A stretch of DNA of 64,000 bases from IMGVR_UViG_3300025161_000004:62001-126000; one strand, 5' to 3'; shown: positions 1-64,000, counted from the stretch's first letter. Notes: generated from the sequence alone by a model not told the origin. Made by a program: numbers and translations.

Positions 1-1
1 T

Positions 2-328
2 GTAGTACCAGTTGTTGATGCTGTGACTGATCGAGTTATGTCAAGACCATCTATTGATGGATTATTTGATTGTCTATACTTAACTGAGTACGAATTATTT
101 AATGTATATTTTTTTAACTCGAATAATCTACTTGTACATAAACCAGTTACTTCATACGTTATATTATCAATAGTAACTCCCGATAAACCAGTATATGTAT
201 TAAAAAATCCCCAATCTATGTTATTTGAAGTTAGAAGTATATTCATCGTATACGCAGAGTACGCAGGTGTACCTGTAGTGCCAGATGTTACTAATTTGAA
301 TGTTTTTTTTATTAACTCCATTATCCAT
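2..328 (-). CDS. Partial gene (runs off left edge), Thr/Gly/Ser-rich probable virion protein, MDNGVNKKTFKLVTSGTTG...
   Basis: ATG at 328-326 overlaps the stop of the upstream baseplate gene (TAATG). I read the frame open to the window edge. It is not in the ORF track, which shows only the + strand shadow 23..331. Confidence 0.75.
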
Positions 329-2178
329 TAAACTCTTAAATCAGTTCTTTTTCTTAAGTATACTTTTATGTCTCTTTCAGGATATTTAATTTCAAACATT
401 GAATCTGGTGTACTATAAATTGTATTATTAATCAATTTAATTTCTCCAGTAGTTTCATTTGCAAACTCCTGTTCAATAGGATTTAATGAATATCCATTTC
501 CAACTTTATTATAAATTTTCATTGAAATTATATTTATAACACCATCTATATCATTAATTGAATTTTGTAATGGTGCTAAAAAAATGTCCTCATTCATTTT
601 TTTATTTTTAATATTGAAATAATTAGTGATGGTACTAATAATATTATTTGCTATTTGACTATCATTTCTTTCTTCAACATAAACATCAATATCGATAGCT
701 ATATTGAATATTCTACCATCCCTTACCTCAATATAATCATTGACCATTCTATATTCACTTAACCACTCAGTAATATTATTTTTTAAAAGTGTATTGCTAG
801 TATTTGTTAATTTACCATTAGAGTCTATACCTAATATAACAATTACTACTTTATTATTTTCTTTAAATGCATTTGATCTAAATGGTGAACCATAACGCCC
901 TGGCATTCTGTTCACCATAGTTAGGTAATCATTTATTGTTACGGCTCTATATTGGCTTGAGTAGTTATATGATATAAGATTTCTTATTTCTTCTATGGAT
1001 AATCCATCATTACCTCCAATAGCTGGAATTGGGTTTGTCACCCTTAAACTTCTTTGTACACTATTATTTAAATCTTGACGAGCACCATTAACGCTCATTC
1101 TGAACTGACCCATTTGTGTAAGAACGTTACTACCTAAATTAGAATCACTCCCACCACCAACACGATATCTAACATATAACGTCCCTCTTTTTAGTTTCTC
1201 GCCTAATGAAGTGTTTTCTAAAAAATTCTGTAAGAATATATCATTACTAATACCAACTTTTGCAAAACCCTCTTTTAAAAGATCGAAATCAGAATTACCA
1301 CTACCAAATGTTAGTACACACAACCCATTTGCAGTATATTCCTTAATAAATTTTCTAGTCACATCAACCCATTTGCCGGCTTTAATTCCTGTACTTCCTG
1401 TAGTTGCATTTGTATTACCAGCATCCACATCCTCTAAAAATATTCTTTGTTGTGCTAAATAATCTACTTCATAATAACGAATATCTCGATTATAGAATAA
1501 TTCATCAGGTGGATTTGAACCAGCATTTTGATTTTGAACCAAAATAACACTATCTATGGATATGACATTATTATCTGGTAATGTTAATTCATAAAATGGC
1601 ACAATTTCTTGATCTGTAATAACCTTACGATAAATCTTAGTACTACCATTAATTACTATTTCTCTTTTAGTTATAAGATACGATGTGATAATACCATTCG
1701 AATCGAGAACAGGTATCTGACTTCTATTTGGATACCCTAAATTACTTACTGGTGAGGCAAAATCAATCACATCTTCTGTCTCAAAAACTTTTCCTCCACC
1801 AACTACTTGTGATTGTGGAAATAATACTGGATAATATGACGCATCTGGTTTATCACCCTTAACTGGTATCTGTACCGTAAAGTCAACTACTGTCACTGAT
1901 GGTCTTTTATTGGGTATATTAAATCCTAAGTTTTTAGCGATATTTAGGATTGATGCTCTTTGCTGTGCGTATTGTAATTGAGTTTCCTGAAACGCTCTAT
2001 CTGTATTAACCGATAAATTATTTGCTACACCAGCATTTAGGTCTATCAACATAGAACCTATATTAGAATCAGTGAAATCACTAAATACTTCTGGATAATA
2101 TTCTCGTATTAATGAAATAAGTTCATCTTTTATCTCAGTAAAGGTTTTTTTGTTATATGGTATTGTTTTATTCGCCAT
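328..2178 (-). CDS. Baseplate wedge subunit, T4 gp6-like
   Basis: N-terminal 'FTEIKDELISLIREYYPE..SDF..S.IG.MLIDL.A' helix pattern, 'AKNLGF', 'YRVGGG..SN', 'GG.D..SIEEIR' and 'RAVT..DY' motifs; adjacent to a gp25-like gene. Confidence 0.85.
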   Translation of the reverse strand: MANKTIPYNKKTFTEIKDELISLIREYYPEVFSDFTDSNIGSMLIDLNAGVANNLSVNTDRAFQETQLQYAQQRASILNIAKNLGFNIPNKRPSVTVVDFTVQIPVKGDKPDASYYPVLFPQSQVVGGGKVFETEDVIDFASPVSNLGYPNRSQIPVLDSNGIITSYLITKREIVINGSTKIYRKVITDQEIVPFYELTLPDNNVISIDSVILVQNQNAGSNPPDELFYNRDIRYYEVDYLAQQRIFLEDVDAGNTNATTGSTGIKAGKWVDVTRKFIKEYTANGLCVLTFGSGNSDFDLLKEGFAKVGISNDIFLQNFLENTSLGEKLKRGTLYVRYRVGGGSDSNLGSNVLTQMGQFRMSVNGARQDLNNSVQRSLRVTNPIPAIGGNDGLSIEEIRNLISYNYSSQYRAVTINDYLTMVNRMPGRYGSPFRSNAFKENNKVVIVILGIDSNGKLTNTSNTLLKNNITEWLSEYRMVNDYIEVRDGRIFNIAIDIDVYVEERNDSQIANNIISTITNYFNIKNKKMNEDIFLAPLQNSINDIDGVINIISMKIYNKVGNGYSLNPIEQEFANETTGEIKLINNTIYSTPDSMFEIKYPERDIKVYLRKRTDLRV

Positions 2179-2195
2179 TTTTTTTATCTGTTATT

Positions 2196-2594
2196 TTAGA
2201 ATGTTATTTCAACCACACCAGTTTCATTAAAAACACCTTCATCATACGAAAAACTAATCAATAATCTTATTTCATTCTCACTAATTGGATTATTATCTTC
2301 ATCTTTGGATGTATATATATCGATAGATGTTATTGTTAGTTGAGGAATAAATTCTTTGACAGTGTTTCTCAATTCTTCTTCTATATCACCAATTGTAATA
2401 TTATCGTTTGGTTCAAAGATGAATTTTTTTAGATTAGTCCCATAGTTAGGCATATAATATCTTTCGCCCTTTTCCGTCAATAATAGTAATAATAAATTTG
2501 AAGTTAGGACTGATTTCGTCACACTATTCATCTTGAATAGTCCATTCTTAACTTTATCATCTTCTATCGGAAATTTAATGTTGATTGATCTCAT
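2196..2594 (-). CDS. Baseplate wedge protein, gp25/GPW-like
   Basis: 'LLLLLTEKGERYYMPNYGTNL..FIFEP' signature. Likely start is MRSINIKFP at 2594, just downstream of a GTATTTAT motif, rather than 2636. Confidence 0.85.
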   Translation of the reverse strand: MRSINIKFPIEDDKVKNGLFKMNSVTKSVLTSNLLLLLLTEKGERYYMPNYGTNLKKFIFEPNDNITIGDIEEELRNTVKEFIPQLTITSIDIYTSKDEDNNPISENEIRLLISFSYDEGVFNETGVVEITF

Positions 2595-2621
2595 TGCCAA
2601 GTTTTTAATAAATACAATTAC

Positions 2622-2648
2622 AAAAAAAATCCGCAATATGCGGATTTT
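2622..2648 (-). terminator. Intrinsic terminator
   Basis: AAAATCCGCA-TAT-TGCGGATTTTTTTT hairpin with U tract downstream of 2673..3539. Confidence 0.75.
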
Positions 2649-2672
2649 AGATATCTATTTTACTATAAAATT

Positions 2673-3539
2673 TTATAGTTTTTCTACTATCTTACCACTA
2701 AACTTTAATACTTCATAATTACTATCATAATCAATTCTTTTCACATATTTATCAACTACAAAAAAATGTGTTTCACCCCATTCATCTTTAAACCATATCT
2801 GTCTAATATCACATATTTCTTTAAAAACTTCACTATTTTCATCATATTTATGTAAACCATATTTTTTATTGATAAAAAATTCATATAGTCTATGTATTGA
2901 TGATATTTGTTTGATATGTAAAAAATCAGTTAATTGTTCGATCTTATTAATCACTTCTCTGTCTCTAATCACATTAATTTTAAATTTTTTTTCTGCGGCT
3001 CTTTGAAAGTCATTTTTTAATTCATAATTATCATTCCTATAAATCAAATCTTTCATTGTAGAAAATCCATCAAGAGGTTTCGAATTATTAATCATGAATA
3101 AAACTGGATAATCATCATCTTTTACCCTTCTTTCTTCAACCTGAAGAGTAATAGCTTCTGCTATAGTCTTACCATAATACTTACTTTTAGGGTCATAAAA
3201 GCCATAATGTTCAAATCTTCTCCCCCACCTGTCCTTTTTACCATAAGACATACCATTTTTCTCTGCTACCATTTGTATTTGTTCCGCAGTAGCATGTTTC
3301 ATAAATTTTTCTGCCCTTTTTAGTATCTCATAATAATCTCTAACATATTTCTCATCTGTTTCACCAACCTCAAATTTTTTTAATAATTTACTTTCGTTTC
3401 TTTTCTTTAGTATTATTTTTTTATTTGAGTCTAATTCAAAATAATTAGTTTTAAATTCTTCTGCAACATTATTTAATGCTATTCCAATCTTTAAAAAAAT
3501 TGAATAGATTATGTTTTTTATCTGTTTAAAGATTTTCAT
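2673..3539 (-). CDS. Hypothetical protein (288 aa)
   Basis: Long ORF on the coding strand; no motif recognised. Confidence 0.75.
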   Translation of the reverse strand: MKIFKQIKNIIYSIFLKIGIALNNVAEEFKTNYFELDSNKKIILKKRNESKLLKKFEVGETDEKYVRDYYEILKRAEKFMKHATAEQIQMVAEKNGMSYGKKDRWGRRFEHYGFYDPKSKYYGKTIAEAITLQVEERRVKDDDYPVLFMINNSKPLDGFSTMKDLIYRNDNYELKNDFQRAAEKKFKINVIRDREVINKIEQLTDFLHIKQISSIHRLYEFFINKKYGLHKYDENSEVFKEICDIRQIWFKDEWGETHFFVVDKYVKRIDYDSNYEVLKFSGKIVEKL

Positions 3540-3576
3540 GTCTGTATGTTCTTTAATTTTAACTAATTATTTTTTA

Positions 3577-4974
3577 CTATACATCCAGTAATTGTTCTTT
3601 TTTAACAGAAATTGACTCATAAATTTCCGCTCTCTTATTTGTTACGTTTTTCAAATTATATTTCTCTTTAAAATCTTCATATAATTGATTACCTATTTGT
3701 TGGCGATATTCAGGATCAATAATTAATTTTTTTAAGGCTTTTGCCCAATCAGCATCAATATTCTTATTAATCATAGAATTTTTTGTATATGGTACTAATA
3801 AACAATTTCTACCATTAATACCATCCACATTATATGGTGGAATATCAGTACATACAATAGGAATTCTTCTTGTCCAGCACTCAACTTGTTTTAAATTTGA
3901 TTTCATTCTATTGAACATATTATCTGCAAGTGGTGCAATTGAAATATCCGTTTCATTTAGCACTTCAGCATAAACATTTGCTTTTTGTGTCCATCTTCTT
4001 GCGAAAACACCTTCATTGTGATATTTACCTCTCTCATAATTACGTAACCATTTTAGGTATTCCTTATCATTAATAATTCGATAATCATCGGTCAAAATTT
4101 TCTCATAACTAAGATATACCGATTCTTCGGATTTAATAGGTCTTTGATTAATAAAGAAAACTTTACCTCTATATTTATCTTTTATTGAGGTTGGGACTGG
4201 AATCATATCGATATTACCTCTTGATTTATTAATTGCCTTAATCATATCTGGAGTCCATAATCCTTTATTTTGTAGTTCTTTTCCAAATTCTTGATTAAAC
4301 ACAATATCGGTAGTAGTTCCCTCAGTATCCCAACCAGCAATAATAATTTTAAACTTACCTTTTGTATTAGGATCGCTATTTAAACGATTAATTACACCTT
4401 TTAACTGCTGAACATCATTTAGATGAGATGAACCTGCCATATATGTAATTCTAACCAAACCATTAGGATCTGGATATCTTTCATCTTTAAATTGCTTCAT
4501 CCATTCTGGATTTACTGAGTTGGGTAATACAAAAATATTATCTTTACCAGTTTGCTTTCTAATTTCGGCAGCAAATAACTCTGTAGTTGTAGTTACATAA
4601 TCCGCAATCTTAATATTATCTATAATATCGTTATAGACTTTCTTCTCCATAAATGTAATATACATTGGATGTGTCTTATCCAGCATCCAATAATCGTCAA
4701 TATCCATAACTAATACAACACCACTACTTTTAAGTTCATTAGCTAATCTAAGCATTTGTGGTACTGACGGAATCAAAAATCTATGATAATGAATAATATC
4801 GAAACCTTTTAAATAGTTGATTGTTTCTGGATCACTAAAATCTAGTGATGGATTAATTTCTACATCAAATTTATCTGAATGATCTCTTTCTAATTGTATT
4901 GCTGGAGTAAGTGTTCTATAGTAGTTAACCCCTGCACTGTCAAGGTTGTAGAATAGAATACGTTTTCTGCTCAT
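3577..4974 (-). CDS. GT-B fold glycosyltransferase (GT4-like)
   Basis: 'MDIDDYW', 'ADYVTTTT..FA', 'VLPNSV', 'DISIAPLADNMFNRMKSNLK..E' and 'DGINGRNCLLV' motifs. Confidence 0.8.
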   Translation of the reverse strand: MSRKRILFYNLDSAGVNYYRTLTPAIQLERDHSDKFDVEINPSLDFSDPETINYLKGFDIIHYHRFLIPSVPQMLRLANELKSSGVVLVMDIDDYWMLDKTHPMYITFMEKKVYNDIIDNIKIADYVTTTTELFAAEIRKQTGKDNIFVLPNSVNPEWMKQFKDERYPDPNGLVRITYMAGSSHLNDVQQLKGVINRLNSDPNTKGKFKIIIAGWDTEGTTTDIVFNQEFGKELQNKGLWTPDMIKAINKSRGNIDMIPVPTSIKDKYRGKVFFINQRPIKSEESVYLSYEKILTDDYRIINDKEYLKWLRNYERGKYHNEGVFARRWTQKANVYAEVLNETDISIAPLADNMFNRMKSNLKQVECWTRRIPIVCTDIPPYNVDGINGRNCLLVPYTKNSMINKNIDADWAKALKKLIIDPEYRQQIGNQLYEDFKEKYNLKNVTNKRAEIYESISVKKEQLLDV

Positions 4975-5064
4975 AATATTTATATTTTTTTATAATTTAT
5001 TATAAATACTATGATGCAGAACCAAAAGACACGAAAAAATAAAAAATATTTACGTCTTTAAATT

Positions 5065-5433
5065 TTATTCGAAATCTTCCGATTTCTCATCGTATTTTTT
5101 TATTTTTCTTTTTTCTTTTTTGGGTGGTTGAATATCTACCTGACTCTGCAAAGTTGGTGTTTCAGTCTTACTTACATTTGTCTGTTTTTGTTGCTGTTGA
5201 ATTTTTTCATATTCAATATCACTTATTTTTTTGACTGTGATAAGATTTTTTGCTTTTAAAATATGAACACCAAGAGGTAGATTATCAGCGTTAATAATCA
5301 TCTCTCTACCTGATGCTAATTTATAGAATTTCTTTTCAAATTGACTAAAATATTCAATATCTAGTGTTTGATTTAGATTTGGATGCCTCTTATCAAGTTT
5401 GTTTGTGATATTTTTAATTAAAAAATATGCCAT
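5065..5433 (-). CDS. Hypothetical protein (122 aa)
   Basis: ORF in a tightly packed run on the coding strand. Confidence 0.7.
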   Translation of the reverse strand: MAYFLIKNITNKLDKRHPNLNQTLDIEYFSQFEKKFYKLASGREMIINADNLPLGVHILKAKNLITVKKISDIEYEKIQQQQKQTNVSKTETPTLQSQVDIQPPKKEKRKIKKYDEKSEDFE

Positions 5434-5458
5434 ATTTCTGTTGTTAATTTAAATATTA

Positions 5459-6250
5459 TTAAAATACTTGAAGCATTATTGAACCATACTTAATTCCGTC
5501 ATAACCCATTTTTTTTGCTTTTTCTGATACAAGCATATTACATAGGTTTTCAAGTTTAGTTCCAACCTCAGTCGCAAGATCATTTAAATTTACATTAGGA
5601 AACCATATTTTAGCTAATCCAACGGTTGGTATTGTATCTTTGGTAAATGTGATATCCATTCTATCAGTATCAAGCAAATTGTCAAACTTAATTTCAAATA
5701 TCTTCATCCCTTTGTTGGGATTAAGTGAAAAAAAGTTCCCTACCTTTGAATTAGGTTTTGGCTCATCTTCTCTATACCCAATATAGATCTCACTATTTGT
5801 TTTTTTTTCGTTTTTAGGTATTTCACGGAATAATTGACTTAATATATCAGAATCTTGAACATCCTGAGATATTACTTCGTCAAGTGCTCTTTGTCTTTTA
5901 TAGTGAAAAATGTCAATTATCTTATTTAAAATTCTTGCAGCTTGATGCAGCGGTAAATCTATCTGTATAGCCCTTAATGGTTTATTTTTATTAATAAATG
6001 CTGCATATCTATGATGACCATCTAATATCTCATTATCTTTTGATAACCATATTGGTTGATTGATTTCACCACTTTTCATGATTGAAGATACTTTACATAA
6101 ATCAACTAAACCTTGCGTAGGCTTTAATTTATCAGGAGTAATCTTTAGTATTTTATAATTTACATTTTCATCGTCTAATTGATCTATAACATACAAAAAT
6201 GGTGCAGAAACCTGTGGTAAATATTTTGATCTATATCTCATTTCTATCAT
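5459..6250 (-). CDS. ParB/Sulfiredoxin-like N-terminal domain protein with a C-terminal 'GYDGI' (ART-like) region
   Basis: 'LKPTQ...PIWLSKDNEILDGHHRYAA' ParB/Srx motif; C-terminal 'GYRE..GNFFS...GYDGIKY'. Confidence 0.6.
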   Translation of the reverse strand: MIEMRYRSKYLPQVSAPFLYVIDQLDDENVNYKILKITPDKLKPTQGLVDLCKVSSIMKSGEINQPIWLSKDNEILDGHHRYAAFINKNKPLRAIQIDLPLHQAARILNKIIDIFHYKRQRALDEVISQDVQDSDILSQLFREIPKNEKKTNSEIYIGYREDEPKPNSKVGNFFSLNPNKGMKIFEIKFDNLLDTDRMDITFTKDTIPTVGLAKIWFPNVNLNDLATEVGTKLENLCNMLVSEKAKKMGYDGIKYGSIMLQVF

Positions 6251-6262
6251 TTCAAGATTTTT

Positions 6263-6829
6263 TTATAAATACTTTTTAATACTTTTTTTTATTAAAAACT
6301 CAATAGTTTGGTATCTTTCTACCAAATAAAATTGTCCGTTATTGACATGATAAATCTCTACCTTAATTGTGCTGTCAACTTCATGTTTTAATGATTTAAG
6401 TAATTCTATTTGATCGTTTTGATCGTCATAGATATTAATTTCTTCTAATGATGGAAATTTATCTAAAATATCTAATATCCTTTCTTTCTTATTTCTATTA
6501 TCATTTTTAAATGAATATTCATCAAAATATATTCCCATCGAATTAAGTAAATTCATTATAATTGGCTGAAATTTTGGTATCCTATTGGTTAATAAAACGG
6601 TGTAGGAATTAGGATTTGAATTTTCTCTTTCTAAAATATTTTTAATTTGCTCAAATGGTTTTATGTCAAAAACATTAGTATTTAAACTATCTAGTTGACC
6701 CCACCATCCTTTATGAGGATATTCTTTACCAGTTTTCTCTTTCCATAATAACCTACCAGTGTCTGGTGTAGGTACATCCATTAATGTACCGTCATGATCA
6801 ATAAAAACTAATTTAGTTATATTATTCAT
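6263..6829 (-). CDS. HAD-superfamily phosphatase (RNA-repair / polynucleotide 3'-phosphatase-like)
   Basis: Motif I 'FIDHDGTL', motif II 'LLTNR', Lys 'NKKERI', motif IV 'IYDD'; 'WW' motif typical of Swiss-army-knife RNA-repair HADs. Confidence 0.7.
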   Translation of the reverse strand: MNNITKLVFIDHDGTLMDVPTPDTGRLLWKEKTGKEYPHKGWWGQLDSLNTNVFDIKPFEQIKNILERENSNPNSYTVLLTNRIPKFQPIIMNLLNSMGIYFDEYSFKNDNRNKKERILDILDKFPSLEEINIYDDQNDQIELLKSLKHEVDSTIKVEIYHVNNGQFYLVERYQTIEFLIKKSIKKYL

Positions 6830-6833
6830 TTTA

Positions 6834-7214
6834 TTATGTGGTTATTTCTTTAACAGTCCCCTTTACCAAAAATATAATATCAAGAGGTTGCCAATTAGTA
6901 ATGTAATTACTCATAACTGGTTTTCCACCATTGTTAACGTCAACAGCAAGTGTTATGTGGGGAATTTTATTAACGCTAGGAAATCCTTCAACTCTAACTG
7001 CAATAACCTTTTCATCTATTCCTAGTGCAACAACTCTTAACATAACATCCATACCTAAGTATTTTCTATATTCCTCTTTAAGTTCACCCATGTTAATTGT
7101 CATATGGTGAGCATAGATTTTAAAATCTTTAGGTATAAATGTCTTAAATGTGTTAATTAATAAGTTATGTGAATCTTCATTAAGAACCACTGCACTATAT
7201 AATACCTTTTTCAT
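6834..7214 (-). CDS. 2H phosphoesterase (tRNA-ligase cyclic phosphodiesterase-like)
   Basis: Two HxT motifs, 'HHMTI' and 'PHITLA', followed by 'GGKPVMSN'. Confidence 0.75.
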   Translation of the reverse strand: MKKVLYSAVVLNEDSHNLLINTFKTFIPKDFKIYAHHMTINMGELKEEYRKYLGMDVMLRVVALGIDEKVIAVRVEGFPSVNKIPHITLAVDVNNGGKPVMSNYITNWQPLDIIFLVKGTVKEITT

Positions 7215-7216
7215 AA

Positions 7217-8314
7217 TTAACTTTTACTATATGAAATTATTCTAACACTAGTATTACCCATATTATCAATTGCAACTATCTTTATTTTTTGATGTGCAAT
7301 ATCTATAGAAATAGGTTCATTATACTCCACAAACTTGCCGTTATCGTTTAATTGTACTAATATTTTTTTTACACCAGACTTATTATCAATGGCTTCAATA
7401 TTAAGAATTCTTTTACTATTTAATTCGTTAATACTTTCATCGATTTTTATTTCAGGTGCTTTTATATCTAAATAAAATTCGTATACATTTGTTTCTTCCT
7501 GATTATTTATCCAATCAAGTGCATAATATTCTATTTTATGTTTACCATCTTTAAGACCTAACATTGTTATTGGTTTTTCATACGGTTTAAATCCGCCACC
7601 ATCAATACTATAATAGATTACACTAACACCGACATTATCATCAACACTACTAATAACTAATAAATCTTTAGATGATAGTATTGAGTCGCTATTATTTATT
7701 TTTGATACTGGTGCAGTATTATCGATACCAAATAATAAATTGTTTTTATCAGAAAAATATGAAATTTCGCTAATATCTTCGACATTTCCAACATTATCTA
7801 CAGAATAAAATTTGAGATTAATATCTTTTTTAGTATCAAATGATATTAAACCATCATATTTAACAAATTCAGACCCATCTATAGAGTAATAAGTTACTTT
7901 AACTCCAGAAAGGGCATCATATGATGTGAGTTTAGCTTTAACATCATCACTATAATATGTTTTACCTTTAAAAGTGTATTTTTCTTTAGATATAAAACTA
8001 ACCTTTGTAACAGGTGCTCTACTATCAGCATAAACTGTCCATAGCTGCTCTCTTAATGGTTGTACATACCTACCTAATGAATCCATCTCCCATTTAGTCC
8101 TTATATAATTAGCACCCTCAGTATCAAGATACATTGGTTTACTAAATTTATAATCTTCTTCTCCTGTGCTAATATGAATATATAGAGGTAGTGACTTATT
8201 CCATATAATACTATCACCTTTTTGATATATGGTTTTTTTTTCGGGTAATTGTGATTGACTAAACAACGGTAAAGCTATTACCGAGAATACAAATATCACT
8301 ATATAACGTTTCAT
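7217..8314 (-). CDS. Secreted/envelope protein with Ig-like (OmpL47-type) beta-sandwich repeats
   Basis: N-terminal signal peptide; repeated 'D..AP.(T/S)...D..SGV...YYSIDG..F..Y......YS.D..GN.E' units. Confidence 0.65.
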   Translation of the reverse strand: MKRYIVIFVFSVIALPLFSQSQLPEKKTIYQKGDSIIWNKSLPLYIHISTGEEDYKFSKPMYLDTEGANYIRTKWEMDSLGRYVQPLREQLWTVYADSRAPVTKVSFISKEKYTFKGKTYYSDDVKAKLTSYDALSGVKVTYYSIDGSEFVKYDGLISFDTKKDINLKFYSVDNVGNVEDISEISYFSDKNNLLFGIDNTAPVSKINNSDSILSSKDLLVISSVDDNVGVSVIYYSIDGGGFKPYEKPITMLGLKDGKHKIEYYALDWINNQEETNVYEFYLDIKAPEIKIDESINELNSKRILNIEAIDNKSGVKKILVQLNDNGKFVEYNEPISIDIAHQKIKIVAIDNMGNTSVRIISYSKS

Positions 8315-8976
8315 TAATTTTTCTCATTTTTAAATCTATCTTTTATTTGTTGTAGTTCTCTTTGCATTCTTGGGCTTAATGGTACACCATTATTTCTAAA
8401 TATCGTTGTAGAATCAAGAATAGGTTTACTTACAATTACTTCTCTTTCAGGTGTGATAAATACACGTAATATATGGGTTCGATCCAATCGAATAACATAA
8501 TTACCGGGTTCTAATTCTTCAAAAGTTTTTGTTTCAATTATCGGTTTTTCTGGAATTTTTAATTCTTCCTTATTCTTTACTTCGTTATCTTTGGCAAATC
8601 TTTTTATTTTTTCAAGCTCAGATTTGATGATATTAATTTCAGCAAGCAATTTTTTCTTTATTTCATCATCTTCTTTTTTTTTATACTCGTATGCCATTCT
8701 CTCCATTTCATTAGCTCTTTCATTTAGTGAATCTAAGCGAGATAATAATTTAGTTTTTTGTTTAATAATTTTATTAAGTATAGTATGTACATTATCCGTA
8801 TTTTTGTCAAAAGATATATTTAATTCTTCAGCTAATCTGATTATAGAATCTTCTCTTGTCATCGGTATCGATGATAATTGAATTGGTTTTTCTTCTTTTG
8901 GATTATATCCAGTACATCCAAGTAATATTAAATTACTTACGAAGAAGTATTTCAAGTACTTTATCAACTCTTTCAT
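8314..8976 (-). CDS. Predicted lipoprotein with coiled coil
   Basis: Lipobox 'LILLGC' after a basic/hydrophobic N-terminus; long heptad region. Confidence 0.6.
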   Translation of the reverse strand: MKELIKYLKYFFVSNLILLGCTGYNPKEEKPIQLSSIPMTREDSIIRLAEELNISFDKNTDNVHTILNKIIKQKTKLLSRLDSLNERANEMERMAYEYKKKEDDEIKKKLLAEINIIKSELEKIKRFAKDNEVKNKEELKIPEKPIIETKTFEELEPGNYVIRLDRTHILRVFITPEREVIVSKPILDSTTIFRNNGVPLSPRMQRELQQIKDRFKNEKN

Positions 8977-9250
8977 TTGTTTTTTCTATTTTAGAAGATA
9001 ATTCACTATTAGTCTTCTGTATATCATCTAATTGTTTCATTATTAATGCATCGTTACCTCTTGATTTTAATTGTTCCTCAAGATGTTCTATCTTTTTATC
9101 ATGCTCCTTTACCTTATAATCAGTTATCATATAATTTCCAACACCCATAGCAACAAAAAGTACAAAACCAATTATGGTTTTATAATGACTCAACTTAGTT
9201 GCTAAAATACCTTCAAAAGTATTATTCCCATTTTTTTCTGAATTTGCCAT
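8933..9250 (-). CDS. Small single-pass membrane protein with C-terminal coiled coil
   Basis: Hydrophobic stretch 'IIGFVLFVAMGVG' then heptads; overlaps the downstream lipoprotein gene by 44 nt. Confidence 0.6.
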   Translation of the reverse strand: MANSEKNGNNTFEGILATKLSHYKTIIGFVLFVAMGVGNYMITDYKVKEHDKKIEHLEEQLKSRGNDALIMKQLDDIQKTNSELSSKIEKTNERVDKVLEILLRK

Positions 9251-9284
9251 TTTATGTATTTTTTTACATACATAAATACAGTTC

Positions 9285-12284
9285 TTATGTTGTATTGATA
9301 ATATTTAATAAATCATTTTTATTATTTTTTACTTTATCAGAATATACTGAAATTAACATACTTTTTAATGCATCACCTAACTTTTTACCTGACATACCCA
9401 TGTTTAAAAGATCATTACCTGTAATAACTAAATCTTTATAACTTTTTGGATATTTACCAGTTTTTAATTCTTCTGTTGCCATTAATAATTTCTTAGGGAG
9501 AATTTTGCTGTTAAGTGACGCAGGATATATTGTGTACATATTATGAGCGACAATCCTATTTTTAATTGGATTATTTGTTACATTATTAAATCCTGTCTGT
9601 AATGCAAGGATTTCCTTATATGTTGATATATCACCCTTTAAAATATTTTTATAAAACTCTGCTGGATTTTCTTGAACTGGTGATGCTAATAGATAAATAT
9701 ATTCACCCATAGTTTTAACTTCATTCCATGCATTCAAATCCCAATGATCTTCAAAACCTTCAGGAGATTTTGCACCAAATATTTGTTCATATAATCCAGT
9801 TTCTCTTAATAGATCAGCACCATACAACACATCACCCTTTTTTACTATCTTATCAAGTTCAGTTAATATTCTTTCTGCTGGTATTTCTTTTATCCTATGA
9901 GCATTTTGTTTTATTAATTCCATTGTTTTTTCTTCGATCATAAATCCTTCAAATCTTGCTGCGAATTGTACTGCTCTAAGCATACGAAGCGGATCATCTG
10001 AAAATGCCTTTGGATTAACCACTCTAATGATTTTATTTTTTAAATCTTCTTGTCCACCATATGGATCAACAATATCACCAGAAGCACTTTTAGCGATTGC
10101 ATTAATAGTAAAATCTCTTCTCTCTAAATCTTTTTCTATTGGCAATGAATGATCTGAGGCTATTTCAAATCCTTTATGTCCACCCTTACCAGTCGCTCTT
10201 TCTGTTCTTGGAATTGCGATATCGATCTCTTCTGATGAACCTTCTGGTTTAAATTTTAGTATACCAAATGATTTACCAACAGCATTAACTCTACCGTATT
10301 TCGATAATAATTTTTCTAAATTTTCTAATGATATACCAGTAATTAATACATCAAGGTCTTTAGAATCTTTACCTAAAAACTCATCTCTAACTGCACCACC
10401 AACAGAATATAACTTACCACCAAGATTTTCAATTTCTTGCTTAAATGGTAAATCATTTATGTCATTAATACTTATTGCTTCATTTATATTATTGCTATTT
10501 GGGGCAACATAATGATCATAATACATTTCTAGTTGTCTTTCATTATAAAAGTAGCGCACATTCTCAGGCTTATAGTTTACCATTTCACGACCTTTAATTA
10601 TTACTCCGTCATAACCAAGTTTCATCATTTTTTCTGAAATAGAATTAACATCTCTACTATCAGGATATGTCTTACCTTTTGCTTTAGATATTGGAAATAC
10701 TATGTTATTTTGAAACCAAATTTCCCAATCATTTAATGTATTAAATACTTTAGGATTTTTTGGTTTGGCGTTCACTAACATAACAAGTTTACCATATTTT
10801 CTTGCCATACTTTTATTTGATGCTGGCACACTATATAATCCTCTACCAAGTATTGCCATTCCATTATTCTCACCGTTAACTGCATTATCTGAGATACCTC
10901 TATATGTTACGTTCTCTCTTTTCCATTTCTTATATTCTAAATCACTATTTTCTCTTATAGGTCTCAATTTTAAATTTGAAATATCTCCTTGATTACATGC
11001 ATCACTTGTACCATCTGATTTACCTGCTAATTTACAATTTCTTTTAACTTCTACAGACGTACTATTTGGCATATATGTCATTTTTCTTTCGAATACAGGT
11101 TCTGAATCTTTCAGATACATTCGCATTTCTCTAATAACATATTCTTTAATTTTAGAGTAGTATGATTTATATACATTATCATCTAAACCATAATCAATTA
11201 ATATTACGGCAGGTTTTCCATTCCTTATTGATATACCATACGACGATCTAGCAACTAAATCACCTACAGGCATATCAGCATCATCCATTAATTGTTTTAT
11301 AACTTTAGCAAATGAATTTGGAGACTTACTATTTTGAAATGCTTCGTATTCTTCAGGTGTTACTGCTTGTTTCCATTCTTGATTGTATTTTTCACTAGTT
11401 AAAAATACACCAAAAGTTCTAAAACTATAACCTTCAATTTCTTTAAATTTTTCTTCACTAATTTTTGAAGCATATTCGGATATTATCCAAATAAAATCAG
11501 GATCAAAATCAAACACTTGAGCCACTGCATCTGCATAGTATTTATCAGTACCAATTTCGGCTTCTAAAAAATTTTGACCTAAACCCTTACTATTTTTTGC
11601 TAATTTTATAACCTTTTTATTATCAATTTTGAAAACAATTCTACTACTACCTTCACCCAATAATTTCAACTTATTTTTTAAATAAAAAATTTTACCCTTG
11701 TATGTTTTTATTTTTTTTAAATCTTCAACACTAAATGGTTTATCCGCTATTTTATTTTCATTTTCAACAACACCATCAGTTGACATATATAAAGATGAAC
11801 CATTTTCATTAATACCTAAACTATTCAAATAATTTTTTAACATCATTAACTTTTCATAAAACATTGGTTCGTTATTAGATAATGCAATAGCTTTTTTTAT
11901 ATTATGTTTGATAATAGAATAATGCTTATATAAAACATCTTTACTAAATTCAGCATAGTCTGATATAGATTCAATAAATGAAACACTTTTTTTTATCTGA
12001 CTAAGATTAACACCCTTTATTAAATTTTCTGTTACTTTTAAAGGTTCGATTGCCCATAAATCATGATCATCGGATGGTGGTTCTATATTTCGAAGCTGAT
12101 CTTCTTTATTCATATCACGTAATTCGTCTGTCGGTGCTACACTATTGTAGTAGTCTGATGAATCTAATAAATTCTCCAACGACAGTTCAGTAGCTTCATT
12201 AATATCATTATTTTTTTCTAATTCGATTTCTATACCTTTCAATAGGATTTCTTTAGGGGTTTGTTTTGTGCTTTTTTGTAACAT
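9285..12284 (-). CDS. Multidomain protein: kinase-like domain, ART-like domain and C-terminal class II CCA-adding (tRNA nucleotidyltransferase) domain
   Basis: Kinase-like 'LGEGSSRIVF..VIKLA..N..E...GDL...LIDYG'; ART-like 'YRG...GRGLYS...GYDGVII'; nucleotidyltransferase 'VGGAVRD....KDLDV', 'DLERRDFTINA', 'DDPLRMLRAVQFAARF', 'ERI'. Confidence 0.85.
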   Translation of the reverse strand: MLQKSTKQTPKEILLKGIEIELEKNNDINEATELSLENLLDSSDYYNSVAPTDELRDMNKEDQLRNIEPPSDDHDLWAIEPLKVTENLIKGVNLSQIKKSVSFIESISDYAEFSKDVLYKHYSIIKHNIKKAIALSNNEPMFYEKLMMLKNYLNSLGINENGSSLYMSTDGVVENENKIADKPFSVEDLKKIKTYKGKIFYLKNKLKLLGEGSSRIVFKIDNKKVIKLAKNSKGLGQNFLEAEIGTDKYYADAVAQVFDFDPDFIWIISEYASKISEEKFKEIEGYSFRTFGVFLTSEKYNQEWKQAVTPEEYEAFQNSKSPNSFAKVIKQLMDDADMPVGDLVARSSYGISIRNGKPAVILIDYGLDDNVYKSYYSKIKEYVIREMRMYLKDSEPVFERKMTYMPNSTSVEVKRNCKLAGKSDGTSDACNQGDISNLKLRPIRENSDLEYKKWKRENVTYRGISDNAVNGENNGMAILGRGLYSVPASNKSMARKYGKLVMLVNAKPKNPKVFNTLNDWEIWFQNNIVFPISKAKGKTYPDSRDVNSISEKMMKLGYDGVIIKGREMVNYKPENVRYFYNERQLEMYYDHYVAPNSNNINEAISINDINDLPFKQEIENLGGKLYSVGGAVRDEFLGKDSKDLDVLITGISLENLEKLLSKYGRVNAVGKSFGILKFKPEGSSEEIDIAIPRTERATGKGGHKGFEIASDHSLPIEKDLERRDFTINAIAKSASGDIVDPYGGQEDLKNKIIRVVNPKAFSDDPLRMLRAVQFAARFEGFMIEEKTMELIKQNAHRIKEIPAERILTELDKIVKKGDVLYGADLLRETGLYEQIFGAKSPEGFEDHWDLNAWNEVKTMGEYIYLLASPVQENPAEFYKNILKGDISTYKEILALQTGFNNVTNNPIKNRIVAHNMYTIYPASLNSKILPKKLLMATEELKTGKYPKSYKDLVITGNDLLNMGMSGKKLGDALKSMLISVYSDKVKNNKNDLLNIINTT

Positions 12285-12300
12285 AATTTAATCTTTTTTT

Positions 12301-12334
12301 AAAAAAAAAGCTCACAGCATTAACCATGAGCTTT
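12301..12334 (-). terminator. Terminator-like hairpin
   Basis: AAAGCTCA-N12-TGAGCTTTTTTTTT. Confidence 0.55.
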
Positions 12335-12357
12335 AACTGCTATAGATAAATACTAAA

Positions 12358-13089
12358 TTAAGCACCTTTTCTTTTTTTTCTTTCTTGTAATTCTTTAATT
12401 GTTTTCAAAACACCCTCTCTAATCATACCATCAATATCCAATTCCAACAAAACTGCCTTCACTCGTTCTTTTGAATAAATTTCAATTATAGTATTTTTTA
12501 TTGCATTTTCAAGAATCACACCCACATTTTCATTTATATATTTGTTAAATATTCTATCAATCTCTTCATTAATATATTTCGTACTAATTTGACCGATTAT
12601 TGATTGTGAATTATCTGTGGTAGGTTGTTTTACTTGTTGTTTACCATAATATTGTTCAACTAAGTGACTAACATCCGATACACCATTTTGAAATTTTTTA
12701 ACAAGATCTTTGCTTTGCTGTTCCATTTTTCTAGACATTAATTCCTCTCTATCCACTTCAATCGATTCAGAAACATTTCTTGATTCGTATCCACGATTAA
12801 CAGATGTATCGTTAATTAATGAATATATATTTTCAGAGGAAAAATCTATTGTGTTTTTTTTCTTGATTCCAGTAGGTTTTTTTTCCTCTGCCAATTGTTC
12901 TACAATTTGCATTTTTTTAACCGCATTATTTGGTTTTCCTGTATTAAGTGATGTTATTAAATCTCTTAAAAACATATCACCACTTTTTGGAACTGTAATT
13001 TGTGTATCATTAGAATTGATGACTTGTGACTGACTTTTCCTTTTATCAATCTCTTCACGTATTTTTTTTATATCAAATCCTTTACTCAT
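12358..13089 (-). CDS. Hypothetical protein (243 aa)
   Basis: ORF preceded by a GTATTTATA motif at 13114-13123. Confidence 0.7.
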   Translation of the reverse strand: MSKGFDIKKIREEIDKRKSQSQVINSNDTQITVPKSGDMFLRDLITSLNTGKPNNAVKKMQIVEQLAEEKKPTGIKKKNTIDFSSENIYSLINDTSVNRGYESRNVSESIEVDREELMSRKMEQQSKDLVKKFQNGVSDVSHLVEQYYGKQQVKQPTTDNSQSIIGQISTKYINEEIDRIFNKYINENVGVILENAIKNTIIEIYSKERVKAVLLELDIDGMIREGVLKTIKELQERKKRKGA

Positions 13090-13145
13090 GAGTTATAAAA
13101 TTTTACTATTTTTTATAAATACTATAAAATATCTGAAAAGTCAGA

Positions 13146-13949
13146 TTATTGTTTTATTTTACTCCTAAACTTTTCTTTTTGTCTATTAAAAAAAGCTCTT
13201 ATTTCCGCATTGGTTTCTTTTTCGGTCTCCTTTTGAAATAATTCTTGTAAATTACCTAAATCCTCAAAATTACCATATTTAACTTTATTCTTTATTTCGT
13301 CGATAAAATAACTACCATCCTTTTTACCTACAAAGTAGTTTTTCGGACTTTTTTTATGGCTATGCTTTAAAATATTAAAGCGAGTAACTATAAAATCATG
13401 AAAATTAATTTCATCTTCTTGAGCACTATAAAATGACTTATATTTATTAATCTGTTTATTAGGTGCGGATTTATCAATTATAGTTGTATTCGGTTTCTCA
13501 ATTGAATCCATCCCCTCAATATTACTTTCCCTATCATTATTATCTACGGCAGCATAAATGGTTACCATTTGAGAATCATTTTCATTATAGTCAGGTCTAA
13601 TTTTACGAAATACTTTTGAGGTATTGATAATCGAAGTAATACCATCTAATCTGAATAATCTCCATCCCGGTTTCTCTGTTGGTTTACCTCTCAATCCTTC
13701 ATAAGAATCAGATACACCATGTTGTTGCCATGCTCTTAATACAGGATTTCCTGCAGTAGATACACCAACAGAAAAGGGTTCTATTGTTCTCCAGCCTCTA
13801 TGGATTGTTTTATCACCTGCATAGTAGATATACAGAATTTCTTTATCCTTAACAGCTTTAATAATAGGAGTCTTATCTATTGCCTCATTAATTGGAAATA
13901 GTCTAAACTTCTTTATATTATCAAAAAGGATTTTAAATTCATTATTCAT
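13146..13949 (-). CDS. WYL-domain protein
   Basis: 'IYY.G......GWRTIEPF..G.......LRAWQ......WRLFRLDGI' WYL signature; no HTH seen. Confidence 0.75.
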   Translation of the reverse strand: MNNEFKILFDNIKKFRLFPINEAIDKTPIIKAVKDKEILYIYYAGDKTIHRGWRTIEPFSVGVSTAGNPVLRAWQQHGVSDSYEGLRGKPTEKPGWRLFRLDGITSIINTSKVFRKIRPDYNENDSQMVTIYAAVDNNDRESNIEGMDSIEKPNTTIIDKSAPNKQINKYKSFYSAQEDEINFHDFIVTRFNILKHSHKKSPKNYFVGKKDGSYFIDEIKNKVKYGNFEDLGNLQELFQKETEKETNAEIRAFFNRQKEKFRSKIKQ

Positions 13950-14188
13950 TATGCAGATGCACTATCATATGGTTTATTGGGTGAAAATTTATTTTTCGCT
14001 AGTAATTTTTCCCTTACTTGTATATCTATTGCTGAACCAATACTTCCATTATTTTCACCCTTCCCCTTATTATCGCCATCAGATAATGCGTTAGGATGTG
14101 ATATACTATAATCATTATTTATCGAATACGTGTTTTTTGCAAGATTTTTATCTCTAAATTCCTTGCTTACCCTTTCAAGTCTACTCAT
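13949..14188 (-). CDS. Hypothetical protein (79 aa) with an internal repeat
   Basis: Likely start is MSRLERV at 14188, downstream of a GTATTTATA motif at 14221-14230; 'R.K.LAKN.(Y/F)S.N..Y' occurs twice. Confidence 0.7.
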   Translation of the reverse strand: MSRLERVSKEFRDKNLAKNTYSINNDYSISHPNALSDGDNKGKGENNGSIGSAIDIQVREKLLAKNKFSPNKPYDSASA

Positions 14189-14228
14189 CACTATATTTTT
14201 TTTATATAAAATTATTTTTTTATAAATA

Positions 14229-15107
14229 CTATACATTTAATTTTGTTAAGGCGTTGCTTACATAAAGCACTAAATTTGGCACAGTATCAATATATTCCAT
14301 TTCAGGAATACTATACCAACCATAAGCAGTATTCTCATTATTTAATTGAATATCATATAAATCACCATTATAAAATGCTGTAAAAACATGTAATTTTGAA
14401 TTAGGTAAATCAACCACAAACGATTTATTGAAATTATCTAATTCAAGTCCTGTTTCTTCCCAAACCTCTCTTTTTATTGCATCTTCTGGTTTTTCACCAT
14501 CTTCGACACCACCACCAACTAAAGCCCATTTATCTGGCATCCATTGGTCTTTTTCTGGTGATCTTTTAGCCAGCAAAACATTACCATCAGTATTATAAAT
14601 GACAGCAATAACATTATGCTTTATTCCCTTAGTTATTTCTCCAATAAATCCATCAACTTCCTCATTTATTCTATAATCTACAATATCAGCAATAAAATGA
14701 TTTTCAGATTTATAATCCTCGGTCATTTTTAAACTCAAATCCACAATACCTGATTGTGCACCTAAAGTATGGATACCAGTAGTTTTTTTTACATCAACTC
14801 CTTGTCTGTTTTTTGATGATAATTCAGTTCTTTTTCTCTCATTACTTAATGTTCTTTCAACCCATATTTTCATATCATCACCACCAGATAATTCATATTG
14901 TTCAGGTGTATTTTTTTTACTATTATAATGGTCGAAAAAATTCTTTAAACCCTTTAACATTTGATATGTACAATAACCATTTTTAACTAAGAATTTAGCT
15001 CTTTTAATCCCATCAGAATTATCATCTGCATTATAAATTAACACATTTAGCTTTTTAATGATTGAATGTGGTACTTTATATTTTTTATTGTAAAGTTGTG
15101 AGTTCAT
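14229..15107 (-). CDS. NUDIX hydrolase with an N-terminal domain of unknown function
   Basis: Nudix box 'GGGVEDGEKPEDAIKREVWEETGL'. Confidence 0.85.
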   Translation of the reverse strand: MNSQLYNKKYKVPHSIIKKLNVLIYNADDNSDGIKRAKFLVKNGYCTYQMLKGLKNFFDHYNSKKNTPEQYELSGGDDMKIWVERTLSNERKRTELSSKNRQGVDVKKTTGIHTLGAQSGIVDLSLKMTEDYKSENHFIADIVDYRINEEVDGFIGEITKGIKHNVIAVIYNTDGNVLLAKRSPEKDQWMPDKWALVGGGVEDGEKPEDAIKREVWEETGLELDNFNKSFVVDLPNSKLHVFTAFYNGDLYDIQLNNENTAYGWYSIPEMEYIDTVPNLVLYVSNALTKLNV

Positions 15108-15709
15108 TACTTCTTCTTATATTCGAGTAAATTCATTAATTTATCTAATTCGTTTTTAGGTAGTTTATTAAGTAATTCAGCCACCCTTTTCAATTTCAAA
15201 TCGTCTTGTTCCTTCTTTTTTATAACCGATTTGTCTTCAGTTTCCTTTGTAATAATATCTTCTTTAATTTGAATTTCATCAAGTTTTTTATTTTTTGAAT
15301 CGAAAGCACTTTCAATATGTGGTTTTATTACCCTCATAACCTCATACGCAAATTCAAAATCACTATCTTCTGGTTTCGATTCTTTAGAGTTAAATTTCTC
15401 TAAATCCATTTTAAGTTTTTCAGGTTTACCATTATAATATTTTAATAATTTACCATATTTCCTATATGCAATTTCTGCAATATCTTTAATTACTTGAGGC
15501 GTTTCATGATTAGAATCCTCATAATAATAAAATCCGAACCTACCTAAAAAATCATTTTTAAAATTCTGTGCATGCATACCAACATTTTGATCTGTTGTAC
15601 CATGAGCATCACTATCCATATTATTATCTACTTTAGGTATCGAATTATTACCAATAATATTACCGTCTTTATCTAAAATCTCTTCAATTTGCCTTTTCTT
15701 TATTTTCAT
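15107..15709 (-). CDS. Hypothetical protein (200 aa)
   Basis: ORF preceded by a GTATTTATA motif at 15727-15736. Confidence 0.7.
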   Translation of the reverse strand: MKIKKRQIEEILDKDGNIIGNNSIPKVDNNMDSDAHGTTDQNVGMHAQNFKNDFLGRFGFYYYEDSNHETPQVIKDIAEIAYRKYGKLLKYYNGKPEKLKMDLEKFNSKESKPEDSDFEFAYEVMRVIKPHIESAFDSKNKKLDEIQIKEDIITKETEDKSVIKKKEQDDLKLKRVAELLNKLPKNELDKLMNLLEYKKK

Positions 15710-15764
15710 AATTTTATTGACTTTTTTATAAATACTCCTCTATTATGAGATAGCCATATAAATA

Positions 15765-15792
15765 AAAAACTTTGGTATTACCCAAAGTTTTT
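15765..15792 (-). terminator. Intrinsic terminator after DNA polymerase
   Basis: AAAAACTTTGG-GTAATA-CCAAAGTTTTTT. Confidence 0.7.
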
Positions 15793-15817
15793 AAAAAAAT
15801 TAAAAAATATATATTTA

Positions 15818-18800
15818 TCAAGAAAAATCCTCAACATAGTCATCATATTCTATATCCTCAGATTCTAAATCACCCTCAAATGAGATACTCTTATTAATCT
15901 TATCCTTATTATTTGCTTTTTTGATTAATACTTCTTCCCTAATCCTTTCTTCTCTCATTTTTAACTCAATATCAGTTAATGGTACATTGAATTCTTCCAT
16001 CACTATTTCTATGTACTCGCCATTAAACTTACCCAAAGAGTATGACTCATAATTTTTTATTAATACAGCATCACCTTTATTTAGTTTATCATTCACACTT
16101 TTAACTGGAACATGCTTATTCATTTTTTTAGATAATAGCTCACTCACATATTTAATTGCGTTATCATAAAATGGTAGTACTAATACCTGATCTTCTGGAA
16201 TCTTAAATCCATCCCATATTTTAAATGGATTATAACCCGTTTTATTCCAAAATTTAATCTCTGATTTTTCAAGATACATTGATTCATCAAAATCATCATG
16301 ATCATAATTACGTAATTCTGATTGTTCTTTAGTAAAATAATTTCTTTTATCTGGTGATTTAACTATTAAATTATTTTTCACTTCTTCACTAAATCCCTCA
16401 AGTAATGTTTTAACACGCTTATTAAACGCACTGATATATCTTGCCACATTATATTCACCAGTCATTTCAGGATTCTCCTCTAATACTTTAGAACTGATTA
16501 ATCTTGAAGCCATATATGTTTCACCTGTCTTCTTATCTGTAATAATACAGCTATCACCGTGAGATTGCAGTTTACCAATATTAACAAGATAAATGATGCT
16601 ATCTAATTCTGGTTCAGGCTGTAAATATTCTCTCGACAACTCTAACACATATAAAGCTCTAAAATTTTCATTATTATTTATTTTCTCATTAAAGAGAATA
16701 ACTTCATTCTCTTCCATTTTATTCTCTATAAATCTACGAACCTCAATTAAATCATTATCATTAAAAGTGATTTTGCTGATGTCATCATATGGTGGTTCTG
16801 TTCGATATTTTTCTAAATAGATTTCTCTAAATTTCTGATTATGCATTTTATTTCTTTCCGCAATAATCAATTCCATATGAGCCTTCTTGGCTTTTAATCT
16901 ACCATTCTTATCTGTACCTCTATTCAAATATTCTTTGATAGTTTCCTTATATTTTTTCTTAGTAGCAATCTTCTTTAATGGAATTCTCTTGTAATAGATA
17001 TCTGTTAAATAATCATAGTAATACTCAATAAACTCAGCACCCTTGCCCTCAAGAATTAGTCTCAAACCTTTATCAACAAATTCTTCAATATATTCAGGCA
17101 TAACTTTAGATTTAATAGTATTACCTGTTAATTTAATCTTCTTTTTAGGTATCAAAACATTTCCATTATTAGAATCAGGTATCATGACAACTTCACCAGT
17201 TTTCTTATCTATCTCGGTATACATTAATGCATAGTTAATTCTTGAGATATTCAAGCACGATTCATACTTACCGTCATTATCAATACTCATGAAAGGTGAT
17301 TTCAATTCTTCAGTATTAAATTTATGAATTAATGCTGCAATACCTTTATTACCACCATAAATCCAAACCTCGTCAATTGGTTTAGGTTCGGGTATAGGAT
17401 TACCATTAATGTCAATTGTGGTCAAATCATCAAATGAGAAGTTAACACCATCAGTAACTGCGAGTAATGGTATACAACCATATTTTTTAAACCAACTAAT
17501 CATTCGTCTCAAATATAAACGACCAGTACATGTAATGCGAGCAGCACATACCGAATCAGACCAGTTAAATGCAACACCTGAACCCAACGCACCAAATAAT
17601 GAGTTATTAATAATTTTAATAGGTAGTTGTTTTACATCAAAAAGATTCATTTCCTCGTCAGTAAACTTTTCGCCAAATTTTAATTTATTATAAACCTTAT
17701 TATCTATTGTTTGAAGTAATTCGATTTCTTCTTCATTTAAGGTTTTATTTTTTGCTAACTTTTTATAAATATTTCGTGTTGTCGTCATGTACGTCAACAT
17801 TTTCTTAATTACGTTAGTTATATCAAAAATTGGAAATACGTCTTCGCTCAACTGTATCATAGGATACAATGACCCAAAATCTAATTTCACAACATTTTTA
17901 CTATAACCCCTTTTATAACAACGTACAAGACCACCAGAAAATTTTTCTTCGGATTTATCATGTTCAGGTATTGCCAAACCATTCTCATAACTCCATGCAG
18001 TCATAAGAATATTCCACACTGATGCATTACCCATTGTAGCCGTTCTTTGATATGTTGTCGGAACTATTTTGGCAAGCAAAAACGAACTTTGATTATATAA
18101 ATTATCTATTTGCTCAGTTTCCCACAAGTCATCAAGAAGATATCGTCTTACAATCTTTTTACCCGTAGTAAAAATATAATCACCAATAGTTTCCTTTTTA
18201 TTTCTTAACCAAGAAACAAATTCTTTTTCTGGTATTAAAATTTCATTCCTCAATCTTTTATAGTCGTCTTCACTAATATTTTTTTTCTTTAATTGTAGTA
18301 AATAAAGTTTTGCCGATAATTGCTGCCATTGATCAGGTATAACTTCATATACGTTATTTTTTGGATTAATAATATAAACCTTATTTTCTATCCACATCTT
18401 ACCGATCGTACCATCTGAACCGTTGATGTACATACGATCTGGTTTTGCAATCTTTTCAAATTTAGCGATATACTTAAGTTTGGTGCTCTTTATTTCACTA
18501 TTGACTGCTGCGGTTCTTTTAACCGCATGTAGAGTATCTATAATAGTATACCCCCATGCAACAGTTGCAGTATATCTTTCACCAGAATTTCCAATTTTTA
18601 CAGAAGCATTTTCTCTACGATAAATTTTTTTATCTGCCTTATAACATGTATGTAATTTATCTAAATTTAAACCTAATTCATTTGCTCTACCAATAATATA
18701 CTCCATGTCAAAACCCTCAATATTGTGTCCAACAATAACAGCAGGTTTTAACAATTGAATTGTGTTAAAAAAATCAATTATTAGTTTTGCCTCTTCCTCA

Positions 18801-19480
18801 TCATCATTTATTTTTTTTACTTCGAGAATTGCTTCAAAACCTCTATTATCTCTAATACCTATTTGAATAATTCTACCTGTTTTATATCGAAGCGTTGTTG
18901 TTTCAATATCAATTGTCATTCGGTGTAAATCACTGTAATTATCAATACCCTTAAATAAACGAACCGAATGATGTATTAAAAATTGCTCTTCTGGTTTTAG
19001 ACTAAAAAATATATCTTTATACTTTAAAGAATAACTACCATTATTAATCTTTTCATTTAGATTTAAACCACCATCAGCAAAAAACTTATATATAGCATTT
19101 AATGAAATTGTGCTGGTAACCATATATGAAAATCCTTCTTTTAATCTTCTATGATTCCCAGTCCTAAGTTTAATAATTTCAATACCATTTCTTATTTTAT
19201 TAATATTAAATAAGTCTTCATTACCACCATATAAATTTATGTTTAAGGCTTTTAAATCCTTAATATATATAAATGGTCTATACTCAATATACTCCAATTC
19301 TGGTTTTTTATTAGGTCTATGAAAAATACATGCCATCTTATTACTATCGGGATTTCCTTCGATATTAACAAGATAACGCATATCATGCTCAACACCATCA
19401 CTGGTAACTATTTTATCGTTTCTACCTTCAAGAAATTGTTGTATTTCTTTAATTACTTGAATTGTGTTTTTTTCCGACAT
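15818..19480 (-). CDS. Family B DNA polymerase (T4 gp43-like), 1220 aa
   Basis: ExoI 'DIETT', ExoII 'GHNIEGFD', ExoIII 'YLLDD'; motif A 'LDFGSLYP', motif B 'KIINNSLFG', atypical motif C 'AVTDG'. Confidence 0.9.
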   Translation of the reverse strand: MSEKNTIQVIKEIQQFLEGRNDKIVTSDGVEHDMRYLVNIEGNPDSNKMACIFHRPNKKPELEYIEYRPFIYIKDLKALNINLYGGNEDLFNINKIRNGIEIIKLRTGNHRRLKEGFSYMVTSTISLNAIYKFFADGGLNLNEKINNGSYSLKYKDIFFSLKPEEQFLIHHSVRLFKGIDNYSDLHRMTIDIETTTLRYKTGRIIQIGIRDNRGFEAILEVKKINDDEEEAKLIIDFFNTIQLLKPAVIVGHNIEGFDMEYIIGRANELGLNLDKLHTCYKADKKIYRRENASVKIGNSGERYTATVAWGYTIIDTLHAVKRTAAVNSEIKSTKLKYIAKFEKIAKPDRMYINGSDGTIGKMWIENKVYIINPKNNVYEVIPDQWQQLSAKLYLLQLKKKNISEDDYKRLRNEILIPEKEFVSWLRNKKETIGDYIFTTGKKIVRRYLLDDLWETEQIDNLYNQSSFLLAKIVPTTYQRTATMGNASVWNILMTAWSYENGLAIPEHDKSEEKFSGGLVRCYKRGYSKNVVKLDFGSLYPMIQLSEDVFPIFDITNVIKKMLTYMTTTRNIYKKLAKNKTLNEEEIELLQTIDNKVYNKLKFGEKFTDEEMNLFDVKQLPIKIINNSLFGALGSGVAFNWSDSVCAARITCTGRLYLRRMISWFKKYGCIPLLAVTDGVNFSFDDLTTIDINGNPIPEPKPIDEVWIYGGNKGIAALIHKFNTEELKSPFMSIDNDGKYESCLNISRINYALMYTEIDKKTGEVVMIPDSNNGNVLIPKKKIKLTGNTIKSKVMPEYIEEFVDKGLRLILEGKGAEFIEYYYDYLTDIYYKRIPLKKIATKKKYKETIKEYLNRGTDKNGRLKAKKAHMELIIAERNKMHNQKFREIYLEKYRTEPPYDDISKITFNDNDLIEVRRFIENKMEENEVILFNEKINNNENFRALYVLELSREYLQPEPELDSIIYLVNIGKLQSHGDSCIITDKKTGETYMASRLISSKVLEENPEMTGEYNVARYISAFNKRVKTLLEGFSEEVKNNLIVKSPDKRNYFTKEQSELRNYDHDDFDESMYLEKSEIKFWNKTGYNPFKIWDGFKIPEDQVLVLPFYDNAIKYVSELLSKKMNKHVPVKSVNDKLNKGDAVLIKNYESYSLGKFNGEYIEIVMEEFNVPLTDIELKMREERIREEVLIKKANNKDKINKSISFEGDLESEDIEYDDYVEDFS

Positions 19481-19486
19481 AAAAAT

Positions 19487-19840
19487 TTAATTACGTACGA
19501 TTGTTAATTTCTTATTTTTGGGATTGTAAATATAATCAATATTGTTATGTTTATATGTTAAACTATCTTTTAATTGATTAGGATATTTAGGATATACACC
19601 AATTAACCAAAGACTCGTTATTAAATTATTACCTCTTATTGTTAAACAATCACCACTTTTATCAAACTTAATGTCAACATTAAAAAGTAAATAATCATCA
19701 TCAGATGAAACTTTATCATATAGAAATTGATAACATTTTATTAATAATTGTTCTTGTACAGATGGTTTCTCCATATCAAGAAGTAAATATTCAACAAATA
19801 TATCACTCAAACTATTATAAACTTTTGGTTTATCGAACAT
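19487..19840 (-). CDS. Hypothetical protein (117 aa)
   Basis: Overlaps the helicase stop; lies between helicase and polymerase. Confidence 0.7.
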   Translation of the reverse strand: MFDKPKVYNSLSDIFVEYLLLDMEKPSVQEQLLIKCYQFLYDKVSSDDDYLLFNVDIKFDKSGDCLTIRGNNLITSLWLIGVYPKYPNQLKDSLTYKHNNIDYIYNPKNKKLTIVRN

Positions 19841-22667
19841 ATTTTTTCTTCAAACTTCCAATTAAATCATTTAAGATAGACTCGGACACCTTAGACTGAA
19901 AATCTACATTGTCAATTGCTTTCGATATTTCTTTCCTTTTATTTTCAATAAGCTCAAATACCTTTTCGTCAATAGTTCCCATTAATTGAGGTATATAAAT
20001 GGTAACATTATTTTTTTGACCTATTCGATGGCAATTATGAACAGTTGATAACCCAACAACAAAAGAATGATCATCTTCAACAGTAAGATCATATACTCTT
20101 TCATTACCACGTTTTAATCTAACGATTTCAATTTTTGCTATTGAAAATAATAAATTGCCATTATCGTTTATTATAAATTTATTTTTTGTTGTCATATCAT
20201 TTAAACCATATTCAAGAGACCAAGATGAGTATCTTTTATTTGAATTATTTTGTTTTATTCTTGGTATATTACCAATTAATGACTCTAATAAAATTATTTG
20301 ATATGACAAATATTTAGATATTCTGCTTACTTGTTGCGAACCCTTTCTTTTATACCCATTAGTACTATAAATACCATCTAATAATGATTTAATCAAATCA
20401 TGTTTTAAATTAAAAAGTAATTCGGGTATTTTTTTATTTTTTGCAGTTTCACCAAACAAAAATTCAAAAACATCTCTTAAATCTTTAGAAAATATTGTAT
20501 ATACCACATATTTTTTATCTGACTTAAAATATTTATCATATGTGCTATTCAAACCAAAACTATCACTAATATATTCAATACACCTTTTAACTTCTAAATC
20601 TTCATCAATACGACCACTTATACAAACAGAATTTTCATTCACCCAACCATCACCAATAAATCTACCCATAGCATACAATAATTTATTATCCAATTTAATA
20701 TTTCTGTTTACGAATTTTAAATCACATCCTATTTTTTCTTCTATATAATCAATATTAAACTCATTTAAAGTATTATTTCCTATGTTCAATTTTGATAATA
20801 CAATCATATGATCAAATATATTAATATTTGATGCCTCAACCCATTCGTATGATTTTTTTATTTTATCATATACATATAATTTGTGATCTTGAGTACAAGA
20901 CAATGGTAAATGATATCCTTTGTAGTATATTTTATATAATGCTTTTTTCTTTTCTAATTTAGATTTAACATCAAGCACTTTTTTCCAATTACCTTTATGC
21001 GTATAGACTAAATCACCTATTTTAATATTTTCAATTTTTTTATATCCGTCATTTTTGGTCAACACTAATTGACCACTTAATATACATCTATCACTAACCT
21101 GATCATACTCACCAACACTAAATGGGAGTGTAATTATAAAAATTTTATTTGATGCTGTCAATGTCAAACCATAACTACATGTTTGTATTGAACCTAAAAA
21201 TAATTTTAAATCACTATTAGGATCTTGAAATTTACTTACAATAGTATTTCTTTCTTCAACAGATTGATCACCTGTATGTACTGCCGATATTGTCGGAAAC
21301 AATTTATTAATCTCATATAGATTTTCTTTGAACATATCAATAACTACAATTTTTTCATCTTCCTCAACTAATCTCTCAAGTAATTCTGCTACCATTTTAA
21401 TTTTTTGTTTTGCAGTATATTGTCTCAATCTAATTAAAACAGTTAATGGATTTAATTGTGTTTGATGTATATTACCGAAGATTATCTCCTCAACCACACC
21501 CTTCTCTATCTCTTTATACTCATCCAATTGATTTTTATCCATCTCAATGAATATTTTTTGATATATCTTATCTGGTAAATCTAGTACTTCTTCTTTTCTT
21601 TTCCTATAGGTATAAGCAGATAGTTTATTATAGAGTTCATCTAATTTAGGCAAATTATTTGTTTCCCAAGTCATTAACTCTGTATTGAATACCATTCCAC
21701 AATAATACTCAAAAAAATGTTTTTTTGTAGCAAACTCTATTGGTGATATTTGATTTAATGTAGTATATAATTCGTAAATTCTATTCGGTGCTGGTGTACC
21801 AGATAAAAACACTTTATGTTCAACTTTCTTAAATAACTTCTTAAAATTTTTGTAAGTGTTTGATTTGCTATTTTTTAACTTATGTGATTCATCGCAAATA
21901 ACACATTTTGGTATAAAATCTAAACCTAAATTTTTTAACTTATTTTTAATATTATCACTATTGCTCTTGTTAAAAAATTCATAGTTAAAAATAATGTATT
22001 TAGATTCTTCAATACTATATTCATTATTTTTATTACCTATGATATATGCTTTTGAATCAGTAAATTTTTTTATTTCATTAAAATAATTAAACTTAAGACT
22101 ATTTGGTGTGATAACAAATACTTTATCAAAACCCTTCATCTCAACAAATGCAATACTCACTAATGTTTTTCCTAGTCCCATTTCAAATGAAATCAATGCA
22201 CTGCCAACATATTCAAGAAATAACGCAGCTACAATTTGATGATTAAATAAAGTAACTCCGTTCTTTAAATTTTTTAAGACCTTATCCGCATATTGTTGTG
22301 GATTTTGCTCGTATTCTTTTTTAAATTTTATAGCTAAATCATTTTTTTCAAGCTGATTTTTTAATTCAAGAATTTTCTTTTTGGCTTTTTCATCTTCTTT
22401 TCGGGTAAGATTAATAAATTCTTTTTTATTTTCTTCACCCATGAAATCAAAAAATATTATCTTAGAATTACGATATGCTAAAATAACACTAAATAATCCT
22501 GCGGGGCTAATTTCCCATGCCTTTTGGGATGGATTCCAAGATCTTTGCTTGATAGGCAAGCTCTTTATTTTTTCAACTAATTGCTTATTATAGGGAAATC
22601 TGACATAATATTTGTTTGTATTGGGTACTTTTTCACAAAGTACAATGAATCGGGTATCTGAAGTCAT
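19830..22667 (-). CDS. SNF2-family (SF2) helicase with N-terminal HARP-like domain and an intein
   Basis: 'FPYN..LVEKIK......WNP..KAW' HARP-like; 'EMGLGKT', 'DESH', 'LSGTP', 'GLTLT'; motif VI 'QVSDR^CHRIGQ' split by an intein. Confidence 0.9.
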   Translation of the reverse strand: MTSDTRFIVLCEKVPNTNKYYVRFPYNKQLVEKIKSLPIKQRSWNPSQKAWEISPAGLFSVILAYRNSKIIFFDFMGEENKKEFINLTRKEDEKAKKKILELKNQLEKNDLAIKFKKEYEQNPQQYADKVLKNLKNGVTLFNHQIVAALFLEYVGSALISFEMGLGKTLVSIAFVEMKGFDKVFVITPNSLKFNYFNEIKKFTDSKAYIIGNKNNEYSIEESKYIIFNYEFFNKSNSDNIKNKLKNLGLDFIPKCVICDESHKLKNSKSNTYKNFKKLFKKVEHKVFLSGTPAPNRIYELYTTLNQISPIEFATKKHFFEYYCGMVFNTELMTWETNNLPKLDELYNKLSAYTYRKRKEEVLDLPDKIYQKIFIEMDKNQLDEYKEIEKGVVEEIIFGNIHQTQLNPLTVLIRLRQYTAKQKIKMVAELLERLVEEDEKIVVIDMFKENLYEINKLFPTISAVHTGDQSVEERNTIVSKFQDPNSDLKLFLGSIQTCSYGLTLTASNKIFIITLPFSVGEYDQVSDRCILSGQLVLTKNDGYKKIENIKIGDLVYTHKGNWKKVLDVKSKLEKKKALYKIYYKGYHLPLSCTQDHKLYVYDKIKKSYEWVEASNINIFDHMIVLSKLNIGNNTLNEFNIDYIEEKIGCDLKFVNRNIKLDNKLLYAMGRFIGDGWVNENSVCISGRIDEDLEVKRCIEYISDSFGLNSTYDKYFKSDKKYVVYTIFSKDLRDVFEFLFGETAKNKKIPELLFNLKHDLIKSLLDGIYSTNGYKRKGSQQVSRISKYLSYQIILLESLIGNIPRIKQNNSNKRYSSWSLEYGLNDMTTKNKFIINDNGNLLFSIAKIEIVRLKRGNERVYDLTVEDDHSFVVGLSTVHNCHRIGQKNNVTIYIPQLMGTIDEKVFELIENKRKEISKAIDNVDFQSKVSESILNDLIGSLKKKYVR
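20034..21086 (-). mobile_element. Intein (351 aa) with LAGLIDADG homing-endonuclease domain
   Basis: Starts 'CILSGQLVLT'; block B 'CTQDHKL'; 'GRFIGDGW' and 'LDGIYSTNG' endonuclease blocks; ends 'VYDLTVEDDHSF.....VHN' followed by Cys+1. Removal restores helicase motif VI. Confidence 0.92.
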
Positions 22668-22687
22668 TTTAGGCTATGGCTATATTG

Positions 22688-22695
22688 CAAATATA
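22688..22695 (-). promoter_or_regulatory. Bacteroidota-type -7 promoter element (TATATTTG) for the helicase-polymerase unit
   Basis: Matches TAnnTTTG about 20 nt upstream of the helicase ATG. Confidence 0.55.
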
Positions 22696-22702
22696 GCTAA
22701 AT

Positions 22703-23107
22703 TTAAACTACAGTGGTAACTGTGATTGAATCTTGAATATAAATATCTATCATTTGATTAGTTGGGAATGCCATTTTTCCACAAAAATTCCCTAAAAAAT
22801 CAATTTGAAACTGACCTTTAAAATGTCCTTCTTTTCTGGTGTCTTTTGATGAAAAACGATAAGTTAATGTATATTTCACCTCATCTGGTTCTAATGCTCT
22901 ATTTTCGCTAATCTCTAAATTTGCCTCTGAATTGGCTATTTTATATATTCCTGTATCAGCATCCACCATAGAAAATGTAACAGCACAATTTTCTAGCATA
23001 TCTTCTGTAATATCATAATATTCCATGATTGCTTGTGTTAAAGGAAATTTTAACTTAGGTAATGTACTGTTCTTTTTTATGTAAAAAATTTGTCTACTTT
23101 GATGCAT
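22703..23107 (-). CDS. Hypothetical beta-rich protein (BppU N-terminal-like, probable virion)
   Basis: 'FYIKKNSTLP.L....VTFSM.D...Y.F...DT...G.F.GQF.I.F' pattern. Confidence 0.55.
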   Translation of the reverse strand: MHQSRQIFYIKKNSTLPKLKFPLTQAIMEYYDITEDMLENCAVTFSMVDADTGIYKIANSEANLEISENRALEPDEVKYTLTYRFSSKDTRKEGHFKGQFQIDFLGNFCGKMAFPTNQMIDIYIQDSITVTTVV

Positions 23108-23110
23108 ATC

Positions 23111-24043
23111 TTAAGTGTTAATATTGTTTTCATTATAATCTATATTGATATTATCATATAAATACATTCTTATTGTGAGACCACCAGTGTTCGGTATAAC
23201 ATTATCAAGCCAAGAATGATTTGTATCAGTCAACAAAATATTTTTCAAAACAGATTCTGCGCCCTCAATGTATTTGAATATTGCACTATTGTATTGTTCG
23301 AGGAATAATAACCCTAGATTTTCAGCCTCTATCTGTGTAACACCCAAAGTCATCATAATCAAACCAACAGTATTTGTTTTTAACGTCGATATGACATTTC
23401 TTCTTCTAACCTCACCAGCCTGAATAGCTTCCTCTACCGTATAATATTTAGTTGTTTTCTTCGTTTCACCTGATGTACCGTCAGTATAATACCAAGTTAT
23501 AGTCATTTCACGTCTACTTAACATTTTATTAGTACGGTAATATGTTCTATCTTCACTTACACATAACTTACTATACGTTTGATTTATTGGATTATATTCT
23601 CCATAATACTCAACCCTATATAATTCACCCTTTCTAAAAAATCTTTTCTTGTGTAAACCAATTATATCATAATCTATATTTAATGGTGCAATCTTAGCAT
23701 TTATTTGTCTTGAAAAATTTTCGTAATTAATATAATCATATATCCTATAATAATGATCTAACACATAATTTTGAACTACACTTAGTTCAGATTCATTCAA
23801 TTCCGTTAATGATTCGGGCAATAATTTACTTATTTCAAATCTAACAGTATTATAATTTAAAACATTCTCACCAAATAAACCCCAATTCAATATTGAACTA
23901 ATATCCACATATCCATTCGGGATTGTTTCACCAGAAAAAATCCACTTGAATGGATCATTACCAGATAATTCTGAATTATCCCATGATGTCTTTTCAACAC
24001 CAATTATTTGACCATTTAAAACATATGCTAATAATTTTCTCAT
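23111..24043 (-). CDS. Hypothetical protein (310 aa), probable virion/fibre-associated
   Basis: Coupled to the fibre-like gene cluster. Confidence 0.65.
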   Translation of the reverse strand: MRKLLAYVLNGQIIGVEKTSWDNSELSGNDPFKWIFSGETIPNGYVDISSILNWGLFGENVLNYNTVRFEISKLLPESLTELNESELSVVQNYVLDHYYRIYDYINYENFSRQINAKIAPLNIDYDIIGLHKKRFFRKGELYRVEYYGEYNPINQTYSKLCVSEDRTYYRTNKMLSRREMTITWYYTDGTSGETKKTTKYYTVEEAIQAGEVRRRNVISTLKTNTVGLIMMTLGVTQIEAENLGLLFLEQYNSAIFKYIEGAESVLKNILLTDTNHSWLDNVIPNTGGLTIRMYLYDNINIDYNENNINT

Positions 24044-24044
24044 A

Positions 24045-25166
24045 TTATCTTACTTGTTTTGCTCTTATTGAACCATATGTTATAAACGCAGTACCACCGC
24101 CAACTTGTCTAAATCTAATTTCAAAAGTATGTATACCAGATGTAAGTGTCAAATCTTTTGTTAATATAAAAGGCATTACATTTACAGATGCATTCGATTG
24201 AATTCTATTTTCTACACCTTGTAATACATTATCAATATAAAATCCTATAACAATACTTCTATTTGAAGTAATATTTCCACCTACAGCATTGAAATCAATA
24301 GACCATGTACCACCATCTAAAAAACCAGACCTACCACTAAGGTATACTACATCAGTAGTAGTCGTATTATTTTGAGTTGTTGATCTATCAATATAATAAT
24401 AAAATCCTGTACCACCAGTAATAGTATTTATACTTACATTCGAATTTTTTAAATTACCATTAGCATCAAATATTGCGATATTATTTGTAGCACCAAAAAC
24501 TTTATCAATTTTATTATTTGTAATACCAGTGACATAACCATTATCTACTAATGATCTCGCATTATAATTTGCAGATAGATTAGTAGAATATTGAATTGGA
24601 AAACCAGCAAAGGTTAGTCTACTTCCTGTTGCTGGTGAAGTTATTGTTGTCGCACCTGTTAATGTACCACCTAATCTAACATTTGTTCCATTTTTTGTTA
24701 AACCATTATTTGCAGACTGAAGTGCAGTACTACCTGTATAGGTATTAAATATCGTTTTACTTAAAAAGGTATTTGGAGCAGTACTACCTGTATAGGTATT
24801 AAATAAACCCTTATTTAATTTACCATTTATAGTTGATTCAGTTGTTGCGGTATAACCATTAAAAACTGATTCAGATATTCCACTAATATTTGTTGTTGCA
24901 GTATAACCTGTTAATTGACCATATGTAACATATGAATCTGGAGATTTATCAACAGTATCATTTAAATATGATCTTATTGTCTGATCGTCATTTAAAACTA
25001 TACTACCACTTTGTTCTCTATAAAAGTAAAGTGGTTGATTTTGAGGTATGAAAAAATTAATTTGAATTTCACCAGTATTAGGTGGTAAAGGTGCAAAAGA
25101 AGTTGTACTCCTATCAACTAATGTATTATTATAATCAGTTCTATAAAGATAATATTCCAATGCCAT
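24045..25166 (-). CDS. Fibre-like virion protein
   Basis: T/G/S-rich; 'F..YT.(T/S)T' repeats; 'ANNGLTK.G..V.LGGTLTG.T' module; N-terminus paralogous to 25192..27051. Confidence 0.65.
   Translation of the reverse strand: MALEYYLYRTDYNNTLVDRSTTSFAPLPPNTGEIQINFFIPQNQPLYFYREQSGSIVLNDDQTIRSYLNDTVDKSPDSYVTYGQLTGYTATTNISGISESVFNGYTATTESTINGKLNKGLFNTYTGSTAPNTFLSKTIFNTYTGSTALQSANNGLTKNGTNVRLGGTLTGATTITSPATGSRLTFAGFPIQYSTNLSANYNARSLVDNGYVTGITNNKIDKVFGATNNIAIFDANGNLKNSNVSINTITGGTGFYYYIDRSTTQNNTTTTDVVYLSGRSGFLDGGTWSIDFNAVGGNITSNRSIVIGFYIDNVLQGVENRIQSNASVNVMPFILTKDLTLTSGIHTFEIRFRQVGGGTAFITYGSIRAKQVR
24724..24805. repeat. 28-bp exact direct repeat with 54-bp period inside a fibre gene
   Basis: GCAGTACTACCTGTATAGGTATTAAATA at 24724-24751 and 24778-24805 (encodes FNTYTGSTA twice). 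Confidence 0.85.
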
Positions 25167-25191
25167 TTAATCACATTCATTTATTAACTCA

Positions 25192-27051
25192 TTATTGCAA
25201 TGTATTCTTCTTTTTAATCAATATTGTTGGGTTTGGTCTTGTGTTAGTAGTACCAGCAAGTCCAGCTCTAAATACTACTAAATCAAGTCTTGTTCCTGAT
25301 GTTAATGATACTACAACACTTGGTAATGCGAGATTGCCAACGCTATCTGCTCTCGATGTATTTTCTGCAGCAAATGTTCTATTTATTACGGTTGTATTAT
25401 TAATAACAATATTACTACCATATGATCTCACATTATTATTACCTGTATGTATTATTGGAATATTATATGTGATTTCATAATCACCAGTTTGGTTAACAAA
25501 TATCCCACTACCACCAGTCCAAGAAAATAGCGTGGATGATTTTAATTGACCATTCCAAACAATGGGTGTCGGTGTGATCGTATTAATATCAATTCCTGTT
25601 GTTCCTGTTCTAATTAAATAAATCTCATCTGATTTAGTTGTTGCAGTATAACCAGTAAATACATTGATACTAAGTTTTGTATTATCTAATCCAGAAGTTA
25701 TACCCGATATATATGCAATATCACTCTCAATATTATCTAAACGTGTATCAGTTGATGCTGTATATACATTAAAATCTAAATTATTAAGTTTTGTGTTAGT
25801 GATTCCAGAGATATATGTAATATCATCTTCTATACCTCCTAATCTAATTTCTGTTGTAGCGGTATATGAATTAAATAATAATTCGTCTACTTTTGAATTA
25901 AGTACTACACCTAAAGTACCACCAGTAACCTCAACATTTAATTGAGAACCATCCCAATCTAAATTATCGCCAGCTATTGCAGCACCATCAAGAGATATTA
26001 AATTACCAGATATATTAATACCAACACCAAATGTATATGAATTAGCTGCACTAAATTGAACCCAATTAATTGGGTCGATATTAATATTTACAATACCATC
26101 CCAATCTATAACCCAACCACTTGATCCATTGGTATTTCCCGTCTCAACAAATACAAATACACCACCAGATATCTCATTTGAAGGTATACCATCCATGTCT
26201 GCCGATCTATACCATACACCAGAAGATATAACTACATAGATACCGTTTTGTTGTGGTGATAGTTGATTTTTAACCAATACTCTATCTCCATTAACTAATG
26301 TTACACCATCGATTGATGTTGGTGCTGATGTAAACGCACCTGTCCCAGCAGTACCACCAGTTACAATATAAACTGCTCCAGTTAAATCCGAAACAGTTGC
26401 AACACGAACCGATTCTTTTGGATCAAGACCTGCCGAAATGGAATCGATATATGTTTTAGTTGCTGCACTATAAGCATTAAAATTACTTATCTTTAATCTT
26501 GCCGCAGTTTCACCAGATAAATAATTTATATTATCCTCAATAGCTGAAATTTTTATGTTTGTTGTTGCAGTATATGCTGTGAAAACTTCAATTGAGGTTG
26601 CACCACTAATTCCAGTTAATAAATCATTAATATCATAACCCGAATCAATTAATGTAGTACCACTCGCACCAAAAATTGGAACATTACCAGTTATAGCACC
26701 GAATACTTTATCTAATTTACCTGCGGTTTGCCCTGAAAGATAATCAATATCGTTATTTACGTTACTAAATTCTATTTGAGTTGTAGCAGTATAACCAGTG
26801 AATGTTTGATAATCTAATGGTGAATCAGGAGAAGGTGGATTAATGAAATTTAACCAATTATTAATGTTGGTTTCTGTATTTGGAATTACGTCACTTGGTA
26901 GTGATACTCTCCATAGATAGAGTGGTTGATTTACTGGAATGACAAAATCTGTAAATAATGCTGCTTCATTTCCTGTTGAATCATTAACAGCTGATTCTCT
27001 TACGATTGTATTACCATAATCAGTACGATATATTAGATATCTAAATGTCAT
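25192..27051 (-). CDS. Fibre/decoration-like virion protein
   Basis: 'F..YTATT...I.YLSG.T' heptad repeats; 'GLDPKESVRVAT...DRVLVKNQ....QNGIY' module typical of phage fibre proteins; C1q-like beta C-terminus. Confidence 0.7.
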   Translation of the reverse strand: MTFRYLIYRTDYGNTIVRESAVNDSTGNEAALFTDFVIPVNQPLYLWRVSLPSDVIPNTETNINNWLNFINPPSPDSPLDYQTFTGYTATTQIEFSNVNNDIDYLSGQTAGKLDKVFGAITGNVPIFGASGTTLIDSGYDINDLLTGISGATSIEVFTAYTATTNIKISAIEDNINYLSGETAARLKISNFNAYSAATKTYIDSISAGLDPKESVRVATVSDLTGAVYIVTGGTAGTGAFTSAPTSIDGVTLVNGDRVLVKNQLSPQQNGIYVVISSGVWYRSADMDGIPSNEISGGVFVFVETGNTNGSSGWVIDWDGIVNINIDPINWVQFSAANSYTFGVGINISGNLISLDGAAIAGDNLDWDGSQLNVEVTGGTLGVVLNSKVDELLFNSYTATTEIRLGGIEDDITYISGITNTKLNNLDFNVYTASTDTRLDNIESDIAYISGITSGLDNTKLSINVFTGYTATTKSDEIYLIRTGTTGIDINTITPTPIVWNGQLKSSTLFSWTGGSGIFVNQTGDYEITYNIPIIHTGNNNVRSYGSNIVINNTTVINRTFAAENTSRADSVGNLALPSVVVSLTSGTRLDLVVFRAGLAGTTNTRPNPTILIKKKNTLQ

Positions 27052-27077
27052 TACTACTCCTTTATTTTATATTTTAT

Positions 27078-28103
27078 TTATAATATCTTATTAATTTTAA
27101 TCCAACTTCCATTTTTAACAGTAGTAACACTACCTGCACTACCTATTCTAAATGCCACCAATTCAACATAGTCACCCGAATTTAAATTCACCTTATAAGG
27201 TGGCATCGTATTAGATCCTGAACCACTACTATTCTTCATAAATGATGAACTTGTGAGTTGTGTTATAAGTGTAGTACCGTTCTTTTTTATAACTGTACCA
27301 ATATTTTTATCACCACCACTACCAAATTCAAGATTTAATACATAACTTAGTTCAAATAATCCTGTTTCTGATATATAAATACGACTTCCACCAGTAAAAT
27401 TGAGTGATGTTCCACTATATTCTTGTGTTGTCCATGTTATTGGTGTATGTGGTATGGTATTTACTTCTGTACCACCAGAAATATCAATTAATTGTAGTGA
27501 ATTGGGTAAAACTACATTGATAGTATTACCTGTGGTTATTTGTATACCTTTACCTGCTGTTAGCTGATCTTGTTTACCTAAAATAAGTGAATATGTTTGA
27601 CCAGAATATGTATCAAAATCATTAATTGATACGTATGTATTAGGTGCTGTTGTACCAGTATAATCAGCAAATGCTGATATGTTAACTTTTGTATTTAAAT
27701 CTGTTAAATATGCAATTGTTCCTGATGAATCTTGTACTTTTAGTGTTCTAAAGACACCAGATGTTATACCAGAAGTTTGAATATTAATTCCCTTAGTATT
27801 ATCAACTCCATCAAAAATTTGAAAATTCGTAGAACTAAAAAAAGATGGTATATCACCCAATCTTCTCCATGTAATACCATTCGAATAGTATAATCCTGCT
27901 TCTTTTCTATTTAAAACATATGCTCCAGATGAATTACGAACTACATAAATATCACCATTATGTAAAATTGCTGGTGGTAAATGTGAATATAAATTAACTT
28001 CTTGATACGTAGAGCTACTTCCACCAGTATAACCAGTACCCGTAAAATCTTTATCGAATAAAAATACCTTTCCTGATATTAAATCTATAGTAAAAGTAGC
28101 CAT
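27078..28103 (-). CDS. Fibre-like virion protein with C1q-like C-terminus
   Basis: 'KQDQLTAG.GI' module; C-terminal region similar to that of 25192..27051. Confidence 0.6.
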   Translation of the reverse strand: MATFTIDLISGKVFLFDKDFTGTGYTGGSSSTYQEVNLYSHLPPAILHNGDIYVVRNSSGAYVLNRKEAGLYYSNGITWRRLGDIPSFFSSTNFQIFDGVDNTKGINIQTSGITSGVFRTLKVQDSSGTIAYLTDLNTKVNISAFADYTGTTAPNTYVSINDFDTYSGQTYSLILGKQDQLTAGKGIQITTGNTINVVLPNSLQLIDISGGTEVNTIPHTPITWTTQEYSGTSLNFTGGSRIYISETGLFELSYVLNLEFGSGGDKNIGTVIKKNGTTLITQLTSSSFMKNSSGSGSNTMPPYKVNLNSGDYVELVAFRIGSAGSVTTVKNGSWIKINKIL

Positions 28104-28171
28104 TTATCGTATTTATAGAGTTTCATATAAATACTCAAAATTTAAAGCAACACACTACTTTAATTAGATTC

Positions 28172-28501
28172 CTATAAATATGTTAATGTATATCTATCAT
28201 CCCATGCATATCTGAAAAACTGCTCTCCACCAGCAAATTTTTGTTCCCAAACACTACCAATCTGTTCAATTCTTTTAATTTTCCAAACAGGCTCACTTTC
28301 ACTTGAGCCATATTCTGCCCATCCCAAATAATACAAAGTTTCACTCACTACATCGATTCGGGTAGGTGAATCGTCTCTAATAAGATTAACTTCACGACCA
28401 TGAGCGTCAGTGCCTTCAGTATCAAACTTTATCGGATTAGTATTTGTACCTATGGGTCTGTATTTTGTACCACTATTTCTACCATCAGCTTTTTTTGCCA
28501 T
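28172..28501 (-). CDS. Hypothetical protein (109 aa), probable virion accessory
   Basis: 'YLGWA..GS....PVWKIKRI......F...WDDR..LTY' pattern; GTATTTATA motif upstream. Confidence 0.7.
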   Translation of the reverse strand: MAKKADGRNSGTKYRPIGTNTNPIKFDTEGTDAHGREVNLIRDDSPTRIDVVSETLYYLGWAEYGSSESEPVWKIKRIEQIGSVWEQKFAGGEQFFRYAWDDRYTLTYL

Positions 28502-28604
28502 ATGATAATACTTTATTATAAATACTTTTTTTTATTATAATAATAAAAAAAGAAATTCTTTAGAATTCCTTAATCAAAACCATATTTAGTATTTTTTATT
28601 ATAA

Positions 28605-28919
28605 TTAAAGTATCACATCAACATTACCAACACCAACATATTGTTCCAAAAATGCTTTAACATCATTATGAATGGTTAATGGTGTTAAAGCTGCATATTC
28701 TTCATCCGTTAACTGTTTTATGAAATTTTTAACAGGTATTTCAACGACATCAATGTCTGCTTTGTTTTGATTTAGTGCTTCAAGTGATCTATATATCAAA
28801 AAATCCACACTGTAATTCTTTCCTCTATGTGGAAATCTTGTACTGAAAATTACATACGATCCTGATTCTACTGTTCCTCCATCTGTTGTTGTTAGTGTCG
28901 TATTAATTCGTAATGCCAT
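28605..28919 (-). CDS. Hypothetical protein (104 aa), possible fibre chaperone/accessory
   Basis: Follows the adhesin-like gene; GTATTTATA motif upstream. Confidence 0.65.
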   Translation of the reverse strand: MALRINTTLTTTDGGTVESGSYVIFSTRFPHRGKNYSVDFLIYRSLEALNQNKADIDVVEIPVKNFIKQLTDEEYAALTPLTIHNDVKAFLEQYVGVGNVDVIL

Positions 28920-28952
28920 AATGTTATTTTTTTTATAAATACTTTAAAATTA

Positions 28953-30755
28953 TTAAGATACCCTTTGTACTTCTAATATAACATGCCAATTAATTGTTGT
29001 AGATGCAGCACCTGTAACTCTCACCCTAACATCATTACCTGACACATCAAAAGTGCTATCCCATGCAGAATTTGATTCTATATCTGAAATAACATCTTGT
29101 GTTGTACCTTGTTGTACTGCGCCACCACCTTCACGATAAAACAAACCTTGTTTAACATATAATGCACGATCTGCGCCACTAACTTCTCTTGCTTTTATTG
29201 TTGCCTTAATTGAATAAGTACTACCAGTTTGTAGTGTATATGCTAATAAAGTTGTGGTTGTGTTATTTGTTGTTTGTAAAGTACCCTTTATTAATTTCAA
29301 ATCGTCATTTGAATTCCAACCAAATTGTACACTATTTGTTGTATTATTATTACAATTATTTCCGATTGTAATAGCTCCTGTTGCAGTAGTACTAATATTA
29401 GTACCAATAGATATTCCATTAGAAGATGTCGCAACACTATTAGAGCCAATTATTATTGTTGTTGCACCAATATTAGCATTTACTGCACCACCACCAGCAT
29501 TTTTTCCTAATATTATACTTTCAGCACCAAAACTACCAGTAGTAACACCAGCATTAGTACCTAATGAAATTGCATTTGTTGATCTTGTTTTTGCTCCAAT
29601 ACCAATGGATATACCATCGCCTTCACTCGCAGAAGTACTACCAATAGACACACCACCATCAGAATTAGCGTTATTACCTATTGCTATTGAATTAGTACCA
29701 ATTGATTTTGACGATACTCCTATAGCAACTGAATTTTGACCAATATTTGAACTTCCCTGATTTGAAAGTGCACCAATTGAAATTGAATTTATACCAACAA
29801 CACCAGTGGTATTCCCTGCACTCCTACCGATTGAAATAGTATCTGCACTTATAGATTGTGCTGCACTACCAATAGCAATCGAATAAGTACCGATAGGTTT
29901 TGTACCTTGATTTGCATTATATCCGATAGAGATTGAATGATGTCTACCTGTTGCAGAACCAGATGTTTTACCTGCTCTATATCCTAAAGCAATCTGACCA
30001 CCATTCCATGCTCTGGCTTCTTGACCAATAGCAATATCAAAACCTCCGATGGCACTTGTACCGTGACCTATAAAATAAGCTGAAGGTAAAATTCTAAATA
30101 TTAGATTGTTTGATGAGCCAGTATAATATCCTCTAATATCTAGAGCAGATGACTCATTACCATTAGTCGCAGTTGAAAATCTCCAAAGCAGTTCAATCGC
30201 TGGTTTTTCAACTAAAGTTGAAGTTGGAGAAACAAATTTTATAATACCGACATTATTTACGTCTGGAGTACCGCCAGAATTTCTTTTAACGAATGTCGCT
30301 ATATTCCTCCCCGCACTTGCAGTACCAGTGTCTACAATAAAATTGAATGGTGAAACAGTATCATCTACTGTAATAGTATCACTCCTAAAATTTTGATTAC
30401 TTGTTGTAGTTACAGATAACGTACTTAATTTAGAACTTGCCGAACCAAAATTCAAGTAATAACCACCACCAGCAATTTCAGTATTACCAGTAAGTGTACC
30501 GCCCAATTTAACTCTTTTTCCTGTTTTTGTTAAGCCATTAGTTGCACCAGTAATTATAAGAGATGTTACATTTGATATAGAATCATCAACATATTGTTTA
30601 TGTACAATCTCTGTTGGTTCACTAATTGATATCGCTGATTGATAATTTAACGAACCACTATTTGCAATAATAGTGTCGCCAGATAAATTAAGTGTAGAGC
30701 CACTTACCTGCTTGAATTTTTGATTACTTAAATTTTGTTTTGTTGAGAATGCCAT
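28953..30755 (-). CDS. Fibre/adhesin with YadA-head-like (SIAIG) beta-roll repeats
   Basis: Many 14-residue-type '(S/A)I(A/S)IG..(A/S)' repeats; N-terminus paralogous to 33930..34931. Confidence 0.75.
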   Translation of the reverse strand: MAFSTKQNLSNQKFKQVSGSTLNLSGDTIIANSGSLNYQSAISISEPTEIVHKQYVDDSISNVTSLIITGATNGLTKTGKRVKLGGTLTGNTEIAGGGYYLNFGSASSKLSTLSVTTTSNQNFRSDTITVDDTVSPFNFIVDTGTASAGRNIATFVKRNSGGTPDVNNVGIIKFVSPTSTLVEKPAIELLWRFSTATNGNESSALDIRGYYTGSSNNLIFRILPSAYFIGHGTSAIGGFDIAIGQEARAWNGGQIALGYRAGKTSGSATGRHHSISIGYNANQGTKPIGTYSIAIGSAAQSISADTISIGRSAGNTTGVVGINSISIGALSNQGSSNIGQNSVAIGVSSKSIGTNSIAIGNNANSDGGVSIGSTSASEGDGISIGIGAKTRSTNAISLGTNAGVTTGSFGAESIILGKNAGGGAVNANIGATTIIIGSNSVATSSNGISIGTNISTTATGAITIGNNCNNNTTNSVQFGWNSNDDLKLIKGTLQTTNNTTTTLLAYTLQTGSTYSIKATIKAREVSGADRALYVKQGLFYREGGGAVQQGTTQDVISDIESNSAWDSTFDVSGNDVRVRVTGAASTTINWHVILEVQRVS

Positions 30756-30850
30756 GTGTTATATTTTTTTATAAAAAAATTTATTATGTAATTAATCTTA
30801 TTTATTATCACAAATAAATAGTTTTATTTTTTTTTAATATGTTAGTTAGA

Positions 30851-31873
30851 TTATGGAATATAATTTAAAAGTGCCCATTCATCTATTGTTTGATCATAAA
30901 CTATTTCAATACCACCTCTCTGTGTATTAATTATTGCAGTTGGAAAACCATCTATAGTATTTCCATTTCCATCTATAATTATATTATTAATATTTGCACT
31001 TCCCACATCTTTTATTTTGTATACTTGACCATCTACAGGAGATGCTGGTAACGTAATAGTTAATCCACTTGTTGAACTATCAACAAAAACCACAAAATTT
31101 GTATTTGTTAATGTAGTATTCGCACTAACAATTATTTTCTGATTATAAATATTTTGAGGTGAAGTATAACCTGTAACAAAACCAACATCGGGTATTGATC
31201 TTGCAGTATAGTTAGCAGAATAATCTGTTAAATATTGAATGCCAGCAAAATCAGAAAAATTATTTTCACCAATAACGATTTTAGATGCGCCGCTTAATTC
31301 AATAAATACATTTGATGGCTCAGAATCGTTGCTGCTTAATCTTAATTTTTGATAGTCAATATTAATTGTTGAATTGTCTCCTGATAAACCAGCAGAAATC
31401 ACTATTGAATTTTGAGTGGTGTGGTTGGTAGATATCTCAATAATAGCATCATCTTTACCATATAATCCGATTAAACCAGATGTGCCTGAAACAGCAACAA
31501 TAAATTCATTAAATTCACTAACATTAAAGTCGCCAAAATATAGTGAATTTCCAGCACCACCAATTGTAGTGTCACCAGTTAAAGTACCACCAAGTACAAT
31601 TGTATTACCAAGTTTTGTTAAACCATTAGATGCTAATGTTGTTGTTCCAGTTGATGTTTTTAGAATCAGATCTGTATTACTAACACCATCTCTATACCAA
31701 TACTCTTTATCATTAACTAATACCGTTAAACCTCTATGTCTCTCAGATATTGGGATAAGAGTATTAACTTGAGTAACACCACTGTATGGAGCATTAGTAT
31801 TTGGGTTCAGATACTTAGCTTCAGATGGTTTACCTGCATTTACTTTAATATTATCGTTTAATATAATAGCCAT
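30851..31873 (-). CDS. Fibre-like virion protein
   Basis: 'ASNGLTK.G..IVLGGTLTGDT', 'YSANYTARS'; C-terminal 'VDS.....TITLPASP.DG....IKD.......I.IDGNGNTIDG' fibre module. Confidence 0.7.
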   Translation of the reverse strand: MAIILNDNIKVNAGKPSEAKYLNPNTNAPYSGVTQVNTLIPISERHRGLTVLVNDKEYWYRDGVSNTDLILKTSTGTTTLASNGLTKLGNTIVLGGTLTGDTTIGGAGNSLYFGDFNVSEFNEFIVAVSGTSGLIGLYGKDDAIIEISTNHTTQNSIVISAGLSGDNSTINIDYQKLRLSSNDSEPSNVFIELSGASKIVIGENNFSDFAGIQYLTDYSANYTARSIPDVGFVTGYTSPQNIYNQKIIVSANTTLTNTNFVVFVDSSTSGLTITLPASPVDGQVYKIKDVGSANINNIIIDGNGNTIDGFPTAIINTQRGGIEIVYDQTIDEWALLNYIP

Positions 31874-31888
31874 TTCTTATCTTATATA

Positions 31889-33928
31889 TTAACTATTCCT
31901 TAATTCCATAGCACCAGTTGTTGCCGTTTGATAGTTGCTTATGTATACTTTATATTCAATTCCTGACCATAATACTGTTGTTACACTCACTAAATCAAAA
32001 TTAGGAAATAAATTACCTGAAGGAGTGACAGCACCACCAATTGATCCGTTATTTAATGCATTAACGTACCATACAGTTTTGCTTGTTGATGTAGATGGTA
32101 TTGCAAACCATAAATAATCATCTGATGTTGCTCCGAATGTTATTGTGATCGTACCCATTGATGATGCAACTACTTTAGTACCACCAGAAACTAATGCACT
32201 TGTTGCTGTTGGTCTATTATCACCTGGGGCAGCACCACCTGAAGCAACTTTACCATAAAAATATGGATATATACCAGTAATTGTTACAGATTGATTTCCT
32301 GTCGTACCAGATGGTAATGGTGTTAAATATGGATTACCAGAACTATCATATGGTTGAGTACCTGCATCATAAGTAACAGACGATTGCCAAGTATTTGAAC
32401 CTGATAATACGGTATAACCAGTTACAGTTTGTGTATCTGTTAATGATGTAGATAGTACTGATGATGGTAATCCAGTACCTATATAATTATATCTGTTCGG
32501 TAAACCACTTCTAAATGCATCTGGACTTGAATACTGTGGTGACTTACTACCTCTATTAAATGTTGCAATAAATGATATGTTTATAGTACTACCAACTTCA
32601 AATATTGTACCTGATGGCGATGTTTTACTAAAAGTATTCGATGGATTAGTGAGTGTAGGGAATAATGTAGGTACAAGCAAGTCTTGAATTATCTGACTTA
32701 AAGTTTTACCAGTCAATACATAACCAGCATTTATACCACCTAAACTTATTGATGCTGGCGATATACCTTCGTATATGGTGCTTGCTGTTAAGCCAGTTGC
32801 TGTTACTTCAAATTCAATATTATCACCATTATCTGTAATAGTAATTCCATTACCAGCAACTAATGATTTAAAATATCCAGTATTCGAACTAACCCCTGAA
32901 AGTACATTAACACCAGTACCAACGTTTTGTAAATTTTGAATTCCACTAAAAGGTATGGAAAATGGTGACCATAAAATAGGATCAACATTAATAGTTACAA
33001 CACTTGGAGATGTTACCATCCAAGCAGTATTTCCTAATGTATTACCGCTTAAAACAGATACAAACGAACCAGTATTGATTTCACCAGCAGCATCAAAATC
33101 AGTTGCTCTTGTAAATAATTGAGTGCCTGAATTATAAGTATATATACCGTTTTGTGATGGTGTTGTTTGATTTTTAATTAAAACTCTCCAACCGTTCAAA
33201 ACAGGAATTCCATCTAAAATTCCTGATGTAAATGGAGATGTTAAATTTATATTACCATCAGTATCAGTAGTTGAAACATTAACAGGAGTTTTAGGTATTA
33301 ACCCTGCGGCTAAACTATCCACATACTCTTTATCGACAAGAGATCTATTTGAATACGTTGAATGATAATTTCCACCATATTCAATACCTCTTTTTATAAT
33401 ACTATTGTCTCTTACAAAAAAGTCTGAAGTACCACCCGTTATTGTAATATCAATACTTCCTTTAGCAGTATATCCACTTAATTCTACTGCAATTCTATTA
33501 AGTGTGAGTTGTGTTGAACTTATACCACGACCAGCAGTTAATTGATCTTGTTTACCTGTTGTGATTCCAGATATGTATGTAATATCAGAATGAATATCAT
33601 TAATTACTGATTCTGTTGAAGCACTAAATGTTTGTAAATCTACTATATCTCCCTCAATATTCTGAAGTCTTGTTTCAGTAGCTGCAGTGTATGCTGTAAA
33701 TAATGTAGTATCAAATTGTTTAGGCACTAAATCGCTATTAGTGACACCATTCTTATACCAATATTCAACTCCTAAAATATTTACTGTTAAACCAGTATGT
33801 CTAATCGTTATTGGTATTTCGCTATTAACCTGTGCAACAGAATCATATGGTACACCATTCCTTAGATATTTACTATCTGCTGGAAGTGGGTTTATAACTT
33901 TAAGACCGAAAGGTAATTCTAAACTCAT
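31889..33928 (-). CDS. Fibre/decoration-like virion protein (679 aa)
   Basis: Shares modules with 30851..31873, 25192..27051, 27078..28103 and 33930..34931. Confidence 0.7.
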   Translation of the reverse strand: MSLELPFGLKVINPLPADSKYLRNGVPYDSVAQVNSEIPITIRHTGLTVNILGVEYWYKNGVTNSDLVPKQFDTTLFTAYTAATETRLQNIEGDIVDLQTFSASTESVINDIHSDITYISGITTGKQDQLTAGRGISSTQLTLNRIAVELSGYTAKGSIDITITGGTSDFFVRDNSIIKRGIEYGGNYHSTYSNRSLVDKEYVDSLAAGLIPKTPVNVSTTDTDGNINLTSPFTSGILDGIPVLNGWRVLIKNQTTPSQNGIYTYNSGTQLFTRATDFDAAGEINTGSFVSVLSGNTLGNTAWMVTSPSVVTINVDPILWSPFSIPFSGIQNLQNVGTGVNVLSGVSSNTGYFKSLVAGNGITITDNGDNIEFEVTATGLTASTIYEGISPASISLGGINAGYVLTGKTLSQIIQDLLVPTLFPTLTNPSNTFSKTSPSGTIFEVGSTINISFIATFNRGSKSPQYSSPDAFRSGLPNRYNYIGTGLPSSVLSTSLTDTQTVTGYTVLSGSNTWQSSVTYDAGTQPYDSSGNPYLTPLPSGTTGNQSVTITGIYPYFYGKVASGGAAPGDNRPTATSALVSGGTKVVASSMGTITITFGATSDDYLWFAIPSTSTSKTVWYVNALNNGSIGGAVTPSGNLFPNFDLVSVTTVLWSGIEYKVYISNYQTATTGAMELRNS

Positions 33929-33929
33929 A

Positions 33930-34931
33930 TTACGCTGTTGTTATTTGATGTTTGTGATTTGAACTATATGGTGTACCAACGTTCATTTCATAAATGTTAT
34001 AGTTCCATATGGTTGGTCCTGATCCTCCATTATCTAATACTGGTGTCGATGATGAAACTAAAACATAGTTAGCAGTTATATTTGCATTAAGTGCATCTAA
34101 ATCTATTACTGATGTGATGACACGCCCAGGTGGTAGTGCAACAACAAACTTAGTTAACACATTACCAGTATTTAGTATAAATGTATTTATATCAGCAGTT
34201 TGATATGCATTCAACGGTAATGCTCTAACTGCTGCACTGGTAGTTGGTGTTGTTGATGCTGGGCCATAGAATCTTAAATATCTTGCGGTAACAGTATAAT
34301 TAGATGAAATAAATGTACCTGATTGTGTATTTGTCCCTTCTGCTCTCCATACTTGTGTCGAACCATTTGTCGCTAATTCTCTATTATTAATAGTTACCAA
34401 TTCAGAGCCATCATTAGCTAAACCAGTTGCAAGTGTTGTACCAGATGATACATCTCTAATTACAATACTGTTTGCTAAAACATTTCCTGAATTTGAAGTT
34501 GCCCAAGTGAATGTTCTTGAGCCAGACAACACAGTACCAACTTCTACTGGTGTTGTTTGTGACGATGAAAATGAAGTAAATGCTGGTGCTTGATATACTA
34601 CAAGCATATCCCTTAATATAACATCCAATGGTTTACCTGCTAAAACATATCCATTACTTATACCTCCAACAGGACTCGATAATGATGCTGGAGAATCTAA
34701 CATATAGACACCTGTACCACCACTACCTGTCTGATCTATTAATCTTATTTTACCATCTATATCAACACCTAAAACCTGATTGTATGTACCACCAGTAGCT
34801 ATAATTTCTCTACCATGTAAAATAAACGTACCACCACTAACAATCTCTGTTGTTCCAGAAAGCGTTAAGGTGCTACCACTTACTTGTTTAAATTGTCTAT
34901 TATCGAGTTCTGGACGTGTAAAGAAAGCCAT
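33930..34931 (-). CDS. Virion structural protein (fibre-associated)
   Basis: 'FKQVSGSTL.LSG.T' N-terminus shared with 28953..30755; Ig-like C-terminal part. Confidence 0.65.
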   Translation of the reverse strand: MAFFTRPELDNRQFKQVSGSTLTLSGTTEIVSGGTFILHGREIIATGGTYNQVLGVDIDGKIRLIDQTGSGGTGVYMLDSPASLSSPVGGISNGYVLAGKPLDVILRDMLVVYQAPAFTSFSSSQTTPVEVGTVLSGSRTFTWATSNSGNVLANSIVIRDVSSGTTLATGLANDGSELVTINNRELATNGSTQVWRAEGTNTQSGTFISSNYTVTARYLRFYGPASTTPTTSAAVRALPLNAYQTADINTFILNTGNVLTKFVVALPPGRVITSVIDLDALNANITANYVLVSSSTPVLDNGGSGPTIWNYNIYEMNVGTPYSSNHKHQITTA

Positions 34932-35126
34932 TCTATATTAATACATTTAAAATATGTTCATATTATTCAATATATAATTACACACTTTTTTATTCCTCAT
35001 AAAATTTTATCTAACTTGCTGACCGTCTATATAGTTACACAATTAAAAGTATACACTAATCCCTGTATAACTATTATTCGTTACATATAAATACCCAATT
35101 ATTAAAATAAAAAACTAATAAAAAAT

Positions 35127-35154
35127 AAAAAAGCAGAGAAATAATCTCTGCTTT
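35127..35154 (-). terminator. Intrinsic terminator
   Basis: AAAGCAGAGA-TTAT-TTCTCTGCTTTTTT. Confidence 0.75.
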
Positions 35155-35194
35155 AAAAATGTTTTTTTATATTAAATCTTAATTCAACTATAAA

Positions 35195-36218
35195 TTATTC
35201 TAATAGATTAAAACCGATTTTTCCATTAAATTCTTTGTGTCCGTTATAATTGTTGTAATTATAGAGTTCTGCTAAAGTATGCTCTTTATTTACTCTTATA
35301 TCAGAACCAATTCTTTCAAGAACTTTATTACACATGTCAATCGATAATCTTCCAAAATTAACTTCAGCTAACAATCTTCCTTTTCTAAACAAAGCCGTAT
35401 CAATATTTTCTTTGACATTGATAGTTGCTAAAATCTTTATCTTAAAAAGATCACCCATAATACCATCACAAACGTTTAACAGTGTAGAGATTATATTATT
35501 TGATCGCATTTTTCTATCTATAAATAGATTTTCACTATCCTCAAATATAAGAATATTGTCTTTCAAATTTTGAATTACAAAACTCATATTTCTCGGCTCA
35601 AATAAATATTGAACCATGTCTTGTGTTACGTAAACAAAATCTTTTTTAACACTCTTCACTAAATGCTTTATAAGATAGGATTTTCCAGTACCTGGGTCAC
35701 CCATAAAAATAATTAATCCGCTTTTATCCATTGATAATATTTCTTGTAATTCATTAATGGTGAAGTTAATATTATAACTATCTTCATGTAATTCAAACTT
35801 AGGTAATGTAAATGGTATCTTGTTGATATTATAATTATCTGCAACAAGAAAATATACATTATCTTTTTTTTTCTAGACTTTTCTCGAAATCAATTAACAA
35901 AGCATTAATTTTTTCTGAATTTTTAAACTTACTACAGTAAAAATGTGATATTTTAAAAGTAATCAAAATATATGATTTATATGTTTTGTGAACTAAATGT
36001 ATCTCATTACTAAAATCTAATAAAATAGAATAACCTGCATTAAGTAATTTTTGTAATAAATCAGGGTTTATCAAGTTTTCATTATTATTTTTAAATATTT
36101 TATGGAATAATGTATTATTACTATCAATATTCATCACATCAAAAATATAACGGTAGTATAAAAAACTATTATATACCCCAATATATTTAGAATCTAATTG
36201 TTTATTTGTTCGAGTCAT
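35195..36218 (-). CDS. AAA+ ATPase apparently split by a frameshift at an A9 tract (joined product about 340 aa)
   Basis: Walker A 'GDPGTGKS', Walker B 'LIFED', 'LLNVCDG', 'ATIN', 'DTALFRKGR'. The ATPase frame is open for 44 codons upstream of 35731, back to the A9 tract at 35864-35872. Deleting one A fuses it to ORF 35859..36218. Confidence 0.7.
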
Positions 36219-37197
36219 AATGTTTGTTTATTATTTTAAAACTTCCTTTACTATATTGTACTACTACACCTTCAAACGGTTTACCATATAATTCTTTTAG
36301 GTCTTCAGAATATTTTTTTATTAAATCTGGCGTTAAAATCACGTTTTCTTCAACTAATTTCACCGTAGGTAAATCCATTTCCTTTGCAACATTAAGAAAA
36401 TAAAATTGATCGCCTTTACGTGCATATCTACGTTCATCAATCAAATAAACAGAAAACATTGCCCAACCATTACTCAATTTTGAGTGTGGATTAATCTTTA
36501 TTGATTGAATACCAATACCATATGATTCACCACGAATTGAAAGAGAGATTCTATACTTTTCACTAAACTCGGTAAGTTTCCTTTCAATATCATATCTTGA
36601 GACATTATTAGTATAGTTATTTGAAATTTCTAGCTTTAATTCATGTTTCCTACCCAAAACACCAAATGTTTTTTCGACGAAATGACGGTAAAATGAATTA
36701 CTTTGACCATCAATTTTTAAAAAAATATCAACCAATTCACCATATGGTAATTCTGAATTATCTAAATTTTCCCACCTTTCTTCATCAGTTACAGGAATAC
36801 CATATGGTAATTCTCCTTTTATTGAGATATCGGTTGGTGTGGGTGGTTCATAATGACTAATCCAAAGTAGTTCTGATACATCCTCACCAACATGGTAATC
36901 TTTAATTGTTTCGGAAATTTCCTTGGGTAATGCTGTGAATGGTATAATAATACCTTCACTCCAAATATCACGAAGTTTAACCGCCTTCACTCTTTTTTGA
37001 GAATATTTTTTATATTCTTGTGCCCACTCAGAATCTGGAAATACACTATCGGGTCGAACATAAATAACTTTATCACCAACCTTAAACTGATCTCTTTTTG
37101 TGATACATTTATACCCCAATACTGTACAAATATCTAAACGATCGGCGTTCGGATGATTGATAACTTCTTTTACTACTTCAATTGTTGCATCTCTCAT
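36202..37197 (-). CDS. ATP-dependent RNA ligase, DRB0094/Rnl5-like, with N-terminal OB (tRNA-binding-like) domain
   Basis: N-terminal 'HPNADRLD...V.G......F.VGD.V.Y..PDS'; motif I 'KIDG', III 'RGE.YG.GIQ', IV 'EGVV', V 'FKII'. Confidence 0.85.
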   Translation of the reverse strand: MRDATIEVVKEVINHPNADRLDICTVLGYKCITKRDQFKVGDKVIYVRPDSVFPDSEWAQEYKKYSQKRVKAVKLRDIWSEGIIIPFTALPKEISETIKDYHVGEDVSELLWISHYEPPTPTDISIKGELPYGIPVTDEERWENLDNSELPYGELVDIFLKIDGQSNSFYRHFVEKTFGVLGRKHELKLEISNNYTNNVSRYDIERKLTEFSEKYRISLSIRGESYGIGIQSIKINPHSKLSNGWAMFSVYLIDERRYARKGDQFYFLNVAKEMDLPTVKLVEENVILTPDLIKKYSEDLKELYGKPFEGVVVQYSKGSFKIINKHYDSNK

Positions 37198-37254
37198 GAA
37201 TTCAGGATTTTGTTATCAAAATTTTTTTTCTCGAAATTTCTATCCCTTATCTTA

Positions 37255-37262
37255 CAAATATA
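37255..37262 (-). promoter_or_regulatory. Bacteroidota-type -7 element (TATATTTG) upstream of the RNA ligase
   Basis: TAnnTTTG match 58 nt upstream of the ATG. Confidence 0.5.
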
Positions 37263-37315
37263 ACAAAAAATAATGTTTAAGACAGCTATTACATTGTAAA
37301 TTTTCTTTTTTCAAT

Positions 37316-37438
37316 TTATTTATTTTTGATTGATTTTTTGGTTTTAGATTTTTTTAACTCTCTTTTTTTTAGCTTTTTATGTTCTGAATTGTTTTTATTA
37401 ATCTTTTCCTGATTAATACCGTCAAGCCAAATATTCAT
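37316..37438 (-). CDS. Possible small Lys-rich protein (40 aa, MNIWLDGINQEK...)
   Basis: ATG-to-TAA ORF read by hand in the 500-bp gap; below the ORF-track cutoff. Confidence 0.3.
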   Translation of the reverse strand: MNIWLDGINQEKINKNNSEHKKLKKRELKKSKTKKSIKNK

Positions 37439-37641
37439 AAATTATGATTTGATTTTAACTTATCTTTTTATGGATTAAAAATAACAATAAATAATTTAAT
37501 TTTTATGAAAAAAAAATATTATTTATCTTTTTTACATATAAAAAACTACTTTTAAATCTATTCTCTCCAATGATTAAAAATATTTTTGAAATTGAGAATA
37601 ATATATTCAGGATAGTTATGATTAAAACTTCCATTTTTGAT

Positions 37642-37675
37642 AAAAAAAGGGGTATTCGTTCACATAAATACCCCT
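37642..37675 (-). terminator. Intrinsic terminator ending the TROVE-like/ARPP-like operon
   Basis: AGGGGTATT-loop-AATACCCCTTTTTTT. Confidence 0.75.
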
Positions 37676-37698
37676 ATAAAAATAAAATAAGTTAATTT

Positions 37699-38802
37699 TT
37701 AGATACTAAAATTACTTTGTTTGCGTGATTTAGCCCTTAACTCGGTAACCCTACGTAATGATTCTGGATTAAATCTTTCTCTTTTAACAATACTTACCAT
37801 GTGGTGATAATTCTCTTCAGAGATAACTTGACCAACATAACCAGTGTGTTTTAATATATAACTTTTTGGTAAAGAAGCAGTTGCATCACTTGGATTACCT
37901 GTAGTATCCAAAGTAGATTCAAATGTAAGATCAAGTAATTCTTTTACTTTATCTTCAACAGACTTGGTAATATTTTTCTTGGTTTTATTCAAAGCAGTTT
38001 CTATCTTGCTAAGAACATCACCTCTATTTACTTTAGAATATTCTTCAGTAAAATACTTCTTACCACTTTTCTTATTCAACTCACTGATAATAGCAAGTGA
38101 CCCATAGCAATCACGTATAAGTCTTTCCCATACTTGTTCAGCATAGGTAAATGAAGGAAACTTATCAATCGCAACTATTTCACCATCGATCAATACAATT
38201 GTACCAATCAAGTTCTTTGGTCTTTCAAAGTGTGCAATAAACTGTTCGAGTTTCTTGTCGTACTTATTAAAATACTTATCAAGATAATATCCAGTATTGG
38301 TATTGGTATCTCTACCTAATTTTTCAATAGCAGGATATATGTTTGCATGACCAACAGTATAACCTACTTTATCAAACAACATTTCTCTCATTGAGAGAGG
38401 TATCAAACGCATTTCGTTGCCGTTTGTATCTCTGATGTAACCTGTTTGTGAACCCTGTACACAACCAGCATCATCATATCTTACAGTAGATGATTTTGGC
38501 AAGTATGCTGACTTCACCATACCGTGATTTTGTGCTGATTGTTTAGTCATTATCGCCAATTGAGTTGGCATAATAACTTCCTTGTTTGATTCATTCTTAA
38601 ATATTAAGTTACCATAACCACTATTAGATGCTTTAACATCTTTAAATGGATTAGCAAATCTTTCATCCAAAGAAAATTCCTTGTCTGTAGTTAAACAAAC
38701 CAATTGCATATTCATTATTGATTGAACAACTATGTTTCCAGACGCATCCTTTACTGGTCTGCAACCTTTCAATAATTCGACAAATTCTTTCTGTGCATTC
38801 AT
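37699..38802 (-). CDS. ARPP/DUF6569-like protein
   Basis: 'YG.L.F.N......P......K..AQNH...', 'GCVQ.SQ.G' and 'G.IVLIDGEIVAID.FPS..Y...W..L' pattern, recognised from memory as ARPP-type; 11 nt downstream of the TROVE-like gene. Confidence 0.5.
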   Translation of the reverse strand: MNAQKEFVELLKGCRPVKDASGNIVVQSIMNMQLVCLTTDKEFSLDERFANPFKDVKASNSGYGNLIFKNESNKEVIMPTQLAIMTKQSAQNHGMVKSAYLPKSSTVRYDDAGCVQGSQTGYIRDTNGNEMRLIPLSMREMLFDKVGYTVGHANIYPAIEKLGRDTNTNTGYYLDKYFNKYDKKLEQFIAHFERPKNLIGTIVLIDGEIVAIDKFPSFTYAEQVWERLIRDCYGSLAIISELNKKSGKKYFTEEYSKVNRGDVLSKIETALNKTKKNITKSVEDKVKELLDLTFESTLDTTGNPSDATASLPKSYILKHTGYVGQVISEENYHHMVSIVKRERFNPESLRRVTELRAKSRKQSNFSI

Positions 38803-38813
38803 ATTCTTAATCT

Positions 38814-40451
38814 TTAGGCTTTGACATAATTTTTTCTTATTCTTGAAACATTGTTTGCTTCAATCAATTTTACTTGATTTAACAACCACTGTTTAGTATC
38901 AACTTCAAGCATCTTAGCACTCATTTGAGTAGCAATTGATGCTGGGTTGCTCACTGCAAGTAATGCAACATTCGTGTTTGCAATTGGTCTCACATTTGCA
39001 TTCATTTCAGCACCAACGATTGGTGAAATCTGGAATATAGGTAATGATCTCTGTGTTTCATTGATATATGTTTCAATTACTTCACCTGCCAAACCTTCAT
39101 ACTGATTTTCATAACCATCAGTGATTATAAAAATTGCATCATATTTATTTTGTTCACTTTCGTTTTTCAACAGAGAAACAAATGCTGTAGCAATATCAGT
39201 TGCCTCACCTTCAGTATTTACCACAACTTGAGTTTTAGATGATTTTTCCAAAACTTTTACAGTGAAATCAGCAATTGCTCTTGGAGTATTCTTTGATTCC
39301 ACTTTATTACCGAACATTGAGTTTGATCTATCAACAATAATTCCAATATTGTTGTACGCAAAACCAGTGATCTTATTAGATTCTGCAAGTTTATCAATTG
39401 CATTAATCAATTTAGCATCAAAACCATTTTCATAGCCAGTTTTATACAATGCCATGAAATCAGTCGCAGCTTCTAAATTAACTTCCTTAACTACACCAAG
39501 TTTTTCATTTTTCTTGGTCTGTCTTACTTGCTGATTTACAGAAGTAACTTCATTGTTTTTTCTAATCAATGCAAGTGTTGATTTTCTCAACAATTTAGTT
39601 GACCACATACCAGCATATTGTGGGTGTTTCTTATTTGAAACTAAACCAACCAATACTTCTTCAGGTACTTTAGTTACTGAAGTAATATCTTGTGTTGCAA
39701 CATAAAATTCGCTGATAATTGGAAATTCACTTTTTGAATAAAATGATTTATCACCCTTACCAAAGATGAATAAAAAAATCTTGTATAATTTTTCACTATT
39801 AAGAATTGGAGAATACTTTTTAAGAAAAGTATTACTGATTTTTACCTCCTTTTCATTTGAATAAACTCCACCACTTCTAATATACTTTTCAGCAATAGAA
39901 AGAAGAATAGATGTTTTCTTTTCACCATAGACGTGTTTTAAAATATTTCTAATCTTTTTTCTATATTTAACAGAATAAAACTCTAAATTGGGATTACCCA
40001 AAATGTAACCAAGTACTATTTTTCTTGCTCTTTCGTTATTAATTTTATTCTTGCGTAATAAAATAAACAAACGAAGCACATAAGAAATACCTAAATTTTT
40101 ATCTAGATTATACAATGCACCAAGAAGTGCTTTATCTGAAATACCATTATCAATCCAATCAATAGGATTAACAATATAACATGCACCACCATTAGCTGTA
40201 TTTTTAAATTCATTCAATATAGCTTCCTGAATAAATTTACCTGTAACACCATTTTGATTTGCAAGTATCAATGGTAATTCTTTTGATGTTGAATATAATG
40301 ATGATATAGCATTTTTTATTGCAACATCTTGCTCCTCTTTAGAATGATAATATGTAGCTCCACCTCTCGCACCACTTGCAATAGAAATACCATCAATTAA
40401 TGATTTTTTTATTACTGATAATTGTTTTGCGGTTAATACTAATTGTTCCAT
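38814..40451 (-). CDS. TROVE/Ro60-like protein with C-terminal vWA (MIDAS) domain
   Basis: About 360-aa basic helical N-terminal region starting 'GGATYY'; then MIDAS 'IIVDRSNSM', 'ATDIA', 'IITDGYEN'. About 545 aa, as for Ro60. Likely ATG is at 40451. The vWA call is firm; the TROVE call is inferred. Confidence 0.6.
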   Translation of the reverse strand: MEQLVLTAKQLSVIKKSLIDGISIASGARGGATYYHSKEEQDVAIKNAISSLYSTSKELPLILANQNGVTGKFIQEAILNEFKNTANGGACYIVNPIDWIDNGISDKALLGALYNLDKNLGISYVLRLFILLRKNKINNERARKIVLGYILGNPNLEFYSVKYRKKIRNILKHVYGEKKTSILLSIAEKYIRSGGVYSNEKEVKISNTFLKKYSPILNSEKLYKIFLFIFGKGDKSFYSKSEFPIISEFYVATQDITSVTKVPEEVLVGLVSNKKHPQYAGMWSTKLLRKSTLALIRKNNEVTSVNQQVRQTKKNEKLGVVKEVNLEAATDFMALYKTGYENGFDAKLINAIDKLAESNKITGFAYNNIGIIVDRSNSMFGNKVESKNTPRAIADFTVKVLEKSSKTQVVVNTEGEATDIATAFVSLLKNESEQNKYDAIFIITDGYENQYEGLAGEVIETYINETQRSLPIFQISPIVGAEMNANVRPIANTNVALLAVSNPASIATQMSAKMLEVDTKQWLLNQVKLIEANNVSRIRKNYVKA

Positions 40452-40515
40452 AAACAAATTTTATATTTAAAAACTAATCTATGTCTTTATTTTCCGTATT
40501 TTCTTATTGATACCT

Positions 40516-40546
40516 CAAAGGTAAGTAATTATATTTTTCCGTCAAA
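40516..40546 (-). promoter_or_regulatory. Bacteroidota sigma70-type promoter of the TROVE-like gene
   Basis: -33 TTTG (40546-40543), 19-nt spacer, -7 TACCTTTG (40523-40516). Confidence 0.7.
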
Positions 40547-40553
40547 ATAAAAT

Positions 40554-40584
40554 AAAAAAAAGTGATGAATTTTTTACTCATCAC
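40554..40584 (-). terminator. Intrinsic terminator closing the ncRNA cluster
   Basis: GTGATGAG-TAAAAAA-TTCATCAC-TTTTTTTT. Confidence 0.75.
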
Positions 40585-40660
40585 CTCTTCAAAAATCTTG
40601 AATAATTTTATTAGGTTATATTTTGACTTACTTATACAGTAAGTATCTAAATTTCTTATT

Positions 40661-40751
40661 TAAAGGAATATTTCTTTTGTATTTTTTTGGTCGTAAAAGT
40701 GAAATTTTACAATTTAACTATTTTACTGAAAATACAAATAGTTTTCCTTTA
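40661..40751 (-). ncRNA. Structured small RNA unit A (Y-RNA-like, about 91 nt)
   Basis: Ends pair (TAAAGGAA/TTCCTTTA); internal loop; second helix TTTGTATTTT/AAAATACAAA; contains GGAAAACT-N11-CAGTAA; inner hairpin GTAAAA/TTTTAC. Confidence 0.6.
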
Positions 40752-40868
40752 ATGTCTTCAAATTAAAACCACCTATTTTAATTTTTTAATAGGAATATAC
40801 AAGTTCGATTTTTTTAATTGGTTATAACTTAAAATTTGAATCAAAAATCGTAACTTCATTATATATAG

Positions 40869-40941
40869 TAGCGAGAGCAGGATTCGAACCTGCGATCTTG
40901 TGGTTATGAGCCACACTAGTTAACCGCTTCTCTATCTCGCA
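40869..40941 (-). tRNA. tRNA-Met (CAT), initiator-like, no encoded CCA
   Basis: Cloverleaf: acceptor TGCGAGA/TCTCGCT with 1:72 mismatch, anticodon arm TGTGG-CTCATAA-CCACA, T arm GCAGG-TTCGAAT-CCTGC; 3' end ACTA; weak D stem. Confidence 0.85.
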
Positions 40942-40945
40942 ATAT

Positions 40946-41072
40946 GATTTAGGGAAAAATTTGTCAGTTATTTTTTTTGACAGATAAACACTAACACTAC
41001 TTATTAGTAAATTATCACTCTATAATAATTTAATTAAATTACTGTAATAACTTCAAGTTTTCCCATTAAATC
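40946..41072 (-). ncRNA. Structured small RNA unit B (Y-RNA-like, about 113-127 nt)
   Basis: Ends pair (GATTTA/TAAATC, GGGAAAA/TTTTCCC); upper helix AGTTATT/AATAACT; contains GGAAAACT-N11-CAGTAA. Confidence 0.6.
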
Positions 41073-41104
41073 TTTAAATAACAACCATCTGCTGTTATTT
41101 TATG

Positions 41105-41240
41105 TGGGGGAGGCAGGATTCGAACCTGCTATACTTACTATTGGATTAGTAATATGACCCAATTACTGTAAATATAATCAGTTCTCCAAAAAAGGAGTAG
41201 TTTAAATTATATTTGAAAGTATTCGTTTTACTACTCCCCC
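41105..41240 (-). ncRNA. 136-nt tRNA-like RNA (unit C) whose anticodon arm is replaced by the permuted repeat motif
   Basis: Acceptor GGGGGAG/CTCCCCC-A; D-like arm AGTA/TACT; perfect T arm GCAGG-TTCGAAT-CCTGC; central arm AAATATAAT..CTCC-T6-GGAG-AACTG-ATTATATTT then ACAGTAA; extra hairpin TTACTA/TAGTAA. Confidence 0.75.
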
Positions 41241-41250
41241 ATTTGTTTCA

Positions 41251-41281
41251 CAAAAATAAACTGTAAAATTTATCTTGTCAA
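41251..41281 (-). promoter_or_regulatory. Bacteroidota-type promoter of the ncRNA cluster
   Basis: TTG at 41281-41279, 20-nt spacer, -7 TATTTTTG at 41258-41251, about 10 nt upstream of the tRNA-like 5' end. Confidence 0.65.
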
Positions 41282-41366
41282 GTATTCCAATAAAAAATTT
41301 TACATTTTTTATTCGTATTATATAAATAGTCTTTTTAATAAAAAAAACAGTTTTTTATGTCAAATT

Positions 41367-42953
41367 TTAATCAGAATTTAGTTTTTTTATACTTTCATCC
41401 CTTAATTTCTGTAATTTTTCTTGGAATTTATCATCTAGACTATCAAGATTTATTTCATCTTGTAATTCAAGGGCTTTGGTGACATTTTTTAATACATCAT
41501 CTTTATCCTCATTATCTACCTTATTATTTTTACTATCAAGTTTCTTCATTTTCTCATTAAGATACTCTGGTTCATTCTTCTTAAATTCATCAGCACTACT
41601 CTTTGTTTTAAGCATATTACCAGTACCTTCGATTTCAAGTGTGTTATTATTAAAAATGCAATCTTTAAATATATAACCATCTTTAGCAAAACGTGCTTTC
41701 AATATCTGAAGGTTTGCTAAATTGTGGAATTTCTGTTCTTGTGTTCTGGCTATGGACATTAAGAAATGTGATTTTTGTGCTCTTTTAATATTTCCACTCA
41801 TATGATTTATATAAACTAACTCACTTTCAATACCAGAGCGATTAGTTTGAATTGCTGTCCAGCATGGAACATTAAACTCTGCTGCCATTGATTCGAATGC
41901 TTTGATAACCGCTAATTCATCTGCATTAGTATCACCACCCCTTTTATGTGAATCAACACAATCAATATAATCAAGAATTATAATATCGAACTTATAGCCA
42001 TATTTTTTTTGAAATCTAATTATATAATCCTTAATCATTGGTAAGGTAGTATTTTCTTGGGAGAATCTTTTTATAATTAGTTTATTATTGTATTCTTTTT
42101 GAATCTCCTCATGTTTTTTATTTACTGCTTTAGCTACTTCTTCAGTCCTATCATCAATCTCAGATAATGGAATTTTAGACCATATAGCATAATGCTTTCT
42201 TCTGATTTGGTCTGGCGTATCTTCAAATATGATCTGAAGAACATTTTTACCACTATCAAATGCATGATTTGCGAATTTAGTTAAAATTGTTGTTTTACCT
42301 GCACCAGTTGGTGCTAAGATAACACCTATCTCGCCACGACCAAGACCTCCGCCTGTAGCTTCATCGAGTATAACTATTCCAGTTGGAATAGGTTCTCTAA
42401 ATTCCTTACGTAATGATGATTCAATATCAGTAAACACTTCAATTGCATCATCATCTTCAACACCTATATCAGAAATTTTTCTGATTCTTTCTTCTATTTC
42501 ATAAACATTCTTATCAAGTTTATTCCGTACCAACTTTTCAATAATTTCATTGGCAAGTTTCTTGTATTCCTGTTGCTTAATAAAATGCCATGTTTGTTTT
42601 TGAACAGTATCGCCATCAAACATTAAAACTCCATTAATACATGCTTCTTGCCAGTATATTATTGGCTTTAATACACCAGTTAATTGTTCATAGTCAATTT
42701 CATTATCTAATTGAAATTCTTTTATTGCATGATTAATACTTTTATTTTGAAGATTAGGTACTTTCTTGTATTTGTCATAATATTCTTTAATAACAATAAA
42801 AAATCTTTTGTAATTATGATCATCAAAATAACCAACTTCAAGATATGGTAATATTTTTTCGCAAAAACTACTTTCAGTGACTAACTGCCATAGTAGTTTG
42901 AGTTGAAAATCCGTACCTAAATATGTTGCAATACTATCTTTGTTTTCAGACAT
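41367..42953 (-). CDS. DnaB-like replicative helicase (T4 gp41-like)
   Basis: 'IPTG...LD..TGGGL.RGE...ILAPTGAGKT', 'ILDYID', 'WTAIQTNR', 'LKARF'. Confidence 0.9.
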   Translation of the reverse strand: MSENKDSIATYLGTDFQLKLLWQLVTESSFCEKILPYLEVGYFDDHNYKRFFIVIKEYYDKYKKVPNLQNKSINHAIKEFQLDNEIDYEQLTGVLKPIIYWQEACINGVLMFDGDTVQKQTWHFIKQQEYKKLANEIIEKLVRNKLDKNVYEIEERIRKISDIGVEDDDAIEVFTDIESSLRKEFREPIPTGIVILDEATGGGLGRGEIGVILAPTGAGKTTILTKFANHAFDSGKNVLQIIFEDTPDQIRRKHYAIWSKIPLSEIDDRTEEVAKAVNKKHEEIQKEYNNKLIIKRFSQENTTLPMIKDYIIRFQKKYGYKFDIIILDYIDCVDSHKRGGDTNADELAVIKAFESMAAEFNVPCWTAIQTNRSGIESELVYINHMSGNIKRAQKSHFLMSIARTQEQKFHNLANLQILKARFAKDGYIFKDCIFNNNTLEIEGTGNMLKTKSSADEFKKNEPEYLNEKMKKLDSKNNKVDNEDKDDVLKNVTKALELQDEINLDSLDDKFQEKLQKLRDESIKKLNSD

Positions 42954-42967
42954 GCAATACTAAATTT

Positions 42968-43660
42968 TTAATTACCTAAAGATATCTCTTCTTCTTGCTG
43001 ATCAGTAAAATATTTTTTACGAATTTGAATCCTCATACTCTTAACAAATTCTTCATCATTAATATTTTTTAAATAAATCTCTCTCTGCTCACGACCTAAT
43101 TCTCTAACATTATTAATATGTGGAAATCCATAACAATTAATAATATCAAAATCATCCCAGATATTATTAATGTCACTAGTTTTAATATTTTGCTTAATGT
43201 CTTCAACAATTTCATTAACTGTAGATACAATATCGTTACTAAATCTTACTGACGGATTATAATTGTCCACATAAAATAATCTTTCAACAATTAGATTATT
43301 GTTTATGTATAGACAAAATTTACACTCAACACCCTTAATTGTTCTACCATTAATAGTTCGTGTCGTCGACTGTGGTTTTGTCAATTTATTAATTTCTACG
43401 TTATAAAATGATGTCAAATCTTCATAATACTTTAATAAATCATATTCTTTATCAGCGTATGTAACTTTATACTCAGGATTTTTTTTTGATAAAAGTTTTT
43501 GAAGTCTTTGTATTATAGAAGGTATTAATTCACGAATATTAACTGAATATCTCGACATTTGACTATATACATCCGCAGGAAATATTCTTTCAACAAGAAC
43601 ATTTGATTCTTGATAAAGTGAAAACTTAAAAAAGTTTTCATGATTTTTTTGTTCTAACAT
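42968..43660 (-). CDS. Hypothetical protein (230 aa) with internal duplication
   Basis: 'KF.LY...N..VER.F..D.Y....R(Y/F)S' occurs twice; TAnnTTTG promoter upstream. Confidence 0.75.
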   Translation of the reverse strand: MLEQKNHENFFKFSLYQESNVLVERIFPADVYSQMSRYSVNIRELIPSIIQRLQKLLSKKNPEYKVTYADKEYDLLKYYEDLTSFYNVEINKLTKPQSTTRTINGRTIKGVECKFCLYINNNLIVERLFYVDNYNPSVRFSNDIVSTVNEIVEDIKQNIKTSDINNIWDDFDIINCYGFPHINNVRELGREQREIYLKNINDEEFVKSMRIQIRKKYFTDQQEEEISLGN

Positions 43661-43684
43661 AATTAAATAATTTTTAGTTTTTTA

Positions 43685-43714
43685 CAAAAATAAACTATAT
43701 AAAAAAAAAGTCAA
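43685..43714 (-). promoter_or_regulatory. Bacteroidota-type promoter
   Basis: TTG at 43714-43712, 19-nt spacer, TATTTTTG at 43692-43685. Confidence 0.6.
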
Positions 43715-43728
43715 TAGAAAAATCTAAA

Positions 43729-44778
43729 TTATCCTTCGAGATATTTCTTTAATAATTCTTTCTCTTTCATGATTACAGGATAAAATGGTTCAACATAACT
43801 AACAAACGTACTACCCCATGAATTTAAAAATTCATCCTCCATCATCATTTTATATAAATTTTCACTACCTCTTTTATTACCATGACCATCATCTTCAGCC
43901 AAAGGCATATTTAATTGTTCTAATTCGTCTAGTGCTCGTTCATTTAATAATGGCTCTTTTAAATTCATTAACTTATGATTTATAATCAATCTATCTACAC
44001 CATTAATTAAATTTTCAAGTACTTTAAGTGGTTTTTTTTTATCAGATTTTCTTTCCTCAAGAATTTGCTTCGCTTTAATACATATTTCCCTAACAGTCAT
44101 TTTTTTTAATTTTAAATCAGGGAAATATTTTAATAATGTAGTTTCTTTTAAACCCTCAATCCCCTTAATATTATCTGAAACATCGCCACAAATTATTTTT
44201 ATGGTTAATACATTTGAATAATGATATGGAAAATTAAAAAAGAAATTTTTCTTATTTATTGGTTCTGATTTATTTTCAAACAAAATTGTCACGCCAAGAT
44301 CAATTAATTGTGCAAAGTCTCTATCGTTTGTGAAAATATATATATCTTCTTTCTCATAATTTCGAAGACAATAGGCAGCAATTAAATCATCAGCTTCTAT
44401 TTCTGGAACTTCTATTTGTCTCAAATATAGTTCTTCGGCATATGCTTGTATTCGCTTTCTTTGTTTAAGAATCGATTCTTCTTTTTCACTTTCTATTCTA
44501 ATTTGTTCATCTGTCATTTCAATTTTTTTATGCCATGCTTTATCTTTTCGATTAGACTTATATGCAGGATCAATAATATGTCTTTTTATTCCACCATTTT
44601 CACCATCCCACATAAGAATAACCTTATTGAAAGCATGCTCTTTAATAAGTTTACGAACAGTGGTGAGAAAAGAATACAATCCGCCGATGTGTTCTTTTCG
44701 ATTGTATTCTTTCGCACCATGAAATGATCTTTTTAGTAGATATGAAGAATCAACTAATAAAGTTTTTATCAATTTCAT
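43729..44778 (-). CDS. 5'-3' exonuclease / flap endonuclease (T4 RNase H, PolA N-terminal-like)
   Basis: 'LLVDSS', 'WDG', 'YKSNR', 'EADDLIA', 'TNDRDFAQL', 'GDVSDNIKGI.G'. Confidence 0.9.
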   Translation of the reverse strand: MKLIKTLLVDSSYLLKRSFHGAKEYNRKEHIGGLYSFLTTVRKLIKEHAFNKVILMWDGENGGIKRHIIDPAYKSNRKDKAWHKKIEMTDEQIRIESEKEESILKQRKRIQAYAEELYLRQIEVPEIEADDLIAAYCLRNYEKEDIYIFTNDRDFAQLIDLGVTILFENKSEPINKKNFFFNFPYHYSNVLTIKIICGDVSDNIKGIEGLKETTLLKYFPDLKLKKMTVREICIKAKQILEERKSDKKKPLKVLENLINGVDRLIINHKLMNLKEPLLNERALDELEQLNMPLAEDDGHGNKRGSENLYKMMMEDEFLNSWGSTFVSYVEPFYPVIMKEKELLKKYLEG

Positions 44779-44793
44779 TAAACCACATTAATA

Positions 44794-45906
44794 TTACATA
44801 TCGTTCATCATTGCGTTGAACTCTTCAACATTCATATCTTCATTGTCTACATTGTATTTAGTAACTATCTCTTCTGGTTTAACATCAATACCTAAAGAAT
44901 CTCTAAAGTATTTAATATGTTCTTTCTTATAATTTTCTTTATCCTCTGAACTAACACCAATAAATCCATGTGGAGTAGATATTAATTTACCCTCGAATGC
45001 AATACCACCTAAGTCACCATCAATCTGATTTTTAACAATTGAAATTTTAGTTTCAATACCATAAAAAATTTCTCTGTTCTTGGATGTTGCAATAATCTTT
45101 TTAGTACCGTGAGTTAATACTCCACCATGATGATAGATTAGTCTTGCTCCGTATGCAAGTGCCTCACCACCCTTATGTCTTACTACTGGTTGACCACCAC
45201 TCATACTGTCTAACCATATTTTTTGTACTGCTATAAGCGTATTAGTATATGGTTTGTTTGATTTACGTGAAGATGGTATTCTATTATTAATTAGTGATTT
45301 AAATGCTCTTTCAAATGCGTTCGCATTCCACATGTTATTATCTGTCCCACCATTCTCTTTCGCATTAACTGTTTTAACACAATCTAATGTACCAATAGAA
45401 TCAATTACAAACAACAAATCGTATGGTAAGTCACCATTATCTTGAAGATCAATAAAATGATGTATACATTCTGACATATCTTCAATAGTAGCTTCACGTG
45501 CCTTACTATCTCTTTTCTTACCAAAATTTTCCAAGAGATAATCATTATCTATTTCAATAAAAAAATCATTATTCCAATCAAAACCCATCATTTCTAATCT
45601 CTTTCTACCCATATTATTTTCGGTATCAATTAATATAGGTAAAATACCCATTTTCTGAGCACTAACTGCAGCTTCACATACAGATGTCGACTTACCTGTA
45701 TTAGTAAACCCCCTTGAAAGAGAAACATATCCTTTTGGAAACCCAGGTAAACCAGTTGCCTCTTGAAATGCTTTGGAACATCTAATCCACTCTAATGGTT
45801 TTTCTGGAATATCTTCACTATTTATTTTCTTTTTAAAATCTGAAAGAGAAAACGTTTTCTTTAATGTTGGTTTTCTCGAATTAGTATTTTTTGGTGTTTC
45901 TATCAT
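44794..45906 (-). CDS. uvsX: RecA/UvsX-like recombinase
   Basis: Walker A 'GFTNTGKS', 'IDTEN', Walker B 'VIDSIG', 'KGGEAL', 'VKNQ'. Confidence 0.85.
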   Translation of the reverse strand: MIETPKNTNSRKPTLKKTFSLSDFKKKINSEDIPEKPLEWIRCSKAFQEATGLPGFPKGYVSLSRGFTNTGKSTSVCEAAVSAQKMGILPILIDTENNMGRKRLEMMGFDWNNDFFIEIDNDYLLENFGKKRDSKAREATIEDMSECIHHFIDLQDNGDLPYDLLFVIDSIGTLDCVKTVNAKENGGTDNNMWNANAFERAFKSLINNRIPSSRKSNKPYTNTLIAVQKIWLDSMSGGQPVVRHKGGEALAYGARLIYHHGGVLTHGTKKIIATSKNREIFYGIETKISIVKNQIDGDLGGIAFEGKLISTPHGFIGVSSEDKENYKKEHIKYFRDSLGIDVKPEEIVTKYNVDNEDMNVEEFNAMMNDM

Positions 45907-45935
45907 TTACCTTAATCTATTTATTTGTTGTTATT

Positions 45936-45973
45936 AAAAAAATAGGATTGAGAGATAGCTATCTCTCAATCCA
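45936..45973 (-). terminator. Intrinsic terminator after SSB
   Basis: GGATTGAGAGATAGCTATCTCTCAATCC perfect palindrome followed by TATTTTTT. Confidence 0.75.
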
Positions 45974-45987
45974 TTGAACTTTAATAA

Positions 45988-47115
45988 TTAAAATGGTAAA
46001 TCATCTAAATCATCTATTGTTGTTGGAGCTTTTCCAGTAATCACATCCATTGCGTCATCCTTAAATGTACCAACATCACCTGCACTAATTTGCTCAATAC
46101 TACGATATGTTTGAGTACTATATGATTCATCTTCGTATACTTCTCCACTCTGGAAATTTTCATCCCTTGTATTAGCTGCGGCTTCAAGTTCTGGGTGGTT
46201 AGGGAAAACCCATCTCTTATTCTGTGGATCACTATCATCCCAATAAGGTGCATTACCTTCTGCAGCTAATTCCAGATATTGGAGAGTTGTAATTTTAGGT
46301 GCTGACTTGGGTTTGAACACATCTCTCCAAGTAGTCTTATCATTCAACCACGCAGATGCTGTTACTGGGTCTTCGCATAACACTGATGCTGGACGAGCCA
46401 TTACTGATGATACATCTCTATATTTTTGTCCAGTTGGAGTATGATTGTCGACTACATTAATGACTATATCAATTCCTTTCTGAGGATCAGTGAAATTTTG
46501 TCCTGTTTGTTCAACATAGTCTGATAATACTGGGATTAGCTTATCATAAACACCCTGTCTTTTTTTGTTGGCTTTAAATCTCCAAAATTTAACACCATCT
46601 TTAGTAGCACCTCTATCAATACCTCTTACAATATAATATTTATCTGCAGACCACTTCATTGCTTCTTTGTAAAGTGCATCATTTTTTTCTTTAATTTTTA
46701 ATTCTGCAGAAGTTAACTCCTCTTTCTTTTTCTTAAGAATTGATTTATCTTGTTGATTCAAATAGAAATCAGCTTTTTCACAAAGAGGACATCTTGGTCT
46801 AACCATAACAGTTCTACCTTGTGAATCTTTCACTACATTACCAGCATCATCCCTTTTTGGTTCGGGTTGATCATTGTGACGTGGACAATACGCTTTAATA
46901 TATTTTCCATTTACCTTTAATGTGTGAAAATATGCTGTTTCAATGTACTCATCACCAATAGGTGGTAGAATTCTAAAGACTTCTTTATCTTTTCTTGGTA
47001 TGAAATACTTAGCAAGTATTTCTTCTTTATTCGGCTTTGATTTACCTTGATTTTTGTGATCCTCAAACATTTTAGTTAGTCTCGGATCAAGCATCGCTGA
47101 TTTTGTTACTTCCAT
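45988..47115 (-). CDS. Single-stranded DNA-binding protein, T4 gp32-like
   Basis: 'FRILPP', putative Zn ligands 'FH..YCPRH...CPLC', 'FTDP.KG.D', acidic C-terminus 'DDLDDLPF'; sits next to UvsX and RNase H. Confidence 0.8.
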   Translation of the reverse strand: MEVTKSAMLDPRLTKMFEDHKNQGKSKPNKEEILAKYFIPRKDKEVFRILPPIGDEYIETAYFHTLKVNGKYIKAYCPRHNDQPEPKRDDAGNVVKDSQGRTVMVRPRCPLCEKADFYLNQQDKSILKKKKEELTSAELKIKEKNDALYKEAMKWSADKYYIVRGIDRGATKDGVKFWRFKANKKRQGVYDKLIPVLSDYVEQTGQNFTDPQKGIDIVINVVDNHTPTGQKYRDVSSVMARPASVLCEDPVTASAWLNDKTTWRDVFKPKSAPKITTLQYLELAAEGNAPYWDDSDPQNKRWVFPNHPELEAAANTRDENFQSGEVYEDESYSTQTYRSIEQISAGDVGTFKDDAMDVITGKAPTTIDDLDDLPF

Positions 47116-47127
47116 ACACAGTTTAGT

Positions 47128-47197
47128 TTAAATTTACACAATTATTATTAATTAAAAAAATACAAAATAAAATACCCTCACAGTTAAATTTACACAA
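47128..47197. repeat. 14-bp direct repeat in the SSB leader
   Basis: TTAAATTTACACAA at 47128-47141 and 47184-47197. Confidence 0.7.
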
Positions 47198-47242
47198 CAC
47201 ACTATAATATATCCTTATCGCACATTTCTTTTAATAAATACA

Positions 47243-48655
47243 TTACTTATTAAAAAGACCATTATTTACAATGGTAAACCTTAAAGGAGATTTCACTGAA
47301 TATTCCGCACCATTATTCACTCTCAATTCGAGATAATAATCTTGTGGAATCAACCATGAAGTATCAATATCAAACTCATATCCTTTTAAAGTTCTATCCA
47401 CTTTAGTAAATGGTATAATGTCAATCTGGTATTTATCACTTTGTGTCGTATATATTCTATACTCAAGTTCTAATGGGAAAAAATCATTTTGTGAGTAAAG
47501 TTTTTTTATATTTATTCTAACTTTTCTCTTTTCACCGCTTTTAAGCAATTCATTTGATTTTATTCCCGAATAACTAAAGTAAAAATCGTCAAAATTTAGT
47601 CTGTTGTCAAGTGAGAATCCAAAATAATTTTCTGGCTTGATTAAATAAAATTCTTGCTCAATAGTCTTTGCCTTACCATTTTGATTTATAAGCCATTTAT
47701 CTGTAAACAATACAGAATCGACGTATGTGTCTGAATCTAAAGCAAATGATATTTTATATATACCCTTTTTTACCTTAGTTATACCAGATTCTGGTATTGA
47801 CAGAATTTCGTTATTATGATGGTCATAAATTGTCACTGCTGATACTATAACATCTTCATATTTACCACCTACAGTTGAATATAAATATAATTCATTCTGC
47901 TTATCTAAAAAAAAATAATTTCTATCATCCTGAATAGTATCATTCAATATTGTTTCTACAAATGGTTCATAAAATGTGTTTGTATATTTAGTATGAAATG
48001 CAACTGCTTGTCTATTTATTGTTTCTAAATTTTCTAATTCATCAATAAATTTAATACCTAACCCAAAAGTAGTTCCTGTGAAACCAGTACCAATATTTAA
48101 TAAGTGATTTACATAATCGGTAATATCTATTTCAATATTCTCATCGCCTTTTATAAAAACTTGTGAACCAATTATAGTTGATCCAGTACTTCCTGTAGAA
48201 TATGCACCTTCAGTACTCCATGTTTGATTTGTTTTTCTATAATACCAATTTACAGGATGCCTAGATAATAATCGATTCGTAATGTACACGTTATCGTCAT
48301 ATACAAAATCATATCCACTACCTTCATCCCAATCTTCATCGATATTAAATAATTCAAGAACAAATGAACTTGCCCTATCAGTGTTTCCATCATATGATTT
48401 CCTACCTAATAAATCAGGTCTGTAAGCAATTGTGTTTGTCAATTTAAGAACATGTTTACTGATAGAATTTACTGATATCTCACCAGAATCAATACGATTT
48501 TTTAAATCAGTGATATCGATTGAGAATATAAATCGACTCACCTGTTTATTTAATGTACCATATGATATTTCTGTAACGGGATTTTGAGAATTGTTTATTT
48601 CACTGTATTTAATCAGTGAAGCATTCTTTGCAAAATATGACCTAAAACGACTCAT
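47243..48655 (-). CDS. Hypothetical protein (470 aa), probable virion structural
   Basis: Beta-rich; 'WDEG.G.D' and 'W...G' motifs; GTATTTATA motif upstream. Confidence 0.65.
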   Translation of the reverse strand: MSRFRSYFAKNASLIKYSEINNSQNPVTEISYGTLNKQVSRFIFSIDITDLKNRIDSGEISVNSISKHVLKLTNTIAYRPDLLGRKSYDGNTDRASSFVLELFNIDEDWDEGSGYDFVYDDNVYITNRLLSRHPVNWYYRKTNQTWSTEGAYSTGSTGSTIIGSQVFIKGDENIEIDITDYVNHLLNIGTGFTGTTFGLGIKFIDELENLETINRQAVAFHTKYTNTFYEPFVETILNDTIQDDRNYFFLDKQNELYLYSTVGGKYEDVIVSAVTIYDHHNNEILSIPESGITKVKKGIYKISFALDSDTYVDSVLFTDKWLINQNGKAKTIEQEFYLIKPENYFGFSLDNRLNFDDFYFSYSGIKSNELLKSGEKRKVRINIKKLYSQNDFFPLELEYRIYTTQSDKYQIDIIPFTKVDRTLKGYEFDIDTSWLIPQDYYLELRVNNGAEYSVKSPLRFTIVNNGLFNK

Positions 48656-48690
48656 CGTAATTTTTCTATAAATACTTACCCCATAAAAAC

Positions 48691-48714
48691 AAAAAGGGTC
48701 GAATTCGACCCTTT
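48691..48714 (-). terminator. Intrinsic terminator
   Basis: AAAGGGTCGAATTCGACCCTTTTT. Confidence 0.75.
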
Positions 48715-48734
48715 AATGCTATAAGGATTTCGGG

Positions 48735-50141
48735 TTATAAATATTTTTTTAGCTCTTCTTTAGCTTTTTCCCAATCATCCATAACTTTATAAATTTTATC
48801 TACACTACCGTCAGGAAATATTTTAACGATCAAAATTTTCTCATTATCACTTCCTATTGGATGATATGTTGTTCTTAATGCTATTCTTTTATCTTCATGA
48901 CCTGCAGGTATCCAGTTTCCTTTTTGGTCATAATTTAATGTTAATGGCTTAAAATCATCCATTTCAAATAATGGTTCATTATGTAATAATTCTGAATCAA
49001 TTCTTAGTGGATTTGCAGGATAATCTAATCCACCATCATATTTTGAAACATTTGTATCTTCAGTATCAACAGAATTATCCAAATATGCTCTATCAAAGTC
49101 AACAACAGAATCTACATTTTCCTTAAATAAGCCATCTTTTTTTTCCAAAGAATTTACTGAATCATTTGATGATACATTAACCCCTCTGTTTTTTAAATCT
49201 TTAACAAGTGATTTTTTATAATTTTCATTATCCTTGGTATAATCACCATCTATACTTGATGTTGTATCGTTAGTTTCTTTTAACATGCCGTGTTTCAATA
49301 GCAATTTTCTTGCCTCTTCTTTAGACATTCCACCCATAATAGTAGCCATAGCATCACTCATTTTCATAGTTTTCTTAGCTACCATTAATTGATTATATAG
49401 TGCAGGATTTGATGATTTTATTTTTTCTAATTTACTATTCGCTTCATTCATTGATTCACCAATTATATTACCATAATCATCTACAAGCGATACATTTCCA
49501 TGATCAGAAATAAACCAAGTATTAGGATAGAAGTTATTTCTTTTTTTCCATTCTCTCACAGCAGCAAATGCTTTGTCATCCTCATCAAACTTACCAATAA
49601 ATTTACCACCACATGACACCGACAATTCCCATCCATTAGAACTGATTATACAATCATCTTCCTCTGGTTTTGTTGGTAATGAATTATTACTATAGTCATC
49701 AATTTCGTCTATTGAATTATCCATTTCTTTATCTGCTACAATATTCCCTGATTTTTCATCCTTCCAATTCAAATATTTTTCATTACCTTTTACACCCCAA
49801 GTATTTGGTGATTCAAGACCATTTACTAAATAACCATCATCACCAAATTTTTTTGTAAACTTTTTAACCCAATTATCGAAATCCATTTCGGTTGAAATCT
49901 GGGTATATTCCATTGGATTATCTGGTGATGGAAAATATTCTTTGTTTAAAGATACCTTGTATGTTTTACCATCACTAGATGTTTGTAATATGAATTCAAT
50001 ACCAATCTTTTCTGGTGTAATATCTTTAATCGAAACAATCCTGCCTTTAGGTATACCTGATTCATTAAGAGTAACTTTATTTACTCTTGACATCATTTCA
50101 AATAATCTTTGTTTTGAGCCTGACTTATTATATATTTTCAT
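48735..50141 (-). CDS. Hypothetical multi-segment protein, candidate head-internal polyprotein
   Basis: 'KQRLFEMM.RVN..LNE' N-terminus and recurring hydrophobic-x-E linkers between short domains. Confidence 0.65.
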   Translation of the reverse strand: MKIYNKSGSKQRLFEMMSRVNKVTLNESGIPKGRIVSIKDITPEKIGIEFILQTSSDGKTYKVSLNKEYFPSPDNPMEYTQISTEMDFDNWVKKFTKKFGDDGYLVNGLESPNTWGVKGNEKYLNWKDEKSGNIVADKEMDNSIDEIDDYSNNSLPTKPEEDDCIISSNGWELSVSCGGKFIGKFDEDDKAFAAVREWKKRNNFYPNTWFISDHGNVSLVDDYGNIIGESMNEANSKLEKIKSSNPALYNQLMVAKKTMKMSDAMATIMGGMSKEEARKLLLKHGMLKETNDTTSSIDGDYTKDNENYKKSLVKDLKNRGVNVSSNDSVNSLEKKDGLFKENVDSVVDFDRAYLDNSVDTEDTNVSKYDGGLDYPANPLRIDSELLHNEPLFEMDDFKPLTLNYDQKGNWIPAGHEDKRIALRTTYHPIGSDNEKILIVKIFPDGSVDKIYKVMDDWEKAKEELKKYL

Positions 50142-50185
50142 TATTTACTGAGTTTTACTTTTCACTAGATTATTTATAGTATTAT

Positions 50186-50953
50186 TTATTCTATATGTGA
50201 GGTGGATTCTGTTATTGAATTAGACTTTTTTTCTGTACCTTCATAATAAAGAAAACTATCTCTAATCTCTTTGTCACTTAATTTTGGTAAGTTGTCAAAA
50301 TCTGCTATATATGTACCATCATCAAGTTTTATAATACCCTTTTCATTGTATTGATCTCTTCTCGCTTCAAACCAATTACCTTTCCACAGATCATTTAGAT
50401 TATAATAAAATGGATGTGAATCTTGTTTTCTCGACATTAATTTTTCTTGGTTGGTAGGTTCTCTTACTTCTTCAACTTCCTTATTTAGTTGTTGATATTT
50501 ATAATCTAAATTCTTGAATAAAGAATCAAGCTCTTTTACTTTTTCATTTAATTTTTTTATAATATCTAGCTGTAAAGCTAATAAATCAGTTTGTTTTTTA
50601 TCAATGTCGGTTGAATCAGATGGGATTAATGATTCTGATGACACCGATTGTGTGTCTACTGTTAGTGAATCACCAGTATTAATTGTATCCGTTGTATCTA
50701 ATGGTGTTTCAGTAGTACCTGTAGGAGTATTTTCAATATTAGACTCACTATCTTCACTTACAATCGAATCAAAAATATTCGTATTATTAGGTGTTTGAGG
50801 CTGTACACCACTATATATTGACTTTGAAAGAACGTCATTATCAACACTATTTAATTCATCAGATAAAATAGCTTTATAACTCGCCTCTTTAAGCGGATAT
50901 TTAGAGATATATCTGATCCTATCAATATGTTCCTGTAGGGTCTTACGACTCAT
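50186..50953 (-). CDS. Hypothetical acidic coiled-coil protein
   Basis: Likely start MSRKTLQE at 50953; low-complexity acidic middle; coiled coil; 'PT..EKL..R..DSHPF'. Confidence 0.7.
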   Translation of the reverse strand: MSRKTLQEHIDRIRYISKYPLKEASYKAILSDELNSVDNDVLSKSIYSGVQPQTPNNTNIFDSIVSEDSESNIENTPTGTTETPLDTTDTINTGDSLTVDTQSVSSESLIPSDSTDIDKKQTDLLALQLDIIKKLNEKVKELDSLFKNLDYKYQQLNKEVEEVREPTNQEKLMSRKQDSHPFYYNLNDLWKGNWFEARRDQYNEKGIIKLDDGTYIADFDNLPKLSDKEIRDSFLYYEGTEKKSNSITESTSHIE

Positions 50954-50964
50954 AATTATATAAA

Positions 50965-51144
50965 TCAATATTGCTCTCTTAATAATTGTTTTCCGTCTTC
51001 TGTAATAAATATTTTATCAATTCTTTCGATTAAACCCTCACGTTCTTTTATAATAACCTCTTTGTTATTTACCTTAGTCTTTTTAGGCTTTTTTTGGGAA
51101 TTATCACCCAAAAACTGATCTAATATGTTTTCTTTATTTTCCAT
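50965..51144 (-). CDS. Small hypothetical protein (59 aa, MENKENILDQFLG...EGLIERIDKIFITEDGKQLLREQY)
   Basis: Read by hand; fills the gap exactly; GTATTTATA motif at 51160-51169 just upstream; absent from the ORF track. Confidence 0.75.
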   Translation of the reverse strand: MENKENILDQFLGDNSQKKPKKTKVNNKEVIIKEREGLIERIDKIFITEDGKQLLREQY

Positions 51145-51175
51145 AGTAGTATATTTTTTTATAAATACTTAGTAT

Positions 51176-51823
51176 TTACTCATTTGATAAAAAAACAGGC
51201 ATGTATCGCTTTAAATTGTCAAAATTAGGTAATTTTTTATAGTAAAATTGATACTTCGAACCATCGACATCGTCAATATATTGGAATGATCTGTTTTGTA
51301 ATTCTGTTTTTATTTTTTCGATATCAAAATCAAAGTAATCATATATTCTTAAATCTATTCCCATAATTTTATTATCACAAAGAACATATGCCATATCATT
51401 TTTATAAATATAACTATAAACCCTTTTTAATGTTAATAAATCTCTAACATCAGTTTTTGGAAGCATGTTGATTAATTCCTCCACAGATTCAATGGCAAAA
51501 AATACTGGGTCTATATTAATATATGTGTATTTACTATTAAAATAAAATTTAGGTACTTGCTGTACAAATTCATCCACTTTACTAATGTGTCCATGCTTAT
51601 CTTCATTAAATGCGTATGCCCAATATAATGTGTTTGAAATTATTTTATTATCAAGAATGGATACATCATCAACGACCTTCTTTACTAATTTCCATCCAAC
51701 GATAAGAGTTGGTAATTTGAAACTCATATCAATATTGTCAATACCCTTAATATATTCGATATACTCAAGAGGTTCGTGATTAACTAATTCATCTGTATAA
51801 TATATTCTTGCTAATTTAATCAT
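51176..51823 (-). CDS. Hypothetical protein (215 aa)
   Basis: 'LPTLIVGW' motif; no function recognised. Confidence 0.7.
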   Translation of the reverse strand: MIKLARIYYTDELVNHEPLEYIEYIKGIDNIDMSFKLPTLIVGWKLVKKVVDDVSILDNKIISNTLYWAYAFNEDKHGHISKVDEFVQQVPKFYFNSKYTYINIDPVFFAIESVEELINMLPKTDVRDLLTLKRVYSYIYKNDMAYVLCDNKIMGIDLRIYDYFDFDIEKIKTELQNRSFQYIDDVDGSKYQFYYKKLPNFDNLKRYMPVFLSNE

Positions 51824-52076
51824 TTAAATCCGAATTTATATGTTTAAACAAATAATCAACACTCCTCTCAACTTCATTATATAATTCATTATGCTCTTTC
51901 TCGAACTTTCTATATATTCTATCATTTTCTAAATCTTCAATCGAATCTTTTTTTATATGTGTGTACATATAATAATTATAGGTTACATATCTCGCAATAT
52001 CATAAATTAATCGTTTATCACCACTAACCAACTTATTAATTGCATCTTGTAGTTCAGTAGGTGATTTAATAATCAT
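51816..52076 (-). CDS. Hypothetical protein (86 aa)
   Basis: Overlaps the next start by 8 nt. Confidence 0.6.
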   Translation of the reverse strand: MIIKSPTELQDAINKLVSGDKRLIYDIARYVTYNYYMYTHIKKDSIEDLENDRIYRKFEKEHNELYNEVERSVDYLFKHINSDLND

Positions 52077-52131
52077 AAATTATTAAAATAATAATTTATC
52101 TTATTCGAATTTAATTTCATTTTTTTTAAAC

Positions 52132-53160
52132 TCAATCAATATATCTATTATAAAACAATCCCATAATCCTTTCCGCAGATTTACCGTCTCCATATGGTGA
52201 TTCTTGATTAACTACATAATCATTTATGTGTTCTTCAAAAACTAATTGAAGCAGACTTGGTTCTTTAACTAAGAAAGATGTATATCCAAGTGCTTCTGGT
52301 CTTTCTGTAGTTTTCCTACATACTAAGCACTTCTTGTTTAAGAAAGAACATTCTTCCTGAATCCCACCGCTATCAGTAATAACTAATTTACATTTAATTA
52401 ATAAATTAAGTAAATTTTCATGACTTAATGGTTCAACGACTTCAATTTTTTTTAATAAATACTTGTATTTTTGTACATTAGGATTAGGGTGAATAGGCAT
52501 TATAAACCTATAATAAGGATATTTTTCAGCTAAATTATTTAGTTCAGTAAACCATTGATCCATAATATCATGATTTTCACGTCTATGCATCGTGATTAAT
52601 ATAATATCGTCATATTCACATTTTTCTTTATACCCCAATAAACTATCTAATGCAGTATTACCAACAATATATGCATTTTTGGTTATATTTTCGCTTCTTA
52701 AATTATTTAATGATTCTAATGTCGGGCATAAGTGGATATCGGCAATCTCAGATATTAATCTTCTATTAACTTCCTCAGGAAAGGGATTTTCTTTATCATA
52801 TGTTCTTAATCCAGCTTCAAGATGAATAACTTTTACTTTATTATAAAATGCAGATAAAGCAGCAGCAACTGCCGATGTTGTATCACCTTGAACTAATACA
52901 TGTGTAAATGATTTATCATTTCTTAAAATATTTGATATACCATCCATAACAGATATATACACATTCGTCAATCTGTCATCGATAATAATATCTTTTATTT
53001 GTAAAAAATAATTAGCTAAAATTTTTTCATTTTTTAAAATTTCATGTTGACCTGTTGCGACAATTTTAAATTGAATTCTATTTTGTTTAGATAGAATATC
53101 TACTAACGATTTAATCTTAATCCATTCTGGTCTTGTCCCAAATACAATCAATAATTTCAT
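52132..53160 (-). CDS. wecB: UDP-N-acetylglucosamine 2-epimerase (non-hydrolysing)
   Basis: 'GTRPE.IK', 'TGQH', 'VQGDT', 'HLEAGLRT....PFPEE.NR', 'HRREN', 'TDSGGIQEE', 'TERPE', 'PYGDG'. Confidence 0.95.
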   Translation of the reverse strand: MKLLIVFGTRPEWIKIKSLVDILSKQNRIQFKIVATGQHEILKNEKILANYFLQIKDIIIDDRLTNVYISVMDGISNILRNDKSFTHVLVQGDTTSAVAAALSAFYNKVKVIHLEAGLRTYDKENPFPEEVNRRLISEIADIHLCPTLESLNNLRSENITKNAYIVGNTALDSLLGYKEKCEYDDIILITMHRRENHDIMDQWFTELNNLAEKYPYYRFIMPIHPNPNVQKYKYLLKKIEVVEPLSHENLLNLLIKCKLVITDSGGIQEECSFLNKKCLVCRKTTERPEALGYTSFLVKEPSLLQLVFEEHINDYVVNQESPYGDGKSAERIMGLFYNRYID

Positions 53161-53948
53161 ATCATATCACTAATTATTTCAGGTAAATCCCCATCAAATT
53201 TAATTGCTTTAGACCAAGCAGATGGGTTTACTAAATGTAAATTTACACTATCTTCATTCCATTTTAACCAAACATTATTATACCATTTTTCTTTATTAAA
53301 ATCATTAGTATGACCCCAAGTATTGATTTTTTGCAGTAATTCTTCGTTAGATAACACATATGACCCATGATAACAAATTGCTACTTCATTTGGAATTAAA
53401 ATACTGTTAATCGAATCAACACCATTATTCTTAAAAGGTCTTCTCTTTGATTGGAATCTAACACCGTTCTTTAAGTTAATACAAAATTCAGGATAACCTG
53501 TTATTTTATTGCCCGAAGAATCGAGCAAAATATAATTAAATGATTTCCAAAAACAATACCAACCAATCTTATAAAGGTCAAAATTAGGATGTTTTCTTAT
53601 AAAGTTTTTTATTTTTATCCATGATTCATTAAAATAAAATTCATCCGCATCATGAATTATTAAATAATCAATACCATCTGATAATGCTAAATCAACACAA
53701 GCATTTCTTTGATCTTCTTCTCTTGCCCAAACACCTTCAATAATTTTTATTTTATCAATGAACGCTGAATCCTTGATTTGTTTCAAATCAAAAGAATTTT
53801 TATATATCTTCTTAGCATTTGGATTATAATCCCAAGGTTTATCACTATATGCAACATAAATTATATCTACATGCGGATATGCATTTTCAATGTTTCGCAT
53901 AATCCATTTATCTTGACCAAACAATAATACATGTGTAGCTATTTTCAT
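53157..53948 (-). CDS. GT-A fold glycosyltransferase-like
   Basis: 'QRN...DYLIIHDADEF' DxD motif; 'H.SYV......KI..WGH'. Confidence 0.7.
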   Translation of the reverse strand: MKIATHVLLFGQDKWIMRNIENAYPHVDIIYVAYSDKPWDYNPNAKKIYKNSFDLKQIKDSAFIDKIKIIEGVWAREEDQRNACVDLALSDGIDYLIIHDADEFYFNESWIKIKNFIRKHPNFDLYKIGWYCFWKSFNYILLDSSGNKITGYPEFCINLKNGVRFQSKRRPFKNNGVDSINSILIPNEVAICYHGSYVLSNEELLQKINTWGHTNDFNKEKWYNNVWLKWNEDSVNLHLVNPSAWSKAIKFDGDLPEIISDMI

Positions 53949-54772
53949 AAATTACTATTATATGGTATCATTAATTTTCTATCAATTCCATAAGTAATAT
54001 TTTTATTTATCTCATTCATAACATTATGTTCACATATATATTCAGAAAATAAATTTTCAAATTCAACTAATTTGTCTATATGTACACATACATGATCTGA
54101 TGGATAATAATAATCAAGATAAAAAATATAATAATTCATTTTTCTTAAAAATGTCGCTAAATCAAAACAACTATTACCAGTTTTTCTCATCTGATTTTCC
54201 TCAAATTCAATGATTATTACTGGCTTATCTCTCTCTATTGTTCTTAATCCACCCATTAAAACATTTATTTCATATCCCTGAACATCAATCTTGATTAAAT
54301 CAATTTTCGGTAATTCATATGAATCTAACGGTCTTGAACGTATCCCGTCAATAGAGTTACTATCAACTATAGTAGGTGTAAAATTACCCATATTACATAT
54401 TTCTGATGATTTAATATATGGTAGTTTCACTTTACCATTCACATCTGAACACGCCTCATTATATATTATTACATTTTCAATTTTATTATGTTTTATATTA
54501 TTACTTAATAAAGTAAAATTCTGTATCTGCGGTTCAAAAGAATATATATAACCTTTATTCTTAACTATTTCAGAAAAAAATAATGTATGATACCCAAAAT
54601 TCGCACCAATATCAACAATATTATTTATATCATATTTTTCACTATATTTCTTTACAAATTCTAATATATGTGCTTCCCATTTTTTATTTTGCCCAATTGA
54701 ATTACTTGCCATAACATCATTCTCATAATATTCAATATAAAATTTTTGATGTTTTACTATTTTAGTTTTCAT
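53945..54772 (-). CDS. FkbM-family methyltransferase
   Basis: 'DIGANFGYHT', 'FEP', 'IKIDVQGYE..VL.G', 'PVIIIE'. Confidence 0.9.
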   Translation of the reverse strand: MKTKIVKHQKFYIEYYENDVMASNSIGQNKKWEAHILEFVKKYSEKYDINNIVDIGANFGYHTLFFSEIVKNKGYIYSFEPQIQNFTLLSNNIKHNKIENVIIYNEACSDVNGKVKLPYIKSSEICNMGNFTPTIVDSNSIDGIRSRPLDSYELPKIDLIKIDVQGYEINVLMGGLRTIERDKPVIIIEFEENQMRKTGNSCFDLATFLRKMNYYIFYLDYYYPSDHVCVHIDKLVEFENLFSEYICEHNVMNEINKNITYGIDRKLMIPYNSNL

Positions 54773-55725
54773 TAACTTAAAAAAATTTGTTTGAATTTAT
54801 TCATTACCTTTTCTGGTGTATAATTATGATAACAATTCCAAGAAATCTTTTTCTGTAAAAATTCTGGATTTATCAATAAATTTAATAATTCACTCTGACT
54901 ATTATAGTATATTCCATTATTACCGAGAATATCAAAATGTGCTTTATCGATAGCATTTCTACATGTTAATATTGGTTTATTTCTAGTTGAGAACTCACCA
55001 ATAGCCAATCCAAATGATTCACCCTTATGTCTTGCATGTATCATTGCATCACATGTATTTATGAATTTAACTTTCGTATATAAATCAGCAGTACCGTCTA
55101 AATATATGATATTTTTATATTTAGAATCACTAAATCTTTGAGTGTTCATAAATAAAAAATACAAATCAGGTTTTTTTATTGCTGCTTGTTTCACTGCTTC
55201 TTTAGCATAGGCAATATCAAACGTTTCATAGCCACCATATCTACCATAAACAATAGCATTATCTGGTATATTAAGTTCTTGACGCATATTATCATTATGT
55301 TCTGGTAAGTCTATCATATGTGGTACAAATGGATGACGATAACCATATAACCTACTCAACCATTCAGAAACATATGCATATACATTTCCGTGTGGTTCTT
55401 CATATTGGAAAACAGCATGTACTACTGTTTTATGTTTTTTTGAAATAACATCATCAATATAACCTGCCTTAAGAGTGTAAAATACGTCAGCCCGATAAGC
55501 ATCTAAGATTTCTTCTATTTGTTTTACATTATCATAAAAAATAACATCAAATCTATTTTTAAATTTTTCAATAGCTTTTTCATTAGAATATCTCCAAATA
55601 CTGGGATTCTTAGTTAGAATTATACTTTTATTGCCAAGTAATACTTCATTATGATGTGCATAATCATACATGGCAACCTCAGTACCTCTTAATGATAGTT
55701 GATTAGTGTGAAATACAATATTCAT
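54772..55725 (-). CDS. GT-B fold glycosyltransferase
   Basis: 'RGTEVAMYDYA', 'GRYGG', 'CDAMIHAR..GESFGLAIGE'. Confidence 0.8.
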   Translation of the reverse strand: MNIVFHTNQLSLRGTEVAMYDYAHHNEVLLGNKSIILTKNPSIWRYSNEKAIEKFKNRFDVIFYDNVKQIEEILDAYRADVFYTLKAGYIDDVISKKHKTVVHAVFQYEEPHGNVYAYVSEWLSRLYGYRHPFVPHMIDLPEHNDNMRQELNIPDNAIVYGRYGGYETFDIAYAKEAVKQAAIKKPDLYFLFMNTQRFSDSKYKNIIYLDGTADLYTKVKFINTCDAMIHARHKGESFGLAIGEFSTRNKPILTCRNAIDKAHFDILGNNGIYYNSQSELLNLLINPEFLQKKISWNCYHNYTPEKVMNKFKQIFLS

Positions 55726-56366
55726 TATTTTAATATTTTACATAAAATAAAATCACCACCATTATTCCATTTATCTTCTCTGATATGTTGTTCATATACT
55801 ATTTCGGTATTACATAACATTTTTAAATGTTCATAAAACGGATAATGAGATGCATCATCAATTAAAACAAAAGTACCATCTTTGAATCTATTAAAACAAT
55901 GAAGAAAAGCTAAACTTCTACCGTTACCATGAGGGCCATCCACAATAACTAAATCTATTGTTTCAGGTAACATACTTTCATTAATCTTATAGAATGTATT
56001 TTTTTGTCTTGTATGTGACGGAGTTAATTTATCTCTCATTTTAGATTCATCATATTTTTTATTAATAAACATACTTTCAAACGTATTATCGTCAGTATCA
56101 ACCAACGATATGATACTAAGAAGTAAGTTCTCATCGTGTCCTTTATATGCATATTCTATTGAATCATCAAAAGAGTAAATTTTAAAACGAGATGAATGTA
56201 TGGTATTAAAATCAATTAAAAACTCTGTCGATATTCCAGATCCAAACTCAACGATATTTAATTCTCTATCATTATTTTTTGATAAAAAATCATATAGTAA
56301 TTCAAATTCTTTTCTGGATAAACCCCAACCATCATTCTTATATTTTTCTAAATTCACCATATACAA
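55725..56366 (-). CDS. Class I SAM-dependent methyltransferase-like
   Basis: 'VEFGSGIST', 'DLVIVDGP..GR', 'LIDD'. Confidence 0.75.
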   Translation of the reverse strand: MYMVNLEKYKNDGWGLSRKEFELLYDFLSKNNDRELNIVEFGSGISTEFLIDFNTIHSSRFKIYSFDDSIEYAYKGHDENLLLSIISLVDTDDNTFESMFINKKYDESKMRDKLTPSHTRQKNTFYKINESMLPETIDLVIVDGPHGNGRSLAFLHCFNRFKDGTFVLIDDASHYPFYEHLKMLCNTEIVYEQHIREDKWNNGGDFILCKILK

Positions 56367-57076
56367 GTTTTATTTAATGTTTCTGCACCTTTAAGATAGT
56401 TTCTGGTCAATTTTAATCCTAACATTTTATCAAGTGTTGATCCAATATCAATATATGTATTTTTCTTATTAAATTTCCAAAACTCATATGTTATTATATT
56501 TGCAAGAGGACCTGCGGCAATTAAATATATGTAGTTATTCATATTATATTCACTAATATCCATCATCAATTTTTGGATTAACTGGCTACTGTTAACCCAT
56601 GCATCTATCCCTATTGGATAGAATTGTTCAACGTTAAATGGTAAATTTTCAGGTTTACTTTTATTATTTGCTATCAAAATTATTTTTTTCTCTTTTAATA
56701 CAGGAATTAATTCTGAAAGAAAATATTTATAATTCGAATTAACAAATATATTAGCCCAAGTTAAATTTTCTTCTGGTTGACCAGATAATTTTTTCATATA
56801 TTCAAATTTTTCTTTACCAACACAACATCGACACGCAATACCTATATAATAATTATCATCTACATACTTATATGAGTTTAACAAAATTTCACGCATCTTA
56901 ACATGTATTTGGCTTTTTGGGTCATACATAAATTCACCATCACCTTTATGTCTAATATCAATAAATTTATTCTCAAGAATCATTAATTCACCATCACCCC
57001 ATCTTGACAATGCAAAATGTTCATTATTTTTTAGTTTATTTAAAAAATGATCAAAATCGCCCTTAAACGTTTTCAT
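56354..57076 (-). CDS. GT-D fold (DUF1792-like) glycosyltransferase-like protein
   Basis: 'SRWGDGE', 'AAGPLA', 'IDIGS' motifs; likely start MKTFK at 57076. Confidence 0.55.
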   Translation of the reverse strand: MKTFKGDFDHFLNKLKNNEHFALSRWGDGELMILENKFIDIRHKGDGEFMYDPKSQIHVKMREILLNSYKYVDDNYYIGIACRCCVGKEKFEYMKKLSGQPEENLTWANIFVNSNYKYFLSELIPVLKEKKIILIANNKSKPENLPFNVEQFYPIGIDAWVNSSQLIQKLMMDISEYNMNNYIYLIAAGPLANIITYEFWKFNKKNTYIDIGSTLDKMLGLKLTRNYLKGAETLNKTCIW

Positions 57077-57077
57077 A

Positions 57078-57707
57078 TTATTTAACAAATTTCGATATTA
57101 TAAATCCACAATTACTTACGCTATCTTTTAATGGGGTTCTTTCAATAAATTTTGTTACTTTAGCATCTGCCCATGATCTAGCAATTTCACATTGGGGTGG
57201 TTTTACTGTGAAGTAATCATGACTCCATATAATAAAATCATTTTGTGCATTTTTCTCCATTAATTCAAGTTCTGTTTTCACATGATGATATTCATGATTA
57301 CCATCTTGAATAATGAAGTCAAAATCAAACGATTTACTTAAAAAATTCAATGAATTATCAATTACTCTCTTAAAATTTTTACTATGTAATTTATCATATT
57401 CTAATCGTTCCATTATATCAAGTAATGTCACTTCACCATAACCATTCATATCCACAGCTTGTAGTACATGATTAGTTGTACCTCTACCAAGGTAATTACC
57501 GATTTCAAGTATATGTCTAGGTTTAAGATATCGAATTATCACATATATAAATTTCCCTTCACTTTCCCATGCAGAACCACTCGGTTCTTCAGGATATCCA
57601 CTATACTTTGATTCATCATAATATTTAACAAAATCATCCAATGATATTCCAAATAGCTTATTAGTGGCATCAAAATAAGATTTAATAAAGTCTTGTTTTT
57701 TATCCAT
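57078..57707 (-). CDS. Class I SAM-dependent methyltransferase-like (Methyltransf_24-type)
   Basis: 'ILEIG...G', 'DFIIQDGNHEY..V..E', 'HD'; likely start MDKKQ at 57707. Confidence 0.7.
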   Translation of the reverse strand: MDKKQDFIKSYFDATNKLFGISLDDFVKYYDESKYSGYPEEPSGSAWESEGKFIYVIIRYLKPRHILEIGNYLGRGTTNHVLQAVDMNGYGEVTLLDIMERLEYDKLHSKNFKRVIDNSLNFLSKSFDFDFIIQDGNHEYHHVKTELELMEKNAQNDFIIWSHDYFTVKPPQCEIARSWADAKVTKFIERTPLKDSVSNCGFIISKFVK

Positions 57708-57723
57708 AATTTTATTATTTATT

Positions 57724-58386
57724 TTAATCAACCCATCCTCTATTACCAGCATTTTTATGAGTATATCCCATTAATTCTGATAATGTTATATTATAATTAT
57801 AATCAGTATGTATATATTTTTTTTCTAATACATTTAATTTTTTATCATTTATAACACTATATAAAAATACTTCTGGTGATATTGAATTTCTAATATCTCT
57901 ATGAATATTATTTTCATCATTAAAAAGTTTTAAATTACCAAAAACCTCTTCAGCACCATTTTTAGAAATAAAAAACACTTCCATCAAATAATAATTATCA
58001 CCGTATAATGTTGTTGGTAATGGCTTACGACATATAGCATCATATTTTTTGTTAATAATTAAATTTATATTGTCATAAAATACTTTTTTTGCATTTTCAG
58101 TGTTAACTAAAGAGACATCATCATGAGAAAAAATAATAACATCTGGATTATATTTTATTGATGCTTGCATTGTAGTGATACAGCCATTAACGCAGCCTAT
58201 TTTATGTGATATTCCTTCAAACTTTATATATTCAATATTACTAAACTGTTTTAACGTTTCTTTTGGGTTCTGATTATTATATCCGATAATAGAATATGAA
58301 TCAGGAAATAATTCTTTTTCTATTTTCACCGTATTGTAGAGTGTATTAAATCTATTATAAACATTATGTGCGAATACTATTCTCAT
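57724..58386 (-). CDS. GT-A-like glycosyltransferase
   Basis: 'HNVYNR' N-terminus, 'IIFSHDD'; cluster context. Confidence 0.5.
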   Translation of the reverse strand: MRIVFAHNVYNRFNTLYNTVKIEKELFPDSYSIIGYNNQNPKETLKQFSNIEYIKFEGISHKIGCVNGCITTMQASIKYNPDVIIFSHDDVSLVNTENAKKVFYDNINLIINKKYDAICRKPLPTTLYGDNYYLMEVFFISKNGAEEVFGNLKLFNDENNIHRDIRNSISPEVFLYSVINDKKLNVLEKKYIHTDYNYNITLSELMGYTHKNAGNRGWVD

Positions 58387-58387
58387 G

Positions 58388-59113
58388 TTAATTATTAACT
58401 ATTTTCCAACCTCTTTTAATACATTCAATTACAATTGAATCTCTTAATGGGATATGAGATTTCATCAACCATGATGCATTTTTATCACTACCAACAGTTC
58501 GACCATACTCAGGAACACAACTCCAAATATTTCTGTTATTTTCTGGATGAGGAGGAACATATGTGTTTATATTAGCATATTTTTGTAATAAATATGAAAA
58601 CATGATATCTTCTCCATTATCCCACGATACTGGTTGTTCATACCATAAATATTTTGCCCATTCCTGCTTAAAAAACCAACAATGACCGACTAAATCTACT
58701 CTTTCAATGTTATTACTATGTATACCATTCCAACCAAATTTTACATGTCCACTATATGATTTACTACTATTAAGTAATACACCACTTGCACCGTATAATC
58801 CTTCATTCTTTTCAATACACTCCACACAATTTTTAAACCAATCTTTATATGGTAGAATATCATCATCAAATATTGCAACATATTTTGTTTTACATAACAA
58901 TGAAATTGTAAATCTTCCATAAAATTTGGTATTCCAATTACATTGATAAGTTTTTATTTTTTTATCTGTTGGAAGTTGTTGTGGAACATCACCATTATTA
59001 TACCATACATGAATATTTTCACTCAAAACGGGTATTGATTGATTTTTTATTGCTTGAATCTGTTGCTCAAGTTTATCTGGTCTTTTATATACATTTAAAA
59101 TTACGCTAATCAT
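58388..59113 (-). CDS. GT2-like glycosyltransferase
   Basis: 'ISVILNVYKRP', 'IFDDD', 'GEDI'. Confidence 0.75.
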   Translation of the reverse strand: MISVILNVYKRPDKLEQQIQAIKNQSIPVLSENIHVWYNNGDVPQQLPTDKKIKTYQCNWNTKFYGRFTISLLCKTKYVAIFDDDILPYKDWFKNCVECIEKNEGLYGASGVLLNSSKSYSGHVKFGWNGIHSNNIERVDLVGHCWFFKQEWAKYLWYEQPVSWDNGEDIMFSYLLQKYANINTYVPPHPENNRNIWSCVPEYGRTVGSDKNASWLMKSHIPLRDSIVIECIKRGWKIVNN

Positions 59114-59114
59114 A

Positions 59115-60164
59115 TTAATCGAAAGTTATATCACTTAAATCTCTATCCGTATCATATTTATTCTCACCATCAATAAATTTTTTTGTGTAAGATTTTTTTG
59201 TTTTTCTTGCAATCTCATTAAGTTTTGAATCAAAATTACCATCGTGCCAAACCAATGAATTAGGCATTCTATATACTTTCACACCAAAGGTTTTAATATG
59301 TTGAACTATTGTATCCCAAAAAAACGTACTGGTATATGTTGCAATTTTTTTTATTCCTATATCAACATAGTGATCAAAAAATTTTAAAAATCTATTATCG
59401 AATAATGTTCCACCATCAATAGCAATTGATTGACCATCATACCACCAATCAGGTTGAGGTTTGTCCTTTAAATACCCATATATGTGATAACTAAATACCA
59501 TATATGAATTATCCATTTCTTTCACTCTGAAAAACTCATCCATTAAAATATTCAAAAAATTATCACATAAAATAAAATCATCATCAATCTGTAAAAACCC
59601 ATGACACTTATACTGTTTACCAACACTCCAAAGTTTATTTACTGTTTTCCAATAATTTTTTTTTCCACCATTAATATCATTTTTTAAATAAATAATATCT
59701 GGAAATTCGATTTGTAAATTATCATATCTAATATCATTAGAGCCGTCATTAATTAAACAAAATTTAAACGTATACTTAGTTTTTTGAGTAAAAAGTTGTT
59801 TTAATATTCTTCTAATTTTATTATATCTATTGTATGATGCAACACAAATTACTACATCGTAATCTACATCTTTTTCTTTTACGTAATATCCATAATCTCT
59901 TAACGTTACAGGTACATCAGATACAATGTTTACTTTTGCCGTATTTTGTTTATTAGAAGCTAAATTTCCAATTCTCTGACTTAATCTAGGATGTGTATTT
60001 TGTCTTATTTTATCTTCAATTTTAACTGATTTTGGTGGTTCATTTCTCATCTTTTTTTCAAAATAATTATCGACATGTGTTTTGCCTATAATGATTTTCT
60101 TTTTATCATTAGTTAATTCGATCTTACGTTTTATCACCCTCTTAATATCCAGTTTTTTTGCCAT
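59115..60164 (-). CDS. GT2-like glycosyltransferase with basic N-terminal extension
   Basis: 'SYNR', 'INDGS', 'QIDDD', 'SLVWH'. Confidence 0.75.
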   Translation of the reverse strand: MAKKLDIKRVIKRKIELTNDKKKIIIGKTHVDNYFEKKMRNEPPKSVKIEDKIRQNTHPRLSQRIGNLASNKQNTAKVNIVSDVPVTLRDYGYYVKEKDVDYDVVICVASYNRYNKIRRILKQLFTQKTKYTFKFCLINDGSNDIRYDNLQIEFPDIIYLKNDINGGKKNYWKTVNKLWSVGKQYKCHGFLQIDDDFILCDNFLNILMDEFFRVKEMDNSYMVFSYHIYGYLKDKPQPDWWYDGQSIAIDGGTLFDNRFLKFFDHYVDIGIKKIATYTSTFFWDTIVQHIKTFGVKVYRMPNSLVWHDGNFDSKLNEIARKTKKSYTKKFIDGENKYDTDRDLSDITFD

Positions 60165-60805
60165 TATAATCCTAAATTATGTTTTCTAATTATAGTAAGA
60201 ATAGCATCCTTCTCACTATTTGTGTTTGAGGTGATTCCTTCATCTAAATAGTAAGCAAAAAAGAATACATCAGGTAAAAAAATACCCTCAATACCATTTC
60301 TTAACATAGTTAAAAAAATGTCCCAATCCTGAAGGCGTTTTAGATTTTCATCAAACATTGGAAATACATCTCGTCTAATCAATGACATCGTAGAAATATA
60401 GTTTCCTTGCTTTAATCGATTACCATTAAATGGCATTGAGGGTATGCAAAAATTACCTTTCATCGGATGAGTATCTGGATGTAACACAATCCCATAATAT
60501 CCACAATAAGCATAACCCTTATCTTGATTATTTTTTAATTTATTCAACATTAAAGACAACATATTTTTAGGCATAACAATATCATCATCACAAAAAAATA
60601 CAAATGGTTGTGTGGATTTTTTAAATCCATCATTTCTTTTTTTTGGTGCACTACCTTCATTATCATTTATAATAATTTCTTTAGGGTTATTTGCTTCTAT
60701 CATAGGTAATACAAATTCATCAAAAAATTTTCTTCTTTTAGGTGATAGTGGAACTATTACTGAAATAGGTAATCCATCTTCTACTTTATCAATGAAAATA
60801 GCCAT
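60164..60805 (-). CDS. GT2-family glycosyltransferase
   Basis: 'ISVIVP', 'RNDG', 'FCDDD', 'FDENLKRLQDWD'. Confidence 0.8.
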   Translation of the reverse strand: MAIFIDKVEDGLPISVIVPLSPKRRKFFDEFVLPMIEANNPKEIIINDNEGSAPKKRNDGFKKSTQPFVFFCDDDIVMPKNMLSLMLNKLKNNQDKGYAYCGYYGIVLHPDTHPMKGNFCIPSMPFNGNRLKQGNYISTMSLIRRDVFPMFDENLKRLQDWDIFLTMLRNGIEGIFLPDVFFFAYYLDEGITSNTNSEKDAILTIIRKHNLGL

Positions 60806-61216
60806 CTATAATTCTATGTTAATATTTACACAATTATTATTTTCTATCAAATAAATAATATCATCAGGTATCGTATTATTTTCTATAATAAAATAATTTG
60901 GCACTATCCTTATTACTAAACTCTGATAATATTTATCAGACAAATTATTTGTAACAAAATCAATTAACTTAGGACTAACCAACACATTTACATCATATCG
61001 TATTACTTCACCATCAATACTTTTAATTGATAGTCCTTGTTCTTTTAATGTTATACTTGATAATTCATTTAATGCATTTATTATTGTAGATAAAAATAAA
61101 TAATCATTATCATCATCTTCTATAAAATTATTAAAAAATATACTACTAAACTTCTGTTTACATTTTAAAGTTTTATGGAGAACAAAATCATCAATATCAA
61201 TCTTTTCTTCTATCAT
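60806..61216 (-). CDS. Hypothetical protein (136 aa)
   Basis: ORF abutting the GT2 gene. Confidence 0.6.
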   Translation of the reverse strand: MIEEKIDIDDFVLHKTLKCKQKFSSIFFNNFIEDDDNDYLFLSTIINALNELSSITLKEQGLSIKSIDGEVIRYDVNVLVSPKLIDFVTNNLSDKYYQSLVIRIVPNYFIIENNTIPDDIIYLIENNNCVNINIEL

Positions 61217-61440
61217 TACAATATCTTATTACAAAATTTCATATTTACCTTACTCTTATTTCTAAATTTAAATTTTAAGTAATATATTTTTTTCTATTAA
61301 TAAAAAAATATTATTATTTCAGTTACTACCAATTTCATTATCGACGATTAAAAATTATATATGTTAAACATCAATAATTCCAATAATTAGTCCCACTTTC
61401 CATTTTAATTTAATAATATTTAAAATAATATATTTATCAT

Positions 61441-62157
61441 TTATATTTTTACAGGTAATTCATCAGCATATTGTGTTACAAATTGTTGTCTATTTTGTTC
61501 CCACTGTTGATTGGTTATGCCAATAGAATGGTGCGTTATTCTTATATCAGTAATAACACCAATATTACACCCATCAAGATAATTAGGAAAACAAAATGAT
61601 AAATCATAAAAATGAAATCCTCTATAGGTTTCATCAAATGGGTGTTCAATATCTTCAGGGTCTACTGCCATGAATAACCCATCGATTACAACTACTGGTT
61701 TTACTCCAAAATGTGGATTACTGTATTTACTTTCCCACTTACGAACACCATTATCATGATTTACTATTCCAATCATTTTAGAAAAATTCATATTTTTACC
61801 TGTTGCATCTAACCACCAACAACCATGAGAATTTAACTCGGTTGTACCTGCAACACCAATAATTTGGTAATTATTGTTTCGTCTATTAAAATGGTTTAAT
61901 AAAATTTTACCCCAATCTTTAGTATCAAACTCAATATCATTATGGCAGAACACAAAAACAGCATCTTTCTTATCTAATTCATTTAGGGCTTTGTTATAAA
62001 CTTCAGTTAATGAATATTGGTTATAGTTTTCATATGGGTGAATACTGAATTCAAAACTATTAGATATACCAATGGTTTTATATATGTGATCATTGAACTT
62101 ATTATTAAATGCTTGTCCAAGATGAGAGCTATAAATCACACGGATTATGGATTTCAT
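61441..62157 (-). CDS. Glycosyltransferase-like (GT-A) protein
   Basis: 'YN.A....VFCHNDI', 'IIGVAG', 'IDGLFMA', 'FHFYDL', 'H.S.G'. Confidence 0.75.
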   Translation of the reverse strand: MKSIIRVIYSSHLGQAFNNKFNDHIYKTIGISNSFEFSIHPYENYNQYSLTEVYNKALNELDKKDAVFVFCHNDIEFDTKDWGKILLNHFNRRNNNYQIIGVAGTTELNSHGCWWLDATGKNMNFSKMIGIVNHDNGVRKWESKYSNPHFGVKPVVVIDGLFMAVDPEDIEHPFDETYRGFHFYDLSFCFPNYLDGCNIGVITDIRITHHSIGITNQQWEQNRQQFVTQYADELPVKI

Positions 62158-62199
62158 ACAAAAATCAAAAATAATAGAAAATTTGATTCTTGTAAAGTG

Positions 62200-62514
62200 T
62201 TATTGATTTCTTATTTTTTGTAGACCGCTCTCATATACTGATTTAACTCTTTCCAATGGAAAGGGAATACGTATTAAAGTACCATCAGGGATATCAAATT
62301 CAGATAAATATTCAGGATTCGCAAATAGTATAAAAAAATCATAAAATGGATCATTATAATATTTTTGTGATAATTTATCCATTCTACTTCTACCTTCATT
62401 CCAAATTTCATATTTATCTGTACTGGCTATTGGTATCTTTACAAATGGTAATTGATCTATATCACCATTTTCATTAATGAAAATCTCGTATCTATTATAT
62501 GTATTTCTTATCAT
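62200..62514 (-). CDS. Baseplate gp53 / LysM-like tail protein
   Basis: 'RMDKLSQKYYNDP....IL.ANP......IPDG..IRIP'. Confidence 0.75.
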   Translation of the reverse strand: MIRNTYNRYEIFINENGDIDQLPFVKIPIASTDKYEIWNEGRSRMDKLSQKYYNDPFYDFFILFANPEYLSEFDIPDGTLIRIPFPLERVKSVYESGLQKIRNQ

Positions 62515-62526
62515 AAATTAATTTAT

Positions 62527-63999
62527 TTAAAAACTAATATTTTTAGGATCATCAGTTCCATACTGTAAATCCTCATATTTTTTAGGTAATGCGTAAACAC
62601 CTTTATCATAATATGTAGAATTTGCATAATAGTTAAATCCTATAGCATTTTGAAGTGCATCGATAGGTCCTCTTAATGACTGACCACCTATTACCTTCAT
62701 AGACATTGAAATATCACAAATCATATACTGCATTCCCATTCCCTCAGGATTCGTATCCCAAGGTGCATCACTATAGTTAAAATTAATACTTTCTATAATT
62801 ACTTTAGTATGAAAAAAGTCACCAATACGTAATATACATACTGGTTGACGACCAAATACAGAATTCTTACTACTTAATTGTTCACCATTAGAACTTATCA
62901 TTCTCATGGCTGCGCCTTGGCGTACACATTGCTGTAAAAATGTTAATCTTTTATGAAAATCTTCTGGTGTTTGAGAATAAAAAACTGGTACAAATTTATT
63001 TTCACGTATATAATTAAACCCCCTAACTTTACCATCTTCAATTGTAAATGGATTAAATATACAATTTGATGGGTAGTTTTGTTCTGCTTTTATTCTAGAT
63101 ATTTCCTTATCCAAAGAATCTTTTGCTTCGATTAAATTATCAATTTCTTCTTGATTTATATTCGTTTGATTTTCGATAGTTTGTTGTTCTGTAACACCTT
63201 TGTTTCTAAATATAATTCTCACATATCTCGATTTTTTTGATTCAGGAAGATTTATACTGTCAGCAGATCTTGTACTTTCAGGTGCTAAAATACTACTATT
63301 AGGTACAATCGTAACAGTAGCACCTAGTTCTTCCATAGTTTTACCATTATTAGCTTCTTTGAATTTTTGTTCAAAGAAATTTTTTACAGCAATAGCTCTT
63401 CTTTCACTTAACTCTTTGTTATAATCAAATTCTTTTGATCTATCAATATACAACTTTGATGCATTACCTTCAAATATAATTTCAAGTGAAGCAATAGTAT
63501 CATCATCCTTTATGGATTGAATTCTATTATTAATTAATTCAACAAAATTACTATTCAAATTATCATTATTAGTGGCATATATATTTGTTGATTGATTACC
63601 TGTCTCATAATTAGCATCAATAATATCATTTTGTATTGTGGTATTTAGATTTGCATCTATTTTAGGTATGTCATTTGGGAAAAATATATTTATATCACTA
63701 TAATTAAAATCCTTATAATTTCTAATTACAGTTTTTTCTCTTAAAGTTTCAATTTGTTTAACTATATCATCTCTCTTTTTTACTTTATCTGATAAATTAT
63801 ATGTTTCTTTAGGTGTAGCTTCACCACCAAAAGCAAAAAAATCTGCAAATTCTTTATTTGTTGTAAATCCTTTTATTTGGGGTGGATAATCTATAATTAA
63901 CTTAAATGATAGAGTTGCAGATCTTTCAGAAAAACCATAAGTATACATTGGTTCATTTCTACCAATGAAATTTACTTGTTCCCACTTAGCAGTTGCTTG
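62527..63999 (-). CDS. Partial (starts beyond right edge) baseplate/tube-initiator-like protein with an inserted OmpA-like domain
   Basis: Frame is open upstream of 63948 ('W.QVNFIGRNEPMYTY...ER'); OmpA-like 'G.AS......N.ELSERRA.AV....R.V'; C-terminal 'P.CILRIGDFFHTK.II.S....Y...PWD.NPEG.G'. Confidence 0.7.
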   Translation of the reverse strand, partial: QATAKWEQVNFIGRNEPMYTYGFSERSATLSFKLIIDYPPQIKGFTTNKEFADFFAFGGEATPKETYNLSDKVKKRDDIVKQIETLREKTVIRNYKDFNYSDINIFFPNDIPKIDANLNTTIQNDIIDANYETGNQSTNIYATNNDNLNSNFVELINNRIQSIKDDDTIASLEIIFEGNASKLYIDRSKEFDYNKELSERRAIAVKNFFEQKFKEANNGKTMEELGATVTIVPNSSILAPESTRSADSINLPESKKSRYVRIIFRNKGVTEQQTIENQTNINQEEIDNLIEAKDSLDKEISRIKAEQNYPSNCIFNPFTIEDGKVRGFNYIRENKFVPVFYSQTPEDFHKRLTFLQQCVRQGAAMRMISSNGEQLSSKNSVFGRQPVCILRIGDFFHTKVIIESINFNYSDAPWDTNPEGMGMQYMICDISMSMKVIGGQSLRGPIDALQNAIGFNYYANSTYYDKGVYALPKKYEDLQYGTDDPKNISF

Positions 64000-64000
64000 T

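What the first reader, a model, noticed from the sequence alone, without database searches (positions are those of the whole stretch)
52132..62157. 10-kb glycan-building island: about 8 glycosyltransferase-like genes of three folds, 3 methyltransferases and WecB
A tightly coupled run of GT-A, GT-B and GT-D-like enzymes, SAM methyltransferases and UDP-GlcNAc 2-epimerase lies next to baseplate genes, and one more GT is at 3577..4974. No flippase, polymerase or other membrane protein is present, which argues against a host-type O-antigen or capsule locus. Inference: cytoplasmic synthesis of a methylated ManNAc-containing glycan on virion proteins (the fibres are very Ser/Thr-rich) or on DNA.
Basis: partly seen in the sequence, partly recalled or inferred. 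Interest (0 to 1): 0.6.

Follow-up and report, generated by a model that had tools for sequence, protein, structure and literature searches.

The report
Jumbo-phage sugar-chain (glycan) gene island
An uncultivated jumbo phage carries, next to its baseplate genes, a 10-kb block of soluble enzymes (eight glycosyltransferase-like proteins, three methyltransferases and a UDP-ManNAc-forming epimerase) that should build a methylated sugar chain. Related phages hold other sugar genes at the same spot, but what the chain is attached to remains unproven.

Summary
Window 52132-62157 holds 13 tightly packed minus-strand genes:
- WecB, the non-hydrolysing UDP-GlcNAc 2-epimerase, scoring above the NCBIfam equivalog cut-off.
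- Three SAM methyltransferases (one FkbM, two Methyltransf_24).
- Eight glycosyltransferase-like proteins of three folds: six GT-A, one GT-D-like with a DXE motif, and one compact GT4-like GT-B with an EX7E motif.
- One 136-aa protein of unknown function.

None of the 13 has a membrane helix. The held genome (247 kb, about 79% complete, T4-like capsid, no Shine-Dalgarno use) has no phosphoglycosyl transferase, flippase-like protein or thymidylate-synthase homologue.

The island is not a one-off. At least nine related jumbo-phage contigs carry the same cassette between the same baseplate and core genes. A wider lineage of at least 191 IMG/VR contigs keeps a glycan slot there, with variable sugar chemistry.

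Multi-glycosyltransferase clusters of this kind are already described in jumbo phages and are usually read as host-surface modification. No experiment exists for either reading. I rank virion-protein glycosylation first (about 0.4), host envelope glycan remodelling second (about 0.33) and DNA glycosylation low (about 0.08). Verdict: a real, well-defined new member of a known kind, with the acceptor unresolved.

The parts
62527..64000 (-). 3' part of a 988-aa baseplate-module protein. The ORF runs off the window to position 65490. A promoter-like motif lies 83 nt upstream of its start.
   Evidence: ORF continues in L177; 43-63% identical homologues flank the island in L011 and L097-L105; motif
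62200..62514 (-). 104-aa baseplate wedge subunit-like protein, immediately upstream of the island
   Evidence: phrog_7145 E 9e-7; 57-88% identical in relatives at the same position
61441..62157 (-). GT-A glycosyltransferase (Glyco_tranf_2_5), first gene of the island
   Evidence: PF13712 E 5e-23, 82 bits; 50-84% identical in relatives
60806..61216 (-). 136-aa protein of unknown function
   Evidence: No Pfam or PHROG hit; a homologue was found only in L001 (49% identity)
60164..60805 (-). GT2-family glycosyltransferase (213 aa)
   Evidence: PF00535 E 4e-8; phrog_14775
59115..60164 (-). GT2-family glycosyltransferase (349 aa) with about 100 aa of N-terminal extension
   Evidence: PF00535 E 3e-6, residues 106-170
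58388..59113 (-). GT2-family glycosyltransferase. It belongs to a GT2-WecB-GT-D-like triad that other T4-like phages also carry.
   Evidence: PF00535 E 7e-6; TIGR04440 weak; triad in L002-L004
57724..58386 (-). GT-A-fold protein, a probable glycosyltransferase, with an invariant H-D-D motif
   Evidence: Alignment A2; AF2 pLDDT 91.7; Foldseek PDB hits to nucleotide-diphospho-sugar transferases. A sugar nucleotidyltransferase of the same fold is not excluded.
57078..57752 (-). Class I SAM methyltransferase (Methyltransf_24, TylF-related)
   Evidence: PF13578 E 1e-8
56354..57088 (-). GT-D-like glycosyltransferase (DUF1792 relative) with a conserved D-x-E motif
   Evidence: PF22882 28.7 bits against a cut-off of 27; SP_1767-family hit, weak; invariant D32-G33-E34; best PDB profile hit is GT-D GalT1 4phr, E 0.08
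55725..56366 (-). Class I SAM methyltransferase (Methyltransf_24)
   Evidence: PF13578 E 1.5e-6
54772..55725 (-). Compact GT-B (GT4-like, probably retaining) glycosyltransferase from a very large family that has no Pfam model
   Evidence: 3806 homologues; invariant E236/E244; AF2 pLDDT 93.8; Foldseek GT4 hits at E 1e-11
53945..54772 (-). FkbM-family SAM methyltransferase
   Evidence: PF05050 E 1e-21; TIGR01444
53157..53948 (-). Probable GT2-like (GT-A) glycosyltransferase
   Evidence: Nearest ESM Atlas clusters are GT2 (TM 0.91); PF00535 13.6 bits; invariant D-A-D-E; hhalign to a GT2 profile not significant
52132..53160 (-). WecB/MnaA-type non-hydrolysing UDP-GlcNAc 2-epimerase, which makes UDP-ManNAc
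   Evidence: PF02350 E 4e-74; TIGR00236 268 bits against 210; aligns end to end with solved epimerases at E 9e-60
51176..52076 (-). Two unknown genes (86 aa and 215 aa) that close the apparent transcription unit. The 215-aa protein is core to the lineage.
   Evidence: 215-aa homologue in 32 of 32 related loci; the next promoter-like motif is at 51168
47243..50968 (-). Three unknown genes (260, 468 and 470 aa). The 260-aa and 470-aa proteins are core lineage markers.
   Evidence: no family; at least 191 contigs carry the 470-aa protein; the 260-aa protein is in 32 of 32 loci
3577..4974 (-). Possible additional GT-B glycosyltransferase (weak evidence)
   Evidence: Glyco_transf_4 and Glyco_trans_1_4 hits at E 0.005-0.009, below cut-off; GlgM E 0.19

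Best explanation
The island is a phage-encoded, membrane-independent glycan assembly line.

Proposed mechanism:
- WecB converts host UDP-GlcNAc into UDP-ManNAc.
- Up to eight soluble glycosyltransferases (GT-A, GT-D-like, GT4-like GT-B) add ManNAc and host-supplied nucleotide sugars stepwise to an acceptor in the cytoplasm.
- Three SAM methyltransferases O-methylate the sugars.

The island appears to be transcribed as one unit with the baseplate genes upstream. The most likely acceptor is one or more phage-encoded virion surface proteins, such as decoration, fibre or baseplate-associated proteins. The released particle would then carry a lineage-specific methylated glycan coat, as in glycosylated mycobacteriophages and the fibrils of giant viruses.

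What is shown: the enzyme inventory, the solubility of the products, the conserved position, and the variability of the tailoring genes.
What is inferred: the donors, the order of steps, co-transcription, and above all the acceptor.
For: - Enzyme identities.
- No TM segment in any island product.
- The held genome has no ORF with more than 5 TM-like segments, no PF02397 or PF00953 initiating transferase and no other nucleotide-sugar enzyme.
- The same cassette lies between the same baseplate genes and the same downstream core genes in L001, L011, L097-L099, L103, L104/L105 and L009/L010. The glycosyltransferases are 45-80% identical, as conserved as the flanking structural proteins at 38-63%. 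This suggests an acceptor that is inherited with the phage.
- In the wider lineage (at least 191 contigs) the slot upstream of the 215-aa core gene always holds glycan genes, of varying chemistry. WecB is present in 15 of 32 loci. Elsewhere the slot holds NAD-dependent epimerase/dehydratases, DegT, PfkB, GT2 and methyltransferases.
- A promoter-like motif (GTATTTAT, 12-fold enriched, 20-35 nt before about 50 starts) precedes the 988-aa baseplate gene. It is not seen again at a promoter-like position until after the 215-aa gene; one further copy lies inside the WecB coding sequence (52462). Relatives show the same placement.
- Ser/Thr-rich proteins with head-decoration or fibre-like domains lie in the same strand block.
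- Precedents: mycobacteriophage virion glycosylation (cited in PMC12619734) and clade-specific glycan clusters of giant viruses (PMC10117803).
Against: - No glycan, glycoprotein or transcript has been observed. No RNA run holds the sequence.
- The promoter-like motif also precedes a replication operon (23165), so expression timing cannot be inferred.
- On its downstream side the island borders SSB-like, UvsX-like, exonuclease and DnaB-like genes.
- No enzyme could be identified as a protein-modifying initiating transferase.
- The S/T-rich linker of the neighbouring 260-aa protein is not conserved in the lineage.
- The published interpretation of comparable clusters is modification of host surface polysaccharide.
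- UDP-ManNAc is classically used on undecaprenyl-linked acceptors (established knowledge).
Confidence: 0.4

Rival explanations
1. Host envelope remodelling. The soluble phage glycosyltransferases and methyltransferases act at the inner face of the membrane on host undecaprenyl-(pyro)phosphate-linked intermediates. They use the host's initiating transferase, flippase and ligase or O-oligosaccharyltransferase. The surface polysaccharide or general O-glycan of the infected cell is thereby altered, for example to block superinfection or to stop progeny re-adsorbing to debris.
For: - This is the published reading of multi-glycosyltransferase clusters in jumbo cyanophages such as P-SSM2 and S-SCSM2R (PMC7824862; PMC12801897).
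- O-antigen and capsule glycosyltransferases are typically soluble or peripheral, so the absence of TM helices does not exclude it.
- UDP-ManNAc is a typical donor for undecaprenyl-linked glycans (established knowledge).
- Variable content of the slot among relatives resembles O-antigen locus diversity.
- The GT4-like family also occurs in bacterial glycosyltransferase clusters, for example in Wenyingzhuangia and Sporomusa.
- The missing Shine-Dalgarno signal suggests a Bacteroidota host. From memory, O-glycans of that phylum contain methylated sugars and ManNAc derivatives. That is a lead, not a test.
Against: - The cassette is a fixed-position feature of the lineage, with glycosyltransferases as conserved as the structural genes, across phages from sediment, hot-spring, digester and freshwater samples. 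Accessory genes adapted to particular hosts would not be expected to look like this.
- It appears to be co-transcribed with baseplate genes.
- The phage supplies no initiating or export function.
Confidence: 0.33
2. DNA hypermodification. The glycosyltransferases build a methylated oligosaccharide on a modified base of the phage DNA to protect it from host nucleases.
For: - Phage DNA can carry oligosaccharides built by several glycosyltransferases; arabinosylated 5-hydroxycytosine is one example (PMC13326640). Pyle et al. 2024 is cited for this.
- The island adjoins replication and recombination genes on one side.
- All the enzymes are cytoplasmic.
Against: - The held genome has no thymidylate-synthase-family enzyme (PF00303) to make 5-hmC, 5-hmU or 5-hoC, and no TGT/DpdA. 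The genome is only about 79% complete, so this is not final.
- Eight glycosyltransferases and three methyltransferases exceed any described DNA glycan (my reading).
- GT-D-like and FkbM or TylF-type enzymes are known from protein- and sugar-directed pathways (established knowledge).
Confidence: 0.08
3. A free or otherwise attached cytoplasmic product. Examples are a polymethylated oligosaccharide or a glycosylated small molecule, with a role in host takeover rather than as a coat.
For: The pathway is soluble and has no export genes. It is rich in methyltransferases. Iyer et al. consider secondary-metabolite-like products for some cyanophage sugar clusters.
Against: There is no aglycone or scaffold biosynthesis gene in or beside the island. 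No precedent exists in phages. The position beside baseplate genes would be unexplained.
Confidence: 0.07

Closest known systems
Sugar and glycosyltransferase gene clusters of jumbo phages ('capsular polysaccharide modification systems': P-SSM2, S-SCSM1, S-SCSM2R; Iyer et al. 2021, PMC7824862; PMC12801897)
   Same: Large T4-like phage. Many paralogous glycosyltransferases from several families sit with sugar-tailoring enzymes in one cluster. Content varies between related phages. No experimental function is known.
   Different: This cassette has WecB as its only nucleotide-sugar enzyme and carries a GT-D-like enzyme and three methyltransferases. It sits at a fixed site between baseplate and core genes, apparently in the baseplate transcription unit. 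The phage lacks psbA, its host is probably not a cyanobacterium, and its close relatives are all uncultivated.
Mycobacteriophage virion glycosylation (Freeman et al. 2023, as cited in PMC12619734)
   Same: Phage-encoded glycosyltransferases could decorate capsid or tail proteins in the cytoplasm without membrane machinery.
   Different: Those phages carry about two glycosyltransferases (PMC11256854), and their glycans were shown by experiment. Here there are eight glycosyltransferase-like genes plus methyltransferases and an epimerase, and nothing has been shown. No sequence relationship was tested.
Clade-specific glycosylation clusters of giant viruses (Megavirinae fibrils, chlorovirus capsid glycans; PMC10117803, PMC9614988)
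   Same: An autonomous, virus-encoded pathway with bacterial-type sugars, methylation and clade-specific cluster content. Homologues of the GT4-like protein occur in giant-virus MAGs.
   Different: Those are eukaryotic viruses with much larger clusters and chemically determined glycans. No orthology of whole clusters was found.
'Moraphages', aquatic jumbo phages of Bacteroidota with four core glycosyltransferase orthogroups (PMC12619734)
   Same: Genome size of 200-307 kb against an estimated 310 kb here. Environmental origin. Bacteroidota-like translation signals. Glycosyltransferases among the conserved genes.
   Different: The DnaK and DnaJ genes reported for all moraphages are absent from the held 247 kb, as is glutamine synthetase, which the paper also lists for moraphages. 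Membership is not shown.
Phage DNA glycosylation systems (T4 glucosyl-hmC; RB69 and DLP3 arabinosyl-5hoC; PMC13326640)
   Same: Several soluble phage glycosyltransferases use UDP-sugars in a T4-like phage.
   Different: Those systems need a thymidylate-synthase homologue that makes the hydroxylated base. None is found here.

Membership tests
Non-hydrolysing UDP-GlcNAc 2-epimerase (WecB/MnaA, TIGR00236) | Whole-protein score above the curated equivalog cut-off, and clearly better than the hydrolysing NeuC model | tested here: met
   TIGR00236 268.5 bits against a cut-off of 210; NeuC model 62 bits against a cut-off of 236
Non-hydrolysing UDP-GlcNAc 2-epimerase (WecB/MnaA, TIGR00236) | Conserved active-site motifs over the full length of solved enzymes | tested here: met
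   End-to-end alignment with 6vlb (E 9e-60). The GDT, EAGLRT, PEE-NRR, HRREN and DSGGIQEE blocks are conserved.
Non-hydrolysing UDP-GlcNAc 2-epimerase (WecB/MnaA, TIGR00236) | Epimerase activity on UDP-GlcNAc | not testable with these tools
   Needs an enzyme assay
GT4-like retaining GT-B glycosyltransferases | Two-Rossmann-domain GT-B fold | tested here: met
   AF2 pLDDT 93.8; Foldseek hits to BshA, MshA, PimA and WaaG at E about 1e-11 and TM about 0.7
GT4-like retaining GT-B glycosyltransferases | EX7E motif in the C-terminal domain | tested here: met
   E236 and E244 are invariant in 25 homologues
GT4-like retaining GT-B glycosyltransferases | Match to the Pfam Glycos_transf_1 model | tested here: not met
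   No Pfam hit. The PDB profile search found nothing. The family is a divergent, unmodelled branch.
GT-D fold glycosyltransferases (DUF1792) | Match to the GT-D or GT-D-like model above cut-off | tested here: met
   PF22882 28.7 bits against 27, which is marginal; PF08759 is below cut-off
GT-D fold glycosyltransferases (DUF1792) | Metal-binding D-x-E motif | tested here: met
   D32-G33-E34 invariant in 13 homologues. The only PDB profile match covers this segment of GalT1 4phr (E 0.08).
GT-D fold glycosyltransferases (DUF1792) | GT-D three-dimensional fold | not tested
Self-sufficient Wzx/Wzy- or ABC-dependent O-antigen or capsule locus | Initiating phosphoglycosyl transferase (WecA/MraY or WbaP type) | tested here: not met
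   No PF00953 or PF02397 match in the held genome
Self-sufficient Wzx/Wzy- or ABC-dependent O-antigen or capsule locus | Flippase, polymerase or transporter (polytopic membrane proteins) | tested here: not met
   No TM-like segment in the island. No ORF in the genome has more than 5 TM-like segments; this is a crude hydropathy scan on a genome about 79% complete.
Phage DNA glycosylation system | Thymidylate-synthase-family enzyme that makes 5-hmC, 5-hmU or 5-hoC as the glycosyl acceptor | tested here: not met
   No PF00303 match in the held 247 kb. About 21% of the genome is missing.
Phage virion glycosylation system | Phage-encoded glycosyltransferases linked to structural genes | tested here: met
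   The island follows the baseplate genes on the same strand with no promoter-like motif between them
Phage virion glycosylation system | Glycan covalently bound to virion proteins | not testable with these tools
   Needs particles and mass spectrometry
Jumbo-phage sugar and glycosyltransferase clusters (Iyer et al. 2021) | Several glycosyltransferase families plus sugar-tailoring enzymes in one cluster, polymorphic among relatives | tested here: met
Jumbo-phage sugar and glycosyltransferase clusters (Iyer et al. 2021) | NAD-dependent epimerase/dehydratase paralogues, PfkB kinase and nucleotidyltransferase | tested here: not met
   PF01370 and PF00483 absent from this genome; PfkB was not searched for in it. 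NAD-dependent epimerase/dehydratases and PfkB are present in the same slot of relatives.
Moraphages (PMC12619734) | DnaK/DnaJ heat-shock genes, reported in all members | tested here: not met
   No PF00012 or PF00226 match; the genome is incomplete

The most novel reading that the evidence does not exclude
A large, uncultivated lineage of 250-370-kb jumbo phages, probably infecting Bacteroidota, builds its own methylated glycan coat on virion proteins in the bacterial cytoplasm. The glycan contains ManNAc in this member. It is made from a hypervariable 'glycan slot' co-transcribed with the baseplate genes. That would be a bacteriophage counterpart of the autonomous, clade-specific glycosylation of giant viruses. 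One component is a widespread GT4-like family with no Pfam model, shared by phages, giant viruses and bacteria.
Probability: 0.35. Interest if true: 0.7.

Novelty: new member of a known kind. Interest (0 to 1): 0.45.

Why it matters
Multi-glycosyltransferase clusters are common in large environmental phages, yet none has an experimentally known product or acceptor. This cassette is a clean case for study:
- It is compact, with all products soluble.
- It has a single dedicated donor enzyme, WecB.
- It keeps its position across many genomes.
- Natural variants swap the tailoring enzymes (methyl, sulfo, deoxy and amino sugars).

If the glycan decorates virions, phage glycosylation would extend beyond actinobacteriophages. 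It would also suggest a general way for phage particles to vary their surface, affecting adsorption, stability, and evasion of predators or defences. If the glycan instead rewrites the host surface, this would be a conserved superinfection-exclusion device in lytic jumbo phages. Either result would also assign a function to a GT4-like family with thousands of unannotated members.

Tried and rejected
- **Close relatives in the GenBank phage collection.** None were found by DNA search or with the 470-aa or Glyco_tranf_2_5 proteins. The WecB hits there are distant or come from host DNA.
- **T4 late promoter TATAAATA.** It is not enriched: 115 occurrences found against about 130 expected. The sigma-70 and terminator scans were no better than shuffles.
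- **The 260-aa neighbour (50186-50968) as a mucin-like acceptor.** Its S/T-rich linker (44% S+T over 50 aa) is peculiar to this genome. The median across 42 homologues is 16%. Rejected as a clue for the lineage.
- **Sequence searches of the unassigned ORFs against PDB.** Nothing was found.
- **Profile-profile comparison of the 53157 and 57724 families with a GT2 profile.** Only the DXD regions aligned, at probability 3-15%. Inconclusive.
- **Methyltransferase specificity from PDB.** Only non-significant hits to O-methyltransferases and MycE.
- **Moraphage membership.** DnaK, DnaJ and glutamine synthetase are absent.
- **Cyanophage identity.** No psbA.
- **Expression.** No RNA run holds the sequence. 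Laying contigs of four DNA runs on 52132-58100 showed the same phage at low depth in hot-spring and soil samples, and no credible structural variant.
- **The 224-nt gap at 61217-61440.** No Rfam family and no unusual folding, z = 0.07.
- **Bacterial contexts of the GT4-like family.** These are glycosyltransferase clusters or isolated genes and do not reveal the acceptor. Two look-ups failed because I gave inexact ORF ends.
- **Not used.** Complex prediction was not run, because no specific enzyme-acceptor pair could be justified. No genetic code other than table 11 was needed.

Full report
**Source and setting.** The window is positions 62001-126000 of a single 246,768-bp IMG/VR virus record. 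The record is linear, and CheckV puts it at about 79% complete. GC content is 28.5%. It encodes a T4-like major head protein (phrog_138) and has no psbA. Only 3% of genes have a Shine-Dalgarno-like core upstream, below the 5% random background, and the region before start codons is A-rich. That pattern is typical of Bacteroidota and their phages, so the host assignment is an inference. Nearly identical DNA occurs in sediment, hot-spring and soil metagenomes from different studies. No RNA run holds it.

**The observation.** Thirteen minus-strand ORFs fill 52132-62157. Their starts and stops overlap or abut, apart from two gaps of 224 nt and 42 nt.

Assignments from Pfam and NCBIfam:
- WecB, above the equivalog cut-off of the non-hydrolysing epimerase. 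All catalytic-region blocks align with solved enzymes.
- One FkbM and two Methyltransf_24 methyltransferases.
- Four GT-A enzymes: Glyco_tranf_2_5 and three GT2.
- One marginal GT-D-like protein. Its homologues keep an invariant D-G-E, the GT-D metal motif.

Three further ORFs had no family hit:
- 54772-55725 is a compact GT-B. The AF2 model has pLDDT 93.8, and Foldseek places it among GT4 enzymes (BshA, MshA, PimA, WaaG) at E about 1e-11. E236 and E244 (EX7E) are invariant.
- 57724-58386 has a GT-A fold (pLDDT 91.7, TM about 0.5 to SpsA and ColGalT1) with an invariant H-D-D. A nucleotidyltransferase of the same fold cannot be excluded.
- 53157-53948 is GT2-like only by its ESM Atlas neighbours and a 13.6-bit PF00535 hit.

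The 136-aa ORF at 60806-61216 remains unknown. The ninth GT, at 3577-4974, is weak.

**Membrane and export functions.** No island product has a TM-like segment. In the whole record no ORF has more than five such segments. There is no WecA/MraY-type or WbaP-type initiating transferase. WecB is the only nucleotide-sugar enzyme: the record has no NAD-dependent epimerase/dehydratase and no sugar nucleotidyltransferase. All donors other than UDP-ManNAc must therefore come from the host.

**Neighbourhood.**
- Upstream in transcription order lie a baseplate hub, an 855-aa protein with five hydrophobic segments (possibly the tape measure), a 988-aa protein that runs off the window end, and a 104-aa baseplate-wedge-like protein.
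- Downstream lie five unknown genes, and then SSB-like, UvsX-like, exonuclease and DnaB-like genes.

The island thus sits at the border between the baseplate and replication modules, not inside a purely structural block.

**Comparative evidence.** The same cassette lies between the same flanking genes in L001 (178 kb), L011 (371 kb), L097, L098, L099 (363 kb), L103 and L104/L105 (327 kb); the short contigs L009/L010 carry the cassette with the downstream core genes. The glycosyltransferases are 45-80% identical and the flanking proteins 38-63%.

The tailoring genes differ between relatives:
- L001 replaces the middle of the island with an FkbM methyltransferase, an NAD-dependent epimerase/dehydratase, a Methyltransf_23 and a TylF O-methyltransferase.
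- L011 adds methyltransferases and a sulfotransferase.

Using the conserved 470-aa downstream protein as a marker, at least 191 IMG/VR contigs belong to the wider lineage. Of 32 loci with at least 9 kb upstream, all keep the 215-aa and 260-aa core genes and 15 keep WecB. In twelve WecB-less loci the slot still holds sugar genes. Among 55 ORFs there, 15 match NAD-dependent epimerase/dehydratase families. Others match Polysacc_synt_2, DegT aminotransferases, PfkB kinases, GT2 and several methyltransferases, with occasional TnpB and homing-endonuclease genes.

The lineage therefore has a fixed glycan slot with changing chemistry. A smaller GT2-WecB-GT-D-like triad also occurs in unrelated T4-like phages, next to their capsid module.

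**The GT4-like family.** This family is notable in its own right. It has 3806 homologues at E of 1e-3 or better, and the 120 best listed are 49-83% identical. It has no Pfam model. It is present in at least 566 viral contigs, including giant-virus MAGs, and in 128 bacterial species genomes of many phyla. Its neighbours elsewhere are again glycan genes: NAD-dependent epimerases, FkbM, GT25, GT10, GT2 and GT17.

**Transcription.** The 8-mer GTATTTAT, usually within AGTATTTATAAAAAAA, is 12-fold enriched upstream of genes and lies 20-35 nt before about 50 start codons.
- Around the island it occurs before the 988-aa baseplate gene (65573), after the 215-aa gene (51168) and before the 470-aa gene (48675).
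- On the coding strand between 53161 and 62157 it is absent. One copy lies inside WecB (52462).
- Relatives show the same placement at orthologous sites.

This suggests one transcription unit running from the baseplate genes through the island. The same motif also precedes a helicase and DNA-polymerase operon (23165), so it gives no information on timing.

**Acceptor.**
- *DNA.* All described glycosylated bases start from a thymidylate-synthase homologue (PMC13326640). None is present here, nor is TGT/DpdA. A fifth of the genome is missing, however.
- *Host envelope.* This is the published inference for similar clusters (PMC7824862; PMC12801897). Soluble enzymes are compatible with it, because the host could supply initiation and export.
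- *Virion proteins.* This reading is favoured by the fixed position, by conservation equal to that of the structural genes across phages from different habitats, by the apparent co-transcription with baseplate genes, and by the presence of Ser/Thr-rich proteins that match head-decoration, tail-fibre and virion-structural PHROG families. Precedents exist in mycobacteriophages and giant viruses.

None of this is direct evidence. I rank virion glycosylation at about 0.4, host-envelope remodelling at about 0.33, DNA at about 0.08 and another cytoplasmic product at about 0.07.

**Known or new.** Multi-glycosyltransferase sugar clusters in jumbo phages have been described before (Iyer et al. 2021, PMC7824862; PMC12801897; the 'moraphage' paper notes four core glycosyltransferase orthogroups). 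The kind is therefore known, and this is a new member of it. Membership in the moraphages is not supported by their heat-shock markers.

What this analysis adds:
- the complete enzyme inventory;
- the lineage-wide fixed slot;
- the candidate shared transcription unit with the baseplate genes;
- the large unmodelled GT4-like family.

Noticed in passing
Genome-wide; in or near the window at 48675, 51168, 28134, 28525, 28942, 23165, 15735, 13122, 6272 and 5009 (minus strand): A promoter-like motif, GTATTTAT (often AGTATTTATAAAAAAA), is 12-fold enriched upstream of genes. It lies 20-35 nt before about 50 start codons and is conserved at orthologous intergenic sites in relatives. It precedes both structural and replication operons.
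   Followed up: partly
window 54772-55725 and loci L017-L176: The GT4-like protein belongs to a very large family with no Pfam model. It has 3806 homologues, in at least 566 viral contigs including giant-virus MAGs and in 128 bacterial species. The 120 best homologues listed are 49-83% identical to the query.
   Followed up: partly
window 24045-34931: Seven consecutive Ser/Thr-rich proteins (20-25% S+T against a genome mean of 11.7%). Two of them (25192-27051 and 31889-33928) share a domain that matches head-decoration, virion-structural and tail-fibre PHROGs.
   Followed up: partly
window 40869-40941 and 41105-41240 (minus strand): Two tRNA genes by Rfam. The second match spans 136 nt, which suggests an insertion or intron.
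   Followed up: no
window 62527-64000 and L177: The ORF listed as 473 aa in fact continues past the window end to position 65490, giving 988 aa. Upstream of it lies an 855-aa protein with five hydrophobic segments, possibly the tape measure, and then a baseplate hub.
   Followed up: partly
window 9285-12284 and 19830-22667: Two unusual fusions. A 999-aa protein carries a tRNA nucleotidyltransferase domain. A 945-aa helicase has a C-terminal region that matches anaerobic ribonucleotide reductase PHROGs.
   Followed up: no
runs X1-X8 against window 52132-62100: Essentially identical sequence occurs at low depth in sediment, hot-spring and soil metagenomes from separate studies. That is a wide range of habitats for a single phage genotype.
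   Followed up: partly
loci L189-L247 (the glycan slot in relatives): The slot occasionally contains TnpB/IS605 (OrfB_IS605, Cas12f1-like TNB) and GIY-YIG/NUMOD3 homing-endonuclease genes. Mobile elements may help exchange cassettes.
   Followed up: no
G000:C1:135207-135602 (plus strand, outside the window): A further GT2-family gene (277-aa ORF, 36.7 bits) lies elsewhere in the genome.
   Followed up: no
L009/L010 and several 'bacterial' MAG contigs (for example L042, which is the same contig as IMG/VR locus L137): Contigs binned as Dojkabacteria or Crocinitomicaceae carry the phage cassette or phage-like contexts. They are probably phage contigs mis-binned into MAGs.
   Followed up: no
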